A stretch of DNA of 64,000 nt from a virus (Duplodnaviria > Caudoviricetes), in IMG/VR virus record IMGVR_UViG_3300030330_003913; one strand, given 5' to 3'. Within the stretch, counting starts at the first letter, position 1; the number at the start of each line of letters is the position of its first letter. The position numbers and the translations under genes are program-made. The notes under the pieces were generated by a model. That model did not search any database, had not been told where the DNA came from, and saw only the letters and a program-made list of their open reading frames with translations. Positions 1 through 64,000 of this stretch are shown in pieces.

Positions 1-87
1 AAGACAATGGTCTACTATCTTATCTGATATTCTATCACAGATTTTATCAGGATGTTTTGGTGAAACAAACTCCGCTGTTCTATACAC
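1..87 (-). CDS. metK: S-adenosylmethionine synthetase, N-terminal fragment (runs off window)
   Basis: Hand translation from GTG at 87 after AAGGAG: MYRTAEFVSPKHPDKICDRISDKIVDHCL, matching the MetK HPDKxCDxISD signature; not in ORF track. Confidence 0.9.
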   Translation of the reverse strand, partial: MYRTAEFVSPKHPDKICDRISDKIVDHCL

Positions 88-99
88 CCTTACTCCTTA

Positions 100-177
100 T
101 TATTTCTGTTTATCTTTATATACTAAATAACCAACACCAAGTAGTGTTAGTATGTGGACTAAAAACATTAATTTCAT
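100..177 (-). CDS. 25-aa single-TM microprotein
   Basis: MKLMFLVHILTLLGVGYLVYKDKQK, GGAG RBS, fills the gap between neighbouring genes. Confidence 0.65.
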   Translation of the reverse strand: MKLMFLVHILTLLGVGYLVYKDKQK

Positions 178-186
178 TTTAATCTC

Positions 187-369
187 CTACTTAGTTGATG
201 CTACTGATTCTTTACGATATTCAGTAACAAGTTTCTTAATCTCTCCAATCGCCTTACGAGCTCTTCCTGCAGCCGCCTTGTTACCTTTTTCTACATAGGT
301 CTCATGGTTAGCTGTGAACTCATTAAATAAATTAGAAATCTCTGTAAATAACTCATCTACTTTTGCCAT
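187..369 (-). CDS. Histone H1-like (Hc1-family) small basic protein
   Basis: GNKAAAGRARKAIGEIKKLVTEYRKES motif typical of this family. Confidence 0.8.
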   Translation of the reverse strand: MAKVDELFTEISNLFNEFTANHETYVEKGNKAAAGRARKAIGEIKKLVTEYRKESVASTK

Positions 370-379
370 AACTATCTCC

Positions 380-874
380 TTAATATGTTATTACTGATTT
401 AACTTTATCTTTATTGAGAAAACTTAGATTGATTAGATAGACTTCATCTATCACTTTGTATCCAGCCTCCTCACATAATTCTCTTGTGGCCTTTGCAGTA
501 CCACCTGTGGCATATACATCATCCACAATAACTACTCTACCCTTACCAGGTTTAATCTCTAAGGTATCTGTACCATATTCTAATTCATAATCTCTACTGA
601 TTACTGGTGGTGGAAGTTTACCTTTTTTTCTAACTGGTACAAAACCTAATCCCATTCTCTTTGCAAGATAGGAACCAAATATAAAACCTCTTGCCTCACA
701 TCCTACGATGTAAGAAAAATTATTTGTATCTAATAATCCTCTCATCAATAATGTGGAATGGTTTAAGGCGTTTGCATCTTTCAACAATGGTGTGATATCC
801 TTAAACACCACTCCCTCTTTAGGCCAATCTGGCACATCTAATATGTAATCTTCTAAATTCATAATATCCCTCAT
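380..874 (-). CDS. apt: Adenine phosphoribosyltransferase
   Basis: DWPKEGVVFKDITPLL, EARGFIFG, RKKGKLP, YELEYG, VDDVYATGGT PRPP loop. Confidence 0.95.
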   Translation of the reverse strand: MRDIMNLEDYILDVPDWPKEGVVFKDITPLLKDANALNHSTLLMRGLLDTNNFSYIVGCEARGFIFGSYLAKRMGLGFVPVRKKGKLPPPVISRDYELEYGTDTLEIKPGKGRVVIVDDVYATGGTAKATRELCEEAGYKVIDEVYLINLSFLNKDKVKSVITY

Positions 875-1539
875 ATTTTAAAATCGTTCTCGTTCTTCTG
901 ACCGAATTCCCACCTTTGAGAATAAATATCCTCTATGAATAGGTTCTGAACTGATTCTACTAAATTTAAATTTAATGAATATTCCATTCTCTGATAATAA
1001 TTAACATAATTATAATCTTTTGCTTTATGTTCATGTGGTAAGTCAGGACAATCAATATTGAATTTGTTTCTGAATGTATCCCAACCTTCATTGATTTTAT
1101 CGTAGTTAATAATCATATCCCACCAACAACCTTTCTCATTTATCCTATCGGTCATATCACCAACTGATAATGTTTTTATCCACGCCATGTTACTATATTT
1201 ATCAAACAACATATCGTTCCATCTATACTCACCTGTCTTGATATAATCCTCAAAGGTTAATACTTTTTCATCATCTCCAAAATAACCTTTTCTTTTTTTA
1301 TACAAATACATACTTACCATTCGTTCCCATGGATTTCTAAAACTAACTAATCGTATTGCATTCTCAACAATATCTTTAGGTAACATATGTTCCAATATAC
1401 AAAATGGTATGTGTTCTCTATTTTTAATTCCCAATGCCTCATTCATAGATTTACTGGCACTCTTTGGAACATTAATTAATATAACATTATGTTTTTCACT
1501 ATAACATACTAAATCACTTTTCATTAATAACCTTTTCAA
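871..1539 (-). CDS. Sulfotransferase family 2 protein
   Basis: 5'-PSB INVPKSASKS and 3'-PB FRNPWERMVS. Confidence 0.8.
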   Translation of the reverse strand: MKRLLMKSDLVCYSEKHNVILINVPKSASKSMNEALGIKNREHIPFCILEHMLPKDIVENAIRLVSFRNPWERMVSMYLYKKRKGYFGDDEKVLTFEDYIKTGEYRWNDMLFDKYSNMAWIKTLSVGDMTDRINEKGCWWDMIINYDKINEGWDTFRNKFNIDCPDLPHEHKAKDYNYVNYYQRMEYSLNLNLVESVQNLFIEDIYSQRWEFGQKNENDFKI

Positions 1540-1795
1540 GTTGTGATGGTGATAGACATTTATCTCCTTTAATCTCTAACTTAGTTGGTATCTCCATACA
1601 CCAACATTCACCATCTGGTTTACATTCCCAAATTTCTATTGTTTCTTTTTCATGTGGTGGGTCATAAGGACAATTCTTACATTCACTCCCACAACAACAA
1701 CCACGATTAATTAAGAACTCTCGTGATAAAGGTTTAGAGACCTTTACCATAATTGTGTTTAACTCTCCATTCAAATGGTTGTCTATTTCTTGCAT
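1514..1795 (-). CDS. Cys-rich small protein (DUF5522-like plus CWC motif)
   Basis: RGCCCGSECKNCPY; CWCM...CL. Confidence 0.65.
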   Translation of the reverse strand: MQEIDNHLNGELNTIMVKVSKPLSREFLINRGCCCGSECKNCPYDPPHEKETIEIWECKPDGECWCMEIPTKLEIKGDKCLSPSQLEKVINEK

Positions 1796-1916
1796 ATTGT
1801 TTCATTGACTCATGAATATCATTTGTCATTAACTCAACCATTTCTACATTATCACCTTTTTTATCATGTGCATATTTAATCTCTATAATGTATCTCGTCT
1901 TTCCATCCTTACTCAT
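1734..1916 (-). CDS. Hypothetical protein
   Basis: ORF tiling on coding strand. Confidence 0.55.
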   Translation of the reverse strand: MSKDGKTRYIIEIKYAHDKKGDNVEMVELMTNDIHESMKQYARNRQPFEWRVKHNYGKGL

Positions 1917-1917
1917 C

Positions 1918-2277
1918 TTACTCTCCTACTACATTTGTTATCTGAATTAAAATAATGGCCAATGCCAATAATATACATATAATTGTTTTAAGTGTTGGTA
2001 TTTCCTTTAGTAACACGAATGACATTAAACCAAATATTATAGTTCCCATACCAAATCCTATCATTCTAATGTTCCATGTGAAACCAAAGTGTTCATATGA
2101 TAATCGTGTTGCCTCAAAAAATAAATAACCTATTGGTAATCCAAATACAGCCATCCAAGTAGGTGATGTCCAAAACCAATGAGTTTTGTATCCTTCCATA
2201 AACTGAGTTTGCATTTGAAACCAATGTAAGATATGTGCCATACACATTATACCAATACTTAAAAGTAACTTACTCAT
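1918..2277 (-). CDS. 4-TM membrane protein (SMR/DMT-like)
   Basis: Four hydrophobic segments; LLKEIPT..I pattern. Confidence 0.55.
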   Translation of the reverse strand: MSKLLLSIGIMCMAHILHWFQMQTQFMEGYKTHWFWTSPTWMAVFGLPIGYLFFEATRLSYEHFGFTWNIRMIGFGMGTIIFGLMSFVLLKEIPTLKTIICILLALAIILIQITNVVGE

Positions 2278-2917
2278 TTGTTATCTCACTATATAAAAGT
2301 TTTGAAAATTGTTCTGCACACCATTGATTTGGATGATGGTCTGACTTAGATATAAAAGCCTTATCACCTTTATCTTGTATCCAATTATAATAATTTAACT
2401 TTGAGTATTTCTTTATTTCATTTTTCATATCAAATAATTCTTGTGGTATGTAGTGTTCCTCTATTTTACATTCATCCATTGTTGTGTTAATTGTATCTAA
2501 CATTAAATAATCATATCCATAATTTTCTAAAAACACATAGACACCAATAATATTTTTTAGAACCTCGTAATAAACTAAGTTGGTGTTTGATAAATAATAA
2601 CTCAACTCTTTATTATCAACTTGGTCTGTATCTGGTCTGTATGTGAGATAAACTTCATCATCAATAAAAATCTTTTTTCTAAATCCTTGTGTCCATCCAA
2701 TAACTATAAAAGTATCATTGGGATTAATATCACCTCGTTGATGTGAAGTAATTAATCTCTCGTAAATTAAATCATTACCAATACCACAATCAGATTTATT
2801 TATCCAATTCCTATTCATTAGTTTTGATAAATGATAGGTAGTGGAATATGTTTTATCACATCCACCTTTACCATTATAACCATATAAAAAACTACATCCA
2901 AATGATGCAAGATTCAT
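2270..2917 (-). CDS. SGNH/GDSL-like hydrolase or acyltransferase
   Basis: FGCSF..G, G.GN, C-terminal DHHP. Confidence 0.7.
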   Translation of the reverse strand: MNLASFGCSFLYGYNGKGGCDKTYSTTYHLSKLMNRNWINKSDCGIGNDLIYERLITSHQRGDINPNDTFIVIGWTQGFRKKIFIDDEVYLTYRPDTDQVDNKELSYYLSNTNLVYYEVLKNIIGVYVFLENYGYDYLMLDTINTTMDECKIEEHYIPQELFDMKNEIKKYSKLNYYNWIQDKGDKAFISKSDHHPNQWCAEQFSKLLYSEITNE

Positions 2918-3145
2918 CTAATACTCTTCTCCATATAATGAATATTTTTTAATTGTAGGTGGTTTCTCTTTACCATCCTCTACATGAACTTCACCTTTAT
3001 TTGCATCAATATAGAACTCTGTTATTTGAGTTTCCATAAAGATTGCATTTAGTAATTCAGTAAGTGAAGAATAGATTTGGTCATCACCATCTACCATTGC
3101 CCATCTATCACCAGGTGGTACTCTATTTGCCTTTAACTCTTTCAT
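2918..3145 (-). CDS. Hypothetical protein
   Basis: ORF tiling. Confidence 0.6.
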   Translation of the reverse strand: MKELKANRVPPGDRWAMVDGDDQIYSSLTELLNAIFMETQITEFYIDANKGEVHVEDGKEKPPTIKKYSLYGEEY

Positions 3146-3591
3146 ATTTTTATTCCTTGAATTTCTCTATGTTCTTTAAAATATTTTTTTATCCTATCTT
3201 CATCATCTACGAAATAAAACTTTTCAAAATCAATAAAGTAAAATTCTCTACTGAACTCACTCATTAATATATTGAATTCTGTTGGTAGTATTTTTAAATA
3301 AATACATACATCTTCAAATTTATTTAAGTTATTTTCGTACTCAACCTTCAACTCTTTATTGATGTTATGATATATAACTTCACTTCCACCATACTTATAA
3401 GTTATTTCACCTAACTCATCATCAGTATTTGTAATATCACACATATTGATTTTCCACTTATCCATATGTAATAATGATTTTAACTTATAGTAAACAGATA
3501 ACTCATTATAATAATCTGTTAAATTACTAAAAGTTTTTACTACCTTTCGTCTATTATGACCAGTTGAATGTATAGTTGTTTGGTTAGCCAT
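3142..3591 (-). CDS. Minimal protein-kinase-like fold protein
   Basis: VVK..., NE helix, NIL and FIDFE motifs; catalytic HxD not evident. Confidence 0.4.
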   Translation of the reverse strand: MANQTTIHSTGHNRRKVVKTFSNLTDYYNELSVYYKLKSLLHMDKWKINMCDITNTDDELGEITYKYGGSEVIYHNINKELKVEYENNLNKFEDVCIYLKILPTEFNILMSEFSREFYFIDFEKFYFVDDEDRIKKYFKEHREIQGIKI

Positions 3592-3838
3592 TTAGTAATT
3601 CTTTGGTATCTTGTCCATCATAATCTCTTGGGAAGTATATGTCTATTACTTCTAACAAGTCATGATACTTTGCTATCTGCTCTAACTCTTTTTCAATCGT
3701 ATCCATCACATCAGGATGTTCCGCAACACCACGAGAGTTCTGAAGTAAGTTCTCTACATTCACACGATGTTTTTCTATGTGTGCTTCAAAGTGTATCTTA
3801 CTCGCCTTTATCAATTCATTTCTTAAGTTTACCGCCAT
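3584..3838 (-). CDS. Conserved phage hypothetical protein
   Basis: GVAEHPD..DTIEKEL; GGAG RBS. Confidence 0.6.
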   Translation of the reverse strand: MAVNLRNELIKASKIHFEAHIEKHRVNVENLLQNSRGVAEHPDVMDTIEKELEQIAKYHDLLEVIDIYFPRDYDGQDTKELLNG

Positions 3839-3847
3839 TATTGTCTC

Positions 3848-4654
3848 CTACTTGTATGTGTAACTCTTAGTACTTGGGATACCCTTTTTATCAGATGATT
3901 CCCAATCCTTTTTTATTTTTAATCTGTCTCTCCAATCATCACCGACATCTTCAATGTTATCGGTTGCCAAAACTTTATAATTTAATTGATGACCAATTGA
4001 AGTTGGGTCTTTTCTATTTATCTCTACGAGTTTATCATACAAAGACCTACCATCATCATTCCATGGGTCAATCCATATATTAGGAATAAAGACTTCCATC
4101 TTACGAATATATTCTGGGTCTCTTTTATTATCTTTATCCCAATTCAATTCATCAAACATTTCAAACACTTCACCCTTAATCACATCAGGATTACCACCCA
4201 TATTAATCTTATACCAATAAAGTGTGTTCACTAAATAACTATCGTTTTCTAAAAAAGTATTCATATCTTTTTTATATTGGTCTTCTTTTTTAAAGTACCA
4301 ATCATCTTCTAACCACATAACACAATAATTATCATGACTTAAACTTTTCGTAATAATATCTGACTTTACTGCCTCGGTTAATGTTCTGAATGCACCATAG
4401 AAACATGGTTCATCACTTATGTTAATATAAGTTTCAGTTCGTTTAAAATCAACTGATGCATCCATAAAGTTTTGTCGTGTTATATCAGATGATTCAAACT
4501 CATAATCTTTACTTGTGGTCTCATCAATATTGATAAACCATTGTATATTATCAAAGTGGTCACAAGTATCCAAGAACTTTACTGCCTTGATTACACCTTC
4601 ATTATGTAATTCACTTCTTGGTATGGCTGGTGTCTGAATATATAATGTGTTCAT
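3848..4654 (-). CDS. Putative GT-A glycosyltransferase
   Basis: WLEDDW acidic motif; glycan gene context. Confidence 0.5.
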   Translation of the reverse strand: MNTLYIQTPAIPRSELHNEGVIKAVKFLDTCDHFDNIQWFINIDETTSKDYEFESSDITRQNFMDASVDFKRTETYINISDEPCFYGAFRTLTEAVKSDIITKSLSHDNYCVMWLEDDWYFKKEDQYKKDMNTFLENDSYLVNTLYWYKINMGGNPDVIKGEVFEMFDELNWDKDNKRDPEYIRKMEVFIPNIWIDPWNDDGRSLYDKLVEINRKDPTSIGHQLNYKVLATDNIEDVGDDWRDRLKIKKDWESSDKKGIPSTKSYTYK

Positions 4655-5232
4655 ATATGTTGCAATGTTGTGAAGTAATCACTTACCTCTGGTTTAAAAA
4701 TTTCTAATTCAATATCTTTAAAGTAATTATCAGTATCTAAATAATCTATACCACCTTGTCCACTAATATACTTTGTTCCTTTTAATTCTTTACATATATT
4801 ATATAGTAGTTCTGTTTTATTTCCCTCTACTTCTAAATCAGAACTATAATAAATGTCCACATCATCTATCCCCAAGTGATGTGCACAATATTCAATACTA
4901 TCCATATTAATATCTAATAAATTATCATAATCGTAAATATTACTAATGTCATGTTTTGGAAACCTTTGTGACAATTGTTTCTTAATCTTTTTTCTCCACA
5001 CACCATCTTCAACTTTGATTTCATTTATCAACATACTATTTGATTTCTTACTAACAGGTATCGTGAACCACTCTTCTTTTTCAGTATGTGGATTCAAATA
5101 CTTATTACGATTCTGAAAGTTATTCTTCTTAAACTTTACATTATCCAATATAACAAACACATCACACTTACTCATCTTCTGAAAGAATCCTAAATATGGA
5201 AAGTGTTCAGGTTGATGTATTCCTATTATCAT
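4651..5232 (-). CDS. WbqC-like protein
   Basis: IHQPEHFPYLGFFQKM, DVFVILDNVKF, FQNRN, YISGQGG..YL. Confidence 0.9.
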   Translation of the reverse strand: MIIGIHQPEHFPYLGFFQKMSKCDVFVILDNVKFKKNNFQNRNKYLNPHTEKEEWFTIPVSKKSNSMLINEIKVEDGVWRKKIKKQLSQRFPKHDISNIYDYDNLLDINMDSIEYCAHHLGIDDVDIYYSSDLEVEGNKTELLYNICKELKGTKYISGQGGIDYLDTDNYFKDIELEIFKPEVSDYFTTLQHI

Positions 5233-5882
5233 GATATCTCACTATTAACTTTTTTACAAATACCATTGTGTAGTAATTCCATTTCATTCCTACATATTAA
5301 TTCATCATCATATGTAAAAGTCTGTTCTACTTCCTTGTTCTTATCGTCAATTATTATATCTGTTTGTAATGATATATTATTCAAATCTTTTGTTGGTATA
5401 CGACCATCAACTATACCAAGATAACTATTCTTTATATCTAAATCCATCTTACTAAAAACATGCCAGTTGATACCATAAAACATATCTGCATTTACATAAT
5501 GCCAATGTTCATCATAATGTTTCACACTTAAAAAGTCATGATTTGGTAAACTACTTATACTCTGTTCAAAGTATATATCTTGTTGTGATGTTAATACATA
5601 ATCATATTCAAATCTATGCCATAAGTCATCTCTTACTACATACCTTAAATAATTTAATCCTTGTGATGTCCCAAGATAATGATAGTCTGATGTCATCAAT
5701 CCTTTTATGTGATTCTGTATACCATCCAATATAATACCATTAAAATCCTTTGGTGGTTTGAATGTATTACTATTATCTACAATTATAAAATAGGTATTTG
5801 GATGATACTTCTTTCTATTCTCAAATAGTCTTGATAAATTATCAGTAGATTTATAATGTGATATTATCTCTATTATTTTCAT
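5229..5882 (-). CDS. Putative glycosyltransferase-like protein
   Basis: IIVDNS, YDYVL..QQD; context. Confidence 0.4.
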   Translation of the reverse strand: MKIIEIISHYKSTDNLSRLFENRKKYHPNTYFIIVDNSNTFKPPKDFNGIILDGIQNHIKGLMTSDYHYLGTSQGLNYLRYVVRDDLWHRFEYDYVLTSQQDIYFEQSISSLPNHDFLSVKHYDEHWHYVNADMFYGINWHVFSKMDLDIKNSYLGIVDGRIPTKDLNNISLQTDIIIDDKNKEVEQTFTYDDELICRNEMELLHNGICKKVNSEIS

Positions 5883-6529
5883 TTCATCATTTTCAATACA
5901 TTAAATGCTTCTGCAAACTTTACTCCACATTGATTACCACGATATCGTGCCATAACTTCTAATCCATCTATGATATCAAATCCACTCTTCTTATATTTTT
6001 CTATTTGAGATACATGACATTTAGATGCCTGTATCTTTTTACTAAATGGTACACCTGTAATATCAACAAAATAATTTGCAACAGGATATGTTGTAGTTAC
6101 TCTTGGTAGTGGAACTTGTTCATAACATAAGACATTCTTGACATTACGACATGCACTTAAAGTAGAGTTTAAAGTATTGATGTGGTCTTGGTGAGTGTCA
6201 CCTGCCCAATGAGTATATACCATATCTATATCATGTGTATCAACTAATCGTTCTATATCTGAAATAGTTTCACGACTAAATGGAACCGCAGTGTCTTGAT
6301 AATTAAGATGTACTATATCTTCAATACCAATCAAACTCATTGCCTGTTCTGTTTCTAATTCACTTCTTGCAGGTGTTCTAATTACCTCATCATTAACTGA
6401 ATGTTTTAATGCACCATTACTCATCACTACAATGACAACCTTATCATTGTTTTGTCTGTGACGAGTTAGTGTACCGAAACAACCAAACTCTATATCGTCA
6501 TGATGTGCACCTATGGCCAATACATTCAT
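5879..6529 (-). CDS. PIG-L/LmbE family N-deacetylase
   Basis: AHHDDIEFG, DTHQDH, HVSQ, AEAF. Confidence 0.9.
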   Translation of the reverse strand: MNVLAIGAHHDDIEFGCFGTLTRHRQNNDKVVIVVMSNGALKHSVNDEVIRTPARSELETEQAMSLIGIEDIVHLNYQDTAVPFSRETISDIERLVDTHDIDMVYTHWAGDTHQDHINTLNSTLSACRNVKNVLCYEQVPLPRVTTTYPVANYFVDITGVPFSKKIQASKCHVSQIEKYKKSGFDIIDGLEVMARYRGNQCGVKFAEAFNVLKMMK

Positions 6530-7110
6530 ATTATCTTTACCTCTTCATCACTTAAGTTTACCAAACCTGTTCCTGTTTCATGACCTATATCCGATAAGTC
6601 ATATTTTTCTTCCTCAATATTGTTCCAAAAGTTATACATATCAGTATTAAGTTTTATATCATCTAACAACACAAAACCTTTATAACTCTCTTTTAATATA
6701 TTATATAATTCTAATTCTTGTACACCATCATGTGGATTAACATCTATAAGGACAAACTTATAATAGTCAGGTTGATACTTACCTAAACCTACAGATACAT
6801 CAGAAGTATATGGTGTTATGTTATCATATCTATGTCTTAATATTTCAAATGTAGAATATCTATGTAAGTCCCATGTATCAACTTTATTACTTCTGTTCTT
6901 TGCAAAAGACACAGCACTGAATCCATATTCTGTTCCTATATCTAATATATTTGTATCTTGATATTGGTTAGTTAGATATTCATATAACCTATATGGTTGG
7001 TATCCTAAAGTTTCTTCATACCAATGATTTAATTCAGATGTTTCTATTAGTTCAATATCATCTTCATAATAAACATCCCAATCTCTAATTATTTGTTTAT
7101 CAATAATCAT
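6526..7110 (-). CDS. Class I SAM-dependent methyltransferase
   Basis: LDIGTEYGFSA motif I; LLDDI. Confidence 0.8.
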   Translation of the reverse strand: MIIDKQIIRDWDVYYEDDIELIETSELNHWYEETLGYQPYRLYEYLTNQYQDTNILDIGTEYGFSAVSFAKNRSNKVDTWDLHRYSTFEILRHRYDNITPYTSDVSVGLGKYQPDYYKFVLIDVNPHDGVQELELYNILKESYKGFVLLDDIKLNTDMYNFWNNIEEEKYDLSDIGHETGTGLVNLSDEEVKII

Positions 7111-7610
7111 TTGAACTTTGTTAAACTCCTATATGATAACTTCTTTTTCTTTTTAACATTACTTCTTAACATAACCTCTGAGTTAGTTTTTAATCTATGA
7201 CATGGTTTACATAATGTCTGTAGATTATCTAATGAATAATAACTCCAATCTAAATCTTCTTCCTTTACACCTCGTTGTTCCACTAAAGGTTTAATATGGT
7301 CAACATCCCATTTATGTGAATACTTACCACAATGATTACAAACACCTTTATCTCTCTTTCTAAGTTGTGCTCGTTGTTCACGAGAGTGATATATAATCAT
7401 ATACTCAGTTGCACACTCTTCGTGCCAACTCTTTCTCTCATTGATTGTACCATCATCATTTACAATCATATTACTACACCATCTACATTGTCCTTTTATT
7501 TTGGTGTAGTATGAATCTGGTTTAGGTGGTTTACGAAAATCACCATCCCATTCCTCTTTATCTTTTCCAAATGTTCTTTCGTGTCTTCTACTAAAACGAC
7601 TTAATGGCAT
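7107..7610 (-). CDS. HNH endonuclease
   Basis: CNHC..DVDHIKP..NLQTLCKPCH. Confidence 0.9.
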   Translation of the reverse strand: MPLSRFSRRHERTFGKDKEEWDGDFRKPPKPDSYYTKIKGQCRWCSNMIVNDDGTINERKSWHEECATEYMIIYHSREQRAQLRKRDKGVCNHCGKYSHKWDVDHIKPLVEQRGVKEEDLDWSYYSLDNLQTLCKPCHRLKTNSEVMLRSNVKKKKKLSYRSLTKFK

Positions 7611-7907
7611 TTAGTCCTCTACTACGGCTACGATATCTCTCTCGGCAACTACAAAGTATTCTTCACCATCGTGTTGAACTTCTGTTGCAGAGAACTTAGT
7701 GTATACAATAGTTTGACCAACATCAATCGGTATAGGCATAAACTCACCTGTAGTCATATTCCTTGAACCTTGACCAACTGCCAACACAACACCAAGTGCA
7801 GTTTGTCCTTGTTCATTTACCGTATCAGGTAATATGATTCCACTTGCTGTCTGTTCTTCTCTTTGTGGTTTCTTTACCACTACTCTTGCATCAAAAGGTT
7901 GTAACAT
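7611..7907 (-). CDS. groES: Co-chaperonin GroES
   Basis: LQPFDARVVV, TASGIILPD, AVGQG. Confidence 0.95.
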   Translation of the reverse strand: MLQPFDARVVVKKPQREEQTASGIILPDTVNEQGQTALGVVLAVGQGSRNMTTGEFMPIPIDVGQTIVYTKFSATEVQHDGEEYFVVAERDIVAVVED

Positions 7908-7920
7908 ATTTTCTCCTCTG

Positions 7921-8460
7921 TTATAAGTAGTTTTTCTTTTTTACAAAACTTAAAATTTCTTCACTAATCCATTCGTGTCCATCTTGATTTGGATGTTGGT
8001 CTTTATTACTTATAATAAGATTAGGGTCATTAGTCCACTTAATACCACAATCATATTTATCATACCAATCCAAATTCAAATGACTGAAATCTCTCCATGA
8101 CCAAAACACCATAGGACAATTAAAATTAAGAGACGATAATCTATTCCAAGTTTTTTCCATTAGTTCTTTTTCTCGTTCATCCCAATGATTAGAATAATTT
8201 ACACCATCTCCTTGTTCATCTTCATCATCACGAAGTGGAGCAGTCCATTGAAATATAAATAAATCACTTAATTGTAGAATCATTTCAAATTCCTCAAGTC
8301 TATCCATCATGAAAAAATTAGTAGATGTTACATAAGGTGTGGACAACATATCTTGTCTGTTTAGATTTACAACCTTTGTATTTAATTTTTCTTGAAGTAA
8401 ATCACACCATGGTGTATAACCAACACCTGATGTGAAACTATCTCCTATAACTGATATCAT
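7921..8460 (-). CDS. SGNH/GDSL-like hydrolase
   Basis: GDSFTSG; DQHPNQDGH. Confidence 0.75.
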   Translation of the reverse strand: MISVIGDSFTSGVGYTPWCDLLQEKLNTKVVNLNRQDMLSTPYVTSTNFFMMDRLEEFEMILQLSDLFIFQWTAPLRDDEDEQGDGVNYSNHWDEREKELMEKTWNRLSSLNFNCPMVFWSWRDFSHLNLDWYDKYDCGIKWTNDPNLIISNKDQHPNQDGHEWISEEILSFVKKKNYL

Positions 8461-9179
8461 TCATCCTCATATAACTTTGTATGAGTGTACTCGTTGGTTT
8501 TATAAATACTACGATGTGGTGGGTCATTTGGATTGTAAGTAGAATTACTCTGATAATAAAACCATCTAATAGAAGTTCTCTGTAATCCTTTAGGTGCCTT
8601 TACTGGTTTAACTGAATGAACTGGCCCTTTGACTAAATTACCAAACACAACCAACCTATTAAACAATGGTGCAATCTCTGTTGCAACCTTTGCATTCTTT
8701 TTCTCGTTTGGATTACCATCCCAAAACTGAATGTGACCACCATACTCGTCTTTCCATTCTGGTGTCAAATATAAGAAACAACTTAATCTTCTATGTAGTT
8801 TTAATCTATCGTTCCAATTAAAATCGTAGTGTGGTTTTAAATCACTACCTGGTTTGAATCGTGAGTATCCTGCACCAACTAAGTGTGGGTCAGGCATTAA
8901 TCCTACCATGTCGGTAAGTTGTTCTAACTCATAACACATCTCACCACTATGCATTAAATCATAAGTAATCTTATGACCCTTATCACAATACACCAAGTCG
9001 TTATACTCTTCCATATTGGAACCTGCTCTTGTGAAGTTTGTCCAACCACCTCTTGGTGCACCCTCAATACATTCATCATATAATTTTAGTGCAGTCTCTT
9101 CGTCTAAAAAATTATCTATAACGATATGTGGATAACCTTTTTGTAAGGTATCATTCCATTGTTTTCTTTTCCATAACAT
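8457..9179 (-). CDS. 2OG-Fe(II) oxygenase
   Basis: HYD...H(SV)...R.S facial triad; PLFNRLVVF. Confidence 0.9.
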   Translation of the reverse strand: MLWKRKQWNDTLQKGYPHIVIDNFLDEETALKLYDECIEGAPRGGWTNFTRAGSNMEEYNDLVYCDKGHKITYDLMHSGEMCYELEQLTDMVGLMPDPHLVGAGYSRFKPGSDLKPHYDFNWNDRLKLHRRLSCFLYLTPEWKDEYGGHIQFWDGNPNEKKNAKVATEIAPLFNRLVVFGNLVKGPVHSVKPVKAPKGLQRTSIRWFYYQSNSTYNPNDPPHRSIYKTNEYTHTKLYEDE

Positions 9180-9210
9180 CTATCTTGTTCCCATACATTG
9201 TTAATATTTG

Positions 9211-9283
9211 TGGAGCTGACAGGGATTGAACCTGCGACCTTCGCAGTGCAAGTGCGACGCTCTCCCAACTGAGCTACAGCCCC
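9211..9283 (-). tRNA. tRNA-Ala(UGC), CCA not encoded
   Basis: Reverse complement folds as cloverleaf GGGGCTG...CTTGCAC loop...TTCAATC...CAGCTCC-A, with G3:U70 Ala identity pair. Confidence 0.97.
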
Positions 9284-9312
9284 GGCCCTCGGACTTTTCT
9301 TCAGTTGTATAT

Positions 9313-9343
9313 AATATAATAAATTTATTTCATGTTGTCAAGC
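9313..9343 (-). promoter_or_regulatory. Sigma70-type promoter for tRNA-Ala and downstream genes
   Basis: GCTTGACA-N17-TATATT. Confidence 0.8.
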
Positions 9344-9344
9344 T

Positions 9345-9431
9345 TTATTTTTTATTAACATAATTAAATAACCATCTCCAATACAATATAACAATTATAA
9401 ATATTATTAGTTGGATTTCAAGTTTTTCCAT
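9345..9431 (-). CDS. 28-aa single-TM microprotein
   Basis: MEKLEIQLIIFIIVILYWRWLFNYVNKK with AAGGAAG RBS. Confidence 0.6.
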   Translation of the reverse strand: MEKLEIQLIIFIIVILYWRWLFNYVNKK

Positions 9432-9472
9432 GTCTTCCTTTCGGAATCCATAACATTAGTTATATATAAATA

Positions 9473-9841
9473 TCATATAACTTCTTTAAAATACAAAAAA
9501 ATTTCATGAATGGTATAGGCCGATACAATACCTAATAGATTATAAACCATATCGTGAACACTAAATCCATCTGACTTACTATGTGGTGTGGACTGATATA
9601 ATTCATAAACTAAACCCACGCCAGTGGATGATAACATAGCGTGTAGTGGTATAGAGATTGTGGTATCCATGGGTAAAAGAGAATCGGTATACATAGTGTA
9701 GAAAAAGAAATACAAACCAAATGAAGTTGTGTAGTGTGCTGTCTTATCTATTTGAATACTGAAGTTATCCTTAGCAATAGTAGTGTTACTATGTAGAAGA
9801 GTTAAAGGTAAGAGTAATAATATAATCCACAAGTAACTCAA
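9473..9841 (-). CDS. VanZ/YfiM-like membrane protein
   Basis: DKTAH...GLVYELYQ...GFSVHDMVYNLLG. Confidence 0.65.
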   Translation of the reverse strand: MSYLWIILLLLPLTLLHSNTTIAKDNFSIQIDKTAHYTTSFGLYFFFYTMYTDSLLPMDTTISIPLHAMLSSTGVGLVYELYQSTPHSKSDGFSVHDMVYNLLGIVSAYTIHEIFLYFKEVI

Positions 9842-9845
9842 CGAA

Positions 9846-10493
9846 CTATTCCTTAATCAAACATAACCAAACCACATCACAAAACCCTTGGTAATATTCT
9901 GAAGATTTACTTAATCCATATTGTTCCATAGTGTTATCTACATCACTATCTATTAACTCTAACCAATTCCAAACTTTACCTTTGTGGTGTTGTTGGTGAT
10001 ATTCTTTAGATGGAGAGTAGTCATGTCCCATGATATAACTACCACTTTGTAAATACTCTGAATAGATTTTTATCTCTTTGGGTTTATCACCACCATCACA
10101 CAATACCAAACATTTGTTATTCTTTAGTATAGTGGAGATTTCATCTATAGTGTCTTGGTGGAAAACATCTTTATCTCTAAAGTCAAACTTTAACTCACCA
10201 TCCCATAAGTTTTTTAAATCATTTCGTCTACCACTCCACATACCATTCTTGAACTTTGAGTAATCATAAGTAATGAAGTTAAAATCATGGGTAATACTTT
10301 GTTCATATAGATACAGACTAAACCCACCAAAACTTGTACCTATCTCTATAACGAAATCAAATTGATTTTCATTAAAGAATTTATCAAACATCTGAAATGC
10401 ATTGGGATTTTGTTGTGCTCTAATACCCTTGTGTCCCTTTGGTAGTAAAGTGCTTTGAACTCTGTAGCGAGACTCACCTGTCCATTTAATCAT
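9846..10493 (-). CDS. Class I SAM methyltransferase (CmcI/Methyltransf_24-like)
   Basis: IEIGTSFGGFS; CDGG; GHDY. Confidence 0.75.
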   Translation of the reverse strand: MIKWTGESRYRVQSTLLPKGHKGIRAQQNPNAFQMFDKFFNENQFDFVIEIGTSFGGFSLYLYEQSITHDFNFITYDYSKFKNGMWSGRRNDLKNLWDGELKFDFRDKDVFHQDTIDEISTILKNNKCLVLCDGGDKPKEIKIYSEYLQSGSYIMGHDYSPSKEYHQQHHKGKVWNWLELIDSDVDNTMEQYGLSKSSEYYQGFCDVVWLCLIKE

Positions 10494-10601
10494 TTATACT
10501 CCTAATAATTTACTTATAAGTAATCCAACTATTAGTAATGATATAATATATAAAAATACTAATATACTTGTTGGTACTTTTTCTATTAACCAATTAATCA
10601 T
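10494..10601 (-). CDS. 35-aa single-TM microprotein
   Basis: MINWLIEKVPTSILVFLYIISLLIVGLLISKLLGV, abuts both neighbours. Confidence 0.6.
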   Translation of the reverse strand: MINWLIEKVPTSILVFLYIISLLIVGLLISKLLGV

Positions 10602-10602
10602 A

Positions 10603-11133
10603 TCAATCCATTAAAAATATTTCCATAGTATCCACTACTACATTATTAATTTCCCACCACACTCTGGCAAAAGAACCATTTCTAAAATTAGGTGGTGGAC
10701 AAGTAACACACCCTTGCATTGTCCAAGATGGTTGTAGTAACATTTTGAATTCACCATTCTCATCTACGATACTATAATCTTCAACAATACTAACATGTCT
10801 TGAATTTAATTTATATCTATAAGTAGTGGTATCTTTAAATACATCATACCACTTACCATACAACTCACCATCTAGCATTTTCAAGTATCCACTACTATCT
10901 CTAATATCCCAATACATATCAGAGTACCATTTAACTTTCATGCCAGTTACATCAACATCATCAGATGAGATGTTACCAAAAACAATATGTGGTGTTAACC
11001 AAACTGAATCCATAATCTCAATACGAATAGGATTACCTACAAAGAGTTCATAGGTATATGTTGGTAATTCGTAATCTCTAACATCCTCACAACTAAGAAA
11101 GAATGCAAAACATAATAATAATCTATAAATCAT
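10603..11133 (-). CDS. Lipoprotein (paralog of 22780..23403)
   Basis: Signal peptide with lipobox FLSC. Confidence 0.7.
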   Translation of the reverse strand: MIYRLLLCFAFFLSCEDVRDYELPTYTYELFVGNPIRIEIMDSVWLTPHIVFGNISSDDVDVTGMKVKWYSDMYWDIRDSSGYLKMLDGELYGKWYDVFKDTTTYRYKLNSRHVSIVEDYSIVDENGEFKMLLQPSWTMQGCVTCPPPNFRNGSFARVWWEINNVVVDTMEIFLMD

Positions 11134-11134
11134 T

Positions 11135-11212
11135 TTAATCCATCCAGAAAAATATATCCATTAGGAAAAGGGTAATACAAATCACACATACTGACATAAA
11201 GATATATTCCAT
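11135..11212 (-). CDS. 25-aa hydrophobic microprotein
   Basis: MEYIFMSVCVICITLFLMDIFFWMD; coupled TAA-ATG. Confidence 0.5.
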   Translation of the reverse strand: MEYIFMSVCVICITLFLMDIFFWMD

Positions 11213-11311
11213 TTAATTATCCATATAGTCCCATGCGAGTAACGCAATGATTATAATTAATACAATCATTAAGAAGTGTATGTCTATTCCTATGGTGTTG
11301 AATTCATTCAT
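11213..11311 (-). CDS. 32-aa single-TM microprotein
   Basis: MNEFNTIGIDIHFLMIVLIIIIALLAWDYMDN. Confidence 0.5.
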   Translation of the reverse strand: MNEFNTIGIDIHFLMIVLIIIIALLAWDYMDN

Positions 11312-11435
11312 AATACTAAATATCATGACCATGCATTAAAGTAAAGTGCTTCATGGATTTTGTGACACAAATAAAACTATCATTAAGTGCTATAGGTGCA
11401 TTTTTTGTCGTGGCACGAAAATAAGTCCGAGCCTA

Positions 11436-11451
11436 TGACAAAATGACATAC
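11436..11451. repeat. TGACAWAATGACATAC copy 1 (copy 2 at 12508..12523)
   Basis: 15/16 identical direct repeat. Confidence 0.6.
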
Positions 11452-11685
11452 TTTTCTATGGTTTTCGGGTTAATGCGTGGGGTAGCGTAGTGTGTGTAGT
11501 TTTGTCATACATTCTGGTGTAGTTATTTCCTTAGTATATTAGTATGTGCTGTATACCCTACTATAGTACTTGCAGACCCTTCGGGTGTTGTTGCATTATT
11601 TTTTAGTGCATCCGCCTTCAAAATCCATGTCCATCAGGTGACCAATCCAACCACTTTTACCTGGAATGACCAAGCGTACCCATAT

Positions 11686-11717
11686 AATATACGAAAAAAA
11701 ACATATATGAGTCAAGC
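11686..11717 (-). promoter_or_regulatory. Sigma70-type promoter firing into non-coding DNA
   Basis: GCTTGACT-N18-TATATT. Confidence 0.75.
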
Positions 11718-11821
11718 TTTTTCTTAAAAAAAATGAAAATAATTGTATTTTTTTTATCAATTAGGGTATATCAGGTGGGGAATCCAAGAGATTTTGAGGG
11801 AAAATCAAGCCTTTTCTCGCT

Positions 11822-11853
11822 AATTTACGAAAAAAAAGTGGTAAATGTCAAGC
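11822..11853 (-). promoter_or_regulatory. Sigma70-type promoter (tandem with 11686)
   Basis: GCTTGACA-N18-TAAATT. Confidence 0.7.
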
Positions 11854-11858
11854 TTTTT

Positions 11859-12488
11859 TTAGTCATTTCCTAACATTTTTTGGAAGTTTTCAAAGGGTAT
11901 GAACTCTAAATCTTCGGATTTGGGTTCTATATTACCTTGTGGGACATCAGGCTCCGCCTGTATCACCTTGGGTGGGACATCATCATATGCCTGTACAATA
12001 GGATTATCTCTATGTCTATACCAACCTTTCGGTGTGTGGTGTAATTCATATACACAATTAAAACATAATACGCGTATATTCTCTTGTTTAGTGTTTTGTG
12101 GGTTAGTATCCAGAAAGTCTATTATGAGTGGTGGGAGTTTCTTACCTGTAATATGAGAGTAGTCCGCGTTACAATTACTACAACATGCCTTAAAATATCC
12201 TTCTCGTATACCTTTCATCAATAAAGTACTCTCTCTGAATGGACTTGGATGTTCTCCGCGGAGTATTTTACCTATATCATGAGTCAACCTACCACTATGA
12301 CTCCTGCGTATACCTTTACTACTTGTTCTTGGTGCCCATAAGTCGTATTGTTTTGCATATTTACTAAATGCATTATAACTTACATTAAGATAGTCGGCTG
12401 CCTGTCTCATGGATTGAGTGGACTCAATAGCCCATTTGATTCGTTGGGGTGTGAGATTACTCAAGGATGGTCTACCACGCTTCTTCAT
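11859..12488 (-). CDS. HTH plus degenerate HNH/Zn-finger protein
   Basis: Start reassigned to MKKRGRP (GAGGA RBS); SMRQAADYLNVSY HTH; CSNC...DFLD.N..N...ENIRVLCFNC. Confidence 0.7.
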   Translation of the reverse strand: MKKRGRPSLSNLTPQRIKWAIESTQSMRQAADYLNVSYNAFSKYAKQYDLWAPRTSSKGIRRSHSGRLTHDIGKILRGEHPSPFRESTLLMKGIREGYFKACCSNCNADYSHITGKKLPPLIIDFLDTNPQNTKQENIRVLCFNCVYELHHTPKGWYRHRDNPIVQAYDDVPPKVIQAEPDVPQGNIEPKSEDLEFIPFENFQKMLGND

Positions 12489-12507
12489 TATATTATCCTC
12501 TATAGTG

Positions 12508-12523
12508 TGACATAATGACATAC
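12508..12523. repeat. TGACAWAATGACATAC copy 2
   Basis: 15/16 identical to 11436..11451. Confidence 0.6.
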
Positions 12524-12732
12524 ATAGGGTTGCATAAATACTATGCAAAAAAGTATGACATATAGACACACAAACTTATATTATTTGACTTTAGATAAGT
12601 GTATCAATTAATCTTATCTGTATCAATAAATATAATAAAGTGGTAAAAGTGGTTAATTGTGGGTTGAAATCCCTATATAAAATCGGTCTATGAATCTCAG
12701 AATGATTCTACGAAGTAGACCTTTAGGTAAGT

Positions 12733-12942
12733 TTATTTAGTGGTTAAATCTATGCCTGTCACCTTATCCCATATCCACATAACCACTACGATAATTAATA
12801 TTATAGGTAACATCATTATCAATATACATAACAATGCAAGTCTTTCCAATAGGGTATCATCCTCATATATACCATTATGTACTTTTTTATTATGTTGCAT
12901 TATATGAGTGGGGTTTAATCTCTTCTTTTGTTTACTACCCAT
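12733..12942 (-). CDS. Small membrane protein
   Basis: Long C-terminal hydrophobic stretch. Confidence 0.6.
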   Translation of the reverse strand: MGSKQKKRLNPTHIMQHNKKVHNGIYEDDTLLERLALLCILIMMLPIILIIVVVMWIWDKVTGIDLTTK

Positions 12943-13025
12943 TAAAAGTTTCTCCTAAATACATATCCAATTATAAATCCATTAATCAAACCCATAGTAT
13001 AAAAATATATTCCAAATTCTTCCAT
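12942..13025 (-). CDS. 27-aa microprotein
   Basis: MEEFGIYFYTMGLINGFIIGYVFRRNF, TAATG overlaps at both ends. Confidence 0.6.
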   Translation of the reverse strand: MEEFGIYFYTMGLINGFIIGYVFRRNF

Positions 13026-13261
13026 TATGATATGGCCTCCTCATCAAACTCATTCCAATCCATGTTACTCACTTCTACTTCATCAAGGGTCTTTAATAAA
13101 TAATAAAACATACCCATCATGATTATTCCTATCACCAATACCACACTTAACAATATATTAAACAAACTCACTTTCTTCCCTTTCTTCTTTTTATTTTTTT
13201 CTCCCTTATAATAGTACGAGCACTTATAGTTCCTCTCATATCCATTTTCTTTATACACCAT
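13025..13261 (-). CDS. Small membrane protein (true start probably the internal GTG at VSLFN)
   Basis: TM segment plus acidic tail. Confidence 0.5.
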   Translation of the reverse strand: MVYKENGYERNYKCSYYYKGEKNKKKKGKKVSLFNILLSVVLVIGIIMMGMFYYLLKTLDEVEVSNMDWNEFDEEAIS

Positions 13262-13274
13262 CTATCCATTACCA

Positions 13275-13394
13275 TTACCTTACTCCTCCATATTTATCGG
13301 CATTCATTAATGCCCATAGGGTAAAACTCAATAACCCTATACCATATAATCCATACCCAAAATAATCTAAGTTTATCTCTATTAACCATTCCAT
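13275..13394 (-). CDS. 39-aa single-TM microprotein
   Basis: MEWLIEINLDYFGYGLYGIGLLSFTLWALMNADKYGGVR; GGAG RBS. Confidence 0.6.
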   Translation of the reverse strand: MEWLIEINLDYFGYGLYGIGLLSFTLWALMNADKYGGVR

Positions 13395-13398
13395 CTCT

Positions 13399-13674
13399 TC
13401 ACTCCTCTATCTCATCCATCATACCATCATATGTGATTATATCATCCATTGGTGTTGGGGTGGTTTCATCATCATCAATTGTATATCCACTATTCACACT
13501 ACCAAATGTCTCACCACCATTCCATATACCTTTCTCTTCCTCTTGGGGTAAGTCATTATCCTTCCATATAACCACTACACTATCCCAAATATCCCTACTA
13601 TAACTTCCCACCATCCTCACCAATGAGATGATGATATCAAACAAGTTATTCACTATATTGTTTAACTTACTCAT
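13399..13674 (-). CDS. Hypothetical acidic protein
   Basis: ORF tiling. Confidence 0.55.
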   Translation of the reverse strand: MSKLNNIVNNLFDIIISLVRMVGSYSRDIWDSVVVIWKDNDLPQEEEKGIWNGGETFGSVNSGYTIDDDETTPTPMDDIITYDGMMDEIEE

Positions 13675-14032
13675 AAGGGTCTACCTCAATCTCTACTCGT
13701 CTCGGCTCTACATCATAGGGACTTGGGACTTGGATTTTAACCAATATATAATTCTTTCCACCTCTACGAAAATCTCTCTCGTGAAATCCTATCTCTCCCG
13801 TTTCCCTTTGGACTACTAACCGATTCAACATATCCATTATCTCCTCATCATTACGAAGGGATTCCGGCAATCCAATAAACTCTATTTCTAACCAACACCC
13901 ATAACCCACATCCTGACTTGGGACTAACCTGTATGGTATTAATTCGGTTTGTTGTCCATGCAACTTTCCCATAAACAAAAATGTCATCATAACTAATATT
14001 ATATGACCTCTACTCCATTTGTTAATTATCAT
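13667..14032 (-). CDS. Putative secreted protein
   Basis: N-terminal signal-like segment ending LHG-QQ. Confidence 0.55.
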   Translation of the reverse strand: MIINKWSRGHIILVMMTFLFMGKLHGQQTELIPYRLVPSQDVGYGCWLEIEFIGLPESLRNDEEIMDMLNRLVVQRETGEIGFHERDFRRGGKNYILVKIQVPSPYDVEPRRVEIEVDPYE

Positions 14033-14202
14033 TATAACTTCCTTATTTTAATAGTTCAAAATTCCGATAGTGTTTCGTGTTTTTCGGTGAAATCTTTGAT
14101 TTCATCCGAAGTGACACGCGTCTTTGTTCGGCGTCTTTGATTTTCAACACCTCTTATCAATATATATAAATATATTAAATTTTATTTCATTATTTCCTTA
14201 TT

Positions 14203-14961
14203 TTATTTAAAATTTATGGGCGGAACTATACATTTTATATATTGTCTTTGTCTTTGTATCCATTCCGACCAAGTACTCAATCCCATGATGAACTCCTCAC
14301 TATGTAGTAGGTGAAATAAATCAAGGGCTTCAACTTTACTAAAAGGGAACACACCATGTTTTGAGTGATTCTTCTTTCTTACATACTCATTAATAACATC
14401 AAACTCTTCCCATAACCATTTTGTTTCTTCCCATGTTCCATCTGTACTGATATAGAACTTTTTATCTTTATACTCATTCATAGTAGTTCTGTAGTAATCA
14501 TCATCTATCATAGGTTGTATTCCATGTCCACCATGATTAGGATTCATCTCATCAACTACATCACCTCGTCTTATATGAACACCTATTACATCTTTCATTT
14601 TGAGTTTTATTTTGTCCTCTAATGATTTATCTTTTAGTGTTATTGGTTCATCAATCCTATATTCTTCACCTCTTAACTCACTATATAGTTTGACGGCATA
14701 ACTTCCTATCTTGTAGTCTTTACTTGTATCAATATCCTCAAGTGATTTAATTATTGGTGTTGGTTTCATATCACCTTGTTTCACATAGGGAAAGTCCAAA
14801 TACTTCACTTCAGGAAAGAACTGAGTATCCATGATTATATCCCACGGATACCCAAACTTCTTATTGATTTGATAGGAAATTTCATATGACCACATCCTAT
14901 TACCAAATCCACCCATTGGTATCAAGTAGAGTTTTGGTTTACTCAAACTCGTCTTCATCAT
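14203..14961 (-). CDS. Alpha-1,2-fucosyltransferase-like (GT11)
   Basis: GGFGN, GVHIRRGD, FYISTD, STWS; start trimmed to MMKTS. Confidence 0.8.
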   Translation of the reverse strand: MMKTSLSKPKLYLIPMGGFGNRMWSYEISYQINKKFGYPWDIIMDTQFFPEVKYLDFPYVKQGDMKPTPIIKSLEDIDTSKDYKIGSYAVKLYSELRGEEYRIDEPITLKDKSLEDKIKLKMKDVIGVHIRRGDVVDEMNPNHGGHGIQPMIDDDYYRTTMNEYKDKKFYISTDGTWEETKWLWEEFDVINEYVRKKNHSKHGVFPFSKVEALDLFHLLHSEEFIMGLSTWSEWIQRQRQYIKCIVPPINFK

Positions 14962-15190
14962 AGGTGTTAGTGAATGAACCTTCACCATGTACCGATTCAG
15001 CTGCCTCAAGTGAACTATAATTGTATATTACAGCCCCAGGTATCTTTTCATAATCATCTGTCTTATTACCTCTTTTCATATCGTAGGGTAATTGAATGAA
15101 CCTATGTTTAACTTTAGTTACCTTACCAGTTGCATGACACTTTCGTCTCATATCTGGTATTGGTAATGGTTTTTTTCTTGGTCTTGGCAT
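14939..15190 (-). CDS. Hypothetical protein
   Basis: GAGG RBS, tiling. Confidence 0.55.
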   Translation of the reverse strand: MPRPRKKPLPIPDMRRKCHATGKVTKVKHRFIQLPYDMKRGNKTDDYEKIPGAVIYNYSSLEAAESVHGEGSFTNTYDEDEFE

Positions 15191-15214
15191 ATTATATCCT
15201 CTCGTGTTTAATTG

Positions 15215-15754
15215 TTAAAAGATACCTTCATGTATCATGTAATCTGTAAATTGTAATCCTTTTGATTTACTTAATTTCTTAAATCTATCATGTGTTTTTT
15301 TATTCAAAATAGTTTTACCAGTTTTATAACCATCGTCTATCATTTTTTTCCATTTAGGCATAAATTTGGTTTCCAAATATTTTTCATCATGGTTCTCATT
15401 CATTACTTCACCAGTTAATTGATAAAACATATCATAATAAAGTTCTCTTAAAGTAGAATAGAACCACTTATAATATAATAATCCTGGTTCAAATCCATAC
15501 ATGTGTTCAGATTGTGTATGACATCCACCACATAACAAATGTAAATTTTCTACTGAATCAGTACCACCATCACATCTTGCCACTATATGACATCGTTCTG
15601 TATATCCTTCTTCACCACATTTCCAACAAGAATCCAATGGTAATTCTGTCCAACCCATATCACCAATGAATCTGATTCTACAATCTCCATTACTATCTTT
15701 GTCCCAATATTTTTTTATTGCCTGTTTAGAAGGCATATTTCTTTTTTGTCCCAT
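15215..15754 (-). CDS. HNH endonuclease
   Basis: CWKC..ERCHI...GG.DSVENLHLLCGGCH. Confidence 0.85.
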   Translation of the reverse strand: MGQKRNMPSKQAIKKYWDKDSNGDCRIRFIGDMGWTELPLDSCWKCGEEGYTERCHIVARCDGGTDSVENLHLLCGGCHTQSEHMYGFEPGLLYYKWFYSTLRELYYDMFYQLTGEVMNENHDEKYLETKFMPKWKKMIDDGYKTGKTILNKKTHDRFKKLSKSKGLQFTDYMIHEGIF

Positions 15755-16251
15755 TATATCCTCTCGTGATTTAGTTTCATTTCAATCTGAACATCATGTA
15801 TTCCCTTTTGTTCTAACTTTTTCTTAAATCGTTTATACATTTGGTTCAGAGCCTTCTTTTGTTTTATTGATAGTTTGGCAGTTCTACCAACATAATCCTC
15901 AACACTATTCAAAAATTCTTCACTACGACCTACATACATTGGTCTGTAATCACAACTCAGTAATAGTGTTCTAATTAAATTTATCTTTGCCTTAGTGGTC
16001 TTAACAAACTCTTCTTTCTCATACTTTGATAACTTGTTACCACTCTTTAAATACTTCTTGTATCCCATGATAACTTTATCCATTGACATTTCCATTCTCT
16101 TGGTAACTTTCCTACTACCAATAGAATTATGCATACTTGTAATAAATTCTCTGTAACCCTCATTCATATAATAACAATCATCATTCAATATATGTTTCAA
16201 TTGTCTTTTGATTTTATCAAGTCTGTTTTCAGGTGACTTTATTTTACTCAT
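15754..16251 (-). CDS. Hypothetical basic protein
   Basis: ORF tiling. Confidence 0.55.
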   Translation of the reverse strand: MSKIKSPENRLDKIKRQLKHILNDDCYYMNEGYREFITSMHNSIGSRKVTKRMEMSMDKVIMGYKKYLKSGNKLSKYEKEEFVKTTKAKINLIRTLLLSCDYRPMYVGRSEEFLNSVEDYVGRTAKLSIKQKKALNQMYKRFKKKLEQKGIHDVQIEMKLNHERI

Positions 16252-16442
16252 AATATAGTATGTCCTTGTTTATTGAGTTTATCAACTTCTGTTACTAACT
16301 CTTTTACTAAAGTTTCTGCTTCATTCATGTAGTATAAACCATCAGAGTTTGCCTGATATTCAGGTGTAGTATGATAGGCATTTCCTACTGAACTTTCTAT
16401 TTCTCTTAACTTATCTAAAATTTCTTGTAATGTAATTTTCAT
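16248..16442 (-). CDS. Hypothetical protein
   Basis: AGGAG RBS. Confidence 0.55.
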   Translation of the reverse strand: MKITLQEILDKLREIESSVGNAYHTTPEYQANSDGLYYMNEAETLVKELVTEVDKLNKQGHTIL

Positions 16443-16598
16443 TATGCAACTCCTATGTTATTGGTTAAAAAACATGCCTCCATCAAGGTTATCTCAGGTT
16501 GTTCATTGACCACCCAATGTTCTATCATGTCTATCATGAATAGTATCATATCAGGTGTTAAGTGACTTGATAATTCCCAATATGGGTCATTCTGTATA

Positions 16599-17183
16599 TT
16601 AGTCATTTAGGAACTCATATAACTTTCGTGTCATTGTGTATTTGTGAGACTCAAGATTAGGTGACACATAAACTTTCTTGATGTCTGAATCCTCAAAATG
16701 TACATAACTAAATGAGGCTGACCTAACATATCTATTTGGTTCATCACCATTAGGTAATAACCTTGAGAGTTGGTCTTCAATTCTTTTGATAAAGGTTGGA
16801 TGGTTATAATCAAACTCCAATACATAAACTAATTTACCATTATTGAATCCACTTACTGACATCACTACTTCATCTTTTTGATACTTCTCATGTCGTGACC
16901 AAGTAAAGTCTGTGAACTGACCACCACAATTTAACTTGGACTTACCACTAAAATTTTTAGGTTTGATTTCAATGTTTTCATCATCTACATCATAACCATG
17001 TTTACCTTCAGAGGCTTCTCTACCTGATACAAAGTTAGTTGCGTCTTCCCTAAACTTGGAAGAGTTACTATCGTTAAAACCTTCATGAAGTAAGTTATAA
17101 ATAATTGAATCTTTATCATCAAGATTCTCAGGTATAGTATCAAGTGTATAATTTAACTTGTACTCTTTTAACATATCACTCAT
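16599..17183 (-). CDS. Putative PD-(D/E)XK restriction-endonuclease-like protein
   Basis: HGYD...IEIKP motif. Confidence 0.5.
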   Translation of the reverse strand: MSDMLKEYKLNYTLDTIPENLDDKDSIIYNLLHEGFNDSNSSKFREDATNFVSGREASEGKHGYDVDDENIEIKPKNFSGKSKLNCGGQFTDFTWSRHEKYQKDEVVMSVSGFNNGKLVYVLEFDYNHPTFIKRIEDQLSRLLPNGDEPNRYVRSASFSYVHFEDSDIKKVYVSPNLESHKYTMTRKLYEFLND

Positions 17184-17385
17184 CTATATTTTCCTCAAGT
17201 TCTTCAAATTGTTCTTCTAAGACTTCATCAATGATATTATTAACGAACTCTTCAGTTAACAAATCAAAGTCTTCATTGTGAACACCCATATCACCAAGGG
17301 CTATCACCTTAGTTCCATAACCAATATCATTGGTATTATGTTTCTTACTCATTTCTGTATCCTTTGTTTTTTCTCTAAATGTCAT
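17176..17385 (-). CDS. Hypothetical acidic protein
   Basis: Directly after promoter. Confidence 0.5.
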   Translation of the reverse strand: MTFREKTKDTEMSKKHNTNDIGYGTKVIALGDMGVHNEDFDLLTEEFVNNIIDEVLEEQFEELEENIDE

Positions 17386-17390
17386 GTGTT

Positions 17391-17422
17391 AATATACTCA
17401 TAAAATATAATACGAGTCAAGC
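17391..17422 (-). promoter_or_regulatory. Sigma70-type promoter
   Basis: GCTTGACT-N18-TATATT. Confidence 0.75.
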
Positions 17423-17429
17423 ATTTTCT

Positions 17430-17681
17430 TTATAATTTTAATAAATCATTTAAATTATCAGTAGATGCAACTCCACCAATATATGCATCACTAACTGAAT
17501 AAGGTCTTTCAGAATACTCAAAGTTATCATTGATTGCCTTTGGTATCTGTGAACATATCTCATTTGCAAACCATTCTGCATCTCTGTTCTCATTCTTGAT
17601 GGATTTCTCACCAAGACCTTGGTCAGGAACATGAATATCTATATAAACACTCATTCTATATCTTTTAGTTTCATTTGTCAT
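17430..17681 (-). CDS. Hypothetical protein
   Basis: GGAGG RBS. Confidence 0.6.
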   Translation of the reverse strand: MTNETKRYRMSVYIDIHVPDQGLGEKSIKNENRDAEWFANEICSQIPKAINDNFEYSERPYSVSDAYIGGVASTDNLNDLLKL

Positions 17682-17692
17682 AATTTTCCTCC

Positions 17693-17917
17693 TTACATTT
17701 TGAAAGATTCAATATATTCATCAATTTCTTCAGGTGTCATCCTACCATCCTCTTCAAGAGCAAATCTCCAATCCTCATCTGTCATAGGTTCATTATTATT
17801 ATAGGTAGGGCCTATACCTGTTTCATTTTGGAACTCAATATCATGTTCTGGTAATCTACCAGCATCTCTATTTAATTCATAATTCATACAACCCATAGCA
17901 AAAGTTCCAATATCCAT
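17693..17917 (-). CDS. Hypothetical acidic protein
   Basis: AGGAG RBS. Confidence 0.6.
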   Translation of the reverse strand: MDIGTFAMGCMNYELNRDAGRLPEHDIEFQNETGIGPTYNNNEPMTDEDWRFALEEDGRMTPEEIDEYIESFKM

Positions 17918-17955
17918 TTTTTAATTTCTCCTTATCATCATTATCATTATACAGC

Positions 17956-17986
17956 AATTTAGTAAATATAATCGCCAATGTCAAGC
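17956..17986 (-). promoter_or_regulatory. Sigma70-type promoter
   Basis: GCTTGACA-N17-TAAATT. Confidence 0.7.
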
Positions 17987-18474
17987 TTTTTTTTCATTTT
18001 TTTAAACTTTTTTTTCATCTTTAGGTATTTGGTGTCTTCACGAGCCATTTTCCAATAAGATTGAAATATCTCACTTGATTCTAAAAATCTTGTTTCAGTT
18101 CTGTCAAAAGGTAATACTTCCCATTCACCATTTTCTTTAGTCCATTTAGTACCACTACTATGATTATAATATCTACGAGACCTTGTGAATCCCATATGTA
18201 AATACTTCTTTGCCATATCGGCACCTACAAAATCATCCTCTTCCAAATACTGAAAAAATTTATTAATAATCTGTAAGGCTGATAATTGTGCCTCTTCAGG
18301 TGTCTTGAATCTCCATAATGGATGTAGTTCTGATTTATAAGGTTCACAAGTTAATACACCTTGTTGTCCTCTACCTATTTCATATAGGTTTGGATTTTCT
18401 CTATAATCTATATTTGGTTTCCACTTATAATTTTTGTGGTCAAAATCTATATATGTTGGTTTTTCAATACCCAT
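17959..18474 (-). CDS. DUF4385-family protein
   Basis: GRGQQGVLTCEPYKSELHPLWRFKTP, DFVGADMAKKYLHMGFTRSRRY. Confidence 0.85.
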   Translation of the reverse strand: MGIEKPTYIDFDHKNYKWKPNIDYRENPNLYEIGRGQQGVLTCEPYKSELHPLWRFKTPEEAQLSALQIINKFFQYLEEDDFVGADMAKKYLHMGFTRSRRYYNHSSGTKWTKENGEWEVLPFDRTETRFLESSEIFQSYWKMAREDTKYLKMKKKFKKMKKKLDIGDYIY

Positions 18475-18974
18475 TTTCTTTTCTTCTTTGGTAGTAATTG
18501 TAGTGATGTAATATCATTTACAATTTTAGTTTTTGTCATTAATGTAATTTTATCTTTTTGGTATAATTCCTTAACGAAGTCTAAGGCTGGTTCATAACCC
18601 CATTTATCATAATAATCAATACAAGTATCAACAACCATATCATATGGTCTTGATTTATTTTTAAGTGGTTTACCTTTAGGGCCGATAACTTTCTTAGGTT
18701 TAAACTTACCACTATTATAATCTTCTAACCACCTATCCCAAGAGTTATCAGAATAAATACCCTTTGCGATACGAGTACCACCAACACTTCGTCTATCCAT
18801 TCGTTTAATATTATTGGATGTAGTCTCTGATACTGGTTGTACAAATGCACCTGTTTTATGTGGATACACTACATGTGCAGAATACTTTTCTGTTTCACTA
18901 CAATCAGTACACTCGGTGTAACCCAAGTGATATCTATAATCATCTACCTTGTTTTCACACTTGGTACATTTCAT
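18447..18974 (-). CDS. Zn-ribbon hypothetical protein
   Basis: CTKC...CTDC. Confidence 0.55.
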   Translation of the reverse strand: MKCTKCENKVDDYRYHLGYTECTDCSETEKYSAHVVYPHKTGAFVQPVSETTSNNIKRMDRRSVGGTRIAKGIYSDNSWDRWLEDYNSGKFKPKKVIGPKGKPLKNKSRPYDMVVDTCIDYYDKWGYEPALDFVKELYQKDKITLMTKTKIVNDITSLQLLPKKKRKWVLKNQHI

Positions 18975-19502
18975 TTAGAAATCACCTGGGGCTACTTGGA
19001 ATGTATTAAGACCTAAGTCTCTCCACATCTTGACAACTTTATCCCTATCGTCAACCACAAGAAAAACATCGTTGATATCTACAAAAGTATCTAACATCTT
19101 TTTCTTGAGAATTTCATCAGGCATAAACCTCATATCAAAAGTGGCAGGATTACCATCGGCAATCGGCCAAGACTTATCTTTGAACTTATCTGGTCTAAGA
19201 ACCAAAAGGTCAAATGGTACATCATGTTTCTGTAACCATTCCTGAGTCGCGAAAAAACCTCTGTCATTCCTACCACTAAAGATAACAACTCTGAATCCAT
19301 CTTTGTGGAACATTTGTGCCATCTTTATGACTGGATGATTTGGTTCATCCCAATGAAGAATAGAATCTGGTGATGCAAATAAATCCCAATTAAGTTTACC
19401 ATTTGGTTTAGTGGAATTATCTCTCCTAACATCAATATTAGCGAGAGTACCATCTAAGTCAAATATAACCGTTTTCTTGTTCATAATATCTCCTTTTAAC
19501 AT
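18975..19502 (-). CDS. HAD-family polynucleotide 3'-phosphatase (PseT phosphatase domain-like)
   Basis: DLDGT, SGR, DEILK, DDRDKVVKMWRDLGL. Confidence 0.85.
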   Translation of the reverse strand: MLKGDIMNKKTVIFDLDGTLANIDVRRDNSTKPNGKLNWDLFASPDSILHWDEPNHPVIKMAQMFHKDGFRVVIFSGRNDRGFFATQEWLQKHDVPFDLLVLRPDKFKDKSWPIADGNPATFDMRFMPDEILKKKMLDTFVDINDVFLVVDDRDKVVKMWRDLGLNTFQVAPGDF

Positions 19503-19507
19503 ACCTA

Positions 19508-19539
19508 AAGATACGAATAAAATACTATGTAAGTCAAGC
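19508..19539 (-). promoter_or_regulatory. Sigma70-type promoter
   Basis: GCTTGACT-N18-TATCTT. Confidence 0.7.
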
Positions 19540-19540
19540 T

Positions 19541-19918
19541 TTATTTTCGTTTTTTCTTATTTTTTTTCATTGATTTTCTGTAGTATAGATATTTGAGTAT
19601 CTCATACTTTGCCTCGGAACCACGAACTCCTGCGACTGGTGTGATTTGTTCTACTTCATAGTAGACATCAGTAACCTCTTGGATTTCTTCCCATTCATAA
19701 TTATCCCAAAGGTTATCAAGGTCAAGAGACAAAGTATCCTCTACCTCTTGACCCATTAAACTACTGAGTGAGAAGAGTAGGTAATTCTGATAAATAAAAT
19801 GTCGTAGAATCATATTCATAAAAGTAAATGTCATCATTCTTTCTATGATGATATATTCTTCCATTACCTGCATCATCATAATCAACCTGCCACTCATCAT
19901 CCTCATCAGGTATACCAT
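19541..19918 (-). CDS. Small protein downstream of the pilins (true start internal)
   Basis: C-terminal half acidic then PVAGVRGSEA; N-terminal half overlaps the pilin gene. Confidence 0.45.
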   Translation of the reverse strand: MVYLMRMMSGRLIMMMQVMEEYIIIERMMTFTFMNMILRHFIYQNYLLFSLSSLMGQEVEDTLSLDLDNLWDNYEWEEIQEVTDVYYEVEQITPVAGVRGSEAKYEILKYLYYRKSMKKNKKKRK

Positions 19919-20201
19919 ACTCTAAGTTGACTTTTACATTACGACTCCTACCAATAATAGTTAGTGGATGTGTAGGCCAACTCTCAATACCAGTTGCGAG
20001 TAATCTTTCAGATGCCTCTTGTTCTAATCCTGCCCATATCATATCAACGAATGCCTTTTCTGCTGCATTCTCTGCATTATTTAATGTATCGGCGTATCTT
20101 GGTATCGCGACTGCTGCGAGTATCCCTAAGATTATTGTTACCATTACTAACTCTATTAGTGTGAACCCTTTACTTGTTTTCTTCATGATTTTCCCTTTCA
20201 T
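19761..20201 (-). CDS. Type IV pilin / pseudopilin (class III signal peptide)
   Basis: KG|FTLIELVMVTIILGILAAVAIPRY: G-1, F+1, E+5. Confidence 0.9.
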   Translation of the reverse strand: MKGKIMKKTSKGFTLIELVMVTIILGILAAVAIPRYADTLNNAENAAEKAFVDMIWAGLEQEASERLLATGIESWPTHPLTIIGRSRNVKVNLEYGIPDEDDEWQVDYDDAGNGRIYHHRKNDDIYFYEYDSTTFYLSELPTLLTQ

Positions 20202-20204
20202 GTG

Positions 20205-20831
20205 TTACGGTTGAAGTTTCTTATGTAAGTCTGTTGGATTTTCTAAATCTGCCACATACAAGATTGGTGAGTATGATGCAGTTCCTGCACCACCACCTGG
20301 TATTACTATGAAAATATAGTGTCCATCCTGAAATGGTGATTTGATTGCGTTTCTACCGAATTGGTCTAAGAATTCTTCTGCCCCTACTGATACATTATAG
20401 AAGTCATCAAAATTATCATCTTCAGATGTAGAGATATTGTGTCCACTTGGTGCAGGTGCAGTGGGATGATTAGTACTAAATACTGATACCCAATTCGTAC
20501 CCTCAACATTATCATATGAACCAAATCCTTGTATCGCACTTAATAAAGCTTCTTCTGTTTGGTATCCACCAACTGCCTCATCATACTTTACTTGACCAGG
20601 AAACCTACCTCTACCCTCACGAACTACCATATCATTATAGAAGTTCATAGCAGATTGAGTTATCTTATCTATATCGGCCTCTGTTTTTCTTTCCTTTGCT
20701 GCCTCACCCACTCCACTAAATCTTGGAGCTGCGGTAGTTGCCAAGGTTGCCATCATTGCAGTAGTGACTGCAAACTCTGCGAGAGAATTACCTCTCTTAC
20801 TTTTTATTTTTTTCATTAGGTTTTTAAACAT
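20205..20831 (-). CDS. Type IV pilin-like protein with atypical N+1
   Basis: KRG|NSLAEFAVTTAMMATLATTAAPRF: G-1, E+5, P+22. Confidence 0.8.
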   Translation of the reverse strand: MFKNLMKKIKSKRGNSLAEFAVTTAMMATLATTAAPRFSGVGEAAKERKTEADIDKITQSAMNFYNDMVVREGRGRFPGQVKYDEAVGGYQTEEALLSAIQGFGSYDNVEGTNWVSVFSTNHPTAPAPSGHNISTSEDDNFDDFYNVSVGAEEFLDQFGRNAIKSPFQDGHYIFIVIPGGGAGTASYSPILYVADLENPTDLHKKLQP

Positions 20832-20867
20832 TATTCTTCTCCTTTAATGTTATTCTACTATATATGT

Positions 20868-20884
20868 TACAAAAAGCATACCAA
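20868..20884 (-). promoter_or_regulatory. Sigma54-type -24/-12 promoter of pilin genes
   Basis: TTGGTATGCTTTTTGTA: GG-N10-GT (canonical GG-N10-GC). Confidence 0.6.
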
Positions 20885-20976
20885 ACTGCGTTATTTTTAA
20901 AAAATAATTTAATTTATTTTTAAGTCTGTATATATGTGAAGTTAGAGATGAGAAATTTTAGATAATATTAGGCAAT

Positions 20977-20999
20977 AAAAAACCACCGAGTTGGTGGTT
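20977..20999 (-). terminator. Intrinsic terminator
   Basis: AACCACC-AACTC-GGTGGTT followed by U-run. Confidence 0.75.
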
Positions 21000-21008
21000 A
21001 ATTATTTG

Positions 21009-21057
21009 TGTCTTGTTTTGATACATGAAGTGTCACATATGTGTTCAAAATGTTACA
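21009..21057. promoter_or_regulatory. Candidate enhancer (bEBP UAS) pair
   Basis: TGT-N11-ACA at 21009-21025 and TGT-N10-ACA at 21042-21057. Confidence 0.45.
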
Positions 21058-21340
21058 CTCCTTTAAACATGTCCCAAATATGTTTGAACAATAACCCTAC
21101 GAAACCTGTTCCAATAACACCTCTCCATTTTTGTGAGTCTTTTCTGAATTGTGAATTGAGTTTTGTTTCCGCCCATAATCCTTCATGTGGATTGAATAAG
21201 TTTTCCTTGATAAAACTGAGAGATTCATCTGTTTTTTGATGTGCAGTTTCCATCTCTACTTTTAAATCCTCAATAGATTGTGTAATGTGGTCAATCTTAT
21301 TATGGATTAGGTCAAATTCTGTTCTGTCTTTTTGGTTCAA
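21053..21340 (-). CDS. Coiled-coil protein with C-terminal TM (XhlA/holin-like architecture)
   Basis: TTG start after GGAG; C-terminal WRGVIGTGFVGLLF. Confidence 0.5.
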   Translation of the reverse strand: MNQKDRTEFDLIHNKIDHITQSIEDLKVEMETAHQKTDESLSFIKENLFNPHEGLWAETKLNSQFRKDSQKWRGVIGTGFVGLLFKHIWDMFKGV

Positions 21341-21392
21341 GGTAATTCTCCATAGTTTGTATTCTACTATAAATATCAAACTTCTAAAAAAC

Positions 21393-22136
21393 TTATATGG
21401 AAAATAACTCGTTAAAAAAATTATTTTTTCTACTGATTTTTGTAATTCTCTTTGTGATAAATCTATTTTTATTATTGTGTTCAATGTATTCAAAAACTTC
21501 CATAGATTTCTTCATATCTTCAATATATTTTTTAGTAACTATATTATCCATAAAATCTATTTTTTTAAATCTTTCATCATGTATTAAAAAAGTTTTTAAT
21601 GTACTTACTTCATTTTTGTGACTTGGTACATCATCATAATTACTTTTCCAATAAAAATTTTCAATTTGTTTAGACAAAAACCATTGTATATAATAACTCC
21701 AATGTTCTTTTAGATTAATAAAATGAACTTTATTTAAATCTTTAAATCCACCAAGTACATGTATTCTATTGTGTAAGTCTATAACTGAATGGTGATGGCC
21801 AATAACTTTATCTTTTTTCTCTGTATAAACTTGATATAATCTATCAACTAAATCTGGTCTCCTTTCAATTATCTCATCATGCCATATATAACCCTCAAAA
21901 TATCCTCTCAAATCTTGGACTTGACCAGATAAAAACCTTTCAAGTGGATTTCTATATATAAATACTTTTAAGTAATCTTCATATTTTTCATAATCAATTT
22001 CATCACTCGGAAAGTGTTCATAACTGACATTTTTTAAATAAATGTTTCTTATATTACTTGAACCAAGTTTGGCACCAGTATATATCATTACTTTACTTTT
22101 AGGTATTGTAAATACTGATGCCTGAATGGGAACCAT
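21393..22136 (-). CDS. Sulfotransferase-like protein
   Basis: AKLGSS and YRNPLERFLSG PAPS-binding motifs. Confidence 0.6.
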   Translation of the reverse strand: MVPIQASVFTIPKSKVMIYTGAKLGSSNIRNIYLKNVSYEHFPSDEIDYEKYEDYLKVFIYRNPLERFLSGQVQDLRGYFEGYIWHDEIIERRPDLVDRLYQVYTEKKDKVIGHHHSVIDLHNRIHVLGGFKDLNKVHFINLKEHWSYYIQWFLSKQIENFYWKSNYDDVPSHKNEVSTLKTFLIHDERFKKIDFMDNIVTKKYIEDMKKSMEVFEYIEHNNKNRFITKRITKISRKNNFFNELFSI

Positions 22137-22384
22137 TATTTTTTATAATTTTTCTTATAAGGTCTTCTTTTTCTTGATTGTGGTTTACCTTTTTTGGTTA
22201 ATTTAAAGATTTCTTTTTTCAATAACTCTCTTTGAGTTCTTAAATCCTCTACCTCACCATTTAAGTCACTAATATCATCTCTTAGTTTGTTATCTCTATT
22301 GATACTAACTAATCCTAATATTAATATACCTAATGTTATACCTAAAAATATTCCACAACTAAATGCAATCCATACTGCTTCCAT
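22136..22384 (-). CDS. Membrane-anchored coiled-coil protein
   Basis: N-terminal TM, coiled coil, basic tail. Confidence 0.55.
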   Translation of the reverse strand: MEAVWIAFSCGIFLGITLGILILGLVSINRDNKLRDDISDLNGEVEDLRTQRELLKKEIFKLTKKGKPQSRKRRPYKKNYKK

Positions 22385-22493
22385 TATCTTATATCCCTTT
22401 CAACATCTCTGTATTGTTCAAAAATATCTTTATCTAATTCTACATTTAATCTGTAAAATACAATACAAAAAACTATTGTTATTATTGTTTCAA

Positions 22494-22769
22494 TCATCCT
22501 AATCCATCCTTACCACTTAAGGCATCATCTGTTTCAACTTTATCTTCTTTCCACCATTGATATGGTGTTACTGATGATGGTTTTCTATTTGTTGCCTCAA
22601 ACTGAGTATCATATTCTTGTCTACTCATCACTTTCCATAGTTTATCAAATTCGTGTACTTCTATTTGTTTTCTACCAACAAAATAAGTCTTTGCTCCATT
22701 TAATCCCACATCACTCATGTCTACTTTATCAACTATTTCATCTAATTTATTCACTAAAACATACTGCAA
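22494..22769 (-). CDS. Hypothetical protein
   Basis: AGGAG RBS, TTG start. Confidence 0.55.
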   Translation of the reverse strand: MQYVLVNKLDEIVDKVDMSDVGLNGAKTYFVGRKQIEVHEFDKLWKVMSRQEYDTQFEATNRKPSSVTPYQWWKEDKVETDDALSGKDGLG

Positions 22770-22779
22770 CTTTACTCTC

Positions 22780-23403
22780 CTATTTTAATATTATACCAAA
22801 GGTTTTGTCCTTGTAATTGTTATGCCAGTCTGTAAATGATACATTGACCCATGCAGTATCACTTACCATTGTTTGGACTGGTGCAAACATTGTATTGATT
22901 TCACCTGTACCATCATCTTTGATAGTTGGATAAGATGCAGAATTAATTGTTGGAACTTCTTGTCCACTAAATCCTGTGACATATGTAGTATCATAAGATA
23001 CATATTCAACATCATCAGTATAATCATATTTTACTATATATCCAAGTGTATCTCCTAACACCCAATATAAATTAGAACGCCAATGTATCTTTAATGATTC
23101 CATATCATTTCGTTCCCAAGACTCATAGTCTGTTTTACTACTGATGACTCTACCCTCTAATCTTTGGATAGTTTGCCAGTTTTCATTATCTAACTCAAGA
23201 TGGTAGTATCCATTCTCATCTTGTGGTAAATCAATTCTTAATTCTAAATCAAATGTGGGATAATCTGACGATGAGTAACCACTACCAAATGTATCATATA
23301 GTTGTTCCCATGTAGATTCACACCCTACAAATATTAATAAACTAATTCCTATTAGGATGTTTTTTGTTAAATTTATTACTTTGTTTTTTATTGAGTTCAT
23401 CAT
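22780..23403 (-). CDS. Lipoprotein (paralog of 10603..11133)
   Basis: Lipobox FVGC. Confidence 0.7.
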   Translation of the reverse strand: MMNSIKNKVINLTKNILIGISLLIFVGCESTWEQLYDTFGSGYSSSDYPTFDLELRIDLPQDENGYYHLELDNENWQTIQRLEGRVISSKTDYESWERNDMESLKIHWRSNLYWVLGDTLGYIVKYDYTDDVEYVSYDTTYVTGFSGQEVPTINSASYPTIKDDGTGEINTMFAPVQTMVSDTAWVNVSFTDWHNNYKDKTFGIILK

Positions 23404-23515
23404 AACTTTTTTTCTTCCTTTTTGGTTTTATTTTTGGTTGTATTCTTTCACGAAAAGTCTCTTCTTCAAGTTCTTCCCATTCATTCCAATCATACTTTGG
23501 CATTTGTAACTCCCT

Positions 23516-23547
23516 AATATACTAATTTATTATGATACGAGTCAAGC
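23516..23547 (-). promoter_or_regulatory. Sigma70-type promoter
   Basis: GCTTGACT-N18-TATATT. Confidence 0.75.
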
Positions 23548-23784
23548 TCTTTTTATCTTTAATTTCTCAACAATATCAAGAAATTCTGTCATAGAGTACT
23601 TCTGTCCCTTTTCATCAAGTATCATATAGTTCTCTAATGATTCAGGACTCGTGTTTATCATATTGTTTAGTGCCATCCACCCTTGTTCAGGATAAAATGA
23701 ACCTAAACTTTCTTCACCCAATATATTACTACTGAACATTAAGTTTTCTTTTGACTCTTTTTTATTGAGTATGAAATATGTCAT
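23542..23784 (-). CDS. Hypothetical protein
   Basis: GAGG RBS. Confidence 0.55.
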   Translation of the reverse strand: MTYFILNKKESKENLMFSSNILGEESLGSFYPEQGWMALNNMINTSPESLENYMILDEKGQKYSMTEFLDIVEKLKIKRA

Positions 23785-24436
23785 GTATATCCTCTGATAC
23801 TATTTTATATCCTTTTGTTGATGGATGTGCTCTTCCTTTTACAAATGGATTGGTTTTATCCAATCCTCTTTCAAATAACTCTGAATCTTTTTTGTTTAAT
23901 AACATATCAGTAATAGAACTATCTGTATATAAATAGTTTTCTTTTTTTACAAAATCAGGTTTTTTATAACTTTCTACCGTATTTATAAATACATAACCCT
24001 TTACATTTGGTGTATTATCAAGTATATGTTTTACTTCTAACAACCAAATTTTACATAATGTATTAAAATATTCATCATTATAACAATAAATTAAATAATC
24101 TTCCCATAGTTTATTATCTTGTGGTTTTATAAGATTAGGATGGTCGTATTTGTCCTCTTGAAGGATATTTCTACCCCATGAAGATGCAAAACCTAACCAT
24201 GGTAAATTTTCTCTCAAAAATGATGTTACACCCACTACACAAAAACACTCTTCATTAAATGGATTTTCTTTGATAGAAGATAATACTTCAGTATTATTTG
24301 AACCTGCATACCCATAATTACTAACACTCCAACCTTCTTCACTTAACCAATAATCAATACCCATTCTTCTACCATCCTCATGGTGGTCTGCACAAGAACC
24401 ATATATAAAACTATCTCCAAATAAATTAATTATCAT
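23762..24436 (-). CDS. SGNH/GDSL-like hydrolase
   Basis: FGDSFIYG, NYGYAGSNN, AHPSTKGY. Confidence 0.75.
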   Translation of the reverse strand: MIINLFGDSFIYGSCADHHEDGRRMGIDYWLSEEGWSVSNYGYAGSNNTEVLSSIKENPFNEECFCVVGVTSFLRENLPWLGFASSWGRNILQEDKYDHPNLIKPQDNKLWEDYLIYCYNDEYFNTLCKIWLLEVKHILDNTPNVKGYVFINTVESYKKPDFVKKENYLYTDSSITDMLLNKKDSELFERGLDKTNPFVKGRAHPSTKGYKIVSEDIHDIFHTQ

Positions 24437-25613
24437 TTTTAATTAACGACTCCTCTGAAGTTTGTAGATTAGTAATTCTAATTTTTAATATACCTAATTC
24501 AAATGAACCAAAGTCTCCACTATCTTTTATTATATCAGGTAACTTTGTAATGTATTGGAAGTTCTCACTATTTAATCTTTCACCATCAACCCTAACCACA
24601 ACACCATTTTTAGGATATGCCCTATCACGATGAACTCTTCTTCTCAATGGATAATCAGTTCTTGGTTGTTCATTCTTAATATACTCCTGTATGTAACCAC
24701 CATCTGGTACAAAAATATTACTACACCATGGTTCACAATTGGATAAGATATTGTAATCACAATAATTCTCAATCACAATACCAATATTGTATTTAGGTGA
24801 GACTATCGGTTTCATGTATTCATCATGTTGAACTGCAGTTCCCCACTTTCTTATGAAGTTTCTCATATTTTTAGTTGTTGTCTCAATCCATTCAGGACTA
24901 TCTTTACCTGGTGCACCACCTGCAGATGGATTAAATCTTGAACCTCTACAAGTCATATGATAAACATAACCTTGCCAAGTCTGTATAAACTTAACATCAT
25001 TTAAATGTAGTCTATTGAATATATCTGAATCTTCTTTACTTTGTGGTCTGAATAATTTATCATGTCCACCAACATTTTGGAAGTCTTCCTTGTATATTGC
25101 CCAAGGTGCAAACACACCCTCTGTAACTCTATCTTCACCTTGTTTGTCTTCTTCAAGAAACTCTAATAATCCTTCTTCATCAAACTCTTCAGGTTCTATT
25201 CCAAAGTCCTTCAATACTTTTTCTGGCCCATCAGGATGTAATGGTGGTTCTATTCTTGTAAGTGATACAACCTTACCTTTTTCTAACAATCTATCTATTT
25301 CTTTATCTGCATTTGGACACAAATACATATCGGAATGAAAGAACACAACTCTATCATTGGTTGCATACTCATTCACTAATTTATCATATAGTATTGTAAG
25401 TCCTTCTCTTTCGGGGCCTTTGTTTACATGAAGTTTGATATTTTTATCTCTCTTCATCCAAACTAATATATGTTCTAATGTTCCATCTGTTGAGGCATCA
25501 TCTGCAAAACATATTTCATGTTCTACTGACGAGTTCTTACGAATACTCTCGTAACACCACTTCAGATAAGTTAGATTATTTCTACTTGGTATTATAAAAC
25601 TAATCGGTTTCAT
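24426..25613 (-). CDS. GT2 glycosyltransferase
   Basis: SFIIPSRN, DDASTDGT, HSDMY, EDSD. Confidence 0.85.
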   Translation of the reverse strand: MKPISFIIPSRNNLTYLKWCYESIRKNSSVEHEICFADDASTDGTLEHILVWMKRDKNIKLHVNKGPEREGLTILYDKLVNEYATNDRVVFFHSDMYLCPNADKEIDRLLEKGKVVSLTRIEPPLHPDGPEKVLKDFGIEPEEFDEEGLLEFLEEDKQGEDRVTEGVFAPWAIYKEDFQNVGGHDKLFRPQSKEDSDIFNRLHLNDVKFIQTWQGYVYHMTCRGSRFNPSAGGAPGKDSPEWIETTTKNMRNFIRKWGTAVQHDEYMKPIVSPKYNIGIVIENYCDYNILSNCEPWCSNIFVPDGGYIQEYIKNEQPRTDYPLRRRVHRDRAYPKNGVVVRVDGERLNSENFQYITKLPDIIKDSGDFGSFELGILKIRITNLQTSEESLIKNDN

Positions 25614-26613
25614 TTTCTTTTAACCACTCTCTTAAATGTTCTAATCGTTTCTCTTCACTTGGAAATGCACCTTTGTTACATTTTCTACACATTCTAAGTT
25701 TATCTCTATGTCCTTCTTTTAGTGTCTCTCTGTAATGAGTATATGAATCATTAATCCATACTTCTTCAATTCTTTCATTCAATACATTACCATGTATCAC
25801 TTTATATTCCCAATCACAACAACATAACAATGCATCTCCATTCCATTTGATATACATTTGTGAACTTGGAAAATGACAATCTTTTTGTGGAACTGGCATA
25901 TCAGGATTTACATTTGTTAAACCACCACGATTCCAAAATGTAAATGGGCCGAAGTGACTATCCTTTGACATACCCTTTTTCATTTGTGTCACATTGTAAT
26001 TTGATGACAATGTAATAAAACATTTACCATTAACACCTTGAAATGGTTCTAATTGTTTTAGTAATTTAGTGGCATATCTATCATCAAAATAATCATCTAT
26101 TTGTATTGAAGTTAGTCCTGCATCAATCATATCACCAAGAAGTTCTGTAGTTAATCCTGTTCCATTTGTATTAATTTTGATTGGATTTTTTGGTAAATAT
26201 TTTCTTGTTATTCCAATTATCTCTACCATTCTATCTTTATCCATTAATGGTTCATTCATAAGATAAGGTGAAACTCTACCAGTAAAATTTAAGTCTGCCA
26301 AGTTCTTTACTATTTTGGTATAGTTTTCAATAGACATTATATTATAAGGAATACCTTTTTTCTTTCCCTCTAACCTATCCCATATCATATAGTGATTAGG
26401 ACAAAAGTCACATTTCAAATTACAAAATTCTATTGTTTGAATTTGTATCTGACCAAATAATGGAAATCCTTCTATTTTTGGTGGTTCATAACCTAATGAT
26501 AAGTGTGGATTAACTGCGTCATGTGTTGCAACATCTTCTGATGGAACACCAATTAGTATATCTCTAATTGGATAAAATTCTATGTGTTTGTTTGGTTCCA
26601 ATGTTTTAACCAT
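25600..26613 (-). CDS. Radical SAM/SPASM protein
   Basis: CNLKCDFC; NEPL; C-terminal CC.D...C..C. Confidence 0.9.
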   Translation of the reverse strand: MVKTLEPNKHIEFYPIRDILIGVPSEDVATHDAVNPHLSLGYEPPKIEGFPLFGQIQIQTIEFCNLKCDFCPNHYMIWDRLEGKKKGIPYNIMSIENYTKIVKNLADLNFTGRVSPYLMNEPLMDKDRMVEIIGITRKYLPKNPIKINTNGTGLTTELLGDMIDAGLTSIQIDDYFDDRYATKLLKQLEPFQGVNGKCFITLSSNYNVTQMKKGMSKDSHFGPFTFWNRGGLTNVNPDMPVPQKDCHFPSSQMYIKWNGDALLCCCDWEYKVIHGNVLNERIEEVWINDSYTHYRETLKEGHRDKLRMCRKCNKGAFPSEEKRLEHLREWLKENETD

Positions 26614-27488
26614 GCCTCCTCTGTATAATAATCATTAAATCTTTTCAATGCAGTCTCACTACATAATTTATAAAACTTCTCATCCTTTAGTTTCTTACCC
26701 AATTCAACTGCTTTGTCTAAATCACCAACCTCAACTGAAGTCAATGGATGGATTAATTCTTGTGTATCTAATCCCTTATATCCGATACAAGGTATTCCAT
26801 GAAACCCACAATTCATACTAAAGGTTCCTGCAGCGTGTGTTCTCATTAAATGAACACCTATATTATATTGTGATAAACTATTTACCCAATCTCTCCAACT
26901 CATATAAGGTAGATAATTTATGTCCTCTATTAAATCTTCTTGTTCTTGTTTTCTACCCATTGATGGACAACTAATAGGATTACCTATCTGTCTCGCAACC
27001 ATATAGGAATCAAATCCACCATACCAACTACAAAAGTTACCACCAATCATTGTACCATCACCCCACTCACTTCTTGGAAGTAAACCATCAGTAATCATTA
27101 AACTTCTCATCACTCGTACATCTTTACACCCTAATCCAAGATAATAATTTACATCACTTTCATTATGACAATAAACCCAATCTGCGTCTATCAATGCATT
27201 ATAATACTGAAATTGTTTATCAATAGTATAATCTTGAAAATACCAATTAGGGCCTTCTTGCATTACTGCAACCTTATCACAATAACTTCTGAATGTCTGT
27301 ATGTTTATATTAGGATTGTTCTTTGGTATTATTACAATACCCAAATCACATTTATCTCTTGGTGTTTGTCCTATTGGACACCACTCTGCATCTAATGCAA
27401 TACTCCAACCAAACTCTGTACGAGCGTTCTCAAAATCTCTTGGAACTTTACCTCTAACTTGACTCTCTGAAAAAAATACTATCTTCAT
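26580..27488 (-). CDS. GT-B fold glycosyltransferase-like protein
   Basis: AAGTFSMNC..GIPCIG acceptor-domain pattern. Confidence 0.6.
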   Translation of the reverse strand: MKIVFFSESQVRGKVPRDFENARTEFGWSIALDAEWCPIGQTPRDKCDLGIVIIPKNNPNINIQTFRSYCDKVAVMQEGPNWYFQDYTIDKQFQYYNALIDADWVYCHNESDVNYYLGLGCKDVRVMRSLMITDGLLPRSEWGDGTMIGGNFCSWYGGFDSYMVARQIGNPISCPSMGRKQEQEDLIEDINYLPYMSWRDWVNSLSQYNIGVHLMRTHAAGTFSMNCGFHGIPCIGYKGLDTQELIHPLTSVEVGDLDKAVELGKKLKDEKFYKLCSETALKRFNDYYTEEAWLKHWNQTNT

Positions 27489-28159
27489 AAATCTGAAATC
27501 GTTTTGAACTCTATTGTGAATTGTGATAATAAATAGTCTAAGATTCTCTGAAAGTAAATAAAATTTTCTTCATTCCATGTATTATCATTCCAATCTCCTT
27601 GTATATGTGATTGGAACATAAATGTGTTTCCATATAATTTTACATCATCACTTTGATGAATACCATCTGCACCCCAAAATAACTTAGTGTCAAATCGTAT
27701 ACCTTGATTGATTTGTTCATGTTGTGCAACCCACTCAAAGTTTTCACTAACTACCTCTGCTGCCTCTTGTGATATTCCCCAACCTGGTGCTCTGAATCCT
27801 TTTGGTTTGTGTCCACATTGTTCCCATAGATTTAAACTATCTCTAACTCTATCAATCGCCTCATCCTTATTTAATTCTAAGAATTCTTGTTCACCTATTT
27901 CTTCTTTGGTATATTTCTTGACATCATGATAATGTCCATGATTACTCAACTCCACCCAATCAAATTGTTTCCAATATGACACCCAATCTTTTGTTAATGG
28001 ATATTCATTATGATAATAACTTGGACAAAATAAATTGAATTTAACTCCATATTTTTTATTGAGTTCTTTTAGATACTCTACTTGAATATCACCTTCACAA
28101 CCCCAACCTTTCTGTGGATGTAAATCATCTATTGCAACTATTAAATTCGTTTCTGTCAC
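27485..28159 (-). CDS. Polysaccharide deacetylase-like (DUF2334/NodB fold)
   Basis: IDD, HGHYH, GFRAPGW. Confidence 0.8.
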   Translation of the reverse strand: MTETNLIVAIDDLHPQKGWGCEGDIQVEYLKELNKKYGVKFNLFCPSYYHNEYPLTKDWVSYWKQFDWVELSNHGHYHDVKKYTKEEIGEQEFLELNKDEAIDRVRDSLNLWEQCGHKPKGFRAPGWGISQEAAEVVSENFEWVAQHEQINQGIRFDTKLFWGADGIHQSDDVKLYGNTFMFQSHIQGDWNDNTWNEENFIYFQRILDYLLSQFTIEFKTISDL

Positions 28160-28160
28160 T

Positions 28161-28409
28161 TTATCTCCAAGGTAACATAGTCATACCGACTAAATTAAGT
28201 AGACACTCTATAATAATTACAAATATAATACCACCGACTATTTGATATGTCCACCATTTCCAACCTTCTAAACTATCAACCCATTTACGAGACTTTGAAT
28301 TTCTTGCCTTATCATATAGACCACTCTCTTCACCTATCTTATTTGCCCAATAGTTTGGGTCTACCCAATCTTTTATTTTACTTAATATTTTAATTAACAT
28401 TTCTTCCAC
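28161..28409 (-). CDS. Small membrane protein
   Basis: C-terminal TM. Confidence 0.55.
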   Translation of the reverse strand: MEEMLIKILSKIKDWVDPNYWANKIGEESGLYDKARNSKSRKWVDSLEGWKWWTYQIVGGIIFVIIIECLLNLVGMTMLPWR

Positions 28410-28596
28410 TCCTTATTTTATTCCATACTCTTTCATGAAAATAAAAAAATATCATTCCTAATATATTCATAATCACTGCATTCCAAAATGGTATTTCAGT
28501 TATACCTAATGCCAGTACCATCCATGAATTACTAAATGCAATCAATCTCCATGTGATTGTTTTTTGTGTTGACCTACTTCTTGTTTCTTGGAACAT
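28390..28596 (-). CDS. DUF2061-family membrane protein
   Basis: ET..RS..KTITWR...YFHERVW. Confidence 0.8.
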   Translation of the reverse strand: MFQETRSRSTQKTITWRLIAFSNSWMVLALGITEIPFWNAVIMNILGMIFFYFHERVWNKIRSGRNVN

Positions 28597-29005
28597 CCCA
28601 ACTCACTTCCCAATCTTTAAATTCAGATGCAATACAATCTACCTTGTAGTCTTTTCTACCACCAACCACTTCCATGATTTTATTTACTGCAGTATTTCTA
28701 ATTCCATTTAATCCATGAGTTAACATTAGATTATCACTACCCTTTTCACCTTTACGAACTTGTGATTCATTATACCAAATATGTGCGTTCATTTGTGATA
28801 ACACTATAATGGCTCTGATTACTTCACCTGTAATTTCACCTTTGTGTTCTTTTAATATTAAATTAATATCATGAACTATGTCATTCATTTCTTGTGCATA
28901 GTTCTCCTTGTTCTCAGGTATAAATACTTCTTTTAATTGATGAATACTTAATCTATCTATTAACTCACCTAATGTTGGTAACCATCTTCTATTTTTTGAT
29001 TTCAT
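28574..29005 (-). CDS. DUF4254/DUF6165-like helical protein
   Basis: TLGELIDRLSI..LK, N..IW..E, N..RN; start trimmed. Confidence 0.6.
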   Translation of the reverse strand: MKSKNRRWLPTLGELIDRLSIHQLKEVFIPENKENYAQEMNDIVHDINLILKEHKGEITGEVIRAIIVLSQMNAHIWYNESQVRKGEKGSDNLMLTHGLNGIRNTAVNKIMEVVGGRKDYKVDCIASEFKDWEVSWDVPRNKK

Positions 29006-30011
29006 CTTTAAACTCTCCATATGTTTTAAATTTAACTTGTCCACCAAATAATTTATTTAAATTTCCTTTACTCATTTTTGTGATTGTCTGATACCAATTA
29101 TTGTCTCTTCTTTTAAAATGAGTAGACTTAGATTTATCTTCATCCTTAACATAAAGTCTTTTTCTTGGATGGTTTCTATTATGAACCTTTAATATATTCT
29201 TAATAACAAATTGTCTATAGTCATCACCCATTAACTTCTGACACATTGCCATAAAACTTGTATCATCACCCACCATTGATACTGCAGGTGGTAAATTAAC
29301 TCCACCTCTTACTAAATCTGAACTCATTACTAAACAACTACCATCAAATTTAGGTGAAGTAATTAATTGAACATCAAGTTCTTCTGTCTTGTCATTTACT
29401 TGTTCCATCTCATCTTGACTCATAGTATATCTAATACTCCATGGTGAGTTTAGTGCCAACTTGGTGTCTTCTTCTGTATCCATGTCATAATATGGTTTAT
29501 TAGTAAACTCTGGATGTTCCAATATTCTCCAACTTTCATCCCACATTTTTCTCAATGCAAATGTTAATGTATATCTGTATATTTGTTGAGAGTTTGCATA
29601 TTCTTTTACACCCTCTAATACATGAAAGAATTCCCTTGGTAATAAACAATCACTTTCACCCCATACTAAATAATCAACTACATTACACCACTTATAGTTA
29701 AAGTCTCTTCTGTAGTCTGCAATACAATAAGGTTTGTTTTGGTCATAGACTTGACTTTTAACTAACACTCCAAGTTTGGATATTTCTGAACACTTACTAT
29801 TAAATTTCTTTATTAGTTCTTTCTTAGTAGTAGTCTCAGTATCTATCTCTTCAAAAAATTCTGATATATTGAAAAACAACTCAACAATAATATTCTCAGG
29901 ATTCTCTACTATCTCAACTGCCTTCTTTACTGAATTTAAGTATTCATCTAATATTTCTATTTCATAAAACATTACATGACAACCTATCGCATATTTATTT
30001 TTTATCTTCAT
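28989..30011 (-). CDS. GT-A fold glycosyltransferase-like protein
   Basis: WGESDCL, GDDT; start trimmed to MKIKNKY. Confidence 0.55.
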   Translation of the reverse strand: MKIKNKYAIGCHVMFYEIEILDEYLNSVKKAVEIVENPENIIVELFFNISEFFEEIDTETTTKKELIKKFNSKCSEISKLGVLVKSQVYDQNKPYCIADYRRDFNYKWCNVVDYLVWGESDCLLPREFFHVLEGVKEYANSQQIYRYTLTFALRKMWDESWRILEHPEFTNKPYYDMDTEEDTKLALNSPWSIRYTMSQDEMEQVNDKTEELDVQLITSPKFDGSCLVMSSDLVRGGVNLPPAVSMVGDDTSFMAMCQKLMGDDYRQFVIKNILKVHNRNHPRKRLYVKDEDKSKSTHFKRRDNNWYQTITKMSKGNLNKLFGGQVKFKTYGEFKDEIKK

Positions 30012-30222
30012 CAAATAACTCCAATTGATTTCTGTCCTTTGGATATGGATTAAACCATTCACCATATTCATCTACCCACAATTCCCATCCACGAAGATTC
30101 TCTCTTTTACTATCTTTTTCATCGTACATAAGATTTAATTGTATGGTATGTAACATTTCAGGTGTTAATCTATCAGAACTTTCTAATGTTATTGCCAATT
30201 TACTATGTCTAATTTTCTTCAT
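29995..30222 (-). CDS. Hypothetical protein
   Basis: AGGAG RBS. Confidence 0.55.
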   Translation of the reverse strand: MKKIRHSKLAITLESSDRLTPEMLHTIQLNLMYDEKDSKRENLRGWELWVDEYGEWFNPYPKDRNQLELFDEDKK

Positions 30223-30961
30223 AATTCTCCTTGACTTGATTCCATACTTGCATCATTAACTGATTCCTTTGTGTCTTTTCAAATCCATTAAAGTGCCATA
30301 CATGACCAACTTCCCACATAGGACATAATCCACCCAAAACACCTCTTAAATGTAATTGTGATAAGTTAAACCTTTCATCAAGATATTTTAGTTCATGTTC
30401 ACTCGCACGAATCATGTAGTTGATTGGTGTTTGGTCTGACCCTTTTTTGAGAGTTTCATGTTGTCTCTTCCTAAGTTCATCTTCATTCTCAAGATAAAAG
30501 TCTATAATCTCTTTACATAAATCTTTGTGTTTTCTACTCATCACTATGAATCCACAATTAAAATAACTTGTCCAATCAAACTTAATATTAGGCCAGAAGT
30601 CTTGATACCCTTTAATACTATTATGTGTCCATTCAATATTAAATTTATCCATGACTGCACTGAACTCACCATCTGTTTGTTCAAAGAAGTTAGGACAATT
30701 CCAATGAACCATTGTGTCTACATCCACTAATGCAACTTGGTCATACTTTATCTCATTGGATTCAAGTATTTCATGTACCCACCATCTCTGCCATGTTGGT
30801 TTCATAATTGACTTGTCTCTTATCTCTTGGTCAAGTACAAATAATTCTACATTATTTTTTTTACACCAATAGTCCCATGATTTGAAACACCATTCTTTAT
30901 AATCTAATATATCAGGTGCCCCATCCATACATGTCATAAATACTACATTTTTTCTGTCCAT
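30209..30961 (-). CDS. GT8/GT34-like glycosyltransferase
   Basis: VDVD, YFNCGF, DQT..NY, WHFNG. Confidence 0.85.
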   Translation of the reverse strand: MDRKNVVFMTCMDGAPDILDYKEWCFKSWDYWCKKNNVELFVLDQEIRDKSIMKPTWQRWWVHEILESNEIKYDQVALVDVDTMVHWNCPNFFEQTDGEFSAVMDKFNIEWTHNSIKGYQDFWPNIKFDWTSYFNCGFIVMSRKHKDLCKEIIDFYLENEDELRKRQHETLKKGSDQTPINYMIRASEHELKYLDERFNLSQLHLRGVLGGLCPMWEVGHVWHFNGFEKTQRNQLMMQVWNQVKENYEEN

Positions 30962-31824
30962 AAGACTCTTACTCCTTCAATGTAATCTAATAAATCAACA
31001 CCAGGTTTCCAACCCAATAATTCTTGTGCCTTTGTATCTGTACAAAGTGTTTCTCTAACTTCACCTGGTCTCTTTGGTATGTAAGTGTATCCCCAATCAA
31101 ATGATTGTGCAACCACATTGATTGAGAAGTTTTCACCTCTACCCAATTCAAATATCTGACCATTTGACTTTTCTATTTGTTCTCCACACTTTACAATTCC
31201 ATCTACGATATCAAATACATGTGTAAAATCTCTTCTCTGTTCACCATCACCTGTAATGGTTAATTCTTTACCCTCTTTGAATTGTTTCTCAAAGATACCA
31301 ATTACGGTACAATATTCACCTTCAGTTAATTGATGTGGGCCGTATACATTGTAAAACCTACATATACTCATCGGTATATCATATGTTTTATGATACATCT
31401 GAATCACCTCTTCACCCTGCCACTTTGTAAAGGTATATGGATTTTTATATACTCCACCATGAAAACTACTTGACCCTGCATATATTATTGGTATCTTTTC
31501 TTCTTTATTTCTAATCCATTCTAATAAGTTTAGTGTTCCAAGTACATTTGCCTCAAATGTTATTGCAGGAAACTCAAATGATGGTTGGATTCTTGGTAGT
31601 GCGGCGAGATGATAAATTATATCAGGTTTCTCCATGAAGAAATCAAAGTCAACTGCATCTCTTAAATCTACATTATAATATGTAACATTTTTATTATCTA
31701 TTTCATTCTCTTCTCTACCTGTAGAATAGTTATCCAAACTAACAACCTTATGACCATCATCCAATAATCTTTCAATCAAATTAGTTCCTATAAAACCTGC
31801 TCCACCTGTTACTAATACATTCAT
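30943..31824 (-). CDS. NAD-dependent nucleotide-sugar epimerase/dehydratase
   Basis: GGAGFIG, HLAA, SSS, YxxxK, RFYNVYGP, RDFTHV. Confidence 0.95.
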   Translation of the reverse strand: MNVLVTGGAGFIGTNLIERLLDDGHKVVSLDNYSTGREENEIDNKNVTYYNVDLRDAVDFDFFMEKPDIIYHLAALPRIQPSFEFPAITFEANVLGTLNLLEWIRNKEEKIPIIYAGSSSFHGGVYKNPYTFTKWQGEEVIQMYHKTYDIPMSICRFYNVYGPHQLTEGEYCTVIGIFEKQFKEGKELTITGDGEQRRDFTHVFDIVDGIVKCGEQIEKSNGQIFELGRGENFSINVVAQSFDWGYTYIPKRPGEVRETLCTDTKAQELLGWKPGVDLLDYIEGVRVLWTEKM

Positions 31825-31833
31825 CTTTTTCTC

Positions 31834-32514
31834 CTATATTTTGTAAGTCTCAAATTTAGTTCCCTCTAATCTCAAGTTTATAAATGGATTAAGAGAACAA
31901 ATATTCACATCATTAAAATTTAATAATTGTTTTAGTGCAATTGTTTCTTTTTCCATGTTGTTTAAAAATCCTTTTATACCATCCCAATTACTTGCAGACT
32001 TCCAATCTTTTTCTACATATTCGTGGTAGTACATCTGACCATCAATCTCACCACCATCATGTCCACATAGTATGATGTTCTTTGCACCCATATAATATGC
32101 AATGTGGACTGCAGTGGTTACGGTTGAACGACTAACAATAATTTCCTCATCAATATCAAGTTCCATCAACTCCATATCAAAATCTTTTTTTCTTGGATTG
32201 TGTTTAAACATATAAGAATTAGGATTATCACAATTGTTCAATCCCTTTTCTTCATAACCTTTATAATACTGACTATAGATTAATGGTATGTCTTTTTCTT
32301 TAAGTTCTTGTACTAACCTTGGAAATCTTGGTTCCTCGTTACAATCTTTTACAACTACATAATCACAATCAAAATATCTGAATATATCATTTACTCCAAG
32401 TACTATTTTATTTTCAAAAAAACTCTTATCTATATGATTAAGTGAAGGGCCTCCACTAACAATCCATATATCTTTGTCTTTGTGTATATTCTGTAATGAT
32501 TTAAAGTCTTTCAT
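31834..32514 (-). CDS. Maf/DUF115-like (6-hydroxymethylpterin diphosphokinase-like fold) transferase
   Basis: IVSGGPSL, GVN, STV..A...AYYMGAKNIILCGHD. Confidence 0.75.
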   Translation of the reverse strand: MKDFKSLQNIHKDKDIWIVSGGPSLNHIDKSFFENKIVLGVNDIFRYFDCDYVVVKDCNEEPRFPRLVQELKEKDIPLIYSQYYKGYEEKGLNNCDNPNSYMFKHNPRKKDFDMELMELDIDEEIIVSRSTVTTAVHIAYYMGAKNIILCGHDGGEIDGQMYYHEYVEKDWKSASNWDGIKGFLNNMEKETIALKQLLNFNDVNICSLNPFINLRLEGTKFETYKI

Positions 32515-32759
32515 AATCTACCTCCTAAATTACCTTCCTCGTCCAAATCTAACTCATCTATTTTGTTCTTTTTTTTCGGGTTTGCGTCATCTTGGTTTGG
32601 AATAATATTCAAATCCTCATTATCTATTATTTTGTCCATTGCGAAATGAAATATACCAGTTATGACAAATATTGGAAACATAATAAACCAAGTCATTACA
32701 TATCCGATAAGTACGACTACTTTACGGTTTAACTTTGTTATATTTGAATGTGGTTTCAT
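32511..32759 (-). CDS. Small membrane protein
   Basis: TM segment. Confidence 0.5.
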   Translation of the reverse strand: MKPHSNITKLNRKVVVLIGYVMTWFIMFPIFVITGIFHFAMDKIIDNEDLNIIPNQDDANPKKKNKIDELDLDEEGNLGGRL

Positions 32760-33145
32760 AATCTATCCATATCTTCTAATGTTTGTTTCCAATTTGTAAA
32801 TCTAATACCTTTATCATCAATATAAAACTTTGCGTTAGGTTTTCCCCAAACAACCCTATCTACAAATTTATACATATCGTGTTCTCTTAACCACTCTTCA
32901 ACTAACTCAACACCTGTCTTTTCATTAACCTTTGGTCTGTTAGGATTTGCCTTACAAGTAAAAAGAACTATTTTGTATTTCTTACTTATCTTCTCTAATG
33001 ATTCATAACTTCCTTCAATGACATCATCATAGATTGTACCATCATGAAAACCTTTACTATTTTTATGAATCACTCCATCAAAATCAATCGCGATGGTATT
33101 TTTTTCATCTTGATTAATTCTTTCTATTTCTTTATTAATGTCCAT
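32756..33145 (-). CDS. HAD-family phosphatase
   Basis: DFDGV, FTC, GKP, YIDDK. Confidence 0.85.
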   Translation of the reverse strand: MDINKEIERINQDEKNTIAIDFDGVIHKNSKGFHDGTIYDDVIEGSYESLEKISKKYKIVLFTCKANPNRPKVNEKTGVELVEEWLREHDMYKFVDRVVWGKPNAKFYIDDKGIRFTNWKQTLEDMDRL

Positions 33146-33806
33146 TGTTTAATCTCTTGTATAAAAACTCTGCGAAGTCAAAGTCAAGTGGTGTATCAAT
33201 ATCAACTGATTCTAAATCATCCATTACATAAAATAGTGGATTCTTTCCTACTACATTTTTATATTTTAACATGTTTTCTTTACTGATGATTGATATTCCA
33301 AAAGTTAAGTTATAAATTTCTGGTAAATCTTGTGAGTTAGGAACATTATCCAAATCATAATTCAAGGGTTTATTATCTAACCATAAATATTCTTTTACCC
33401 TTGATACTGAATTGTAACTATCGTGTCCCAAATCTAAACAATTATTAAATCTATTAATAAAATCATAATAAGTTTCAACCTTTACCAATGGTGCAGTACA
33501 TGGTGTGTGCATTATATAATCTGTATCTGTAGTAAATGCTAAGTTTTCCCAATGTTCTGTATTGGTACATTCATTACTTGCATAATACTCTTCTCTTCTG
33601 AAGTAACTAACACCATACTCTTTTGATATTTCAATCGCCTCATCTGAATTAGTGTTAACAACTATATCATCTATAGTATCAACTTGTTTTAGTGTTTCTA
33701 ACTTTAGTTTTAGTAATGTAGTATCACCAAAAGGTCGGAAGTTTTTGTCTATAACTCTTTGAGAACCAACTCTTATTGGAACTACTGCTGTAATTTTCTT
33801 TCTCAT
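33135..33806 (-). CDS. CMP-ulosonic acid synthetase (NeuA-type cytidylyltransferase)
   Basis: PIRVGSQRVIDKN, TAPL, SQDL, DIDTPLDF. Confidence 0.9.
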   Translation of the reverse strand: MRKKITAVVPIRVGSQRVIDKNFRPFGDTTLLKLKLETLKQVDTIDDIVVNTNSDEAIEISKEYGVSYFRREEYYASNECTNTEHWENLAFTTDTDYIMHTPCTAPLVKVETYYDFINRFNNCLDLGHDSYNSVSRVKEYLWLDNKPLNYDLDNVPNSQDLPEIYNLTFGISIISKENMLKYKNVVGKNPLFYVMDDLESVDIDTPLDFDFAEFLYKRLNNGH

Positions 33807-34555
33807 AGTCTATCTTTTATTTCCTTTGCTCTTGTATTGTACTCATTAGAAAATCTTTTGTAATGTAATGACTTACTCTCTAACCATAAGGATTCCCACT
33901 CCAACATCAATGAAATTATCGTACCCAACTTACTAATATTATTTTTATTTAATCCTAAGATTACATTTCGTGTCTCAATACAATCTAAGAATCCCTTATC
34001 AAATAAGTCTTGGATGAACTCTATACTCTTAGTACCAATATTACCACCCATATAGGTTTTCATTCCTAATTTTTTTGATTCTTGTAGGATATAAGTTACT
34101 ACTCTACAAATCTCATCCGACATTACATCTTGTTTTCCATAACCAAATGACTTTGTTAAATCAGAACGACCCACCACAACACCACTTAACATTTTACTTG
34201 TGGGTGAATCTAATATATCATTTAAGTTTTTATATGCCTGTACACTTTCAATGTTGATAAACTTATTACCATCATAAGGTAGTTTAGTAATAGACTCTGA
34301 AAACTTTTGTAGTGCAAACCTTGATTCAATCATTGGTGCAACTATACCATCAACTTCTAAATCAATACAACGATTTATATCAGAAATGGCTTCACACCCA
34401 CCAATCTTTACACTCAACTTTAAATCCAAGTCTCTACATATTTTAGATATCTTCCAAAGGTCTAAATCCAATACTCCTTCATCTTCAAAAGATTGTTTTA
34501 TACCTATGACACCTTGGTTCTTAAGTTCATCTAATAATTTTACTATATAACTCAT
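33803..34555 (-). CDS. HpcH/HpaI aldolase family protein
   Basis: IVAPMIES, NIES, VGRSDL. Confidence 0.75.
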   Translation of the reverse strand: MSYIVKLLDELKNQGVIGIKQSFEDEGVLDLDLWKISKICRDLDLKLSVKIGGCEAISDINRCIDLEVDGIVAPMIESRFALQKFSESITKLPYDGNKFINIESVQAYKNLNDILDSPTSKMLSGVVVGRSDLTKSFGYGKQDVMSDEICRVVTYILQESKKLGMKTYMGGNIGTKSIEFIQDLFDKGFLDCIETRNVILGLNKNNISKLGTIISLMLEWESLWLESKSLHYKRFSNEYNTRAKEIKDRL

Positions 34556-35153
34556 TTTGTTTTTCTTGTTTCTCTATTGTCTTTGGATGATATATACATA
34601 ATTCTTCATGTGGTGGTAGATGTGAATATGTTTTACAACCTGTAATTCTTTCATGTACAGGACTTTCCCATCTTATATCATCTCTGTTTCTAAAAACCCT
34701 ACTTTGATAGTCAGGAAAGTTTACCCAACCTTGTTCTGTTACTACCCAACCCCATTTTTTAATATGGTCTTGTGTAATTCCATCTACGGTATTGATTCTT
34801 GGAATCCATATTAAATCTACATCATTTATTTCTAATATTTGTTTTAATTGTGACATCAGAACTTTGTGTGGTATCTCATCTGCATCTAAATGAAATATGT
34901 AGTCACCTGTTGATTTCTCTATAACTGAATTTTTCTTTTTTGCAAAGTCATTATTTAATTCTTGTTCGTAAAAAACTATGTCAGGATATTGTCCATGTAT
35001 GTATTCATCAAACACTCTCCAACATTGATAATCAGAGTAATCATCACATATAACAATTTCATCACCCTCATCACGATGTTCAACAAGAAACTCAAGTAGT
35101 TTCTTTATCTCTTCGTGTTCATTATGAACGGTTATCCCATAAGTAATTTTCAT
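34527..35153 (-). CDS. GT2 glycosyltransferase
   Basis: ITVHNE, LDADE, PDYQ.R, VHE. Confidence 0.85.
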   Translation of the reverse strand: MKITYGITVHNEHEEIKKLLEFLVEHRDEGDEIVICDDYSDYQCWRVFDEYIHGQYPDIVFYEQELNNDFAKKKNSVIEKSTGDYIFHLDADEIPHKVLMSQLKQILEINDVDLIWIPRINTVDGITQDHIKKWGWVVTEQGWVNFPDYQSRVFRNRDDIRWESPVHERITGCKTYSHLPPHEELCIYHPKTIEKQEKQNELYSKIIR

Positions 35154-35635
35154 AATTCAAAATCAAATTCATTTATTTGTTGTTCTAAAAGTAAATCATC
35201 TATAGAATCTTTTGGTAAGAAACGATAATCATCTTCAAGATATACTCTTCTTTTCCTACACTCCCTTAAATTATAAGTTCTAAATATTTTATATTTTTCT
35301 ATAAAGTCTACTAAGGTCTTATATAATATTTTAATATCTGATTGTGATATATTATCTTCAAAGTTACCAATCTCTGTTGTACCTTTATCTTTACTTAGTC
35401 CACCAAATTGTTCAATCAGTGCCTGAAATCTTGATGCAGTTATTGGTCTTGTGACTGCAGTGTCTAATTGTAACCCAACAAAAAAGTATGTAAGTCTACC
35501 ATTCTTTTTTCTATATGGATATCTTGGACTCAAACACATTACGGTTCTTTTAATTCCTTTTGTCTCACCTTTACTTTTATAGATAAAAGATACTATTTGA
35601 CCTGGTTGTACTTTTGTCCATGTAGTGTTTTTCAT
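35150..35635 (-). CDS. Hypothetical phage protein
   Basis: ORF tiling. Confidence 0.55.
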   Translation of the reverse strand: MKNTTWTKVQPGQIVSFIYKSKGETKGIKRTVMCLSPRYPYRKKNGRLTYFFVGLQLDTAVTRPITASRFQALIEQFGGLSKDKGTTEIGNFEDNISQSDIKILYKTLVDFIEKYKIFRTYNLRECRKRRVYLEDDYRFLPKDSIDDLLLEQQINEFDFEL

Positions 35636-36075
35636 TCTTTAATAATTCCCATTTCTTTACATGCATTCATGAATTCATGTTGTCCAAATGCCTGTGCATT
35701 ATCAACATCTAATTTTTCTGTATGTCCTTCATATTGTGGGTCTTTTAATTCTTCAGGTGTTAATTTAGTTACTTGTGCAAACTTCCACATCCAATTATTT
35801 TTAGTTCCATCTGGATAAATAACTCCAAACTTACCCATATTTAATACTGATGGAAACCAAGTAATCTTTCTATCATAATCAAATACTGATATTTCATTCA
35901 TCAATTGTGTTGATGATTCAACTGCCTTTTCAAGTTCCTCTGTACCATTTTTATAATATGAATTACTTGTGAATCCACATTGAAAACAAATATAGGAAGT
36001 GAAATGTTCATTAGATTCCTCAAAACATTGGTCTTTACTAAAACAATTTGGACAATTTGTTTTTACTTCTGCCAT
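35632..36075 (-). CDS. Zn-ribbon hypothetical protein
   Basis: CPNC...CFQC. Confidence 0.6.
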   Translation of the reverse strand: MAEVKTNCPNCFSKDQCFEESNEHFTSYICFQCGFTSNSYYKNGTEELEKAVESSTQLMNEISVFDYDRKITWFPSVLNMGKFGVIYPDGTKNNWMWKFAQVTKLTPEELKDPQYEGHTEKLDVDNAQAFGQHEFMNACKEMGIIKE

Positions 36076-37397
36076 TATATTTTCCTTAACTTCGGTAAAC
36101 CTTTTTCTACTTTCTTTTCTTCCTTTTTCATATTAGGTAATTTAATATCAACTTGTTTTGGAAGTGTATCTAATTGTTGGTCAATAATTTGTTCTAATCT
36201 ATCTTTCATTTTATCATGTGTGAATTTTTTTCTATTGATTAACATTAGTTTCTTTCCTTTTACTGCATATTTAGTATAGTTTTTATATACATCTCTAAGT
36301 ATTTGAGATGCAAGTCCATAATTTACACTAAACCATTCACATGTTTCAATGAAAAATTCTTTTGGAAATGACCTTTCAGGTACCTTTACATACTGACCAT
36401 TTAGTTTTACGGTATTATTCTCATCAAGAAAGTCTTTTTGACCTGTAGCGACAGGTGCAATAACTGGTTTACCACTAAATGACGCCTCTAATAAAGGTCT
36501 TCCAAATCCCTCTCCATGTGTGAATGATAAATGTGCCTTTACTTTTGGATGATTATATAGTCCATTCATCTCATCATCAGTTAAGTCACCATGTAGTAAC
36601 CAAATCTTTGGAAGTATTTTTGCCTTAACTTCTGATTTAATATAATCAACTTTTTTTCTAATCTCTTCTCTATCAACAACTGAGAATCCTGCACTACTTG
36701 TTTTTAAAATAAGTCCTGGTGCATCTTTTTTGTTTTTGAATGATTCTAAAAATACTTTAATCATCATACCAACATCTTTTCTATCTTCACCAAGACCACC
36801 TTGTAACCAATGTCCTGTGTATAAAAAATTCCAATCAGTTGTTATCTTATTAAACTCATCAACAAGTTGTTTTGAAAATTCATTTGTTTCTTTATAAATA
36901 TCTGGGTCTGCACCTTCAAACAATGTAGTTAGTTGACTATTAACTTTTAATTGACCTATGACATTACCACCTTGGTCTTTTTTATCATATGATACATTTT
37001 TAAAATTAACCGCACTCCATTCTGATGTTATGATATTAACATCCATACGATTTAAACCCTCAACCCATGGTGCAGGTGGTATTGTGTGTTCAATACCTGC
37101 AGTTACACCTATGTTCTTTTTTGCAATTGGTTGGAATTCATTTGGTACACTAATCTGAAGATGTACTTCAGGTTGTCTTTCAATATTTGGTTGTCTTAAA
37201 ATTCTTTTGTGAATCTCTTTGTGTATTGGATTATGTTCTTCCAATGCATTCATTGGTGTATTACCCCATCTCATTGATTGTATTCTAACATCATATTTAT
37301 CTAACTCAATCAACGCTCTACAAATATCTCTTGTGTGATTACCATATCCACTTCTTGTGGCAACTGGTCCTGTAACTAATACTATTGGTTTACTCAT
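36075..37397 (-). CDS. GT4 glycosyltransferase
   Basis: SGYG, RKD, EGFGRPLLEA..GKPVI. Confidence 0.9.
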   Translation of the reverse strand: MSKPIVLVTGPVATRSGYGNHTRDICRALIELDKYDVRIQSMRWGNTPMNALEEHNPIHKEIHKRILRQPNIERQPEVHLQISVPNEFQPIAKKNIGVTAGIEHTIPPAPWVEGLNRMDVNIITSEWSAVNFKNVSYDKKDQGGNVIGQLKVNSQLTTLFEGADPDIYKETNEFSKQLVDEFNKITTDWNFLYTGHWLQGGLGEDRKDVGMMIKVFLESFKNKKDAPGLILKTSSAGFSVVDREEIRKKVDYIKSEVKAKILPKIWLLHGDLTDDEMNGLYNHPKVKAHLSFTHGEGFGRPLLEASFSGKPVIAPVATGQKDFLDENNTVKLNGQYVKVPERSFPKEFFIETCEWFSVNYGLASQILRDVYKNYTKYAVKGKKLMLINRKKFTHDKMKDRLEQIIDQQLDTLPKQVDIKLPNMKKEEKKVEKGLPKLRKI

Positions 37398-38818
37398 ACT
37401 TCATGTACCTCATAACTTTTTCTTGGTGTCCATTTTTCCCATGCAGTTTCCATATGGTCTTTGAATAGTTGACACATATGTCTTGTACTCATCATTCCAT
37501 CATCACTTGTTACAAACTCGTGTCCAAGTCTACCTGCTTCAGTTCTCTCTTCAGGTGTCTTATCATACCAATACCTTAATGCATCTGCAACATCAACCCA
37601 ATCACATCTATCATCCATAATGTATGGTGTTGGAACTGAACCTTGAACTGAACGAGTTCTCGGCCATACTGGTTTTACCCACTCTCCGTGAGTTAAGTCT
37701 TTGTTGTTTTCCCATTTTCTCCAATCGTGTAGTGACTCAATCTTTCCATAATCTTTATAAGTTAAAAGGTGGTCTCTGAATGTAAATCCACATTGGTCTT
37801 GCATACCACCTGTAACATTTACAATAATTGGTGTTCCACACATCAAACTTTCACAAGTTCCTAATCCAAATCCCTCATTGGATGCAATATTTACGGTAAG
37901 GTCAACTGCATTATATAAATGTCTCATCCCTTCATTGTTTAGTTTTTCCCTTGAGAACACTACATTTAAATCAGGACATAACTCTTGTACAACTGCAGGT
38001 AAATCAGTACCATTACTATCAACTGGTTCAGTATGTAGAACAAATCCTATCTTCTGTCTTTGTTCTTCAGTTAATCCATCCGCAAATGTTTTGAATGCCA
38101 TGATTAAATCTGAAGTCATTTTTCTTCTGATATTTCTATTGATAAAGAGAATAGTAAAATCTACTTCTTTACCTTTGAATAATTCATTTCTAACTTTGTT
38201 CACCTTGAATGTTTCATCTTCATCTACAACAGGATAAAAATATTTTTCATTGATTCCATGTGGAACATAAGTAGAGTCCCAATCTGTTCTTGGTTTGTTC
38301 TGACATACATTCTGAACGATATTGTGAGTTTGTTTTGAAATGTTCATAATTAAATCACAAGATTCATAATAAGGTTCGTTCCACCTTGGATAAGGTAAGT
38401 TATCCCAAATATTATAATAAAAGATAGGTATGTTTTGTCGTATCTCGTGTTCCATTTGATATAACCAAATCCAAAATCTTGGGTCTGTGTAGTGTAGGAT
38501 TGCATCTGGTTTTTCAATCAACAATAACTCTCTTACTAACTCTTGACTTCCATAACCACTAATGGGATATATTTTTAAACTGGCATCCTCAACACCTGTA
38601 TCTTCTCTCACTGCCTGATTCATATCAACTATCTTTCCATTATCAGGATGTTTGATAGCTCCACCGACTTGAACCCAATCATATTTATCTATAGTCCCAA
38701 AGACTATTTCTCTTGACATAGTACCGACACCACTATGCATTCTTAAATCATCTGACAACAATAAGATTTTCTTCTTTTTTGGTTTTGAAGAAACCTTTTG
38801 TAGTTTTGGTAATTGCAT
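37394..38818 (-). CDS. GT4 glycosyltransferase
   Basis: PHG, RN.RRK, EGFGLGTCES..GTPII. Confidence 0.9.
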   Translation of the reverse strand: MQLPKLQKVSSKPKKKKILLLSDDLRMHSGVGTMSREIVFGTIDKYDWVQVGGAIKHPDNGKIVDMNQAVREDTGVEDASLKIYPISGYGSQELVRELLLIEKPDAILHYTDPRFWIWLYQMEHEIRQNIPIFYYNIWDNLPYPRWNEPYYESCDLIMNISKQTHNIVQNVCQNKPRTDWDSTYVPHGINEKYFYPVVDEDETFKVNKVRNELFKGKEVDFTILFINRNIRRKMTSDLIMAFKTFADGLTEEQRQKIGFVLHTEPVDSNGTDLPAVVQELCPDLNVVFSREKLNNEGMRHLYNAVDLTVNIASNEGFGLGTCESLMCGTPIIVNVTGGMQDQCGFTFRDHLLTYKDYGKIESLHDWRKWENNKDLTHGEWVKPVWPRTRSVQGSVPTPYIMDDRCDWVDVADALRYWYDKTPEERTEAGRLGHEFVTSDDGMMSTRHMCQLFKDHMETAWEKWTPRKSYEVHEV

Positions 38819-38828
38819 CTATAACCTC

Positions 38829-39023
38829 TTAATATTTAGAACCACTTGTTTCTAAGTCACTATTCTTTAGAACTTTTTCCTTAAAATCTTCATCATACAC
38901 AAATAAATGTAAACTACGATTTACTAATTTTTGTAACGAAAAGTCCTCAGAGATAGATTTCTCCTTGAACTTACGATATAACTCATCAATAACTTTTACT
39001 GATGTTAATTTGTCTTCACTCAT
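38829..39023 (-). CDS. Small ribbon-helix-helix-like protein
   Basis: LTSVKV strand then two helices; first gene of the GT operon. Confidence 0.5.
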   Translation of the reverse strand: MSEDKLTSVKVIDELYRKFKEKSISEDFSLQKLVNRSLHLFVYDEDFKEKVLKNSDLETSGSKY

Positions 39024-39073
39024 AATAATCTCTTTTGTTAATTATCTATATATACATATATATAAATATCTTG

Positions 39074-39478
39074 TTAATCAAAAATAATAACTTTTTTATC
39101 AATTTTTTTAGAATACTTTAGTGCAGAACCTGTACCATTTGTTACCTTACCTTCGGTACAAAATGCAACTACATTATCACTATACTCAACCAAATCTTTA
39201 TTTCGTTTATGGTAATTACCAACACTATATTGTTTACCATATCTAAATGCACCATGTACACAATGTATATTATGTGGTTCATGGTATGGTGGAAACTCTG
39301 AATAATTTATATCAAAGTCAAGTGAGAATTGTTTTGCATATTTATCAGCACCCTCTTTTGCACCACCACTTACTATTTCTAAATCACTACCAACTTTTTC
39401 TTTTAGTTTGAAAATAAAGTCTTTTATTTTTCGTTTGTTGGTGTAAGTTCTACTACCTATGATTGCTACTTTCATCAT
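39074..39478 (-). CDS. SLOG/DprA-like (DUF2493/YspA) protein
   Basis: IIGSR, VSGGA.GAD, RN, GT; start trimmed. Confidence 0.8.
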   Translation of the reverse strand: MMKVAIIGSRTYTNKRKIKDFIFKLKEKVGSDLEIVSGGAKEGADKYAKQFSLDFDINYSEFPPYHEPHNIHCVHGAFRYGKQYSVGNYHKRNKDLVEYSDNVVAFCTEGKVTNGTGSALKYSKKIDKKVIIFD

Positions 39479-39917
39479 CGTTTCTTTTTTGTTTCCTTGG
39501 TTTTCTTTCTGGGTCTCTTGATACAAAGTCCCAAGTCTTTTTAAAGTTTTTAATACCCTCAACTATACCTGTACTTGGGTCACTATATAACCAACTAAAT
39601 CTTGAATACTGAATGTAATTATTTTCATGTATATCTCTTGGTATCACATCATACCAAATAAAAAATACTTGTTTATCAAAAAACTCTGGTCTAATAATTG
39701 TCTTTTGTGGTTTCTTAGTTTCAGTTTCTCTTTGTTTTAAAAATTGACTCAACCTACTTAAATCTATTTTCTCAGTATCTCTATCGTACCAAAAATAAAT
39801 TGTGAATTGGTTTTGAAATACTTCATTTCCTACATTGGCCAACTCATCTAATACTTCTTGTTCCCATGGTTTGTCAATAAAATCTGATAACTTTAATCTT
39901 AATGTTGGTGTAATCAT
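39453..39917 (-). CDS. Hypothetical protein
   Basis: ORF tiling. Confidence 0.55.
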   Translation of the reverse strand: MITPTLRLKLSDFIDKPWEQEVLDELANVGNEVFQNQFTIYFWYDRDTEKIDLSRLSQFLKQRETETKKPQKTIIRPEFFDKQVFFIWYDVIPRDIHENNYIQYSRFSWLYSDPSTGIVEGIKNFKKTWDFVSRDPERKPRKQKRNDDESSNHR

Positions 39918-40750
39918 TATAAATCCTTACATAATCTACATTTTTTGTGTTTCTCACACTTTTGATAATCTTTGTCAATAATATTACCATTTTCATCATA
40001 ACACTCAGACATAAATTCGTCTAATCTTGTCATAACCTTATTTATACTTGGTTTTCCACTTGCAGGTGTGAATACTTGGATTCTCTTTTGTGGATATGCG
40101 ATGTTCTCGTATAATCTTCTCTTTAATATTAAATATTCAACATCTATTTTATCCATTGGAATTTCTGTTTGGTCTGAGAAATATTTCTTGTATAATAATA
40201 ATTGATTAGTTTTGTTCTTGTCGGCTTTCATATATTTGTTCCAACCCATAGTTGCAGTCTTGATATCAATAATCTTAATACGACCTGTAGTCTTGTTGTG
40301 TATAACCACATCCATATATCCAATAAAAGTTAGTTTATTATCTAATTTCTGATTTAAGTCTAACTCAATACCAACTAATTCTGTATTCTTCTTAGGAAAG
40401 TAACTACTCTTTCTTTTTAAGAACTCATCAATAATATTAATACCATCTTGAAAAAACTCTTTCATATCTTCTAATGAAACATCAAAGTCATCACCATGTT
40501 GTTCCTTAGATTTCTTATAGTTCTCTTCCATTCTGTATTGTAGTATATCATGTAGTGGTAGAGAATCTGCATATTTGATTGTCTTATTGTAGTATGCAAC
40601 TAAGTATGCCTGTATGGTTTCATGTATGGCAGAACCAAATAAGGTATAAATATTACCATAAAATGTTGTTTGTTTGTCTACATAATCAAGTTTCCATGTG
40701 TATGGACATTTGTCCCACTTGGCAAACTGACTATAACTTATTCTACTCAT
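39917..40750 (-). CDS. PD-(D/E)XK exonuclease (Cas4/RecB-like)
   Basis: SYSQ...CP, FGSAIHE, GYMD...IIDIKT, Q...Y, terminal Cys cluster. Confidence 0.85.
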   Translation of the reverse strand: MSRISYSQFAKWDKCPYTWKLDYVDKQTTFYGNIYTLFGSAIHETIQAYLVAYYNKTIKYADSLPLHDILQYRMEENYKKSKEQHGDDFDVSLEDMKEFFQDGINIIDEFLKRKSSYFPKKNTELVGIELDLNQKLDNKLTFIGYMDVVIHNKTTGRIKIIDIKTATMGWNKYMKADKNKTNQLLLYKKYFSDQTEIPMDKIDVEYLILKRRLYENIAYPQKRIQVFTPASGKPSINKVMTRLDEFMSECYDENGNIIDKDYQKCEKHKKCRLCKDL

Positions 40751-41585
40751 CTATAATAGCTCTCCCTTTCATTTCTTCCCAATTACGATTATTACGAACT
40801 TGGTCATTGACATATTCTACTGCCTCCAATAACCCATAAGTTTCAAACTGATTAATAATCGCACTTAAATCTTTTGGTAAACAATGTCCACCATAACCAT
40901 AATCACCATCAGGACCAGGTACTGCCCAATGTGATTTACCTAACCTCTCATCATAGGTTGCATACTCTACAACTTTATCATAATCAATATCAATCTGTTC
41001 ACACACTTTATACATTTCATTTGCAAATGATACTTTAGTTGCCAAGAAGTTATTAATAAAATACTTTGTCATCTCTGCAGTTTTACTACCTGTCTTTACG
41101 ATAGTTGCCTGTGGAAATACTTTGGAATATATTTGTCTGAGTTTATTAGTTCCAATTCTATTACCACCTAATATAATTCTATTCTGATTCTTGAAATCCT
41201 CAAGGAAGTTTTCTTCTGTTAAGAACTCAGGATTAAATATTACAATAACATTTGAATAACTTTTATTAAACTTATCAGTAGTACCTGGTGGAATAGTTGA
41301 CTTAATCACCACAATAGGTTTATCCTTATCAGTATCTACATTATAATCAATTTCTTTAATTACCTCTTCTACAATACCTGTATAACAAGTTCCATCTTTT
41401 TTCATTGGTGTTGGAACACATACAAATATCACCTCACATTTATCAACCAAGTCTTTTAAATTAGGTACGGTAGACTTTGAAATATCAAATTTATCGTAGG
41501 TGTGTATGTAATCATAATGTGGTTCAAATCCAACCTTGATTGCAGTCCCAACATATCCTTGTCCTACTATTCCTATATTTTTCAT
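40743..41585 (-). CDS. UDP-glucose/GDP-mannose dehydrogenase family, short form
   Basis: GQGYVG, CVPTP, KSTIPPGT, NPEFL, GYGGHCLPKD; no C-terminal UDP-binding domain. Confidence 0.9.
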   Translation of the reverse strand: MKNIGIVGQGYVGTAIKVGFEPHYDYIHTYDKFDISKSTVPNLKDLVDKCEVIFVCVPTPMKKDGTCYTGIVEEVIKEIDYNVDTDKDKPIVVIKSTIPPGTTDKFNKSYSNVIVIFNPEFLTEENFLEDFKNQNRIILGGNRIGTNKLRQIYSKVFPQATIVKTGSKTAEMTKYFINNFLATKVSFANEMYKVCEQIDIDYDKVVEYATYDERLGKSHWAVPGPDGDYGYGGHCLPKDLSAIINQFETYGLLEAVEYVNDQVRNNRNWEEMKGRAIIDE

Positions 41586-41800
41586 ATCTTTTCAACTGAA
41601 TGTAGTGGTAGTGTCCATATCTTACCATCATTATCTTTTAATTTATATAATGTAGGAAAGTGTGCAATACTATCTAATACTAATTCAGTTCCCTCGTTTA
41701 AATCACCATTAACTTCATGATGATGTTTTATTGTTCTAAATCTATCACCTGCTTTAACACCAAAGTGTTCAGTAGATGTTTTATTGAATCTTCTTACCAT
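41582..41800 (-). CDS. Hypothetical protein
   Basis: ORF tiling. Confidence 0.55.
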   Translation of the reverse strand: MVRRFNKTSTEHFGVKAGDRFRTIKHHHEVNGDLNEGTELVLDSIAHFPTLYKLKDNDGKIWTLPLHSVEKI

Positions 41801-42055
41801 TTAATCACTACTCGTCAATGTATGAATATCAGATATTAAATGTTCATTACCATTCATATCTGTAAACTTAGTAGGTAAATTATCATATTGACCACCTGGT
41901 ATCTTACCATGGTCTGTCATTGAACCTCTTTCTCTTTCTGGTGGTAATCCTTCTAAATCACAAGTATCCCATTGAATGTATTCATCTGAATCATCCACTT
42001 TGACTAATGGTTTACTTCTATTTAATGAATATAATTGATGTAGTGGAAATCTCAT
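41801..42055 (-). CDS. Hypothetical protein
   Basis: ORF tiling. Confidence 0.55.
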   Translation of the reverse strand: MRFPLHQLYSLNRSKPLVKVDDSDEYIQWDTCDLEGLPPERERGSMTDHGKIPGGQYDNLPTKFTDMNGNEHLISDIHTLTSSD

Positions 42056-42444
42056 TTAGCCCATTTACCTCTCGCAACTACTTGTGCCATTACTCCATAG
42101 TTTGATATATCTGAATAACTATCTATCAAACCTTCATTCTCTAAAGAACCATCATCACCTCTCATGATAAGAGTTTTGATTCTCTCTACTTTATCATTAA
42201 TCCTAAACCAAATACCCATTAAGGACAATCTCTTATCCTCATCATTTTTCAGTGCAGTACCAACTGCAATATTTTGTGGGCCGTAATCATGTTGTTTGTG
42301 TAAGAACAACTCATATTGGTCTTGTTGGATTTTCTTAAACTCTGATGTCATTTGTGGGTATTTTGTTTCCATATACTCTATGACATCCACATTCTGTTTG
42401 TTACCCTTAGGCGTATCCTTGATAACTTTCATATTATTCTCCAA
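42052..42444 (-). CDS. DUF1599 / nucleotide-modification-associated domain protein
   Basis: KQHDYG, R..DK..R, DSYSDISNY. Confidence 0.8.
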   Translation of the reverse strand: MENNMKVIKDTPKGNKQNVDVIEYMETKYPQMTSEFKKIQQDQYELFLHKQHDYGPQNIAVGTALKNDEDKRLSLMGIWFRINDKVERIKTLIMRGDDGSLENEGLIDSYSDISNYGVMAQVVARGKWAK

Positions 42445-42457
42445 TTTATCATATGTT

Positions 42458-42489
42458 AATATACAAAACTTTTACTATACTTGTCAAGC
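42458..42489 (-). promoter_or_regulatory. Sigma70-type promoter
   Basis: GCTTGACA-N18-TATATT. Confidence 0.75.
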
Positions 42490-42492
42490 ACT

Positions 42493-43053
42493 TTATACAA
42501 TTTTATCAACAATTCCATATTCTAAACATTGTTCTGAATCAAAGTAAGAATCATTTCTTCCTGATAACTCCCAAAACCTTGCATCTTTATTTGTAACTTC
42601 ACCAAGTATCTCATTGATATCTTTTTGTAAATCTTTTAAGTGGTCAACACCTTTCATCACATCTGTAGTTTTACCTGCCTCAAATGCTGAACCCTCATGA
42701 ACCATTACGGTTCCATGTTTTGTCATTGTTCTTAAACCTGTACCACATGATAATAATACTGATGCAGCACTCATACAAGTTCCAACACAATGTGTATTAA
42801 CTTGAACAGGTAATCCTCTGATATAATCTACCAATCCCAACATAGCATAAACATCACCACCATATGAGGCAATATTCAAGTTAATAGATGTATTTGGATT
42901 AACTCTTTGTAGGTAATCAAGTTTGACAATTGTTGAGTATAGTGAATCAATATCAAACTCATAGTTCATATAGGTGGTATTGGTTTTTGAATTAACACCC
43001 CACTCCATTTCCTTCATATAAAATGATTCTTCATTTCTAAAATTCTTTCCCAT
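42493..43053 (-). CDS. clpP: ClpP-family protease
   Basis: SYGGDV, CMSAAS (Ser), MVHE (His), D.YF (Asp), YGIVD. Confidence 0.85.
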   Translation of the reverse strand: MGKNFRNEESFYMKEMEWGVNSKTNTTYMNYEFDIDSLYSTIVKLDYLQRVNPNTSINLNIASYGGDVYAMLGLVDYIRGLPVQVNTHCVGTCMSAASVLLSCGTGLRTMTKHGTVMVHEGSAFEAGKTTDVMKGVDHLKDLQKDINEILGEVTNKDARFWELSGRNDSYFDSEQCLEYGIVDKIV

Positions 43054-43484
43054 TATTTACTCCATATTTTTTTTAGTTGTTTATCTTCTACACCAAATTT
43101 CATTATAATTGTTTCTACTTGTTGTGGTGTTAATATTTCCAAGTAATCATCTACTTCCTTTGAACTACATTCAAAATATTCACACAAATATTCCATAACC
43201 CAAGTGTTCACTTTAGACTTATGTTTTGATTTTGTGTATTTAAGAAATGTTCTACCTTTTGGTAATACATCAATATAAAACTGATACACATTCTTAGGAG
43301 CCAACTCCCAATACTTTTGTATCTCATTCACTACTTGAATCCATTCTGACTTCATACTAAGAAATCTATGAATCATATAGTTACTCCATGTCTTTTTATC
43401 ACCCTCACTTAATGTATCCCAATATGTAGGACTCTGTACATTTGTGATTTGTTTTACATGGTCAAATAAAGATTTAGTCTTCAT
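43053..43484 (-). CDS. Clamp-loader small subunit (T4 gp62-like)
   Basis: LFD...I, YMIHRFLSM, VNE, F.KY.K. Confidence 0.75.
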   Translation of the reverse strand: MKTKSLFDHVKQITNVQSPTYWDTLSEGDKKTWSNYMIHRFLSMKSEWIQVVNEIQKYWELAPKNVYQFYIDVLPKGRTFLKYTKSKHKSKVNTWVMEYLCEYFECSSKEVDDYLEILTPQQVETIIMKFGVEDKQLKKIWSK

Positions 43485-44163
43485 TTTTTACTACTTTCCA
43501 ACCTGACTTTTTAATAATATTATCACTTCTACCTTTCCAATAAAAGAACTCACCATCAAATGTAAAAATATCTTTTGTATCATAATAATCTTTATCATGA
43601 TTTGATAACATAGACTTACCTCTTAAATGTAAGGTTTTATCCAACATGATATCCCAACCACTAATAAGTCTCATTCCAAGATGTATATCATCACCATCAG
43701 TAAAGTTAGTTCCCATAACTACTGGTATACATTCTGTAGAACCATAACCATGCATTACTTTTTGTACACCCAACTCTAACATAAACTCTATATCCTCTAT
43801 TGATGTTTCTTCCGCACCTATCAACATGTGTTCTATATAACTACAATTAGGTCTTAGTCCACTTTCTTTTAACATTCTTACCATTGTAGGTATTAATATT
43901 AATTTTGTGGGTTTTAAATTTATCATTTGTTCAAACACATTAGGTGAAAACTTATCACTATATATAGTTCCACCAATTTGTTCCATAGGTCTTGCCATAA
44001 TATATGACCCAATTGTATGTCTTGGTATAAAATCTAATAGTATATCTGACTTATTCAAGTTAAATACTTCTATATTTGAGTTGATTGAATGTTGTAAAGA
44101 TTCTTCACTATGTAAAACTTCTTTTGGTTTTCCTGTAGAACCTGTTGTATTAAATTTGTTCAT
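43474..44163 (-). CDS. Minimal adenylate-forming (ANL) enzyme
   Basis: TTGSTGKPK, YGSTE, TKD, GRSDNIIKKSG; only 229 aa. Confidence 0.8.
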   Translation of the reverse strand: MNKFNTTGSTGKPKEVLHSEESLQHSINSNIEVFNLNKSDILLDFIPRHTIGSYIMARPMEQIGGTIYSDKFSPNVFEQMINLKPTKLILIPTMVRMLKESGLRPNCSYIEHMLIGAEETSIEDIEFMLELGVQKVMHGYGSTECIPVVMGTNFTDGDDIHLGMRLISGWDIMLDKTLHLRGKSMLSNHDKDYYDTKDIFTFDGEFFYWKGRSDNIIKKSGWKVVKNED

Positions 44164-44602
44164 TCATAACTCTCTCTATTAATTTATTAAAGTCTGACCA
44201 AAATAGATAACATGGTGCATTATCTCTGAAACCAAATCTATTTGGATTATTTTTTTCTATAACTTTATTTTCATGTAACATTTCTGAAATTTTTATTGTT
44301 GATGAATTAAGAGTGGTTGACCACCAAAGTGTTTTTGTATTTGGATGTAACCTCTTTGTTAACAATAACAATTCTTTTATTAGAACTTTAGTGAGATTTT
44401 TATTTCTCTCTTGTTTATAAATATAAAAGTTTCTTGTGTTAATGACATTTTTTTTACACCAAATATTAATTAATCCAAGTGGTCTATCTTCAGTACTAAA
44501 TTTAAAAAATCTCATCCCTTCTTCATAAAAAACTTCAGAATTATCTTCTTGTATATCTTTAAATTCAGTATACTTTATTTCCTCTACCAATATGCATCGC
44601 AT
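44150..44602 (-). CDS. GNAT-fold protein
   Basis: FYIYKQERNKNLTKVLI, degenerate motif A. Confidence 0.5.
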   Translation of the reverse strand: MRCILVEEIKYTEFKDIQEDNSEVFYEEGMRFFKFSTEDRPLGLINIWCKKNVINTRNFYIYKQERNKNLTKVLIKELLLLTKRLHPNTKTLWWSTTLNSSTIKISEMLHENKVIEKNNPNRFGFRDNAPCYLFWSDFNKLIERVMNEQI

Positions 44603-46005
44603 GTTATAACCGAATTATTACTTTCACCTGCATGATATCTATCTTCTGTCTCTAAGTCTAATGAATAATACAAAGACTCTGAAGTTGTTAATGATATTGA
44701 TGATACTGATTGTGTTGTGAATCCATTCACTACAAATGTATCATTAACTTTGACATCTCTTATAGGTTTAAATTGATATTTTGAACCACTATAAACCATA
44801 ATTTGGTCTTCAGGATTCACTCTTGTTGAATTATTTAATTCATAATAACCCCAACTTGGTACTACAACCAAACTATTTACTGAACTTGTTGATTCACTTA
44901 AGTCACTTATAGAGCCTGTCCAATTACCTTTATCAAGAATAAATTGAGGCCAAGTTACATTGGTCGTTGATGATTCAAATGCAGTGTTTCGTTTTGGATA
45001 ATTGTTAATCACTACACTCTTTACAACTTCACCTGAACTAACATCACTAATTCTTTTTACCGAACCATTTGACATTGATACTGGTGTATTACCTTCAAAA
45101 TGTCCTGTTTGCCATATCCTTACATTATTAGAATCATAAATATTAGTATTTTGTGAACCAATAGTAGTTGAACCACTTGGTTGTCCAAATTTTCTATAGT
45201 TAGTTACATAGGTTTCATTTCTTGTAAGATATTTTACACTACCACTTCCAATCAATACTATACTTCTAAAAATTCTATATCTGTCATTATCTATTTCAGG
45301 TTCTATATATTGTTCTACATAATTAAAGTTATTATAAATTTGATTCCTATCTTCTGTAAAGTCTGTAAAGGATACACCTACTCCCATATCTTCAGTTGGG
45401 TCTTTGATAACAACATCAGGTATATTTGTTGGGTTACCAAATGACGATGAGATATTATTACCAAATGCAGGGAAGAAATCTTCACCTAAACTACCTGTTA
45501 TAAAATTACGAAAAGTAGTCTTGTTCTCACATAATACATCAACATTATGATAATTTAAATGTCCTTGTCTTAATACATAATGTGTTGAAGATGGTGTTGG
45601 TATAACCTCATCCCATAAATTATACTCATGTGTAAATGTACATCCTGAAGATGATAAACTTGAACTTAGGTGTTGTCTAAAAATATCTAAAGTATCTTCA
45701 ACTCTTTGTGGTTCTATATTGAAGTTTAGATAGTCCTCGTAGTAAGTACAGGTAGTATGACCAGAACTTGTAATATGACTGACTAACTCAGGAACATCAA
45801 ACATTACTTTCATTTTACCACTTAATCCAATATTAGTGTTCATTTCTAATAGTTTTATTGAACCACTTTGTGGTATCCAATCCATGGCATATATCATACC
45901 CTCATGTTCACTATCCCAATAGTCACTACCAGTAAACAGATTTCCTACCTGTAAACTTTTTTCTTTTAATAAATTTGCGTAATTTTGTCTTTGTGAATCA
46001 TTCAT
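44584..46005 (-). CDS. Circularly permuted ATP-grasp ligase fused to degenerate Hint domain
   Basis: D..LLEMNTN precedes VIKDP...GVGV and EQYIEP; C-terminal NTPVSMSNGSVKRISDV..GE / YSLDLE..DRY Hint blocks. Confidence 0.65.
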   Translation of the reverse strand: MNDSQRQNYANLLKEKSLQVGNLFTGSDYWDSEHEGMIYAMDWIPQSGSIKLLEMNTNIGLSGKMKVMFDVPELVSHITSSGHTTCTYYEDYLNFNIEPQRVEDTLDIFRQHLSSSLSSSGCTFTHEYNLWDEVIPTPSSTHYVLRQGHLNYHNVDVLCENKTTFRNFITGSLGEDFFPAFGNNISSSFGNPTNIPDVVIKDPTEDMGVGVSFTDFTEDRNQIYNNFNYVEQYIEPEIDNDRYRIFRSIVLIGSGSVKYLTRNETYVTNYRKFGQPSGSTTIGSQNTNIYDSNNVRIWQTGHFEGNTPVSMSNGSVKRISDVSSGEVVKSVVINNYPKRNTAFESSTTNVTWPQFILDKGNWTGSISDLSESTSSVNSLVVVPSWGYYELNNSTRVNPEDQIMVYSGSKYQFKPIRDVKVNDTFVVNGFTTQSVSSISLTTSESLYYSLDLETEDRYHAGESNNSVITCDAYW

Positions 46006-46020
46006 ATCTATAAATATTGA

Positions 46021-47433
46021 TTATTTGAGAAAGTTTTCATTTTCCATCCAATTGTAACCAACATATCCCATCTTCTTATGTATACTGATTGCCTTGTTGT
46101 TCCAACCATCAACATATGCCAAGTCATATTTTATATTCTTTCTAATAAGATAGTTTGTAATATAAGTGTAGAAATGTTCTATTAGTTTACCATGTTTTCT
46201 TGAAGTTCTGTATTTAGGTAAACATGCCCAATATCCACCATAAGAATGGTCTTTAGGTAAGTTCATATCAATATTCCACTCGTGGTCATAAAAAGTAAAT
46301 TCACCCATAAACCACCAATTCCATTGTATCATTTTACCATCGTGAAACATTGCACACAAATTGTGTCCATCTTTTATTCTTTTCTTTGCAGTTTCTAAAT
46401 CCCATAACCAAGTTTTTCTTGTCTCTGTGGTAATCCAATCCATATTCAATCTGTCCCATTCTTTGAGACCTTGTAGAATTTCCCATGTCCACCCATCAAG
46501 TTGTTCAAGTGTATCAATGTCTTCATAGATAACCTCACCAATATCTGGTGTTTGGATTTCATATTCATGTATAGGTTTTCTACCAAACCAATAAGTTTGA
46601 TGGTCATCAGATAACCAACCATCATTACCATCAATTATATTTTTTCTAACTTCAGGTATAAAAGTGTTATCAATATTGAAGTTAAAGTTGATTTTGGTTT
46701 CATCTATGGTTTTGTCATACTTACTTACAACATCTACAAATCTTTCTAATCCCCAACCAAAACATGCAGTCATCTCTGAGTCTTGTATATTAAATTTATC
46801 AACAAACTTTCTACCATGTAGATTAAATGAACCTATTGCAACATGTCTATTTTCGTTAGGAATCCATGCTCTAATCTCAATCTTAGAACCACTATTGATT
46901 TGTACTTTTCTTTTTAACTCTGATTTATCACCAAAGAATGGGTCTGATGCAACTTCATAAAAATATTTGATACCAAGTTGGTCTAACATTTGTGATGTTA
47001 AAGTCATTGCCTTACTTAGATTATCCTCACAATATTTCTCAGTACCAACAAACACTATCTCTGATATAGTGAAGTTAAACATTCTTTCTAAATCATTACA
47101 TTCTTCTTCTATTCGTGTACATTTACTTGTCATTACATAAGATTTATCTGTAACACTTTTATCTTTTAAGAAACTATAACAATGATAACATCCTGTAGGT
47201 GAACACATTCCTTTTTCTTCACCATGGTATGAATTAATTATAGATGCCTGATGTGAGAATGATTCCATATATCCTGTCTTATAGGCATTATCCATGGAAA
47301 GATGAGATGGTGTCCATAGTCTTTCAGAGTTGAATTCGTCTGACATCTTGTATGTTAGATTTTCTAAACCAACTAAACTCTTAACTATGTCACCACTTAT
47401 TACTTGTAGTCCATCTCCAACTTTAGTATACAT
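46021..47433 (-). CDS. SerRS-like amino acid:[carrier protein] ligase fused to GNAT
   Basis: PTGCYHCY, CTRIE..RMFNF..SE, ASDPFFG, SFNLH, TACFGWGLER; C-terminal PKYR..G / N.KAI..HKKMGY. Confidence 0.8.
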   Translation of the reverse strand: MYTKVGDGLQVISGDIVKSLVGLENLTYKMSDEFNSERLWTPSHLSMDNAYKTGYMESFSHQASIINSYHGEEKGMCSPTGCYHCYSFLKDKSVTDKSYVMTSKCTRIEEECNDLERMFNFTISEIVFVGTEKYCEDNLSKAMTLTSQMLDQLGIKYFYEVASDPFFGDKSELKRKVQINSGSKIEIRAWIPNENRHVAIGSFNLHGRKFVDKFNIQDSEMTACFGWGLERFVDVVSKYDKTIDETKINFNFNIDNTFIPEVRKNIIDGNDGWLSDDHQTYWFGRKPIHEYEIQTPDIGEVIYEDIDTLEQLDGWTWEILQGLKEWDRLNMDWITTETRKTWLWDLETAKKRIKDGHNLCAMFHDGKMIQWNWWFMGEFTFYDHEWNIDMNLPKDHSYGGYWACLPKYRTSRKHGKLIEHFYTYITNYLIRKNIKYDLAYVDGWNNKAISIHKKMGYVGYNWMENENFLK

Positions 47434-47663
47434 TACTCACTCGGTTGAATTTGACTCATCATATTTTTTGGTATTGTACCACAATTACCACATGCAAATA
47501 CTTGAATCGGAACTATTGCCTCTTTACCATTTGGACTCATCAATGCAGATATTCTTTTCAAAAAGAAAGATTGTATGAAAGATGCGTTTCCACATTCCTC
47601 ACATTGAATTGTATCTGCCTTTGAAATATCTAATGGTTCTTGATATGTTCTTTCATCATTCAT
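47433..47663 (-). CDS. Zn-ribbon protein
   Basis: CEECG...CGNCG. Confidence 0.65.
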   Translation of the reverse strand: MNDERTYQEPLDISKADTIQCEECGNASFIQSFFLKRISALMSPNGKEAIVPIQVFACGNCGTIPKNMMSQIQPSE

Positions 47664-48583
47664 TTTATTTTTCCTATTATTTCTATGAACATTGCCATAA
47701 TGTTTATCTCTTTATCCACAACTACTGCATCACTCTGTTGATATTGTGATAGAATCAATATACATTCTGCCACATGTCCTCTACCCCAATCATCTACGGT
47801 ATCAAATAATAATCTGAATAAATCAGAGAAATCTGTTACCTTTGAATCTGCAAGTACTTGTCTTATGTTTTTAAACGAATTCTTTTTATCTTGTGTCTTG
47901 AGTATTTCTAACACTTTAACTTTGTAATCATTCTGAATACTCATTCCCTCATCAATAACCAATTCACCATTGACAACTTGTCTCTGTGCACCATTGATTA
48001 CTCTTCTCAAATCAGGAAACCCACTATTAACTATTGTTACTATATCTTCAATATCTGACTTGATTCCTTCTTTTGTTAAGATAGTATTTAGATGAACTGC
48101 AACTTGTTTTCTATCTGGTGGAACTATTTGAAATGATTGACACCTTGATTGTATTGGGTCTATGATTCTCTCAACATAATTACAAGTTAAAATAAACCTA
48201 CAATGTTTTGAAAATGTTTCCATAAGATTACGAAGTGCGGCCTGTGATGCAGGTGTAATGTAATCTGCCTCATCAAGTATTACAACTTTCATATTGGAAA
48301 ACCCAATAGTAGATGCAAAGTTCTTTACTTTGTCTCTGACCATTTCAAGTTTCCTTTCATCAGATGCATTGATATATAGATAATCACATTCTATATTATT
48401 AACGAGTAGTTTTGCGAGAGTGGTTTTACCTGTACCAGCCCTACCAAACAATAGAAGGTGTGGTAAATCTCCACTCTCAAGATACAACTTGACTTTACTC
48501 TTTAGGTGTTCATTACCTATATATGTGTCAAGCGATGTAGGTCGGTACTTTTCTACCCATAGGGAATTTTTTATTTCATCCAT
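47660..48583 (-). CDS. Clamp-loader ATPase subunit (T4 gp44/RFC small-like)
   Basis: WVEKYRP, GRAGTGKT, NASDER, DEAD, SRC. Confidence 0.95.
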   Translation of the reverse strand: MDEIKNSLWVEKYRPTSLDTYIGNEHLKSKVKLYLESGDLPHLLLFGRAGTGKTTLAKLLVNNIECDYLYINASDERKLEMVRDKVKNFASTIGFSNMKVVILDEADYITPASQAALRNLMETFSKHCRFILTCNYVERIIDPIQSRCQSFQIVPPDRKQVAVHLNTILTKEGIKSDIEDIVTIVNSGFPDLRRVINGAQRQVVNGELVIDEGMSIQNDYKVKVLEILKTQDKKNSFKNIRQVLADSKVTDFSDLFRLLFDTVDDWGRGHVAECILILSQYQQSDAVVVDKEINIMAMFIEIIGKIK

Positions 48584-49803
48584 TATAACTTTCTCCAAAT
48601 CCAAATTGGTTCACAAAATCTTTTATCTTTAGTCTCTTCTGCCTTTTGTATTGTTGAGTCTTGAAACCTCTCATCAGATGCTCGTGCCATTCCTGCACCA
48701 CCACTATTTGGTCTCTTTGCCATCTCCATACCAATACAACCTTGATATTCTGAATCACTAAAGGTACTTATAAAATCATTCATAGGATTACAAATCTCTA
48801 CCATGTTTCTTTCACCTGCAGTTCGTGCAAATACATCTGCAATGTTCACTAATAAATATCCACCACTCTTGATAGAAGGCCATATTTTTTTTATTGATTT
48901 CTGTAGAAAGTTTTTATTCCAACTATCAATGTCTTTATACCTAACCCAACTTTGTGTATCATCATAACTATATCTTTCAACACTAAAGTAAGGTGGTGAT
49001 GTGAATACGGTATCATACATATTTTCTTTGTACTCAAAATCCTCTGCAGGTGATTCTATCATTAGACTTCTCTTATTAACTTCAAACATAGTTCGGTGTT
49101 TTTCATAGAACCATTTTTGTTCTTCATAGATTGGATGATTTTCTTTTCGTGGGTCTATCCCAAGATAAAACTCACCTGTCTCACTCGCATAGAATCCTGC
49201 AAGTCTATCACCCCAACCTGCACTAAAGTCTAAGATACTCTTACTCTCTAACTTATCGTATAATACCTTGGCAATATTTGGTTTGAATTGAGAACAAATA
49301 TACTTTCTCAATCCAATCATTACACGAAATGCACTCTTATCAATCTTAGGTAACTTCAGAGAGTATGCAGACCCAATCAAGGTAGTCATAAACTTATGAC
49401 TTTCCCATGTTCTATGTGGGCCTGGTGCAATAGTTCCATCAACACTCCAACGATTCTTTTGTTGGAAGTAATTACTTGCATCGTTACCTGTATTGTTTCT
49501 TTTGAAGTATTGTTGTTTACCCTCAAAAGTTAAATCATATCTATATTCTGTACCCTCACGAGCAAACCATTCTCCTTCAACTAAAATTTCATTATGTCTC
49601 ATTCCTTTTAGTTTCTGAAGTTGTTTTAATGCATCCTTCTCGGTGATGTCCATGTATGGTGGTGGGTAAGACATCGCAACCTTTGCAAGACTTTCTCTTA
49701 CATCTTGTTTATCAAAGGTTTTTTTGATGTAGTCCCACTCTTCCTCATCTATGAAGAGATAAGGTTCCATATCATAGAATTTGTCAAAGTACGATAGATA
49801 CAT
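48583..49803 (-). CDS. DNA amino-methyltransferase (m4C/m6A)
   Basis: LDFSAGWGDR motif I; FTSPPY motif IV. Confidence 0.8.
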   Translation of the reverse strand: MYLSYFDKFYDMEPYLFIDEEEWDYIKKTFDKQDVRESLAKVAMSYPPPYMDITEKDALKQLQKLKGMRHNEILVEGEWFAREGTEYRYDLTFEGKQQYFKRNNTGNDASNYFQQKNRWSVDGTIAPGPHRTWESHKFMTTLIGSAYSLKLPKIDKSAFRVMIGLRKYICSQFKPNIAKVLYDKLESKSILDFSAGWGDRLAGFYASETGEFYLGIDPRKENHPIYEEQKWFYEKHRTMFEVNKRSLMIESPAEDFEYKENMYDTVFTSPPYFSVERYSYDDTQSWVRYKDIDSWNKNFLQKSIKKIWPSIKSGGYLLVNIADVFARTAGERNMVEICNPMNDFISTFSDSEYQGCIGMEMAKRPNSGGAGMARASDERFQDSTIQKAEETKDKRFCEPIWIWRKL

Positions 49804-50534
49804 TATGTATTAGTTTGTGTTGATACTAAATAATACTCGGACTCATAGTCATCTATTGAGAAGTTAATCTTAGATATTCCCGCAGATGATACTTTCATAG
49901 TTGCATTTTGACACTCTTTATTAGCACTTAATATGTTTGAGAACATTTCAGCACTGAATGAAATAGGTTCAATGTCTGAATAGTTATCTACACTAACAGG
50001 TATTGTAACTCTATTTGATGCAATGTTTGAGAATCCAATCACGATATTTACTTTATCATTGTCTGCAATGATTGTAAATGTTTCAGTTTCAGGTAGTGCA
50101 CCTTTACCATTAATAAATGTACTGATGAAATATGAATCTAATTTTAATTCTAATTCAAATTCACTTGGTAAGTTTTTCAATGGTGGTGGTGTTGGTATAA
50201 CACTTAAGTCACTCAACATGTATTTTGATGTTGTTCCATAACTTGAGTCTTTCATCTGTAATGATACAAATTTTCCACCCATATTATCTATAGTAAAATC
50301 TACATCGTTACCAACTACTGAAAGTAGTGATAATAATTGTGAAGTGTTATACACTCCAATTTCACTTGGGTCAAATGCATCAAACTTTTCCATTTTAACA
50401 CTACCAACAAGTGACTTATCACCTGATATGAATCGTGTTAATAGTGATTTACCATCTGATTCAATCTTAGTAGACTTGATTTCTCCACCAAGATGATACT
50501 TGTTAATAAATCCAACTAATTTACTTTTATCCAT
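49803..50534 (-). CDS. Sliding clamp (T4 gp45-like)
   Basis: Size, EIGVYN..QLL, C-terminal SEYYLV; position between PolB and clamp loader. Confidence 0.7.
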   Translation of the reverse strand: MDKSKLVGFINKYHLGGEIKSTKIESDGKSLLTRFISGDKSLVGSVKMEKFDAFDPSEIGVYNTSQLLSLLSVVGNDVDFTIDNMGGKFVSLQMKDSSYGTTSKYMLSDLSVIPTPPPLKNLPSEFELELKLDSYFISTFINGKGALPETETFTIIADNDKVNIVIGFSNIASNRVTIPVSVDNYSDIEPISFSAEMFSNILSANKECQNATMKVSSAGISKINFSIDDYESEYYLVSTQTNT

Positions 50535-50593
50535 TTGTCATTCTCCTATTGTTAATAATCTCTATATATACATATATACGAAGACCTTCAAAA

Positions 50594-51034
50594 TCAAAAA
50601 TATTTTTCAATTTTTACTGGTTCTCCGAACATTTCTTTTAAAAATTCTTGAAATTTGTCTTCAGGATAATTAGACCTACCAAGATTCATAAATCTTGTAG
50701 TAATAACAAAATTACCCTTTACATAACCACCCTTTGGGTCAGGCCATCTATCAACTGATGGTGCCTTAATTGAATGTGGTACAAATATTTCATTTAAATC
50801 AATCCTATAATGTGGCATCCAATAGTCACAACCATTTTGTTTATTGAATTGTTCTTCTAAATCATCTCTTGTTATACCAACTTCAAGTTGTTTTTTGTAT
50901 CTGTAGATTCTACCCTCTTTACTTACTGCCAACTCTCTCTTCAGTTTTGAATTTAAATTACCTCTTGTACTACCTTGATTCTGTGATGACATGTTTACAT
51001 TTGACATCATCTTTTTAAATGGGTCTCGTGCCAT
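50594..51034 (-). CDS. His-Me/HNH-like endonuclease
   Basis: PSVDR..P.GGYVKGN......N..R. Confidence 0.6.
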   Translation of the reverse strand: MARDPFKKMMSNVNMSSQNQGSTRGNLNSKLKRELAVSKEGRIYRYKKQLEVGITRDDLEEQFNKQNGCDYWMPHYRIDLNEIFVPHSIKAPSVDRWPDPKGGYVKGNFVITTRFMNLGRSNYPEDKFQEFLKEMFGEPVKIEKYF

Positions 51035-53541
51035 TAGAAAAACCTCTCTATACTTTTTGTTTTATCTACTACATTGTCCCATGACATTGCCTTGTAGAAC
51101 ATACCAATTTTCTTTGTCATTGCCTGTTCAAACATTCTGTCATGGTCAATGTGAGTCTTAATTAATTCTAAAATCTGTGGTGGGTCTTCATAACCTTTAT
51201 ATGCAATCGTATCAAATCCAAACTCATTGTTCTTTAGATACACCCATTTAATCTTACTACCATTTATAATCTTTTCGTATTTCCTACCCTCATACCAATA
51301 TTCTAATAATGAGTTATAATTGATTGATGCCTTAACATGAACAGGTGTTCCTTTTTTATATGTACTGAATGGTGAGTCTTCTTCTTTCACTTCATACTTA
51401 CCAATACCTTTTACACCAATTGGATTTGCCATAACATCATAATGTAAGTTAACCATGTTTCTTTTAAACAATGATATCCTCTCATCAATCTTTTCCTTTG
51501 GAACATCTGCCAAGATATCATCCAATACATTACCCAATAATTCCTTCATCGCAACTGCAAAGTTACTACGAACCGTATCCAATCCTTTAACATGAATCTT
51601 ATTTACCTTACGACCTGCATCATTGATAATTCTTAATCCATATCGTTTCTTCGTAATGAACAACCCACTCTTTGCAACCACCTCTTGTTTAATATCAAAC
51701 ACATGTTTTTCTTTCTCTACATTACAGAACTTCTTACCAAAGAAATTATAACTTTCATTTAGATAATCTTGTACCTCACTACAAATCTCCATAATCCTTT
51801 GAGTCATCATTGTATCACTTAGTTTTTGATTTGGAAATCTCTTCTCAACCAATGGAATAGCAGAGGCAAAAATAGAATCAGTATCTATGTATATCACATA
51901 ATCATCATCAGTACCGAGCTCTTTATTATAAAAATGATTCGTTATCTTCTTACTGAACTTAATTAAGGCTTGACCAGTTAGAGTTGTCGCCTCTGCATTA
52001 TCCAAATCGTAAAATCTAAATACTGATAGACCCAATACACCATACATGGAATTCAAAATAATCTTTTGTATGTATTGTCTTCTATCAAAGTAATCTTCTA
52101 ATTCTTTATTACCTTCATCATGATACTTCTTCACAAGTTTTCTCATCTCAACTCTTTCGTTGAACCACTTAGTTAGAAGTGCAGGAATCAATCCTTGTTT
52201 ATCTGTACGATATAAAACACCATTAGATGCAATACTAATCTCATTGGTTAATAGATAGTTTTCTAATTCACCATTTGTAAACTTACCAATTTCTTTTTCT
52301 TTCTTATCTATCATGGTATATGTTTTTACCAAGTCCTTTTTTAAGAACTCCTCTGCATCCCAACCCTCAACCTTACCTAACTTAGTCTCAGGTGATATGT
52401 TTAATGAACGAATCACACTTGGATACATACTTGTGATATCCAAGTCATAAACCCAATCATGTTTACCTGCCTGTGGTCTCTGTACATATGCACCTGCAAA
52501 CTTATCATCTTCAAATGTTTTTGGTCTTGGTGGTTTGTTGGGGGCAACAATACCAAGTTTTTTCAGATAAACTAATATTGCACCCTCAAGATATCTTGAA
52601 CTCATAAACACTTCTTCATAAGGTATGTGTCCAAGGTGTGCAATACCTCGTGATATCTCAATCAAATTTAATTTCTTATCCAACTCAACTAATATTTTTA
52701 CATCTCGGATGTTGTAATCAATGAATGTCTGTAAGTCATTTTCATACAAGTCATTAAGTGTTCCCTCGTAATCAACCTTTTTCATACCGACTTCTACTTC
52801 ACCAATGTAATCTAATCTATAACTTGATTGTTGAGAGAATGAAAACTTTCTATATAAAGATAGATAGTCTAAACAACTAACTCCTGCAATAACATATCTC
52901 TTTTTAAATTCATTGTAATATACTTCCGAGATAGGTGATAACAAGTTTGCCACACTAACACCCAATACATTTACTGCCCTATTATATAGATAAGGAATAT
53001 CAAAGAAGTCTGAGTTCCAACCACTTAATATTGTTGGTTTGATTTCTAAATACTTTTGGAAAAACTTGTTTAACATTTCATACTCGGTATCATATACCTC
53101 TACAACTTTATTATCTTTTGTATATGATTGAAGTCTTTTCTTTGCATCAAACACATATGTAAAATATGTTTCTGTCATGAAATCATATAGTGCAATAGAA
53201 GTGATTACATTATTTGCCTTCATCACATCAGGAAAACCATCTGTAACCTCTACCTCAATATCAAAGAATACTTTTCTATGTCCATCTGAAACTTCATCTG
53301 AGTCTGTATATTGGTCAACTAAAAATCTTGTTGTTGGTGGGACATCTGATTCATGTAGTGTTGGGTCATCTTTATCATAATTAAATACTTTCTTTACTCT
53401 ATCACCATATAGTGAAACATGTTGACCATTTGTATTTTTTACATAGGCATACTTTTTATATGGAATAATCAAGTATCCCTTTTTGTCATCCCAAAGATGC
53501 ATTTTTTGTTTTCTTACATCAAAGTATATGTTCTGATACAT
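51034..53541 (-). CDS. Family B DNA polymerase (gp43-like)
   Basis: DIEV, FDIPY, DITSMYPS, K...NSMYG, YIDTDS, KKRY. Confidence 0.97.
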   Translation of the reverse strand: MYQNIYFDVRKQKMHLWDDKKGYLIIPYKKYAYVKNTNGQHVSLYGDRVKKVFNYDKDDPTLHESDVPPTTRFLVDQYTDSDEVSDGHRKVFFDIEVEVTDGFPDVMKANNVITSIALYDFMTETYFTYVFDAKKRLQSYTKDNKVVEVYDTEYEMLNKFFQKYLEIKPTILSGWNSDFFDIPYLYNRAVNVLGVSVANLLSPISEVYYNEFKKRYVIAGVSCLDYLSLYRKFSFSQQSSYRLDYIGEVEVGMKKVDYEGTLNDLYENDLQTFIDYNIRDVKILVELDKKLNLIEISRGIAHLGHIPYEEVFMSSRYLEGAILVYLKKLGIVAPNKPPRPKTFEDDKFAGAYVQRPQAGKHDWVYDLDITSMYPSVIRSLNISPETKLGKVEGWDAEEFLKKDLVKTYTMIDKKEKEIGKFTNGELENYLLTNEISIASNGVLYRTDKQGLIPALLTKWFNERVEMRKLVKKYHDEGNKELEDYFDRRQYIQKIILNSMYGVLGLSVFRFYDLDNAEATTLTGQALIKFSKKITNHFYNKELGTDDDYVIYIDTDSIFASAIPLVEKRFPNQKLSDTMMTQRIMEICSEVQDYLNESYNFFGKKFCNVEKEKHVFDIKQEVVAKSGLFITKKRYGLRIINDAGRKVNKIHVKGLDTVRSNFAVAMKELLGNVLDDILADVPKEKIDERISLFKRNMVNLHYDVMANPIGVKGIGKYEVKEEDSPFSTYKKGTPVHVKASINYNSLLEYWYEGRKYEKIINGSKIKWVYLKNNEFGFDTIAYKGYEDPPQILELIKTHIDHDRMFEQAMTKKIGMFYKAMSWDNVVDKTKSIERFF

Positions 53542-53573
53542 TTAGGTTGTAATATCCCTCATTGTTATAACTA

Positions 53574-53605
53574 AATTTAATAATAAAACCATATAAAAGT
53601 CAAGC
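53574..53605 (-). promoter_or_regulatory. Sigma70-type promoter of polB
   Basis: GCTTGACT-N18-TAAATT. Confidence 0.7.
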
Positions 53606-53616
53606 TTTTTTTTTAA

Positions 53617-53645
53617 TAAAATGGGTGGTATATTTCAACCACCCA
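53617..53645 (-). terminator. Intrinsic terminator after TonB-dependent receptor gene
   Basis: TGGGTGGT-N8-ACCACCCA followed by U-run. Confidence 0.8.
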
Positions 53646-53653
53646 AATTACAA

Positions 53654-56389
53654 TTAGAAATTAATAGACACTCCAATGTTTGCGTATCTTGGTGTTCCCA
53701 AGAATACTTCTGCATTGTGTGGTAAGTGTTCCTTAGAACCAAACCCATTGTATCTACTATTATCTACAGCATCTTGTACAAATACTTCATCAAGTGCGTT
53801 GAATACATGAGCAGTTAAAGAAATGTCATGTCCCTTGATAGGAAGTTTATATGATGCATGTAAGTCAAGTTTTGAGTAACCTGGGGCTTCCCAAACTTGA
53901 GCTCTATCTGCTTCTCCATCCTCAATCTCTCTTGCGGCTGGACTCCAATCAGAATAGTTTTTATCATATGTTTTGTATAATGCCTGTAGTCTTAATCCTT
54001 TAACTGGTTTAAGTGTAACACCTAAAATATAGGCGGTTTGTGGCATGTCACCAACATATAAACCATCAAGTGCATATGAATATTCGGTTGATGTTTGACC
54101 AATTACTTGACCTTCATCATTATATTCCATTTCTTGGTAAGTACCATTGGCATCACCATCAAATTTCCAATTACCGAATGACGCGATTAAATCAAGTTCA
54201 ACCAACTCATTTGGTTTTACTTTAGTTTCAATCTCTAAACCTTGATGTTTTTGATTAACACCTTTTAGGAAGATAATATCAGTATCACCTGATGAACCTT
54301 GACCTGTCTCTACTGATTTAGTCAAGTTTCTATCTAACCAATCGGTATTGTATGCACTAACTCTAACTCCAAGTTTGTTAGTACCGAAGTTTGCACCAAT
54401 CTCATTATGTAAGAATTTCTCATTGTCTGGGTCTGATGCTACGGTTCCATCGTAGTAGATAACATTATCTAATATAGGAGCCTTTTGGACATATCCTGTA
54501 TTTAGGAATACTCCAAGATTCTCGTTTACATTATATAATGCACCACCTTTAACTTGGTATGTTGAGATTGGGTCTGCTTTAATTACAGCATCCTCAATAG
54601 TGAAATGGTCTTGGTAAGAATACTCAATAGAAGAAACACCACCCATACCATATAGGTTTAGTTTTTCTGTTGTGTAGTTACCTTGTACGAATCCACCAAT
54701 CCAATCTACGGTTGTTTCATTGAAGTATGCAATCTCGTCACCGAGTCTTACGACTTTACCTTCTTCAAAGTTGTCGTCTGCATAATCAACATAGTAATCA
54801 CCACCTAATAAATCACGAACTTCACGAGCGTGTTCTATACGAGCAGTTCTCCAATCCAATCCAACTTGTAGTTCTAATGCATCACTAACTTCATAGTTTA
54901 ATTTACTAATCAAACCATATGTGTTTTGACGATTTATAGAATTACGAAGAATTCCTGTTGAACGATTTTCTGTTGTTGAGAAGTTCTCATCAATGTTATC
55001 AGAATTTTGAGCAATCTCTGCATTCCAATCCCATTGCCAAGGTGAAGATGCATACCATCTTTCTCCCTCAACTGCAGGTTTTCTACTTACACTACCATAA
55101 GTTCCTGTACCACCACCTGAACCACCACTCCAATATAAAACAGAACTTAATCTTGTTTTATCATTGATGGTTAAGAAGTGATTTAAATTCACTAATGGTT
55201 TGTGGAAGAAGTTTTCTCTTTCGTTCAAGAAGTTCTTGTTGAATCTACTTGTAGTGTTCGCTCCATACATATACCAATATTGTTTACCTGTATATGATGG
55301 GTCAATAGGTGCGACATTTTGATTGAAAAATCTACCAGCTTCAGTTTCAAACTTCTCACCCTCTGAAAATGCAGTAGTATCATATCCATCAATACTACCT
55401 GCCAACTCTTGAGAGTAAGTTGCGATATTCTGTTTGTATAGATTTTGTCCATGTCGTTGTGGAGCACCGATGGCATACAATTCAAATCGTTGGTCTTCAC
55501 TTACTGCATAACTACCACCAAAGTAGTATGCCCAAGCATCAGTCCATGTACCATCTATAATTCCATCACCAGTTTTACGAACAATAGTTCCACTTAAAGC
55601 CAACTTGTCATTTAATAATAGACCAGTATTGTAGTTGAAAGTAGTTTTAAGAAAACCACCATCTCCAGCTTCTTGTTTGAACTTCCCACCTTTTTCAAAA
55701 GATGTAGGGTCGGTTATGATGTTCATAGTTCCACCAATAGAAGGTGTCGCTAAATTAACAGCAGATAGACCTCTTTGAACCTGAATTGAAGATGTAGCAT
55801 CACCTACTCCATCCCAATTAGACCAATAAACCCATCCATTCTCCATGTCATTTTGGGGAACACCATTAATCATCACTGCAACATTTCTTTGATTAAAACC
55901 ACGAATGTTGATACGAGCATCACCCGCACCACCACCTTGTTGTGTTGCATATACTGATGGTGTTGTGTTAAGAATCATTGGAATGTCTTGTGAACCAAGT
56001 CTTACTTCCATTTCTTCTTTACTAACATTAGTATAAGCCACAGGTGTTGTTTCAGATGCACGAGATGCTAACACCTCAACATCTGATAAGGAAACCACAT
56101 CAAAATCCAATACGAAGTTTAATGTAGCGATACCCTCAACAACTACTGATTTAGTTATTGAAGAGTAACCAATGAAAGAAGCCACTACATCATAGGTTCC
56201 ATTAGAAACATCAATAGAAAAAGCACCATCTTTATCTGATACTCCACCTAAATCTGTTCCAAGAACTACAACATTAGCTCCCTCAAGTGGTTTTGAGTCA
56301 ACATCAACAATAGTTCCAACAATAGATTGTGCGAACAATCCTGTCATCAATACCATTGATGCTAATAGATTACGATATTTCATAATCAT
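53654..56389 (-). CDS. TonB-dependent outer membrane receptor with N-terminal carboxypeptidase-regulatory-like domain
   Basis: Signal peptide; PLEGANV..G/SFIGY; plug IRGF...INGVP, GGTMNIIT; terminal F. Confidence 0.93.
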   Translation of the reverse strand: MIMKYRNLLASMVLMTGLFAQSIVGTIVDVDSKPLEGANVVVLGTDLGGVSDKDGAFSIDVSNGTYDVVASFIGYSSITKSVVVEGIATLNFVLDFDVVSLSDVEVLASRASETTPVAYTNVSKEEMEVRLGSQDIPMILNTTPSVYATQQGGGAGDARINIRGFNQRNVAVMINGVPQNDMENGWVYWSNWDGVGDATSSIQVQRGLSAVNLATPSIGGTMNIITDPTSFEKGGKFKQEAGDGGFLKTTFNYNTGLLLNDKLALSGTIVRKTGDGIIDGTWTDAWAYYFGGSYAVSEDQRFELYAIGAPQRHGQNLYKQNIATYSQELAGSIDGYDTTAFSEGEKFETEAGRFFNQNVAPIDPSYTGKQYWYMYGANTTSRFNKNFLNERENFFHKPLVNLNHFLTINDKTRLSSVLYWSGGSGGGTGTYGSVSRKPAVEGERWYASSPWQWDWNAEIAQNSDNIDENFSTTENRSTGILRNSINRQNTYGLISKLNYEVSDALELQVGLDWRTARIEHAREVRDLLGGDYYVDYADDNFEEGKVVRLGDEIAYFNETTVDWIGGFVQGNYTTEKLNLYGMGGVSSIEYSYQDHFTIEDAVIKADPISTYQVKGGALYNVNENLGVFLNTGYVQKAPILDNVIYYDGTVASDPDNEKFLHNEIGANFGTNKLGVRVSAYNTDWLDRNLTKSVETGQGSSGDTDIIFLKGVNQKHQGLEIETKVKPNELVELDLIASFGNWKFDGDANGTYQEMEYNDEGQVIGQTSTEYSYALDGLYVGDMPQTAYILGVTLKPVKGLRLQALYKTYDKNYSDWSPAAREIEDGEADRAQVWEAPGYSKLDLHASYKLPIKGHDISLTAHVFNALDEVFVQDAVDNSRYNGFGSKEHLPHNAEVFLGTPRYANIGVSINF

Positions 56390-56412
56390 CTCCTTGTTTG
56401 TTTACTTGTGAA

Positions 56413-56448
56413 CAGCACATTTTTATTCTGGTGTGCTTTCTGCCAGGG
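56413..56448 (-). ncRNA. Candidate H-type pseudoknot in the receptor leader
   Basis: CUGG-CAGAA-AGCACA-CCAG-AAUAAAAA-UGUGCU. Confidence 0.5.
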
Positions 56449-56460
56449 TATGTGAAATTT

Positions 56461-58485
56461 TTAACCATTCGTATACTCTTGGTCATCATTATCACCTGCG
56501 GTTGGTGTGATTTCTTCAACATCACAGAAGTCACCATCACAGAATTTCTCTATGTTTGCTTCTTCTGCCTTAATAACACCGAATGATAACTTACCAAGTT
56601 TTTTAATTTGTTTGTTATATTCTTTCTCATCTATTGCCTCATATGGCATTTGTGGATATGCACCCCAATCATGTCTTGGTAGTAGTGATATACCCTTTAG
56701 ATGATATTGGAAATAATTCAATACATTTGGTATTTCATCTCCTTCTGTTTCAGGATTGAATGTAACCGTACAACTTACTTGATTATCCGCCCAATGTCTT
56801 TGTAGGAACGCTGCAAGTGAGAATTGTTCCCATATACTTAGGTCTGCAGCAGTTCTGATTCCTTCACCGACATCAACTGGTATCTCTACCACCAATGTAG
56901 AATCCTCAGAACCAAAAGCAGGTTCAATTTTGTAACCTGCTTTCGTTAGTGGTTCTACCAATTCGGAATTAACTGATAATCTTATTCTTCTTATATAAAA
57001 TCTTGATTCGGGATAATGTAAACCTGGAGTACTACCAGCCAATAATGAAACGGTACCACTCGGTTTAACTGATGTAGTCTTGATTGACTTTGGTATAGCA
57101 AACCAATCAGAATATACATCATCCCATTCTTGTATGACATCATATCCATCATTTAACCATTCCTTTAGTTCGTTTAAACCTCTATGTGTTATGAATTGTG
57201 CAACACCACTAACTGAACAACCGATTCTTCTGTTTCTCAACATCACTCTGTTTGTATCACTCCAATGAGTTCTACCAAGAGTTACGGTCTTTGCATATAA
57301 GTATGCATATTTTAGTGTTCGTGCATAATCTTCAAAGTCATCATGGTTATCTGGAAATGTTTCTACTAAACAACATAACTCATAAGACTCTAATGATTGT
57401 TCTAAACATGGATTACCACCCATTACTCTATGGTCTTTGTTATCACCACCATTTTTCATACGAGAATACTTTCTCATATTATCTAACCATGCAAGTCCTG
57501 GTTCTCCATTATCTACTATTCTTTTTGAAACCTCAGTATAATCCATTCCCATCTCTGCAAATATACTATTGTTACTTGTCCAACCATATTGGTCTCTATG
57601 TGGATTTACTTTGTAATTCTTTAAATCTAAATACTCTTCTGAATTAGGGTCACCAAATACAATCTCGGCAGTTCTTCTTACATTACCCGCCACAACACAT
57701 TTACCAATTAGATTCATAATATCTACAATGGTTGTGATTGTGATTGGATTACCAGAATTACCCTCTAATACTTTTCTGATATCTTCGTGAACTTCTTTCA
57801 ATGGTTCTGGTCCTGATGATACTCCACCAAACCCTTTAATTGGAACACCTGCCTCTCTAATTTTACTATAATCAAATTTTACTTTTGGTTGTCCGTGAAA
57901 ATAACTTTCCAATAATAATCTTAATGATTCTACCCAACCCTCACGAGTATCTGGTATTTCATATGTTGTTTCTCTTTCTTCATCAATACCTTTAACAAGT
58001 ATTTCACCTGCTCCTTTGGTATCAAATCCTACACCAACTCCTAACATTGATGCGTCCATTAAGAAACAAAATGGTTTAGAATAATCGTCTTTGATTGTTT
58101 TTGTTGATACAAATGCACAATTGTTTAGTGCCGCGTATAAACCTTTTTCTTCAGTTATTGGTGTTCCCATAGCCCATAAACCACGACCTGGTGGTAAGAA
58201 CTTCATGTTGAAGATTCTCTCATACATATCTTGTGCTGACTTTTGAGCTTGCCATGGATTCCAACCTAATTGATGAGACTCAATGTGATTCATTTGCATA
58301 GAGTAAGTTCCCTCTACAACCCTTTGTACGGTTTCCCACCATCTCTCATTCTTTCCATCTTCCTTAATTCTTGAGTAGGTTCTCATGTATACGAGTTCAC
58401 CTAACCCATTGAAACCAAATGGTGGTTTCTTTCTTTTGTACTTATTTATAAAATTCTCTGATAACTTAAATTTGTGTTGTCCCAT
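56461..58485 (-). CDS. nrdJ: Class II (adenosylcobalamin-dependent) ribonucleotide reductase
   Basis: RTYSR, PPGRG, LNNC, GGNPCLE, LCCLVE, TSVKPSGTVS, C-terminal CDGDFC. Confidence 0.92.
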   Translation of the reverse strand: MGQHKFKLSENFINKYKRKKPPFGFNGLGELVYMRTYSRIKEDGKNERWWETVQRVVEGTYSMQMNHIESHQLGWNPWQAQKSAQDMYERIFNMKFLPPGRGLWAMGTPITEEKGLYAALNNCAFVSTKTIKDDYSKPFCFLMDASMLGVGVGFDTKGAGEILVKGIDEERETTYEIPDTREGWVESLRLLLESYFHGQPKVKFDYSKIREAGVPIKGFGGVSSGPEPLKEVHEDIRKVLEGNSGNPITITTIVDIMNLIGKCVVAGNVRRTAEIVFGDPNSEEYLDLKNYKVNPHRDQYGWTSNNSIFAEMGMDYTEVSKRIVDNGEPGLAWLDNMRKYSRMKNGGDNKDHRVMGGNPCLEQSLESYELCCLVETFPDNHDDFEDYARTLKYAYLYAKTVTLGRTHWSDTNRVMLRNRRIGCSVSGVAQFITHRGLNELKEWLNDGYDVIQEWDDVYSDWFAIPKSIKTTSVKPSGTVSLLAGSTPGLHYPESRFYIRRIRLSVNSELVEPLTKAGYKIEPAFGSEDSTLVVEIPVDVGEGIRTAADLSIWEQFSLAAFLQRHWADNQVSCTVTFNPETEGDEIPNVLNYFQYHLKGISLLPRHDWGAYPQMPYEAIDEKEYNKQIKKLGKLSFGVIKAEEANIEKFCDGDFCDVEEITPTAGDNDDQEYTNG

Positions 58486-58603
58486 TAAAACTGACTCCTA
58501 TATTTTAGATTCTTTTTTCTCTTTAATTAAGTATAATATATACGGAGAATAAATGCACTTTTATTATTTTTTTAGAAGTTTTAATAATTTTTTCTTAGAA
58601 GTT

Positions 58604-59971
58604 TTATTCAAATCCTTCTGAGTCAAAATCCTTTTTCTTCTGTGCCAAGGTTTTACGAATATACTCATCTGCATTATTCATTTTACCTTGTACTTCTCTT
58701 CCACCTTGTGTGTTGGTTTCGTAAATCTGAATGAAACCTGTATTGGTATTAATAGTTGCTGGAAAGGTTATCCCATCAGGCCCAAATCTATTTTTAATAA
58801 CATGGAATCTACCTGTGTTTGCAATCTTATCTTCCACTTTTCTACTCATACTCATGACAAAATCTGAAGTCATGACTTTACTATAATCTTCACTAACCTT
58901 TTCAGCACCAATCACATCTTCTTCTAACGATGAACGATTTGCCTGTGATGCAGTCCATACAGGTATATCAAATTCACCTGCCATACCTCTTAACTCTTCA
59001 TACACATGACCTATCTGATGTCTTTTTTCACTAAAGTGTTGTGTGGATTTCATAATGTCTGCATAATCCACAATCACTAAATCTGGTTTGAGTCCCTGCA
59101 TCTCACATTGTTGTAAATGTGCAGTAAGTGTATTCACACTTGCAGTTCTTGTTGGATAATATTTTATTATCAACTCACCCTTTAGTTTTGAAATCTTATT
59201 TTGTACTTCATCTTTATAATATTGTAAGTTACCTGTTGGTTGTCCACTTATAATGGTATCATATCTCAGTCCAACATATTGTGCATTTAACTCTAATGTA
59301 TAATGTATTACGGTTTTACCTTGTTTGACTGCATGTGCACCTAATGCCTGAAGTGTCCACGATTTACCAATACCAGCAGGTGCAACAATCACACCCAACT
59401 CACCACCTGCAAGTCCACCATCCATCAATTCATTTACACTATCCCATTGTGTTGGTAATGTATTTCTTGATTGTTGTGTTAGTCGTTCTTCCAAACCTGT
59501 AATATAATCATGACCAATGTCTCTCTCTACACCTGCTTTCATTGCATTATCTATAACACCTTTTATCTCATCATACTTTTGATTATCTAATAACTCAACT
59601 GATTCCATAATGGCACTTTTGATAACTTGATTCTTACAGAACTCAAGTGATTTTTCTTTTACAAATTCTAAATCAGGTGATTCACGATGTTGCCATGCAC
59701 CTCGTAATGAATCAATAATACTTGTCTTTAGTACATCATTTTCCACATCATCAATGACAACTTTTAATGCCTCCATTGTTGGTGGGGATTTATACTTTTT
59801 AAAATAATCTATTATTGATTTTACAAGAAACTTGTTTGAATCAGAATCAAAATAACTTACTTCTAAAATGTCACCGATAGTTTTTATAAACTTCGTATCA
59901 ACTATTAAAGATGTAATAATTTTACTCTGAAAAGATGTTCCATATTTAATTAAAGATTCACTCATAACCAT
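58604..59971 (-). CDS. DnaB-like replicative helicase (gp41-like)
   Basis: APAGIGKS, YTLEL, VDYAD, TASQANR, KNRFG. Confidence 0.93.
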   Translation of the reverse strand: MVMSESLIKYGTSFQSKIITSLIVDTKFIKTIGDILEVSYFDSDSNKFLVKSIIDYFKKYKSPPTMEALKVVIDDVENDVLKTSIIDSLRGAWQHRESPDLEFVKEKSLEFCKNQVIKSAIMESVELLDNQKYDEIKGVIDNAMKAGVERDIGHDYITGLEERLTQQSRNTLPTQWDSVNELMDGGLAGGELGVIVAPAGIGKSWTLQALGAHAVKQGKTVIHYTLELNAQYVGLRYDTIISGQPTGNLQYYKDEVQNKISKLKGELIIKYYPTRTASVNTLTAHLQQCEMQGLKPDLVIVDYADIMKSTQHFSEKRHQIGHVYEELRGMAGEFDIPVWTASQANRSSLEEDVIGAEKVSEDYSKVMTSDFVMSMSRKVEDKIANTGRFHVIKNRFGPDGITFPATINTNTGFIQIYETNTQGGREVQGKMNNADEYIRKTLAQKKKDFDSEGFE

Positions 59972-59980
59972 TTATAATTA

Positions 59981-61111
59981 TCATTTAGTTTTCGGAAACA
60001 CACGATTTATTTTATCATTATAGTTTTTTATTTCCTCGTAGTCTCCACTTTCTGTTCCCATAAATTTTAGGATATTATTTAACTCCACTTTTGTTTTTTC
60101 TGTAACTTTATTCATATTTTTTTCAAAAGTATTTGTAACTTTAAACTTTTCTCTCTCATGTAGATTCTGTATACATACTCCATCAGGTGCCCATGCATAA
60201 TGAAATGATATATCATCGGTACTCTTAATAATACCTAAATCAAGGAATTGTTCAATTGATTCAAATATATGATGTATGTTATATGTAGATACGGTATATT
60301 GAATTCCATAGTGAATATCATTTTCTTTTAACTTTTCTATATTCTTTACGAACTTATCATGATTGAAACCTACTCTAATATATTCACCCAAGTCATATAA
60401 CCCATCACAAGATACTGCAATGTAGATAGTACCTTTTTCTTTAATCTTGTTCCAATATTTAAATAATGATTCCTCTTGGTATCTTAATGTAGACATGTTA
60501 GAATTATAATGTAAATGTAACTTTAGTTCTTTATCAGTAACAAATTTTAAGATTTCCATGTGTTCTGGCATAATCAAAGGTTCTCCACCTGCAAAGTATA
60601 TCTTCTTAAGTTTACCCAAATGTTTTTTAAGATTTTCCATAAAGTTATTTTCTACTTTAATAACTTTATTTACATCAGGTGATATACCACCTAATAACAT
60701 TTCAGGTTGATACCAAGATGATGAGAACTCATGACAACATGTCCTACATTTAAAATTACATTGATTTGAAAATCTAATATCAATATACTGAAACTCTAAT
60801 GGAACTTCACCATCAGTAGTTTTTGGTATTTCAAATTCATTGTTATCTGGTTCTAAAAATCCTTGTCGTGCACTAACCTCACCTCTGTCTTCTGCAAGGT
60901 AACAAATATCACATAATTTATTTCTTTCCCCATTCAACATATCCATACGAAGTTTTTTCATTTCTTCTGAATTAAATACTTCACCTATGGATTCTCTGTT
61001 TAAATTATGTGAGTATATAGTTTCTGCAATACAACAAGGTTTCACATGACCTGATGGTTGTGCATATAAATGTACAAATGGTAAGGGACAAAATGTTTTA
61101 CTATTACTCAC
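59981..61111 (-). CDS. Radical SAM protein with N-terminal twitch/SPASM domain
   Basis: CPLPF..KPCC...CDIC; CNFKCRTC; GGEP. Confidence 0.88.
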   Translation of the reverse strand: MSNSKTFCPLPFVHLYAQPSGHVKPCCIAETIYSHNLNRESIGEVFNSEEMKKLRMDMLNGERNKLCDICYLAEDRGEVSARQGFLEPDNNEFEIPKTTDGEVPLEFQYIDIRFSNQCNFKCRTCCHEFSSSWYQPEMLLGGISPDVNKVIKVENNFMENLKKHLGKLKKIYFAGGEPLIMPEHMEILKFVTDKELKLHLHYNSNMSTLRYQEESLFKYWNKIKEKGTIYIAVSCDGLYDLGEYIRVGFNHDKFVKNIEKLKENDIHYGIQYTVSTYNIHHIFESIEQFLDLGIIKSTDDISFHYAWAPDGVCIQNLHEREKFKVTNTFEKNMNKVTEKTKVELNNILKFMGTESGDYEEIKNYNDKINRVFPKTK

Positions 61112-61293
61112 TCAATGTTTCCATACATATCTTGTACTTTCTTATCGTAAAATTCTTTTCTCTTTTTCTCACGATATTTTTGACGAGCCTTTGCTCTTAT
61201 CTCTTCTGCATTTCTTTTGTAGTGTTCCATCTGCCACTTTCGTTGGGCGTCTCGTTTTTCTTTATCTGAGAAATATTTTCGTTTTCTACCCAT
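61108..61293 (-). CDS. Small basic protein
   Basis: K/R-rich helix. Confidence 0.55.
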   Translation of the reverse strand: MGRKRKYFSDKEKRDAQRKWQMEHYKRNAEEIRAKARQKYREKKRKEFYDKKVQDMYGNIE

Positions 61294-62338
61294 GAGTTTT
61301 CTCTGCCATAAAATTTAATCTATTAAATGTATTTGCTAACCAACTCGTCAAGTTTGGTAAGGCAGTATACATTTTATCTTCAAGAAACATTTTTTGAAAT
61401 TTATGTTTAATCATTCTTTGGATTGGTTGTGATATAATATTCTGTACTTTTAGTTTGCTACTACCACCCATAATACCATCATCTAAATCCATTAGTCTTC
61501 TGTTCATCAACATTTGTTCTTCTGAATTACAAATGTTTTCACATAACTTTACTTGTTTTCGTTTTTTAGATGCACTCTTTAATAAATCATTGATGGTATA
61601 CTTAACATCTTCACTTAACCATGGAAAGTTTTTGAGTAATGTTTTTAATCCTACCCCATGAACACCAGGTATACCATCTGATTTATCTCCATCTAAAACT
61701 CTATACAATAAAAAGTTTTTAGAATTGATACCAAATTCTTCTTTGATTCGTTCTTCATCGTACATCTTCTTTTTTGTAGGTGAGTAAACTTGAATCCTTT
61801 CATCTACTAATTGTAAGAAATCTTTATCAGTAGACATAATAGTAACTTTGTCTTTGAAGACATGTTTACTACAATAACCAATGACATCATCTGCCTCAAT
61901 ATTATCCATATTGATTATGGTTAAAGGTAGACATTCAAGATACTCAACAACACGATTCAACTGATGAATCATCATCTTTTGTTCGTCTTCACGAGTCAAA
62001 AAATCATTTGCTCTATTCAAACGATGAGACATCTTTCTTCCCATTTTGTATTCAGGAAAGATTTTCCTACGGCGGTTAGACCCACCTTTACCATCAAATA
62101 CAATAATGGTTCGGGTAGGTCTTACCATATTTATAGTGTAACCAATTGACCTTAAAAAACCAACTATTCCACCAATGTGAACCCCATCATCATTAGTAGT
62201 TGGTATTGCTGAAAACACTCTAATAAAAGTGTTCAGACCATCTATTAGTAAAACCGAGTCGTTTGGTTTTCCACTATCTACTTTACCGCCAGATTTCTTT
62301 ATCTCATCAAGTATTGAAAGATATCGTTTGTTAGTCAC
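61286..62338 (-). CDS. 5'-3' exonuclease / T4 RNase H-like flap nuclease
   Basis: IDG.N, FDG, YK..R, EADD, DKDF.QL, GDKSDGIPGV.GVG.KT; start trimmed to GTG. Confidence 0.92.
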   Translation of the reverse strand: MTNKRYLSILDEIKKSGGKVDSGKPNDSVLLIDGLNTFIRVFSAIPTTNDDGVHIGGIVGFLRSIGYTINMVRPTRTIIVFDGKGGSNRRRKIFPEYKMGRKMSHRLNRANDFLTREDEQKMMIHQLNRVVEYLECLPLTIINMDNIEADDVIGYCSKHVFKDKVTIMSTDKDFLQLVDERIQVYSPTKKKMYDEERIKEEFGINSKNFLLYRVLDGDKSDGIPGVHGVGLKTLLKNFPWLSEDVKYTINDLLKSASKKRKQVKLCENICNSEEQMLMNRRLMDLDDGIMGGSSKLKVQNIISQPIQRMIKHKFQKMFLEDKMYTALPNLTSWLANTFNRLNFMAEKTHG

Positions 62339-63428
62339 CGAGAACCTCATCTGTGAATTCCACATCATCAATACCAAGTTTTTCTTTGTATTGTAATATA
62401 ACCTTATCACAAATGATTTTGTATACATACTCTCGTAGTTCATCATTTTCGGTGATTAAATCTTCCCAATCTTTAGATAGGAATTTATGTTCTTCACCAT
62501 TTTGGTCTACTAATGTATACCATGCTCCACCAGTCTTTACTAACTTGTGTTCTTTCAATACGGTTAACCATGCACCATAATTATCTATACCTCTATCAAA
62601 GTACATATCATAATCTGCATGTCTCAAAGGTGGGCCTAAACGATTCTTAATAATCTGTGCCCTACACTTCATACCTAATACATTCTTACCTGTATCTTTG
62701 ATTTGTCCCATATTCTTCAATCTAATTCTTGTAGATGAATGGAATGGTAATGCCTTACCACCACTTGTTGTCCAAGGGTCACCAAACATTACTCCAAGTT
62801 TCTGTCTTAATTGATTTGTGAATACGAGTGCAATCTTTTCTCTACCAATAAGTTGAGTGATTTTTCTCATCGCCTTACTGATAATGATTGCCTTGGCAGT
62901 TGCCCAACCATCTTTATCAAAGTCTGCCTCTAACTCTACTTTAGTAGATGCGGCGGCGAGTGAGTCAACCAAGATAGTTACTAACCTATCTTTGTCACTT
63001 TCTCTAACTTTTGTTACTATTTCTTCAATTGCCTCAAAGATATCTTCTACGGTTTCTAAATGTAAATATAACATTTTATTTAAATCTAAACCAATAACTT
63101 CCATGAACTCTTGAGAAACTGAAGTTTCAGTATCTATATAAACTGCAACTCCACCTTTCTTCTGAGTCTCTGCAAGTATGTGTGCACCAAGTAGTGATTT
63201 ACCACTTGATTCTAATCCATTGATTTCTGTAATTCTACCAACTGCAATACCACCATTAGGTCTGTTGGATATTGCCAAGTCTAACATTGAAGAACCTGTA
63301 GAAACAAATTCTTTAATGTCTGTTGGTGTGGAATCACTTCCATCTAAAAAGTATGCAACTTTAGTGTCTTTAAACTTTTTATTCAGACTACTTGCCAAAG
63401 TATCGGCCAATACATCATTTACTGACAT
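62331..63428 (-). CDS. recA: RecA/UvsX recombinase
   Basis: GLESSGKS, IDTE, VDS, NQLR, GGKALPF, KNR. Confidence 0.93.
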   Translation of the reverse strand: MSVNDVLADTLASSLNKKFKDTKVAYFLDGSDSTPTDIKEFVSTGSSMLDLAISNRPNGGIAVGRITEINGLESSGKSLLGAHILAETQKKGGVAVYIDTETSVSQEFMEVIGLDLNKMLYLHLETVEDIFEAIEEIVTKVRESDKDRLVTILVDSLAAASTKVELEADFDKDGWATAKAIIISKAMRKITQLIGREKIALVFTNQLRQKLGVMFGDPWTTSGGKALPFHSSTRIRLKNMGQIKDTGKNVLGMKCRAQIIKNRLGPPLRHADYDMYFDRGIDNYGAWLTVLKEHKLVKTGGAWYTLVDQNGEEHKFLSKDWEDLITENDELREYVYKIICDKVILQYKEKLGIDDVEFTDEVLGD

Positions 63429-63448
63429 TCATTTTCTCCTAAGTTAAA

Positions 63449-63514
63449 ATAGTGTGTAGTTAGGGAATACAATAACACCCATCTCTACTTTTCTTGTATG
63501 TTACCACACACTAT
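63449..63514 (-). other. Intergenic stem-loop upstream of recA
   Basis: ATAGTGTGTGGT pairs with ACTACACACTAT (12 bp, one G-U). Confidence 0.55.
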
Positions 63515-63525
63515 ATTGTTATAAT

Positions 63526-64000
63526 TTATGAATTAAATAATTCATCAAAAGCTTCTGAAGTGTCTTTCACTTTAGAAGACTCTAATTCAGAACTTGTTAC
63601 GGTATCTTGAGTTTCTGATTCACCCTCTGATTCCTCTGATGGGTTCAACCATTCATTCAATACACCTGACAAGTCGTCATAAGATAACTCTTGATAAATC
63701 TCACGAATGTCCTGTTGTTCTTTGACCTTTTCTAAGATTTCAGGTTCATCTGAAATTGGTGTTTGATTAGGTTTTACTCTAATCTTTGTTGTAGGATAAC
63801 TAGCTCCTGTTTCCTCTGCGGATATGAACTCAACTACAACATCACGACCATTAACTGGGTCTGTAATATCACCATAATCAGGGTCAGCGATTACAGAAAG
63901 TAATTCTTGGTATACGGTTTTACCGAATCCCCAAAATTTTACTCCTTGTTTCTCTTCACCTCTTACGATAACAGGTGCAAAAGTTCTCATTTTTGCCTCT
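63526..64000 (-). CDS. ssDNA-binding protein (gp32-like), C-terminal part
   Basis: VKFWGFGK.VY, DITDP..G.D, acidic tail FDELFNS. Confidence 0.85.
   Translation of the reverse strand, partial: EAKMRTFAPVIVRGEEKQGVKFWGFGKTVYQELLSVIADPDYGDITDPVNGRDVVVEFISAEETGASYPTTKIRVKPNQTPISDEPEILEKVKEQQDIREIYQELSYDDLSGVLNEWLNPSEESEGESETQDTVTSSELESSKVKDTSEAFDELFNS

What the first reader, a model, noticed from the sequence alone, without database searches (positions are those of the whole stretch)
19541..21057. Phage-borne type IV pilin pair with a sigma54-type promoter and enhancer
Seen: two adjacent prepilins (G|FTLIE and atypical G|NSLAE), a small downstream ORF, GG-N10-GT about 40 nt upstream, an AT-rich spacer, two TGT-N10/11-ACA sites 125-175 nt further up and an insulating terminator. 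No assembly ATPase or peptidase is in the window. Known: pilin genes are often driven by sigma54 and a PilR-type activator. Inference: the phage plugs its own pilins into the host pilus regulon, to swap or jam the pilus (superinfection exclusion) or alter adhesion.
Basis: partly seen in the sequence, partly recalled or inferred. Interest (0 to 1): 0.75.

Follow-up and report, generated by a model that had tools for sequence, protein, structure and literature searches.

The report
Phage pilin cassette with sigma-54 promoter
An uncultured marine T4-like phage carries a type IV pilin operon copied from Marinimicrobia (SAR406) bacteria together with its sigma-54 promoter and enhancer, so the phage's pilins are probably switched on by the host's own pilus regulator; this also names a likely host for a widespread phage group.

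Summary
Two co-directional prepilin genes (20205-20831, 19761-20201, minus strand) and a small downstream ORF sit behind a real terminator.

Taken alone, the -24/-12 match (TGGTAT-N5-TTGTA) and the TGT-N10-ACA sites are at chance level in this AT-rich window. Comparison rescues them:
- 71 of 77 related phage loci keep a -24/-12 block at the same place (67 as TGGTAY-N5-TTGT).
- The full 18-base phage block occurs once per phage record, in records of 11.5-126 kb.
- All 41 homologous bacterial loci, mostly Marinimicrobia, carry YGG[CT]AY-N5-TTG[CTA] before the homologous pilin; 28 are fully canonical.
- Many of those bacterial loci lie next to pilD-pilB-(sigma-54 activator)-pilC.
- TGTWACA-type heptamer repeats 120-180 nt upstream are the top enriched words in both sets.

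No pilus machinery, activator or sigma-54 was found in the phage DNA available. Both pilins are under purifying selection. The small ORF is phage-only and looks secreted.

Most likely mechanism: the phage plugs host-like pilins into the host pilus under host sigma-54 and activator control. The purpose is untested (receptor remodelling or exclusion versus keeping the pilus running). This is a new variant of a known kind.

The parts
21019..21057 (-). Enhancer (upstream activator sites): three heptamers TGTAACA (21057-21051, overlapping the stop codon of the upstream gene), TGTGACA (21037-21031) and TGTATCA (21025-21019), 137-174 nt upstream of the -24 TGG. The second is a one-base variant read by eye.
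   Evidence: Sequence. GTAACA/GTTACA are the top enriched hexamers at -260..-40 in 56 phage loci (98% and 95% against 12-17% in controls) and in 40 bacterial loci (70% against 13-14%). Sites peak at -120..-180.
20972..20999 (-). Intrinsic terminator (7-8 bp G+C-containing stem, then a T run) lying between enhancer and promoter. It ends transcription of the upstream phage gene.
   Evidence: A perfect-stem hairpin plus T run occurs at this place in 25 of 56 phage loci, 2 of 501 control windows and 0 of 40 bacterial loci.
20884..20971 (-). AT-rich spacer between terminator and promoter.
   Evidence: Sequence. Low information content across loci. A role in DNA bending is inference only.
20868..20883 (-). 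Sigma-54-type core promoter, non-canonical form TGGTAT-N5-TTGTA. The -24 GG is at 20882-20881. The -12 GT is at 20870-20869. The predicted start lies about 20858-20856.
   Evidence: The full 18-base phage block occurs once per phage record at zero mismatches, and TTGGTAY-N5-TTGTA occurs once in the window at zero mismatches. The bacterial homologs carry TGGCAY-N5-TTGC at the same place.
20851..20865 (-). Phage-specific conserved block just downstream of -12. It reads ATATATAGTAGAATA here and TATATAGGTA in most relatives, over the predicted melting and start region.
   Evidence: Information profile. TATATAGGTA is not a general promoter word in related phage records. Function unexplained.
20205..20831 (-). 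Pilin B: 208-aa prepilin with a 14-aa leader, G|NSLAEF. It resembles type IVb pilins in leader length, non-Phe +1 residue and size. It is the homolog of the gene found first after pilC, or after a gene inserted there, in Marinimicrobia.
   Evidence: Alignment A1: G14 and E19 invariant. 3443 clusters and 301 representatives. Model with a helix over residues 3-72 plus a beta domain. The 16 best matches in the VIA-align structure search are all pilins or pseudopilins, Z about 5. dN/dS 0.11-0.18.
19761..20201 (-). Pilin A: classical prepilin (KG|FTLIE). The likelier start is the ATG at 20186, behind GAAAGGG, giving a 7-aa leader. Co-transcribed with pilin B.
   Evidence: Pfam N_methyl 3.5e-7. PHROG pilin families. 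Bacterial homologs at 42-49% identity directly after pilin B homologs. dN/dS 0.07-0.19.
19541..19819 (-). Phage-specific small ORF, about 92 aa if it starts at 19819. It has a hydrophobic N-terminus (a putative Sec signal that overlaps the end of pilin A) and an acidic body with an invariant core T.VAGVRG.EA..E.L..LYYR.
   Evidence: tblastn: 65 phage loci hit, 0 bacterial loci. Alignments. No Pfam, PHROG or Atlas match. Low-confidence model.
19533..19539 (-). Boundary marker: the GCTTGAC -35 element of the phage's own early-type promoter, which drives the next gene (HAD/PNKP phosphatase, 18975-19502).
   Evidence: GCTTGAC occurs 11 times against 2.1 expected, 10 of them on the coding strand. 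Promoter scan.

Best explanation
The locus is a self-contained cassette that a virulent T4-like marine phage took from its probable host lineage, Marinimicrobia (SAR406, Fidelibacterota). It comprises an enhancer, a terminator, a sigma-54-type promoter, two prepilins and a phage-only secreted protein.

Shown:
- Both pilins, their order, the -24/-12 block and the upstream heptamer repeats are homologous to those of pilin operons beside pilD-pilB-activator-pilC in Marinimicrobia genomes.
- The phage copies are conserved and under purifying selection.
- The phage DNA available carries no pilus machinery, activator or sigma-54.

Inferred:
- After DNA entry, host RNA polymerase with sigma-54 sits at TGGTAT-N5-TTGTA.
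- The host's pilus-cluster activator binds the TGTWACA sites about 140-175 nt upstream and opens the promoter.
- The terminator keeps phage read-through out, so the cassette answers only to the host pilus circuit.
- Host PilD cleaves both prepilins after the conserved glycine, and the host PilB/PilC machine builds them into the cell's type IV pilus.

Leading purpose (inference, about even odds): host pilins are replaced or diluted with phage alleles that differ in the exposed middle part. This changes what can bind the pilus, excluding rival or sister phages, as shown for prophage FimU. The pilus stays working.
For: Phage identity: T4-type PolB, RNR and DnaB, all on one strand with uniform GC.

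Pilins:
- Pfam N_methyl for pilin A.
- Invariant G(-1) and E(+5) in the pilin B family.
- Pilin-like model and structure matches.
- dN/dS 0.07-0.19.

Host homology:
- 46 genome loci, mostly Marinimicrobia MAGs and SAGs.
- L019 and L036 read PilD-PilB-(Sigma54_activat+HTH_8)-PilC-pilin B-N_methyl pilins, with one inserted gene in L036.
- Pilin A homologs lie right after pilin B homologs.
- Phage and host pilin B sequences interleave in the tree, and host L019 sits inside a phage clade with 99% support.

Promoter:
- 41 of 41 host loci have YGG[CT]AY-N5-TTG[CTA], 28 of them canonical.
- 71 of 77 phage loci keep the block.
- Each of the two phage substitutions also occurs singly in host promoters.
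- The full phage block occurs once per phage record.
- High information content is confined to the -24 and -12 positions.

Enhancer. rpoN is present in 3 of 4 host genomes searched. No machinery was found in phage DNA.

Precedents: prophage FimU replaces host FimU and blocks phages (PMC12952977). The archaeal virus SNJ2 encodes two pilins that use the host machinery (PMC12426801). PilR drives pilA and responds to pilin pools (PMC6058289).
Against: - The window's -12 is GT rather than the near-invariant GC, and -22 is T rather than C. No transcription data exist.
- In the window alone the motif is at chance level.
- Six of 77 phage loci show no recognisable block within 600 nt.
- The activator has no detectable receiver domain, so its signal is unknown.
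- The host link rests on the cassette alone. A PolB search of 301 genomes of the phylum found no close phage contig.
- A few bins carrying the pilin bear other phylum names.
- Nothing shows that these phages or their rivals bind pili.
- The phage-only secreted ORF is not explained by simple pilin replacement.
Confidence: 0.6

Rival explanations
1. Same wiring, different purpose: a psbA-like auxiliary gene set. T4-like phages shut down or destroy host DNA. The phage would carry its own copies of high-turnover pilins, under the host's own feedback circuit, to keep the pilus working during infection. The pilus might serve attachment to particles, buoyancy, or DNA uptake as a nucleotide source.
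For: - The phage pilins stay close to host ones (62-64% identity to L019-L021) and exchange repeatedly with them, as psbA does.
- Many phages carry a set of 3-4 pilins that mirrors the host order.
- There is strong purifying selection.
- Host-type regulation is retained.
Against: - The middle, exposed part of pilin B is hypervariable, which fits receptor escape better than simple supply.
- The window keeps only two of the pilins.
- A phage-only secreted partner is not needed for supply.
- There are no data on host shut-off in this phage group.
Confidence: 0.27
2. The cassette turns the host pilus machine into an exporter. The phage pilins, with pilin B resembling type IVb pilins, prime the machine to release the phage-specific secreted protein. 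This follows the logic of TcpF and CofJ in type IVb pilus operons.
For: - Pilin B has a 14-aa leader, a non-Phe +1 residue and about 194 mature residues.
- Its structure matches include the ETEC type IVb pilus and the toxin co-regulated pilus.
- The small ORF has a signal-peptide-like N-terminus, always follows the pilins, and is absent from host loci.
Against: - There is no sequence or structure similarity to TcpF or CofJ.
- The signal peptide is judged by eye only.
- Host loci with the same pilins have no such partner.
- TcpF/CofJ biology is cited from my own knowledge, not tested here.
Confidence: 0.08
3. The conserved block is not a sigma-54 promoter. It would instead be a sigma-70-type or phage-specific promoter (TTGGTA-16-TATAGT in the window), with the upstream heptamers binding a repressor or serving recombination.
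For: - The scan finds TTGGTA-16-TATAGT at 9 of 12 matches.
- The -12 C is missing.
- A phage-specific TATAGG block follows.
- The same 12-mer TATAGTAGAATA precedes the neighbouring gene.
Against: - A sigma-70 reading is possible in only 8 of 54 distinct phage promoters.
- The invariant spacing is GG-N10-G, not -35/-10.
- The homologous host promoters are canonical sigma-54 sites beside a sigma-54 activator gene.
- The phage's own early promoters use GCTTGAC.
- TATATAGGTA is not reused elsewhere in related phages.
Confidence: 0.04
4. Assembly chimera or recent dead passenger: host DNA joined to a phage contig, or a cassette no longer used by the phage.
For: The cassette is host-like and bounded by a terminator and a promoter.
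Against: - GC content is uniform.
- The same cassette occurs in at least 79 viral contigs, with syntenic phage neighbours.
- dN/dS is 0.07-0.19.
- Motif-only conservation in the intergenic DNA.
Confidence: 0.01

Closest known systems
Prophage-encoded FimU (P-FimU) of Pseudomonas aeruginosa F10-like phages, and the PilA-like genes noted in Xylella prophages and some virulent phages (Sztanko et al., Cell Rep 2026, PMC12952977)
   Same: A phage-encoded pilin homologous to a host type IV pilus subunit, with no machinery of its own. It is taken into the host pilus. The benefit is exclusion of pilus-binding phages.
   Different: - Here the carrier is a virulent T4-like marine phage of an uncultured phylum.
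- The main gene resembles the host gene in the major-pilin position, not a tip minor pilin.
- There are two to four pilins plus a phage-only secreted protein.
- The cassette carries the host's sigma-54 promoter and enhancer.
- Function is untested.
SNJ2 provirus pilins PilA1/PilA2 of Natrinema (Xiang et al., Cell Rep 2025, PMC12426801)
   Same: Two tandem virus-encoded type IV pilins that use the host secretion and assembly machinery.
   Different: SNJ2 is an archaeal, temperate virus. Its pilins form their own filaments, which serve as receptor for another virus. No sigma-54 system is involved.
pilA control by sigma-54 and PilR/PilS (Pseudomonas, PMC6058289; Xanthomonas RpoN2-PilRX, PMC7170775)
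   Same: A pilin gene next to pilB, pilC and pilD, driven from a -24/-12 promoter by an enhancer-binding ATPase encoded in the pilus cluster. Repeated activator sites lie upstream.
   Different: - The activator here has no detectable receiver domain, and no PilS was looked for.
- The binding word is TGTWACA.
- The phage form of the promoter is TGGTAY-N5-TTGT.
- The regulated genes sit on a phage genome.
Phage morons (terminator-promoter-gene cassettes) and host-derived auxiliary genes such as cyanophage psbA (from my own knowledge)
   Same: A host-derived gene set with its own promoter, insulated by a terminator, inserted between phage genes and exchanged repeatedly with hosts.
   Different: The promoter class depends on a host alternative sigma factor plus a host activator. 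I found no report of this for a virulent phage in the library searched.

Membership tests
Type IV pilins (class III signal peptide proteins) | Short basic leader ending in Gly, Glu at +5, then a hydrophobic N-terminal helix of about 20 residues | tested here: met
   Pilin A has KG|FTLIELVMVTIILGILAAVAIP, and pilin B has RG|NSLAEFAVTTAMMATLATTAAP. G14 and E19 are invariant in 20 diverse pilin B relatives.
Type IV pilins (class III signal peptide proteins) | Match to the Pfam N_methyl motif (PF07963) | tested here: met
   This is met for pilin A (3.5e-7, 30 bits against a cut-off of 21.2). Pilin B has no Pfam match at E <= 0.1. Its +1 residue is N, Q, A, S or E instead of F or M.
Type IV pilins (class III signal peptide proteins) | Lollipop fold: a long N-terminal helix packed on a beta-sheet head | tested here: met
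   The pilin B model has pLDDT 77, a helix over residues 3-72 and C-terminal strands. The 16 best of 48,161 chains are all pilins or pseudopilins. Z is only about 5, which on its own is weak, and Foldseek found nothing at E <= 0.001. Pilin A was not modelled.
Type IV pilins (class III signal peptide proteins) | Cleavage by a prepilin peptidase and assembly by PilB/PilC | not testable with these tools
   Homologous bacterial loci encode Peptidase_A24, T2SSE and T2SSF next to the pilin. No processing data exist.
Sigma-54-dependent promoter | TGG at -24 and TTG at -12 with fixed spacing (GG-N10-G) | tested here: met
   The window has TGGTATGCTTTTTGTA at 20883-20868. The same spacing occurs in 71 of 77 phage loci and 41 of 41 bacterial loci, and information peaks fall exactly on these positions.
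Sigma-54-dependent promoter | C at -12 (the GC doublet) and C at -22 (TGGCAC) | tested here: not met
   The window and 67 of 77 phage loci have GT and TGGTAY. Among the homologous bacterial promoters, 8 of 41 have GT and 4 of 41 have TGGTAY, but none has both. I therefore file it as a non-canonical derivative of a sigma-54 promoter, not as a canonical member.
Sigma-54-dependent promoter | Enhancer: repeated activator sites about 100-200 nt upstream | tested here: met
   There are on average 3.3 TGTWACA-type sites per phage locus against 0.42 in controls, and 2.35 against 0.45 for bacterial loci. The sites peak at -120..-180. The window has three.
Sigma-54-dependent promoter | Sigma-54 and an enhancer-binding ATPase available in the cell | tested here: met
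   Sigma54_DBD is found in 3 of 4 genomes carrying the homologous locus. A Sigma54_activat+HTH_8 gene lies between pilB and pilC. This holds only if Marinimicrobia is the host. None was found in phage records of 80-131 kb.
Sigma-54-dependent promoter | Transcription requires sigma-54 and activator ATP hydrolysis | not testable with these tools
   There are no expression data.
PilS/PilR two-component control of pilA | Activator with receiver, AAA+ and Fis-type HTH domains, paired with a PilS kinase | tested here: inconclusive
   The AAA+ domain (7.4e-66) and HTH_8 (1.6e-14) are found, but no Response_reg match at E <= 0.001 in residues 1-147 of the L019 activator. A separate 124-aa receiver protein lies upstream of pilD. 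PilS was not searched for.
Phage pilin replacement defence (P-FimU type) | Phage-encoded homolog of a host pilus subunit, with no machinery in the phage | tested here: met
   
Phage pilin replacement defence (P-FimU type) | Incorporation into the pilus and a block to adsorption of pilus-binding phages | not testable with these tools
   This needs a culture or a heterologous system.

The most novel reading that the evidence does not exclude
A virulent phage runs part of its programme through the host's sigma-54 and enhancer system, and uses the host pilus machine as its own device. The phage-derived promoter form (TGGTAY-N5-TTGT plus a TATAGG start block) would be tuned for infection. The phage pilins would re-prime the Marinimicrobia pilus to display new surfaces and to export the phage-only secreted protein, following TcpF/CofJ logic. 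This would amount to a phage-controlled secretion and pilus module in one of the ocean's most abundant uncultured phyla.
Probability: 0.12. Interest if true: 0.85.

Novelty: new variant of a known kind. Interest (0 to 1): 0.7.

Why it matters
1. It gives a testable host assignment, Marinimicrobia/SAR406, for a widespread group of large marine T4-like phages. The pilin family has 3443 clusters at 90% identity and occurs in 166 viral contigs. The phylum has no cultures, and in the library searched only fragmentary virus records from single cells (PMC4611503).
2. It shows a phage carrying a host structural gene together with that gene's alternative-sigma promoter and enhancer. Expression would therefore be handed to a host signalling circuit. 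I found no report of this for a virulent phage.
3. It extends virus-encoded pilins from Pseudomonas prophages and a haloarchaeal provirus to lytic ocean phages. It also adds a conserved phage-only secreted partner of unknown role.
4. It defines the likely binding word (TGTWACA) and regulon marker of the pilus-cluster activator in Marinimicrobia.

Tried and rejected
- DNA similarity of the 4-kb region to GenBank phages found nothing. tblastn of pilin B against the same phages also found nothing.
- The window's own genome is not held.
- Foldseek of the pilin B model against the PDB gave nothing at E <= 0.001. Only the search by VIA-align (the in-house structural aligner) gave pilins, at modest Z.
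- I first suspected a sigma-70 or T4-late-like promoter, seeing TTGGTA-16-TATAGT and ATATATAG. I rejected this because ATATATAG is not enriched, TATATAGGTA is not reused in related phages, and the sigma-70 reading survives in only 8 of 54 promoters.
- A second TGGTAT-N5-TTGTA-like site at 28218 lies inside a coding region and was dropped.
- The PF00158 hit in G003 is a generic MoxR-like AAA+ protein next to a vWA gene, not an activator.
- The small ORF has no Pfam, PHROG or Atlas match. Its model has pLDDT 66 and pTM 0.35, too poor for a fold search.
- A PolB search of 301 genomes of the phylum, meant to find phage contigs as independent host evidence, gave one distant hit at 34% identity. This gives no support either way.
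- Literature searches for Marinimicrobia phages with pilins, or for marine viral pilins, found nothing direct.
Full report
**What is there**

The window is about 31% GC throughout, with every gene on the minus strand. It encodes a T4-type PolB, ribonucleotide reductase and a DnaB-like helicase. The PolB is closest to Microcystis phage Mel-JY01 at 44% identity, then to cyanomyophages. It is a piece of an uncultured T4-like phage. The nearest held record is an 80-kb IMG/VR contig judged 42% complete. That contig carries the same two pilins at 91-94% identity.

At the finding's coordinates, all on the minus strand, I find these parts.

| Part | Coordinates | Notes |
|---|---|---|
| Pilin B | 20205-20831 | 208 aa; leader ends RG, then NSLAEF |
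| Pilin A | 19761-20201 | 146 aa; KG\|FTLIE; Pfam N_methyl 3.5e-7; likelier start 20186 |
| Small ORF | ends 19541 | open back to 19819 |
| Terminator | 20999-20981 + T run | |
| -24/-12 match | 20883-20868 | TGGTATGCTTTTTGTA |
| GCTTGAC | 19539-19533 | -35 word of the phage's own early promoters; opens the next gene |

GCTTGAC occurs 11 times in the window against 2.1 expected, 10 of them on the coding strand.

**Is it more than chance?**

Within the window alone it is not. The -24/-12 match has three mismatches to TGGCAC-N5-TTGCW. There are 180 such matches against 164 expected. TGT-N10-ACA occurs 33 times against 39 expected. The same bases can also be read as a sigma-70-like TTGGTA-16-TATAGT. 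The case rests on comparison with homologous loci.

**Comparison among phages**

- Pilin B belongs to a large marine family: 3443 clusters at 90% identity and 301 representatives at 50%.
- G(-1) and E(+5) are invariant, the middle part is hypervariable, and the C-terminal blocks are conserved.
- 166 IMG/VR contigs encode it, and 79 loci were fetched.
- In 77 phage loci including the window, 67 have TGGTAY-N5-TTGT, 3 have TGGCAT-N5-TTGC and 1 has TGGCAC-N5-TTGT, all 31-86 nt before the start codon. Six have nothing recognisable.
- Information content is high only at the TGG.A and TTG.A positions and at a phage-specific TATAGG block just downstream. Flanking bases drift.
- The 18-base block TTTGGTAY-N5-TTGTA occurs once per phage record at zero mismatches, always before the pilins, in four records of 11.5-126 kb. 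The 17-base form occurs once in this window.
- The cassette keeps its upstream DNA even where the upstream gene differs, as in L005. It holds 2, 3 or 4 pilins (27, 6 and 29 loci) followed by the small ORF.

**Comparison with cells**

A scan of one genome per prokaryotic species found 46 loci. Most are from Candidatus Marinimicrobia/Neomarinimicrobiota (Fidelibacterota) MAGs and single-cell genomes, and some lie on contigs of 220 and 583 kb.

In L019, a Marinimicrobia single-cell genome, the gene order is as follows:
1. a receiver protein
2. PilD (Peptidase_A24)
3. PilB (T2SSE)
4. a Sigma54_activat+HTH_8 protein
5. PilC (T2SSF)
6. the pilin B homolog
7. N_methyl pilins

L036 has the same order, with one gene inserted after PilC. 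tblastn finds these machinery genes in 15-22 of the 41 bacterial loci analysed and in none of 82 phage loci or the window.

Upstream of the bacterial pilin B homologs, all 41 loci carry YGG[CT]AY-N5-TTG[CTA]. Twenty-eight are fully canonical TGGCAY-N5-TTGC, 8 have TTGT and 4 have TGGTAY. The phage block is therefore the homolog of a canonical sigma-54 promoter. Each of its two C-to-T changes is seen singly in host promoters, but the pair is seen only in phages.

rpoN is present in 3 of 4 of these genomes. It was not found in five phage records of 80-131 kb. Those records also lack a true activator or pilus ATPase.

**Enhancer**

A de novo word count over -260..-40 gave GTAACA/TGTTAC and GTTACA/TGTAAC as the top hexamers in both sets independently.

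| Measure | Phage loci | Phage controls | Host loci | Host controls |
|---|---|---|---|---|
| Loci with the top hexamers | 98% / 95% of 56 | 12-17% | 70% / 70% of 40 | 13-14% |
| Mean sites per locus | 3.3 | 0.42 | 2.35 | 0.45 |
| At least two sites | 54 of 56 | 6% | 32 of 40 | 10.5% |

Sites peak 120-180 nt upstream of the TGG. The window has TGTAACA, TGTGACA and TGTATCA at 21057-21019.

A hairpin plus T run between enhancer and promoter is a phage feature. It occurs in 25 of 56 phage loci and 0 of 40 host loci. This fits an insulated moron.

**The proteins**

- Pilin B is modelled with a helix over residues 3-72 and a beta head (pLDDT 77). The 16 best of 48,161 chains are all pilins or pseudopilins, but at Z about 5 only.
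- Its 14-residue leader, non-Phe +1 residue and mature size of about 194 residues recall type IVb pilins (my knowledge).
- Pilin A has full-length host homologs at 42-49% identity, placed directly after pilin B homologs. The gene pair was therefore taken as a unit.
- Between the window and its nearest phage relatives, dN/dS is 0.11-0.18 for pilin B and 0.07-0.19 for pilin A.
- In the tree, phage and Marinimicrobia sequences interleave. The phage label needs at least 2-3 changes, and host L019 sits inside a phage clade at 99% support. Exchange has been repeated.

The small ORF differs from the pilins. It is found in 65 phage loci and in no bacterial locus. It has a hydrophobic N-terminus ending ...SYSQ in most relatives, and an acidic body with an invariant core T.VAGVRG.EA..E.L..LYYR. 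It has no family match, and its model is poor. Its first 60-70 nt overlap the end of the preceding pilin in another frame.

**How it most likely works**

Shown: homology of genes, gene order, promoter and enhancer to Marinimicrobia pilus loci; selection on the phage copies; and no machinery in the phage DNA available.

Inferred:
1. Host sigma-54 holoenzyme binds the block.
2. The pilus-cluster activator binds the heptamers and opens the promoter.
3. The terminator shields the cassette from phage read-through.
4. Host PilD and PilB/PilC process and assemble the phage pilins.

For the purpose, I favour pilus surface replacement that excludes pilus-binding phages. The precedents are prophage FimU (PMC12952977), the PilA-like genes of virulent phages discussed in that paper, and the hypervariable exposed part of pilin B. 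A psbA-like role in keeping the pilus running is nearly as good. An export role for the small protein is possible. The paired C-to-T promoter form might loosen activator dependence (my recollection of -12 mutant studies, untested).

**Limits**

- There are no expression data.
- The host assignment rests on the cassette alone (one search gave no independent support).
- The activator lacks a detectable receiver domain.
- The -12 GC feature is not met, so I call this a non-canonical derivative of a sigma-54 promoter.

**Novelty**

Virus-encoded pilins that use host machinery are known (PMC12952977, PMC12426801). Sigma-54/PilR control of pilA is also known (PMC6058289, PMC7170775). The new points are:
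- the carrier, a widespread lytic T4-like ocean phage group
- the probable host phylum
- the transfer of promoter plus enhancer with the genes
- the phage-derived promoter form
- the phage-only secreted partner

Searches of the held literature found no prior description.

Noticed in passing
window, 11 sites, e.g. 53605-53599, 42489-42483, 19539-19533, 17422-17416 (minus strand): GCTTGAC occurs 11 times against 2.1 expected, 10 of them on the coding strand. In the four copies read it is followed 17-18 nt later by TATATT-like hexamers. This is the -35 word of the phage's own early-type sigma-70 promoters.
   Followed up: partly
window 21360-21371 and 20851-20862 (minus strand): The exact 12-mer TATAGTAGAATA occurs twice, each about 20-30 nt before the ribosome-binding site of neighbouring genes (pilin B and the 95-aa gene starting near 21340). 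The second copy has no -24 GG. It may be a local copy or a shared start-region element; it is unexplained.
   Followed up: partly
related phage loci, 10-20 nt downstream of the -12 element (e.g. L073, L068): A TATATAGGTA block over the predicted start site is conserved in phage promoters but not in host promoters. It is not reused elsewhere in related phage records.
   Followed up: partly
window 19761-19819; L073 4841-4908: The signal-peptide-like start of the small ORF is encoded in a 60-70 nt overlap with the 3' end of the preceding pilin, in another frame. The overlap is seen here and in L073. The N-terminal peptide is conserved across many other phage loci, but whether it overlaps there was not checked.
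   Followed up: partly
L019 (Marinimicrobia single-cell genome AM-382-M06) 5995-6624: This host pilin, first after pilC, sits inside a clade of ten phage pilins at 99% support. Its promoter already has the TTGT form with three TGTTACA sites. This suggests recent phage-host exchange in one direction or the other.
   Followed up: partly
L036 5956-12454 (583-kb bacterial contig): The host locus holds a long array of pilin genes: three pilin B paralogs, two of them identical 252-aa copies, plus at least seven N_methyl pilins. It looks like a duplicated block and may be a pilin variation system.
   Followed up: no
L067 (G003 57762-61091), about 2-4 kb downstream of the pilin cassette of the 125-kb phage contig: A vWA-like protein (DxSxS motif) is followed by a MoxR-like AAA+ ATPase. 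The ATPase caused a weak false hit to the sigma-54 activator family.
   Followed up: partly
window 23762-39023 and 31834-34555 (from earlier notes of this scan): The phage carries a large glycosyltransferase island and a nonulosonic-acid-like pathway with a Maf-like gene. Pilins are common targets of such glycosylation (my knowledge), so phage or host pilins could be the acceptor. This was not examined.
   Followed up: no
L072, L098, L099, L118, L144, L084: Six phage loci have pilin B but no recognisable -24/-12 block within 600 nt upstream. These are possible promoter replacements.
   Followed up: no

What the first reader, a model, noticed from the sequence alone, without database searches (positions are those of the whole stretch)
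43474..47433. Four-gene non-ribosomal acyl/aminoacyl ligation cassette splitting the clamp-loader genes
Seen: between the gp44-like gene (plus Zn ribbon) and the gp62-like gene lie (i) a class II aaRS core with no tRNA-binding domain fused to a GNAT, (ii) a permuted ATP-grasp with a Hint-like domain, (iii) a GNAT and (iv) a minimal ANL enzyme. Known: gp44 and gp62 are adjacent in T4. PxxCY, DPFFG, SFNxH and TxC..G.ER with a Cys/Glu/Cys Zn triad typify amino acid:[carrier protein] ligases that load phosphopantetheine. Inference: three ATP-dependent carboxylate-activating chemistries plus two acyltransferases form a phage pathway for a small amide metabolite, or for aminoacylating virion proteins or glycans. 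No carrier protein or PPTase is in the window, so host ACP or CoA may be hijacked. I know of no described phage system like this.
Basis: partly seen in the sequence, partly recalled or inferred. Interest (0 to 1): 0.9.

Follow-up and report, generated by a model that had tools for sequence, protein, structure and literature searches.

The report
Phage amino-acid ligase island in clamp loader
An uncultured marine T4-like phage carries, in a hypervariable slot between its two clamp-loader genes, a set of amide-bond-forming enzymes whose centrepiece is a tRNA-synthetase-like amino-acid activator fused to an acyltransferase; it probably decorates an unknown acceptor with amino acids without using tRNA or a carrier protein of its own.

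Summary
Gene 1 (46021-47433) is a Zn-type SerRS-like amino acid:[carrier protein] ligase core (Z 24.2 to Bll0957) fused to a GNAT fold. Gene 2 (44584-46005) is a glutathione-/glutathionylspermidine-synthetase-like ATP-grasp fused to a Hint fold that lacks its nucleophile. Gene 3 is a weak GNAT-like protein. Gene 4 is an ANL core truncated at both ends.

It is not a fixed four-gene cassette. In 40 related phage contigs the gp44-to-gp62 interval ranges from 256 nt (empty) to 8.4 kb. A GNAT followed by an ATP-grasp-Hint gene is the core of all 35 occupied islands. Only 4 carry the aaRS-like domain, grafted onto that core GNAT. The short ANL occurs in 5 and moves independently. In one relative it is fused to gene 3.

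So the window holds two adenylating-domain/GNAT pairs plus an ATP-grasp. No carrier protein or PPTase was found.

Most likely this is a tRNA-independent aminoacyl/acyl amide-ligation pathway. The acceptor is unknown; a glycan or amino sugar is favoured, a peptide is possible.

The parts
47660..48604 (-). gp44-like clamp-loader ATPase (backbone, upstream border of the island)
   Evidence: phrog_168 E 3.6e-82; PF00004, PF13177 and a weak Gp44_lid hit
47433..47663 (-). 76-aa CxxC...CxxC Zn-ribbon protein. It belongs to the backbone, not the cassette.
   Evidence: It lies between gp44 and gp62 with nothing else in L092 and in Microcystis phage Mel-JY01. The core is conserved but the C-terminal tail is not (A5).
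46693..47433 (-). Gene 1, residues 1-247: Zn-type SerRS-like amino-acid-activating core, a homologue of amino acid:[carrier protein] ligases
   Evidence: 3mey_A Z 24.2, rmsd 3.0, 236 aligned. Foldseek E 1.1e-15. phmmer E 4.6e-13. C82, E125, C224, R107 and R231 are invariant.
46051..46653 (-). Gene 1, residues 261-461: GNAT-fold domain, homologous to the stand-alone island GNATs that precede ATP-grasp-Hint genes in relatives
   Evidence: Z 12.9 to 5kf1, 12.5 to 6wqb, 11.9 to 6lv0. hhalign against the small island GNATs gives prob 97.2%, E 3.1e-11. Relative P0015 hits PF00583 at E 8.9e-6.
45112..46005 (-). Gene 2, residues 1-298: ATP-grasp of the eukaryotic-GSH-synthetase / GspS / YgiC type
   Evidence: Z 11.6 to 3kaj and 5oeu, 11.5 to 7uka, 11.0 to 2io7. 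Foldseek E 2.8e-7 to 7uk6. D42, E54, N56 and K201 are invariant in 14 homologues.
44584..45111 (-). Gene 2, residues 299-473: Hint/BIL-fold domain without the catalytic residues
   Evidence: Z 17.1 to 6tmm, 16.7 to 2lwy, 15.7 to hedgehog 1at0. His stands at the position of Cys1. No column of this domain is invariant in the family.
44150..44602 (-). Gene 3: small GNAT-like protein whose motif A has lost both glycines (RNKNLT)
   Evidence: PF13673 E 0.011. Atlas feature neighbours at 0.96 are GNAT clusters. A 33%-identical paralogue with the canonical RTKGWG motif replaces it in L001, L005 and L007.
43474..44163 (-). Gene 4: short ANL core holding motifs A3 to A8 only. It has no N-terminal subdomain and no C-terminal (A10 lysine) subdomain.
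   Evidence: PF00501 E 1e-18, profile positions 170-336 of 384. A 51%-identical homologue ends at the same point after the A8 hinge motif. omega 0.12-0.36.
44146..44166 (-). Junction of genes 3 and 4. A one-base indel separates this split form from a single fused 375-aa ORF in relative L003.
   Evidence: The split form is reproduced without any difference in contigs of run X15, which is not flagged as a possible source (record 2, 43958-44358).
43053..43484 (-). gp62-like clamp-loader small subunit (backbone, downstream border of the island)
   Evidence: phrog_225 E 2.2e-18; PF16790 E 5.9e-4, below the cut-off

Best explanation
The stretch is one variant of a hypervariable accessory island. The island sits between the Zn-ribbon gene that follows gp44 and gp62, in an abundant marine T4-like phage lineage.

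The island's constant core is a GNAT followed by an ATP-grasp-Hint protein. In this variant the core GNAT has gained an N-terminal Zn-dependent, SerRS-like amino-acid-activating domain. A second pair follows, made of a GNAT-like protein and a truncated ANL enzyme.

Proposed mechanism (inferred):
1. Gene 1 binds a small alpha-amino acid through its Zn site and makes the aminoacyl-adenylate.
2. Its fused GNAT domain passes the aminoacyl group to an amine of the acceptor. The transfer is either direct or goes through a pantetheine/CoA thioester. It needs no tRNA and no phage-encoded carrier protein.
3. The ATP-grasp of gene 2 forms a further amide between a carboxylate and an amine through an acyl-phosphate. 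Its dead Hint domain serves only as a binding or adaptor module.
4. Genes 3 and 4 act as a second acyl-activation and transfer unit.

The acceptor is not known. An amino sugar or glycan on the virion or host envelope is the most likely. A peptide or protein comes next.
For: Shown:
- Folds and catalytic residues of gene 1 and gene 2.
- Purifying selection on genes 1, 2 and 4.
- Tight co-directional packing with no internal minus-strand terminator.
- GNAT plus ATP-grasp-Hint in 35 of 35 occupied islands. In the 4 islands with the fusion it replaces the stand-alone GNAT at the same position, directly upstream of the ATP-grasp-Hint gene.
- Homology of the fused GNAT to those stand-alone GNATs (hhalign 97.2%).
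- A non-homologous adenylating enzyme, the short ANL, sits before a GNAT and an ATP-grasp-Hint gene in L053, L057 and L086. It is fused to the GNAT-like gene 3 in L003.
- The stand-alone GNATs keep the CoA-loop signature R-x-x-G-x-G (RGKGLG, RTKGWG). Both GNATs that are fused or paired with an adenylating domain have lost its glycines.
- No PP-binding protein was found in the window or in the 80-kb relative record. A canonical homologue on MT835751 has a PP-binding protein next to it.
- The full-length fusion architecture was found only in a viral Atlas cluster.

For a sugar acceptor:
- More distant homologues of gene 1 sit among glycosyltransferases, a DegT aminotransferase, a PIG-L deacetylase, sulfotransferases and a PfkB kinase.
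- The window itself carries GT2 and GT4 genes, an epimerase, a cytidylyltransferase and a UDP-sugar-dehydrogenase-like gene.
Against: - No activity, substrate or product has been measured. The amino acid and the acceptor are unknown.
- The island in the window holds no glycosyltransferase. Most islands of the lineage hold tandem prolyl-hydroxylase-type 2OG oxygenases and radical SAM/SPASM genes, which point at least as much to peptides as to sugars.
- Co-occurrence of genes 1 and 2 is expected by chance, because gene 2's family is nearly universal in the island.
- The ANL lacks the A10-lysine subdomain that adenylation normally needs, so gene 4 may not activate anything.
- The GNAT call for gene 3 is weak. 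The motif-A argument rests on few sequences.
- Homologues of gene 1 are known to load phosphopantetheine thiols, so a host carrier is not excluded.
Confidence: 0.5

Rival explanations
1. Carrier-dependent pathway using host parts. Gene 1 loads an amino acid on the phosphopantetheine of host holo-ACP, as its bacterial homologues load their own carrier proteins. Its GNAT domain then takes the aminoacyl group from that carrier.
For: - The closest relatives by sequence and fold are carrier-protein ligases. Bll0957 has been crystallised with its carrier protein and with CoA (entry titles 4h2s and 3pzc).
- The segment aligned to Bll0957 chain positions 235-248 keeps conserved basic residues K170 and K174.
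- A FabA/ApeI-type hot-dog gene follows the 32%-identical homologue.
- A GNAT that takes carrier-bound acyl groups and also accepts aminoacyl-carrier proteins is known: SbzI (PMC11685415).
Against: - No carrier protein or PPTase was seen in the window or in the 80-kb relative.
- The canonical locus has its carrier next door, whereas the phage protein instead has a fused transferase.
- The score is far below the NCBIfam equivalog cut-off: 95.9 against 357 bits.
Confidence: 0.2
2. A protein or peptide is the target. The island modifies a phage or host protein, for example a virion fibre or a small peptide. It would add amino acids to side chains or termini, in the way that RimK, tubulin ligases or EF-P lysylation by EpmA work. 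The Hint-fold domain would hold the protein substrate.
For: - Most islands of the lineage carry 3-4 tandem PF13640 oxygenases, an Asp/Arg-hydroxylase-like gene and a radical SAM/SPASM gene.
- Tandem dioxygenase arrays in cyanophages have been discussed as peptide or secondary-metabolite modifiers (PMC2938197).
- Hint folds act on proteins. Relatives of gene 2 keep active-looking Hint modules (PT-HINT).
- GT25 genes in L014 belong to a family that includes collagen galactosyltransferases (own knowledge).
Against: - The window's island has none of these oxygenases or radical SAM genes.
- The ATP-grasp is closest to small-molecule ligases (GSH synthetase, GspS, YgiC at Z 11-11.6), not to RimK or TTL (Z about 5).
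- No candidate substrate gene is conserved in the island. The Zn ribbon has a variable tail and also occurs in empty sites.
Confidence: 0.17
3. A free small metabolite is made, such as an aminoacyl- or acyl-polyamine or a short N-acyl peptide. The logic would be that of N-acetylaspartylglutamate synthesis (a GNAT then an ATP-grasp) or of glutathionylspermidine. The metabolite would act on the host or on competitors.
For: - The ATP-grasp is closest to GSH, GspS and trypanothione synthetases and to YgiC.
- An Orn/Arg/DAP decarboxylase lies in the island of the 32%-identical homologue.
- A MFS/Acatn-type transporter lies in L020.
Against: - The window has no decarboxylase or exporter near the cassette.
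- The Hint-fold adaptor and the hypervariability of the island are not explained by this reading.
Confidence: 0.08
4. DNA hypermodification. The genes sit in the replication module and would attach amino acids to modified bases of phage DNA.
For: - The location is between the clamp-loader genes.
- A DNA-methylase-like gene lies upstream and a DUF1599 'nucleotide modification associated domain 1' gene lies downstream.
Against: - No hydroxymethylase, base kinase, aGPT-Pplase-type or TET/JBP-type gene was seen in or near the island among the ORFs scanned.
- The oxygenases in relatives are of the prolyl-hydroxylase type, PF13640.
- The DUF1599 and methylase-like genes are backbone genes, also present in relatives with other island contents.
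- Known amino-acid-bearing bases are made by other enzyme types (own knowledge).
Confidence: 0.04
5. Decaying mosaic. The truncated ANL, the dead Hint and the weak GNAT are remnants without function, left by recombination in a hotspot.
For: - The ANL lacks two subdomains. The Hint lacks its nucleophile.
- Genes 3 and 4 differ from a fused form by one base.
- Many contig break points lie at the module borders 44109-44150 and 47444-47528.
Against: - omega is 0.11-0.29 for genes 1 and 2 and 0.12-0.36 for the ANL.
- The same ANL truncation point is kept in a 51%-identical homologue.
- The identical stretch is present in marine metagenomes of at least five studies from 2014 to 2025.
Confidence: 0.03

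Closest known systems
Amino acid:[carrier protein] ligases (Bll0957 of Bradyrhizobium; NCBIfam NF005479)
   Same: Both are truncated methanogen-type SerRS catalytic cores without a tRNA-binding domain. Both have the Cys/Glu/Cys Zn site and class II motifs 2 and 3. This family is the best sequence and fold match.
   Different: - The phage core is about 245 residues, shorter than the 296-346-residue Bll0957 chains held.
- It is fused to a GNAT domain.
- No carrier protein is encoded nearby.
- It scores far below the equivalog cut-off.
- The full-length architecture was seen only in viral sequences.
Mycothiol biosynthesis MshB / MshC / MshD (own knowledge of the pathway)
   Same: The logic is shared. 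A PIG-L deacetylase frees a sugar amine. An aaRS-like ligase then attaches an amino acid through its adenylate without tRNA, and a GNAT acts next. A PIG-L gene follows the 48%-identical homologue in L020.
   Different: - MshC is a class I CysRS homologue, whereas this is a class II SerRS-like core.
- Here the ligase and GNAT are one protein.
- The window has no PIG-L gene.
- The resemblance is functional only, with no homology of the ligases.
Glutathionylspermidine synthetase / YgiC / YjfC / eukaryotic glutathione synthetase ATP-grasp ligases
   Same: This is the best fold match for residues 1-298 of gene 2 (Z 11.0-11.6). The E-x-N metal site and a lysine are invariant.
   Different: - Sequence identity is only 8-12%.
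- Gene 2 has no amidase domain.
- It carries a C-terminal Hint fold.
- Its family has only 27 representatives among 1.84 billion clusters.
Hint superfamily (bacterial intein-like BIL domains, inteins, hedgehog C-terminal domain, AXH)
   Same: The fold of residues 294-473 of gene 2 matches at Z up to 17.1. Relatives hit PT-HINT, AXH and Hom_end_hint.
   Different: There is no Cys/Ser/Thr at position 1, no conserved TxxH block and no terminal HN in the window's protein. It resembles AXH in being a non-catalytic derivative.
D-alanylation (DltA/DltC) and lipid A glycylation (AlmE/AlmF/AlmG) of cell envelopes (own knowledge)
   Same: An amino acid is activated by an adenylating enzyme and then placed on an envelope glycopolymer or glycolipid.
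   Different: Those systems use full-length ANL enzymes, a dedicated carrier protein and membrane acyltransferases. None of these is present here.
Tandem 2OG-oxygenase islands of T4-like cyanophages (Iyer et al. 2010, PMC2938197)
   Same: Relatives of this island hold 3-4 tandem PF13640 oxygenases, as described for Syn9.
   Different: In the passages read, that paper does not describe the GNAT plus ATP-grasp-Hint core or the aaRS-like fusion. The window's variant has no oxygenase.

Membership tests
Amino acid:[carrier protein] ligase (NF005479) | Class II SerRS-like catalytic core lacking any tRNA-binding domain | tested here: met
   Z 24.2 to 3mey_A over residues 1-247. SerRS chains align only by their catalytic parts. 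The protein starts at the core.
Amino acid:[carrier protein] ligase (NF005479) | Cys/Glu/Cys zinc site and class II motif 2 and 3 arginines | tested here: met
   C82, E125 and C224 align to chain positions 151, 196 and 299 of Bll0957. They are invariant in 12 homologues, as are R107 and R231. The ligand numbering Cys131/Glu176/Cys279 comes from memory.
Amino acid:[carrier protein] ligase (NF005479) | Cognate phosphopantetheinylated carrier protein encoded with it | tested here: not met
   No ACP-like motif in any frame of the window. No PF00550 match in the 80-kb relative record. The canonical locus on MT835751 does have one.
Amino acid:[carrier protein] ligase (NF005479) | Score above the curated equivalog cut-off | tested here: not met
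   95.9 bits against a cut-off of 357
Amino acid:[carrier protein] ligase (NF005479) | Aminoacylation of a carrier thiol, and no charging of tRNA | not testable with these tools
   Needs enzyme assays
GNAT superfamily (C-terminal domain of gene 1) | GNAT fold | tested here: met
   Z 12.9, 12.5 and 11.9 over residues 253-461. PF00583 in relative P0015. Profile hit to 2jlm at E 0.032.
GNAT superfamily (C-terminal domain of gene 1) | Motif A pyrophosphate loop R/Q-x-x-G-x-G/A for acyl-CoA | tested here: not met
   The fused forms read YRTSRKHGKLI or YRYKRGLL. The stand-alone island paralogues read YRGKGLG.
ATP-grasp superfamily, eukaryotic GSH synthetase / GspS branch (gene 2) | Fold, and E-x-N metal-binding block with a conserved lysine | tested here: met
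   Z 11.0-11.6 over residues 1-298. E54, N56 and K201 are invariant.
ATP-grasp superfamily, eukaryotic GSH synthetase / GspS branch (gene 2) | ATP-dependent carboxylate-amine ligation | not testable with these tools
   Needs assays
Hint / intein superfamily (gene 2, C-terminal domain) | Hint fold | tested here: met
   Z 17.1 to 6tmm, rmsd 2.3, 141 aligned
Hint / intein superfamily (gene 2, C-terminal domain) | N-terminal Cys/Ser/Thr nucleophile and C-terminal His-Asn | tested here: not met
   His stands at the Cys1 position and the protein ends ..CDAYW. No invariant column in this domain.
ANL superfamily (gene 4) | Core motifs A3 (P-loop), A5, A7 and A8 | tested here: met
   TTGSTGKPK, GYGSTE, YYDTKD and GRSDNIIKKSGWKV are read. 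PF00501 E 1e-18.
ANL superfamily (gene 4) | N-terminal subdomain (about 170 residues) and C-terminal subdomain with the A10 lysine | tested here: not met
   Only profile positions 170-336 of 384 are matched. The ORF ends 8 residues after the A8 motif.
GNAT superfamily (gene 3) | Significant match to a GNAT profile or fold | tested here: inconclusive
   PF13673 E 0.011, below the cut-off. Atlas feature score 0.96. hhalign to the island GNATs gives prob 17.7%.
T4-type clamp loader (flanking genes) | gp44-like AAA+ subunit and gp62-like subunit | tested here: met
   phrog_168 E 3.6e-82 and phrog_225 E 2.2e-18

The most novel reading that the evidence does not exclude
The fusion protein would be a new kind of enzyme. 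It would hand an aminoacyl group from a class II aaRS-like site straight to a GNAT-fold transferase, with no tRNA, no CoA and no carrier protein. It would belong to a lineage-wide, rapidly diversifying phage system built on GNAT plus ATP-grasp-Hint, which writes variable amide-linked decorations on virion or host surface molecules. In that system, non-homologous adenylating domains (aaRS-like or short ANL) have been recruited to the GNATs more than once.
Probability: 0.3. Interest if true: 0.8.

Novelty: new variant of a known kind. Interest (0 to 1): 0.66.

Why it matters
- Amino acid:[carrier protein] ligases have no known physiological product (own knowledge). A fused transferase in place of the carrier would give a direct handle on what this branch of aaRS-like enzymes does.
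- It could define a tRNA- and carrier-free route of aminoacyl transfer.
- The survey shows that the slot between the clamp-loader genes is a diversity hotspot in an abundant marine phage lineage (at least 599 related contigs). Its invariant core, GNAT plus ATP-grasp-Hint, was not found described in the papers searched.
- Learning its product would bear on how marine phages vary their own or their hosts' surfaces. It would also bear on the long-noted but unexplained dioxygenase arrays of cyanophages.

Tried and rejected
- Complex prediction of gene 1 with gene 2 gave no support (score 0.00). It is no evidence either way.
- Zn ribbon as a LysW-like or other carrier was rejected as the main reading. 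It sits in empty sites, its only cysteines are the four of the ribbon, and its C-terminal tail is not conserved.
- Gene 3 as the missing N-terminal ANL subdomain was rejected. It has no PF00501 match, and a paralogue exists without any ANL.
- Gene 3 against the C-terminal domain of gene 1 by hhalign found no similarity.
- PHROGs gave nothing for genes 1-3. PADLOC gave nothing for any of the genes.
- Nucleotide search of cultured phages matched only 113 bases of gp44, to Pelagibacter phage Mosig.
- The word-indexed search for gene 3 found only its own cluster.
- The promoter scan was at chance level, and no minus-strand terminator was found inside the cassette.
- The window's own assembly is not held, so the rest of the genome could not be searched for ACP or PPTase.
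- RNA runs hold only a small share of the stretch. Contigs of a 92-98% relative cover 46516-47100 in one metatranscriptome, which does not prove transcription.
- Literature searches found no description of this fusion in phages. Iyer et al. 2009 (PMC3268129) is not held.

Full report
OBSERVATION

The window is AT-rich (about 31% G+C), and by ORF content and GC skew nearly all of its genes are read on the minus strand. At the stated place four ORFs follow one another with a 15-nt spacer or 11-19-nt overlaps:
- 46021-47433 (470 aa, P0001)
- 44584-46005 (473 aa, P0002)
- 44150-44602 (150 aa, P0003)
- 43474-44163 (229 aa, P0004)

Upstream lie a gp44-like AAA+ clamp-loader subunit (47660-48604, phrog_168 E 3.6e-82) and a 76-aa Zn ribbon (47433-47663). 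Downstream lie a gp62-like subunit (43053-43484, phrog_225 E 2.2e-18) and a ClpP-like protease. No minus-strand terminator-like site lies inside the block.

GENE 1

Residues 76-235 hit PF00587. The best solved relative by sequence is the glycine:[carrier protein] ligase Bll0957 (E 4.6e-13), ahead of a type-2 SerRS (E 3.4e-7). NCBIfam NF005479 gives E 2.1e-27 but only 95.9 bits against a cut-off of 357.

An AlphaFold model built on 12 homologues has mean pLDDT 81.7. Over residues 1-247 it matches Bll0957 at Z 24.2, above methanogen-type SerRS at Z 20.4 (Foldseek E 1.1e-15).

The residues aligned to the two Zn cysteines and the Zn glutamate of Bll0957 are C82, E125 and C224. They are invariant in the family, as are motif-2 R107 and motif-3 R231. 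There is no tRNA-binding domain.

Residues 261-461 form a GNAT fold. The matches are Z 12.9 to a glucosamine N-acetyltransferase, 12.5 to VipF and 11.9 to the aminoacyl-transferase domain of MprF. One 32%-identical homologue reaches PF00583.

The family is small: 11 clusters of 450-479 residues in the word-indexed search, from marine samples where a source names them. The full-length architecture was found only in a viral Atlas cluster. Bacterial clusters match only the first ~245 residues.

GENE 2

There is no Pfam, PHROG or NCBIfam hit. An exhaustive phmmer search found 27 representatives among 1.84 billion. The model has pLDDT 77.7 and pTM 0.80.

The model has two domains:
- Residues 1-298 match eukaryotic (homo)glutathione synthetases, YgiC, glutathionylspermidine synthetase and trypanothione synthetase at Z 9.7-11.6. 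Classical RimK/ArgX ATP-grasps reach only about 5 (Foldseek E 2.8e-7). D42, E54, N56 and K201 are invariant. The E-x-N block lies near the N-terminus. This fits the permuted order known for eukaryotic glutathione synthetase (own knowledge).
- Residues 294-473 match BIL domains, inteins and the hedgehog autoprocessing domain at Z up to 17.1.

The position of the catalytic Cys1 holds His. No column of the Hint domain is invariant, and the terminal His-Asn is absent. Some relatives carry further Hint modules that hit PT-HINT or Intein_splicing.

GENES 3 AND 4

Gene 3 is GNAT-like on weak evidence only: PF13673 E 0.011 and language-model neighbours at 0.96.

Gene 4 is an ANL core that begins at the A3 P-loop and ends eight residues after the A8 hinge motif. 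It covers PF00501 positions 170-336 of 384. A 51%-identical homologue ends at the same place. Its omega is 0.12-0.36. The truncation is therefore a kept feature and not fresh decay. The enzyme nevertheless lacks the subdomain with the A10 lysine.

In relative L003, genes 3 and 4 are one 375-aa ORF. The window, L004 and L006 differ from it by a single base and read two overlapping ORFs. The split form is reproduced without any difference in contigs of other marine runs, one of which is not flagged as a possible source.

THE ISLAND

All four genes co-occur only in close relatives (L003, L004, L006). L001, L005 and L007 keep genes 1 and 2, lack the ANL, and carry a 33%-identical paralogue of gene 3.

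The nearest cultured phage, Microcystis phage Mel-JY01 (PolB 44% identical), has gp44, the Zn ribbon and gp62 in a row with nothing between them.

A scan anchored on gp62 found at least 599 related viral contigs. Forty of the 80 fetched hold the whole interval:
- Interval length runs from 256 nt (L092, empty) to 8.4 kb.
- Thirty-five hold a member of gene 2's family. Identity is 22-30% between types, while gp44 and gp62 stay 66-100% identical.
- All 35 have a GNAT partner in the island, upstream of that gene wherever the distance was scored. It is a small stand-alone GNAT in 27, a 190-199-aa GNAT-like protein in 4, and the aaRS-like-GNAT fusion in 4.
- The GNAT lay within 100 nt of the ATP-grasp-Hint gene in 24 of the 28 stand-alone cases scored (about 1 kb away in the other four; three loci gave no distance). 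The fusion gene is directly adjacent in its four loci.
- The short ANL occurs in 5. In three of those there is no aaRS-like gene, and the order is Zn ribbon, ANL, GNAT-like, ATP-grasp-Hint, then three 2OG oxygenases.
- A typical island (L049) reads radical SAM/SPASM, Zn ribbon, GNAT, ATP-grasp with three Hint-type modules, then four PF13640 oxygenases.

The C-terminal domain of gene 1 is homologous to the stand-alone island GNATs (hhalign prob 97.2%, E 3.1e-11).

The window's gene 1 is therefore the island's core GNAT with an aaRS-like domain added in front. The 'cassette' is a mosaic of modules rather than a unit. Because gene 2's family is nearly universal in occupied islands, its co-occurrence with gene 1 in four lineages is not in itself evidence of a special link.

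MECHANISM (INFERENCE)

Two non-homologous adenylating domains have become attached to island GNATs. The aaRS-like core is attached by fusion. The short ANL is attached by adjacency and, in L003, by fusion.

The stand-alone GNATs keep the acyl-CoA loop signature (RGKGLG; RTKGWG in the paralogue of gene 3). Both GNATs tied to an adenylating domain have lost its glycines.

Together with the absence of any carrier protein, this favours a GNAT that takes its acyl group from the neighbouring adenylate. A pantetheine or CoA thioester made in situ is the alternative. A canonical homologue has a PP-binding protein next door. The ATP-grasp would then add a second amide.

THE ACCEPTOR

This is the weakest point.

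Evidence for a sugar:
- More distant homologues of gene 1 lie among glycosyltransferases, a DegT aminotransferase, a PIG-L deacetylase, sulfotransferases and a sugar kinase. The deacetylase, aaRS-like ligase and GNAT together recall MshB/MshC/MshD of mycothiol synthesis.
- The window has a glycan gene block at 24-39 kb and a UDP-sugar-dehydrogenase-like gene at 40743-41585.

Evidence for a peptide or protein:
- Tandem prolyl-hydroxylase-type oxygenases and radical SAM/SPASM genes are present in most islands.
- The Hint fold acts on proteins.

Evidence for a polyamine conjugate:
- The ATP-grasp has GspS-like affinities.
- An ornithine/arginine decarboxylase lies in one lineage.

A role in DNA modification has little support.

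COMPARISON AND NOVELTY

Every fold belongs to a known superfamily. Gene 1 fails two membership tests for the carrier-protein ligase family: there is no carrier, and the score is far below the cut-off. It is therefore a homologue with a new architecture.

Literature searches found no description of the fusion or of the GNAT plus ATP-grasp-Hint core. Tandem dioxygenase arrays of cyanophages were noted in 2010 (PMC2938197).

Earlier notes of this scan on another genome (e1-4702857, e1-4702858) reported the same fusion and the same ATP-grasp-Hint protein. The follow-up on the fusion reached a similar reading.

The exact stretch occurs in marine metagenomes of at least five studies from 2014 to 2025, so this is a persistent natural genotype.

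LIMITS
- No biochemical data exist.
- The window's own genome is not held.
- The motif-A argument rests on few sequences.
- The RNA evidence is contigs only.

Noticed in passing
L029-L108 (relatives); window 43484-47660: The gp44-to-gp62 interval is a hypervariable hotspot, from 256 nt to 8.4 kb in 40 complete loci. Its constant core is a GNAT plus an ATP-grasp-Hint gene (35 of 35 occupied islands). That gene diverges to 22-30% identity while the flanking genes stay 66-100% identical.
   Followed up: yes
L003:10832-11959 against window 43474-44602: Genes 3 and 4 are a single 375-aa ORF in one relative. They are split by a one-base indel in the window and two other contigs.
   Followed up: yes
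L049:2893-4008, L027:5140-6258, L062:867-2024: Many relatives carry a radical SAM/SPASM gene inserted between gp44 and the small four-cysteine Zn-ribbon gene. It is an open question whether the Zn ribbon is ever its substrate.
   Followed up: no
L049:7010-9340, L057:4952-6613: Three or four tandem PF13640 (prolyl-hydroxylase-type) 2OG oxygenases follow the ATP-grasp-Hint gene in typical islands. L057 also has a QueC-like PP-loop gene and an Asp/Arg-hydroxylase-like gene.
   Followed up: partly
window 44145 / 47444 (run X6): One short metagenome contig joins 44145 to 47444 with 28 other letters between. This is a co-existing variant in which the Zn ribbon is followed directly by the ANL, without genes 1-3. 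The shorter side is only 35 letters, so this is a hint only. Many contigs also break at 44109-44150 and 47444-47528.
   Followed up: partly
L109 (MT835751.1, unverified 'Bacteriophage sp.', faecal sample) 3434-6487: This is a canonical stand-alone aaRS-like ligase (377 aa), followed by a PP-binding carrier protein (86 aa) and a weakly BtrH-like protein. An ABC-2 transporter gene lies nearby, so the contig may be bacterial.
   Followed up: partly
window 24426-38818: This is a large glycan gene block: two GT2 genes, two GT4-like genes, radical SAM/SPASM, DUF2334, an NAD epimerase/dehydratase, an MptE-like gene, a cytidylyltransferase and an HpcH-type aldolase.
   Followed up: partly
window 40743-41585 and 42052-42444: One gene is UDP-glucose/GDP-mannose-dehydrogenase-like but only 280 aa long, so it seems short for the family. 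The other is a DUF1599 'nucleotide modification associated domain 1' protein. Both lie just downstream of gp62 and ClpP.
   Followed up: no
window 48583-49803: A 406-aa protein directly upstream of gp44 has only weak DNA-methylase hits (PF01555 E 9.7e-4). It is conserved in all relatives, and in some it is duplicated.
   Followed up: no
L020:236-916, L022:3201-3839, L014:4852-5685: Shorter paralogues of the ATP-grasp half of gene 2 (212-277 aa, without a Hint domain) occur in more distant islands. In L020 and L022 they lie directly upstream of the aaRS-like fusion gene.
   Followed up: partly

What the first reader, a model, noticed from the sequence alone, without database searches (positions are those of the whole stretch)
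53617..58485. Intact TonB-dependent receptor directly behind a B12-dependent RNR in the replication core
Seen: nrdJ, then a 71-nt spacer with no terminator evident, then a 911-aa receptor with signal peptide and terminal Phe, then a terminator before the polB promoter. Known: NrdJ needs adenosylcobalamin, and cobalamin enters via TonB-dependent receptors. Inference: the phage may import its own cofactor or another nutrient. Alternatively the protein is a receptor decoy. The ligand cannot be read from the sequence.
Basis: partly seen in the sequence, partly recalled or inferred. Interest (0 to 1): 0.7.

Follow-up and report, generated by a model that had tools for sequence, protein, structure and literature searches.

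The report
Phage-borne host outer-membrane importer gene
A widespread group of marine T4-like phages, probably infecting SAR406 (Marinimicrobia) bacteria, carries a working copy of one of the host's outer-membrane nutrient importers just behind its B12-dependent ribonucleotide reductase; it is not the host's vitamin B12 importer, and gene neighbourhoods point tentatively to uptake of nucleotide-like phosphorus compounds for phage DNA synthesis.

Summary
On the minus strand, a class II (RTPR-type) nrdJ is followed without a terminator by an intact TonB-dependent transporter (TBDT), then a terminator and polB. Two corrections: the conserved start is the second ATG (909 aa, 77-nt spacer), and the spacer holds a covarying H-type pseudoknot.

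The gene is conserved in at least 324 IMG/VR contigs and evolves under purifying selection (dN/dS 0.12-0.19). Its surface loops are as conserved as its barrel strands. Phage copies form one clade nested inside Marinimicrobia TBDTs (61-73% identity).

The B12 reading is not supported. The same Marinimicrobia genomes keep their single cobalamin riboswitch in front of a different, BtuB-like ~700-aa receptor. The phage-type orthologues have no riboswitch and no BtuB signature.

In other FCB phyla the orthologue is followed, apparently in an operon, by an exported nucleotide pyrophosphatase/phosphodiesterase (11 loci, 5 phyla). In related phages the slot after the TBDT holds dUTPase, thymidylate synthase and a PNKP-type phosphatase. 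My best reading is an auxiliary importer with the host orthologue's substrate, possibly nucleotide or organophosphate. The substrate is inferred, not shown.

This scan has found the same cassette on other DNA (e1-4702854, e1-5342264, e1-5810317). Phage TBDTs are already reported from megaphages.

The parts
56461..58485 (-). nrdJ: monomeric class II (RTPR-type) adenosylcobalamin-dependent ribonucleotide reductase, 674 aa, directly upstream of the receptor
   Evidence: Pfam RNR_Alpha and RNR-II_ins_dom. NCBIfam TIGR02505 scores 359 bits against a cut-off of 340.
56384..56460 (-). 77-nt leader of the receptor gene. It has no terminator. RBS AAGGAG is at 56395-56390. A TTCACATAC box, seen in many relatives, follows the nrdJ stop.
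   Evidence: Sequence, terminator scan and leaders of relatives.
56414..56446 (-). H-type pseudoknot. P1 is CTGG 56446-56443 with CCAG 56431-56428; L1 is CAGAA. P2 is AGCACA 56437-56432 with TGTGCT 56419-56414; L3 is AATAAAAA.
   Evidence: On 44 distinct leaders, 96.9% of cells pair. Six of 11 pairs show double changes, with 39 such cells against 9 in shuffles, and slid partners collapse. The covariance model gives one strong hit in the window and in each of 45 phage loci searched, and only one weak hit (L095, E 0.39) in 80 cellular loci. There is no Rfam match.
53654..56383 (-). TonB-dependent transporter gene, 909 aa from the conserved second ATG (911 aa from 56389), stop included
56327..56383 (-). 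Signal peptide, residues 1-19, ending LFAQ before S20
   Evidence: By inspection; conserved in phage and Marinimicrobia copies. No signal-peptide predictor was available.
56099..56326 (-). N-terminal CarboxypepD_reg-like extension domain, residues 20-95
   Evidence: Pfam PF13715 at 59 bits. Modelled as a beta sandwich.
56060..56086 (-). TonB box region, SDVEVLASR (residues 100-108). EVLASR is invariant in phage and host copies.
   Evidence: Alignment.
55610..56053 (-). Plug domain, residues about 111-258: 89% identical among phages and 86% identical phage to host
   Evidence: Pfam PF07715, model, regional identities.
53657..55603 (-). 22-strand beta barrel, residues about 261-909, with long surface loops and a terminal Phe
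   Evidence: AlphaFold model with pLDDT 86 and pTM 0.81. Foldseek matches TBDTs at E 1e-39.
53622..53645 (-). Intrinsic terminator after the receptor gene
   Evidence: Terminator scan: 8 pairs, 5 of them GC, then a T run.
51034..53603 (-). Promoter-like site (53603-53574) and polB, the downstream neighbour

Best explanation
This is an auxiliary host-derived gene. One specific TonB-dependent outer-membrane transporter of Marinimicrobia (SAR406) was captured once by an ancestor of this T4-like phage lineage and has been kept functional since.

Proposed working: the gene is transcribed with, or just after, nrdJ in the replication and nucleotide-metabolism module. The product is exported through Sec, inserted by the host BAM machinery and energised by the host TonB, since its TonB box is identical to the host's. 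It then imports the same substrate as the host orthologue, raising uptake during a long infection. Translation is probably controlled through a phage-specific pseudoknot about 20 nt upstream of the RBS.

The substrate is not cobalamin. The most likely class, inferred at roughly 35%, is nucleic-acid-derived organophosphate (nucleotides, short oligonucleotides or similar phosphodiesters), which would feed phosphorus and dNTP precursors into phage DNA synthesis.

Shown: intactness, conservation, origin, purifying selection, fold, absence of BtuB features, and covariation in the leader. Inferred: expression timing, transport activity, substrate, and what binds the pseudoknot.
For: Phage setting:
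- UvsX, exonuclease, DnaB-like helicase, clamp loader and polB surround the gene. The best cultured polB match is Microcystis phage Mel-JY01 at 44%.

Conservation:
- 324 IMG/VR contigs encode a relative. In 80 of 80 loci the synteny is nrdJ-TBDT.
- 39 of 40 polB relatives with enough upstream DNA carry it.

Origin:
- The phage copies form one clade (SH 94) nested in Marinimicrobia.
- The Marinimicrobia orthologue is mostly single copy, present in 74 of 151 genomes of the phylum. Its surroundings there are chromosomal housekeeping genes.

Constraint:
- dN/dS is 0.12-0.19.
- The plug is 89% identical, and surface loops are as conserved as strands (ratio 0.13). The phage-to-host pattern mirrors host-to-host.
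- The TonB box EVLASR, the signal peptide and the terminal Phe are conserved.

Fold:
- pLDDT 86, plug plus 22 strands.

Substrate hints:
- An exported PF01663 nucleotide pyrophosphatase/phosphodiesterase lies directly downstream on the same strand. In nine of the ten loci measured the gap is 4-114 nt (327 nt in L104). This holds in 11 loci from 5 phyla.
- A deoxynucleoside kinase is adjacent in 4 Marinimicrobia genomes.
- In related phages the slot after the TBDT holds dUTPase, thymidylate synthase, a PNKP-type phosphatase and an AAA_28 (kinase-like) protein.
- TBDTs sitting beside or induced together with phosphoesterases under phosphate starvation are documented in Flavobacterium (PMC8115612) and Caulobacter (10.1101/2023.10.07.561339).

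Leader:
-.

RNA libraries:
- Contigs identical to the window cover the CDS in two runs of one study. One contig in another study bridges the nrdJ end, the leader and the TBDT start.
Against: - No transport or binding data exist for any member of this orthologue family, so the substrate rests on neighbourhood alone.
- The phosphodiesterase partner is seen mostly in phyla other than Marinimicrobia (1 of 30 extra Marinimicrobia loci). The dNK link did not recur in that wider sample.
- Three Calditrichia loci put a ccm (haem-handling) operon after the gene instead.
- No phosphodiesterase or dNK was found in the window or in the flanks of the first 80 phage loci, L002-L081.
- Nucleotide genes cluster near polB in many T4-like phages anyway, so the phage context may be an insertion accident.
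- The RNA evidence consists of assembled contigs from RNA libraries, which may contain DNA, so transcription is not proven.
- One relative lacks the gene, so it is dispensable.
Confidence: 0.6

Rival explanations
1. Cobalamin importer: the phage raises B12 uptake to supply its adenosylcobalamin-dependent NrdJ.
For: nrdJ is directly upstream in 71 of 75 loci, with no terminator between the two genes. NrdJ of the RTPR type needs adenosylcobalamin (established knowledge). A paper on RTPR virioplankton speculates about enhanced B12 uptake (10.1101/2023.03.13.532061).
Against: - The host's only cobalamin riboswitch precedes another, BtuB-like receptor.
- There is no riboswitch at the phage gene or at its 10 nearest cellular orthologues.
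- There is no BtuB NCBIfam hit. BtuB ranks 39th by fold and matches weakly by sequence, in the plug only.
- No partner gene found beside the orthologues is a cobalamin gene.
- The cassette also exists away from nrdJ, and nrdJ exists without it.
Confidence: 0.07
2. Importer of some other nutrient (iron or haem, peptides, glycans or another scarce compound) with no special link to nucleotide supply. The position behind nrdJ is then an accident of where the gene was inserted.
For: - The fold matches are generic, with siderophore and PQQ transporters on top.
- A ccm operon follows the orthologue in three Calditrichia loci.
- Most Marinimicrobia orthologues sit among unrelated housekeeping genes.
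Against: The recurrent partner across five phyla is a nucleotide pyrophosphatase/phosphodiesterase. No SusD, siderophore or peptide-uptake partner was seen among the neighbours annotated.
Confidence: 0.22
3. Surface remodelling rather than nutrition. The phage copy would displace or mask a host receptor used by this or competing phages (superinfection exclusion), or act as a decoy.
For: TBDTs are common phage receptors. The huge-phage outer-membrane-protein preprint proposes receptor interference for phage barrel proteins (10.64898/2026.10.24.761521). According to earlier notes of this scan, this phage also carries pilins, glycosyltransferases and sugar pathways.
Against: Surface loops are as conserved as strands, with dN/dS 0.13 and no loop above 0.18. 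The phage-to-host divergence pattern equals the host-to-host pattern, so there is no sign of an arms race or of a changed surface. The plug and TonB box, which matter only for transport, are the most conserved parts.
Confidence: 0.09
4. Not a phage gene at all: a chimeric assembly, host contamination or a decaying passenger.
For: Some copies are filed under bacterial MAGs, for example one named Flavobacteriales.
Against: The same junctions recur in hundreds of independent contigs from many samples. The gene carries a phage-specific leader, was intact in every locus from which a full frame could be extracted, and is under purifying selection.
Confidence: 0.02

Closest known systems
TonB-dependent receptor genes of megaphages and huge phages: the SusC-like gene of marine Mar_Mega_1 and LR745206 (PMC9723777), and the 22-stranded receptor of Lak phages in the huge-phage outer-membrane-protein survey (bioRxiv 10.64898/2026.10.24.761521)
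   Same: A tailed phage encodes a full-length 22-strand TonB-dependent outer-membrane protein with a signal peptide. It is read as an auxiliary uptake or envelope gene, and RNA evidence exists for some of these genes.
   Different: - By tblastn, those records match only the plug region at about 28-31% identity, so they are separate acquisitions.
- This gene is in a T4-like lineage tied to SAR406 and is conserved in hundreds of contigs at one genomic position.
- It has its own covarying pseudoknot leader and has a traceable single-copy host orthologue.
The orthologous TonB-dependent transporter of Marinimicrobia and other FCB-group and Gemmatimonadota bacteria (uncharacterised; for example L089, L091, L083)
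   Same: - 61-73% identity over the full length.
- The same domain order: signal peptide, CarboxypepD_reg-like domain, TonB box, plug, barrel.
- An identical TonB box and the same pattern of constraint.
   Different: The cellular genes lack the pseudoknot leader. They sit among housekeeping genes or before a nucleotide pyrophosphatase/phosphodiesterase, not behind an RNR.
BtuB, the cobalamin outer-membrane transporter (E. coli 1NQE; NCBIfam TIGR01779)
   Different: BtuB is about 600 aa and lacks the N-terminal extension. The phage protein gives no family-level match and has no riboswitch. The host has a separate riboswitch-controlled BtuB-like gene.
Phosphate-starvation-induced TonB-dependent transporters and PusCD systems that sit with phosphoesterases in Flavobacterium (PMC8115612), and PhoB-regulon TBDTs of Caulobacter (10.1101/2023.10.07.561339). 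Also cyanophage phosphate-acquisition genes such as pstS (my own knowledge).
   Same: An outer-membrane TBDT paired with an exported phosphodiesterase or nucleotide pyrophosphatase. Phages are known to boost host phosphorus acquisition during infection.
   Different: Orthology to any of those characterised transporters was not tested. The phage carries only the transporter, not the hydrolase. Phosphate regulation is not shown.
Translational operator of T4 gene 32, and small pseudoknot riboswitches (preQ1-I, SAM-II), as models for the leader
   Same: A compact H-type pseudoknot with an A-rich third loop lies some 20 nt upstream of an unstructured A-rich stretch that runs into the RBS. That is the layout of the gene 32 operator (my own knowledge).
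   Different: No Rfam family matches. The RBS is not part of the knot. No second copy was found elsewhere in the window or in 45 phage loci, so no shared regulon is visible. The binding partner is unknown.

Membership tests
TonB-dependent transporter superfamily | N-terminal Sec signal peptide | tested here: met
   By inspection, a hydrophobic N-terminus ends LFAQ before S20 and is conserved in phage and host copies. No predictor was available.
TonB-dependent transporter superfamily | TonB box before the plug | tested here: met
   SDVEVLASR. EVLASR is invariant in 8 phage and 7 Marinimicrobia sequences.
TonB-dependent transporter superfamily | Plug domain (PF07715) | tested here: met
   57.7 bits against a cut-off of 23.9.
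TonB-dependent transporter superfamily | 22-strand beta barrel ending in an aromatic residue | tested here: met
   AlphaFold model with pLDDT 86. Counting from the C-terminus, 22 strands alternate short turns with long loops. Foldseek E is 1e-39 to solved TBDTs. The terminal residue is Phe.
TonB-dependent transporter superfamily | TonB- and pmf-dependent substrate uptake | not testable with these tools
   Needs transport or binding assays.
BtuB (cobalamin transporter) | Match to the BtuB equivalog models (TIGR01779, NF007926) | tested here: not met
   No hit at E up to 0.01 for the phage protein. The riboswitch-linked Marinimicrobia receptors do have these models as their best hits, though below the cut-off.
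BtuB (cobalamin transporter) | Cobalamin riboswitch in the leader (usual, not obligatory) | tested here: not met
   No RF00174 in window 53000-59000 at E up to 1, nor in 10 Marinimicrobia orthologue loci. Four of five of those genomes have one elsewhere.
BtuB (cobalamin transporter) | Orthology to the host's cobalamin receptor | tested here: not met
   Only 21% identity over 217 N-terminal residues to the riboswitch-linked receptor. The true orthologue is a different gene.
BtuB (cobalamin transporter) | Corrinoid binding | not testable with these tools
   Needs a binding assay.
SusC/RagA family | Full-length match to TIGR04056 | tested here: not met
   66.7 bits against a cut-off of 368, over the N-terminal 160 residues only.
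SusC/RagA family | Adjacent SusD-like lipoprotein gene | tested here: not met
   The phage neighbours are nrdJ and polB. The annotated cellular neighbours are a phosphodiesterase, dNK, SRAP and others, none SusD-like.
Phage auxiliary (host-derived) gene | Lies inside phage DNA between phage core genes, repeatedly | tested here: met
   80 of 80 loci, 68 of 68 leader instances and 39 of 40 polB relatives.
Phage auxiliary (host-derived) gene | Phage copies nested within a cellular clade | tested here: met
   A FastTree of 103 sequences gives one phage clade (SH 94) inside Marinimicrobia. The root is not inferred. No AU test was run.
Phage auxiliary (host-derived) gene | Kept under purifying selection | tested here: met
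   dN/dS is 0.12-0.19 in 15 pairs and at most 0.37 in every region.
Phage auxiliary (host-derived) gene | Expressed during infection | tested here: inconclusive
   Contigs from RNA libraries of three studies match the gene, and some are identical. They are assembled contigs, and DNA carry-over cannot be excluded.
Known pseudoknot riboswitches (preQ1, SAM-II/V and others) for the leader | Match to the Rfam covariance model | tested here: not met
   No such hit at E up to 1 in 53000-59000.

The most novel reading that the evidence does not exclude
The phage makes its host scavenge extracellular nucleotides or DNA fragments. In this reading the captured transporter imports nucleic-acid-derived organophosphate. 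The phage-specific pseudoknot leader is a sensor, either a new small riboswitch or a gene-32-type operator bound by the phage single-strand-binding protein. That sensor would couple production of the importer to the state of the dNTP pool or of replication. This would be a new class of auxiliary function, outer-membrane nucleotide uptake, with its own RNA control. It would also assign a substrate to a transporter family conserved across the FCB group.
Probability: 0.15. Interest if true: 0.85.

Novelty: new variant of a known kind. Interest (0 to 1): 0.6.

Why it matters
SAR406 is abundant in the dark ocean and uncultured, and I know of no phage isolated on it. This gene ties a very widespread T4-like phage group to that host.

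It also shows that a phage can keep a 900-residue outer-membrane transporter working over long evolutionary time, which implies that uptake across the outer membrane limits phage production in these cells.

The finding removes an attractive but unsupported story, that the phage imports B12 for its own RNR. In its place it offers a testable one: organophosphate or nucleotide uptake, linked to a transporter family whose substrate is unknown in five phyla.

The conserved pseudoknot is a compact, well-supported candidate regulatory RNA with no Rfam family.

Tried and rejected
IMG/VR and GTDB loci were used instead.
- The window's own assembly is not held.
- Pfam does not recognise the barrel. The barrel rests on the model.
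- The PDB sequence search gave only N-terminal or plug matches; the best was 9gbc_A, whose function is unknown to me. Foldseek ranks many siderophore transporters equally, so the fold says nothing about the ligand.
- tblastn for the phosphodiesterase and dNK in the window and the flanks of the first 80 phage loci (L002-L081) found nothing.
- The phage nrdJ was not found in five Marinimicrobia genomes with this query. That is no evidence of absence. It only gives no support to the idea that nrdJ and the receptor came together from the host.
- PF02867 was not found on the four fragments where the cassette lies away from nrdJ. These fragments are 11-32% complete, so this does not show that those phages lack an RNR.
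- RNA-library contigs did not cover nrdJ or polB in three of four runs. Per the tool's own caution, a part without cover is not evidence, and depth cannot rank genes.
- The dNK adjacency seen in 4 Marinimicrobia genomes did not recur in 30 further genomes. I keep it only as a weak hint.
- Literature searches for this specific lineage or cassette found nothing beyond the megaphage reports.
Full report
**Observation**

Every ORF of 100 aa or more in the window lies on the minus strand, apart from four short plus-strand frames that sit inside or overlap minus-strand ORFs.

- **nrdJ.** The 674-aa ORF at 56461-58485 is a class II ribonucleotide reductase of the monomeric RTPR type. It has Pfam RNR_Alpha and RNR-II_ins_dom, and NCBIfam TIGR02505 at 359 bits against a cut-off of 340.
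- **The receptor.** It is followed by an ORF at 53654-56389 with a CarboxypepD_reg-like domain, a Plug domain and a C-terminal Phe.
- **Terminator and polB.** The consensus scan finds no terminator between the two genes. It finds a good one (8 pairs, then a T run) at 53645-53622, right after the receptor stop. A promoter-like site and polB follow.

Two points need amending.

- AAGGAG abuts the first ATG, and relatives lack that ATG. The conserved start is 56383, which gives 909 aa and a 77-nt leader.
- The leader is not empty (see "The leader RNA").

**What the element is**

The surroundings are a T4-like replication module: a UvsX-like recombinase, an exonuclease, a radical SAM protein, a DnaB-like helicase, nrdJ, the receptor, polB and a clamp loader. 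The nearest cultured polB is that of Microcystis phage Mel-JY01 at 44%.

The receptor is far from unique to this window.

- More than 120 protein clusters at 81-100% identity exist in marine metagenomes.
- 324 IMG/VR contigs encode a relative.
- In all 80 loci fetched, the receptor lies directly after nrdJ wherever upstream DNA is present. It usually lies before polB.
- nrdJ (78-99% identity to the window) and the receptor (72-99%) stay similar in phages whose polB, helicase and exonuclease have fallen to 26-60%. The receptor figures are biased by how the loci were chosen; the nrdJ figures are not.

**Origin**

A scan of one genome per species with a family alignment returned 80 cellular loci.

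- The ten best (61-72% identity) are almost all labelled Marinimicrobia/Neomarinimicrobiota, including a single-cell genome.
- They have no phage genes around them and G+C from 30 to 57%.
- They sit among chromosomal genes: dnaG, yqeY, cvpA, an epimerase, a tRNA, an SRAP peptidase, DUF3228 and an S58 peptidase.
- Other FCB-group and Gemmatimonadota genomes hold orthologues at 40-51% identity.

In a FastTree of 37 non-redundant phage and 66 cellular sequences, the phage copies form one clade (SH-like 94). It is nested several starred nodes deep inside the Marinimicrobia sequences.

Within that phylum the orthologue was found in 74 of 151 sampled genomes, mostly once per genome, at 52-73% identity. 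Each genome carries 8-24 Plug-domain receptors in all. So the phage holds one particular, widely conserved member of the host's receptor set.

**Is it functional?**

- The gene was intact in every locus from which a full frame could be extracted.
- Pairwise dN/dS against 15 relatives is 0.12-0.19 at dS 0.3-1.6.
- An AlphaFold model built from a 42-sequence alignment is confident (pLDDT 86, pTM 0.81). It shows the N-terminal beta-sandwich domain, a plug, and 22 strands with alternating short turns and long loops.
- Foldseek matches solved TonB-dependent transporters at E 1e-39.
- I split the protein by that topology. The plug is the most conserved part: 89% identity among phages, 86% phage to host, 87% host to host.
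- The putative surface loops are as conserved as the strands (77% against 76%; dN/dS 0.13), and no loop exceeds 0.18.
- The phage-to-host profile mirrors the host-to-host profile.
- The TonB box EVLASR, the signal-peptide end LFAQ|S and the terminal Phe are shared by phage and host copies.

This is what a transporter that still does the host orthologue's job should look like. It is not what a decoy or a surface under an arms race should look like.

**The B12 hypothesis**

I tested this before reading any earlier report.

- Rfam finds no cobalamin riboswitch, and no other known family, in 53000-59000. It finds only tRNAs in the ten Marinimicrobia orthologue loci.
- Four of five of those same genomes do contain one RF00174 riboswitch each.
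- In all four genomes the gene behind the riboswitch is a different receptor of about 700 aa (truncated in one). In the three complete copies the best NCBIfam matches are the BtuB models.
- In two of the three loci with downstream sequence (L167, L169) a DUF5074 protein follows that receptor.
- The phage protein aligns to that receptor over only 217 N-terminal residues at 21% identity.
- The phage protein gives no BtuB model hit. Its SusC model score is far below the cut-off.
- BtuB is unremarkable among the fold matches, at rank 39, and among the sequence matches, with plug only at E about 2e-4.

The host therefore has a dedicated cobalamin-regulated receptor, and the phage did not take that one.

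The linkage to nrdJ is also not absolute.

- Of 75 leader-plus-receptor units with enough upstream DNA, four lie in other contexts. They sit on fragments of 19-57 kb that have no RNR domain.
- One relative (L379, nrdJ 87% identical) has nrdJ followed directly by a terminator and the polB promoter region. It has no receptor anywhere on a 96-kb fragment.

**What might it carry?**

No member of this orthologue family is characterised, to my knowledge, so only context is available.

*In cellular genomes.* I clustered the neighbours in the 80 cellular loci.

- The most recurrent partner is a ~400-aa protein directly downstream on the same strand. In nine of the ten loci measured the gap is 4-114 nt (327 nt in L104). 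It occurs in ten loci from Bacteroidota, Ignavibacteriota, Calditrichota and Chlorobiota.
- The two members I annotated are type I phosphodiesterase/nucleotide pyrophosphatases (PF01663, E 5e-97 and 1e-87). The cluster members have signal peptides or lipoprotein-like N-termini.
- An eleventh case turned up in the Marinimicrobia phylum (L313).
- In four Marinimicrobia genomes a deoxynucleoside kinase is adjacent, in three of them directly downstream. This did not recur in 30 further genomes, so it is weak.
- A thioredoxin-reductase-like gene precedes the receptor in two loci (L115, L118). Its family member in a third locus (L113), several genes upstream, is the copy that was annotated.
- A ccm operon follows it in three Calditrichia loci.

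*In the phages.* The variable slot between the receptor and polB holds the following in different relatives:

- dUTPase (5 loci);
- thymidylate synthase (3 loci);
- a PNKP-type HAD phosphatase (3 loci);
- an AAA_28 (kinase-like) protein (4 loci);
- a glutamine-synthetase-like protein (5 loci).

So the receptor lies in a nucleotide-metabolism island.

*Published parallels.* In Flavobacterium, TonB-dependent transporters are induced by phosphate starvation, and the Pus transporter clusters sit beside phosphoesterases (PMC8115612). In Caulobacter, TBDTs and a nucleotide pyrophosphatase both belong to the PhoB regulon (10.1101/2023.10.07.561339).

From this I infer, at about one chance in three, that the substrate is a nucleic-acid-derived organophosphate. 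The benefit to the phage would be phosphorus and precursors for DNA synthesis. This is inference, and other nutrients remain open.

**The leader RNA**

- On 44 distinct leaders from relatives, 96.9% of cells form standard pairs.
- Six of eleven pairs show compensatory double changes, with 39 such cells against 9 in shuffles. Sliding the partners by one to three columns collapses pairing to 19-52%.
- The first-loop bases CAG and the A-run of the third loop are nearly invariant.
- A covariance model finds exactly one strong hit in the window and in each of 45 phage loci, always at the receptor leader. It finds nothing convincing in 80 cellular loci.
- An exact-pattern scan of IMG/VR found the motif followed by the receptor gene in 68 of 68 cases.

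The knot therefore arose in the phage lineage and belongs to this gene. It ends about 20 nt before the RBS and does not include it. This layout recalls the T4 gene 32 operator more than an RBS-sequestering riboswitch (my own knowledge). What binds it is unknown.

**Expression**

Near-identical DNA is present in marine metagenomes from at least five studies, and pieces occur in RNA libraries.

- Contigs from two metatranscriptome runs of one study match the receptor CDS without mismatches.
- Two further studies give near-identical pieces.
- One contig bridges 56282-56665, that is, the nrdJ end, the leader and the receptor start.

These are assembled contigs, and DNA carry-over cannot be excluded. 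I count this as weak support for transcription and for co-transcription with nrdJ.

**Comparison and novelty**

Phage-encoded TonB-dependent receptors have been reported.

- A SusC-like gene occurs in the marine megaphage Mar_Mega_1 and in LR745206 (PMC9723777).
- 22-stranded receptors occur in Lak and other huge phages (10.64898/2026.10.24.761521).

Those records match this protein only in the plug at about 30% identity, so they are independent captures. I found no paper describing this lineage or cassette.

This scan itself has met the same cassette on other genomes. Those follow-up reports reached the same main conclusions: SAR406 origin, own pseudoknot, not the B12 importer, and can be lost. 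My B12, origin and leader tests were made before I read them. The loss test was prompted by one of them.

New here, as far as I can tell:

- the phosphodiesterase partner of the cellular orthologues;
- the nucleotide-metabolism content of the adjoining phage slot;
- the region-by-region selection analysis.

**Limits**

- The tree is a FastTree without an AU test or an outgroup.
- The topology classes come from a predicted model.
- The substrate is inferred from neighbours only.
- Transcription is not proven.

Noticed in passing
L018, L064, L078 compared with the window: Receptor identity does not track the phage backbone. L078 has a close backbone (uvsX 92%, helicase 85%, polB 79%) but a receptor at 72%. 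L018 has a distant backbone (helicase 59%, polB 60%) but a receptor at 81%. This suggests exchange of receptor (and nrdJ) alleles between phage lineages.
   Followed up: no
L004 (2450-9926) and L079 (2795-6281): In these relatives the nrdJ match is split into two or three pieces separated by about 1-1.5 kb. In L004 the helicase is split too. These look like inserted introns, inteins or homing elements in core replication genes.
   Followed up: no
L379 4400-4570: A relative with nrdJ 87% identical has nrdJ, then a GGGGGGA...TCCCCCC terminator, then the same AAAAGCTTGACTTT polB promoter region. It has no leader or receptor on a 96-kb fragment. This gives clean boundaries for the leader-plus-receptor cassette.
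   Followed up: yes
L188, L205, L229, L245: The leader-plus-receptor unit lies in a different genomic context, after unannotated ORFs of 143-287 aa. L188 also carries a peptide deformylase gene further downstream. The cassette has moved at least once.
   Followed up: partly
L166 3012-5129(-), L167 3055-5106(-), L169 189-2312(+): Marinimicrobia genomes carry one cobalamin riboswitch in front of a ~700-aa BtuB-like receptor. In L167 and L169 a DUF5074 protein follows it; the one in L169 carries a T9SS sorting domain. This is a candidate B12 capture system of SAR406.
   Followed up: partly
window 56448-56456(-) and the leaders of many relatives: A conserved TTCACATAC box lies just after the nrdJ stop in many loci but not all. 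Its CACAT could pair with the ATGTG of the pseudoknot's 3' strand. It may be an alternative structure, a promoter element or a processing site.
   Followed up: no
L027, L033, L042, L045, L053, L073 between the receptor and polB: This is a hypervariable slot. In different relatives it holds dUTPase, thymidylate synthase, a PNKP-type HAD phosphatase, an AAA_28 (kinase-like) protein, a glutamine-synthetase-like protein or a 504-aa unknown.
   Followed up: partly
window 59981-61111(-): A radical SAM/SPASM protein lies between the exonuclease and the helicase. In relatives (L009, L010, L021) the same slot holds a paralogue of the 406-aa methylase-like ORF instead.
   Followed up: no
L093, L098, L146: In Calditrichia the orthologous receptor is followed by a complete ccmABCEF cytochrome c maturation operon. 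This context signal differs from the phosphodiesterase seen elsewhere.
   Followed up: no
L084: A contig filed under a Winogradskyella MAG carries a Marinimicrobia-type receptor (66% identity) and groups with Marinimicrobia in the tree. It is probably a mis-binned contig.
   Followed up: no
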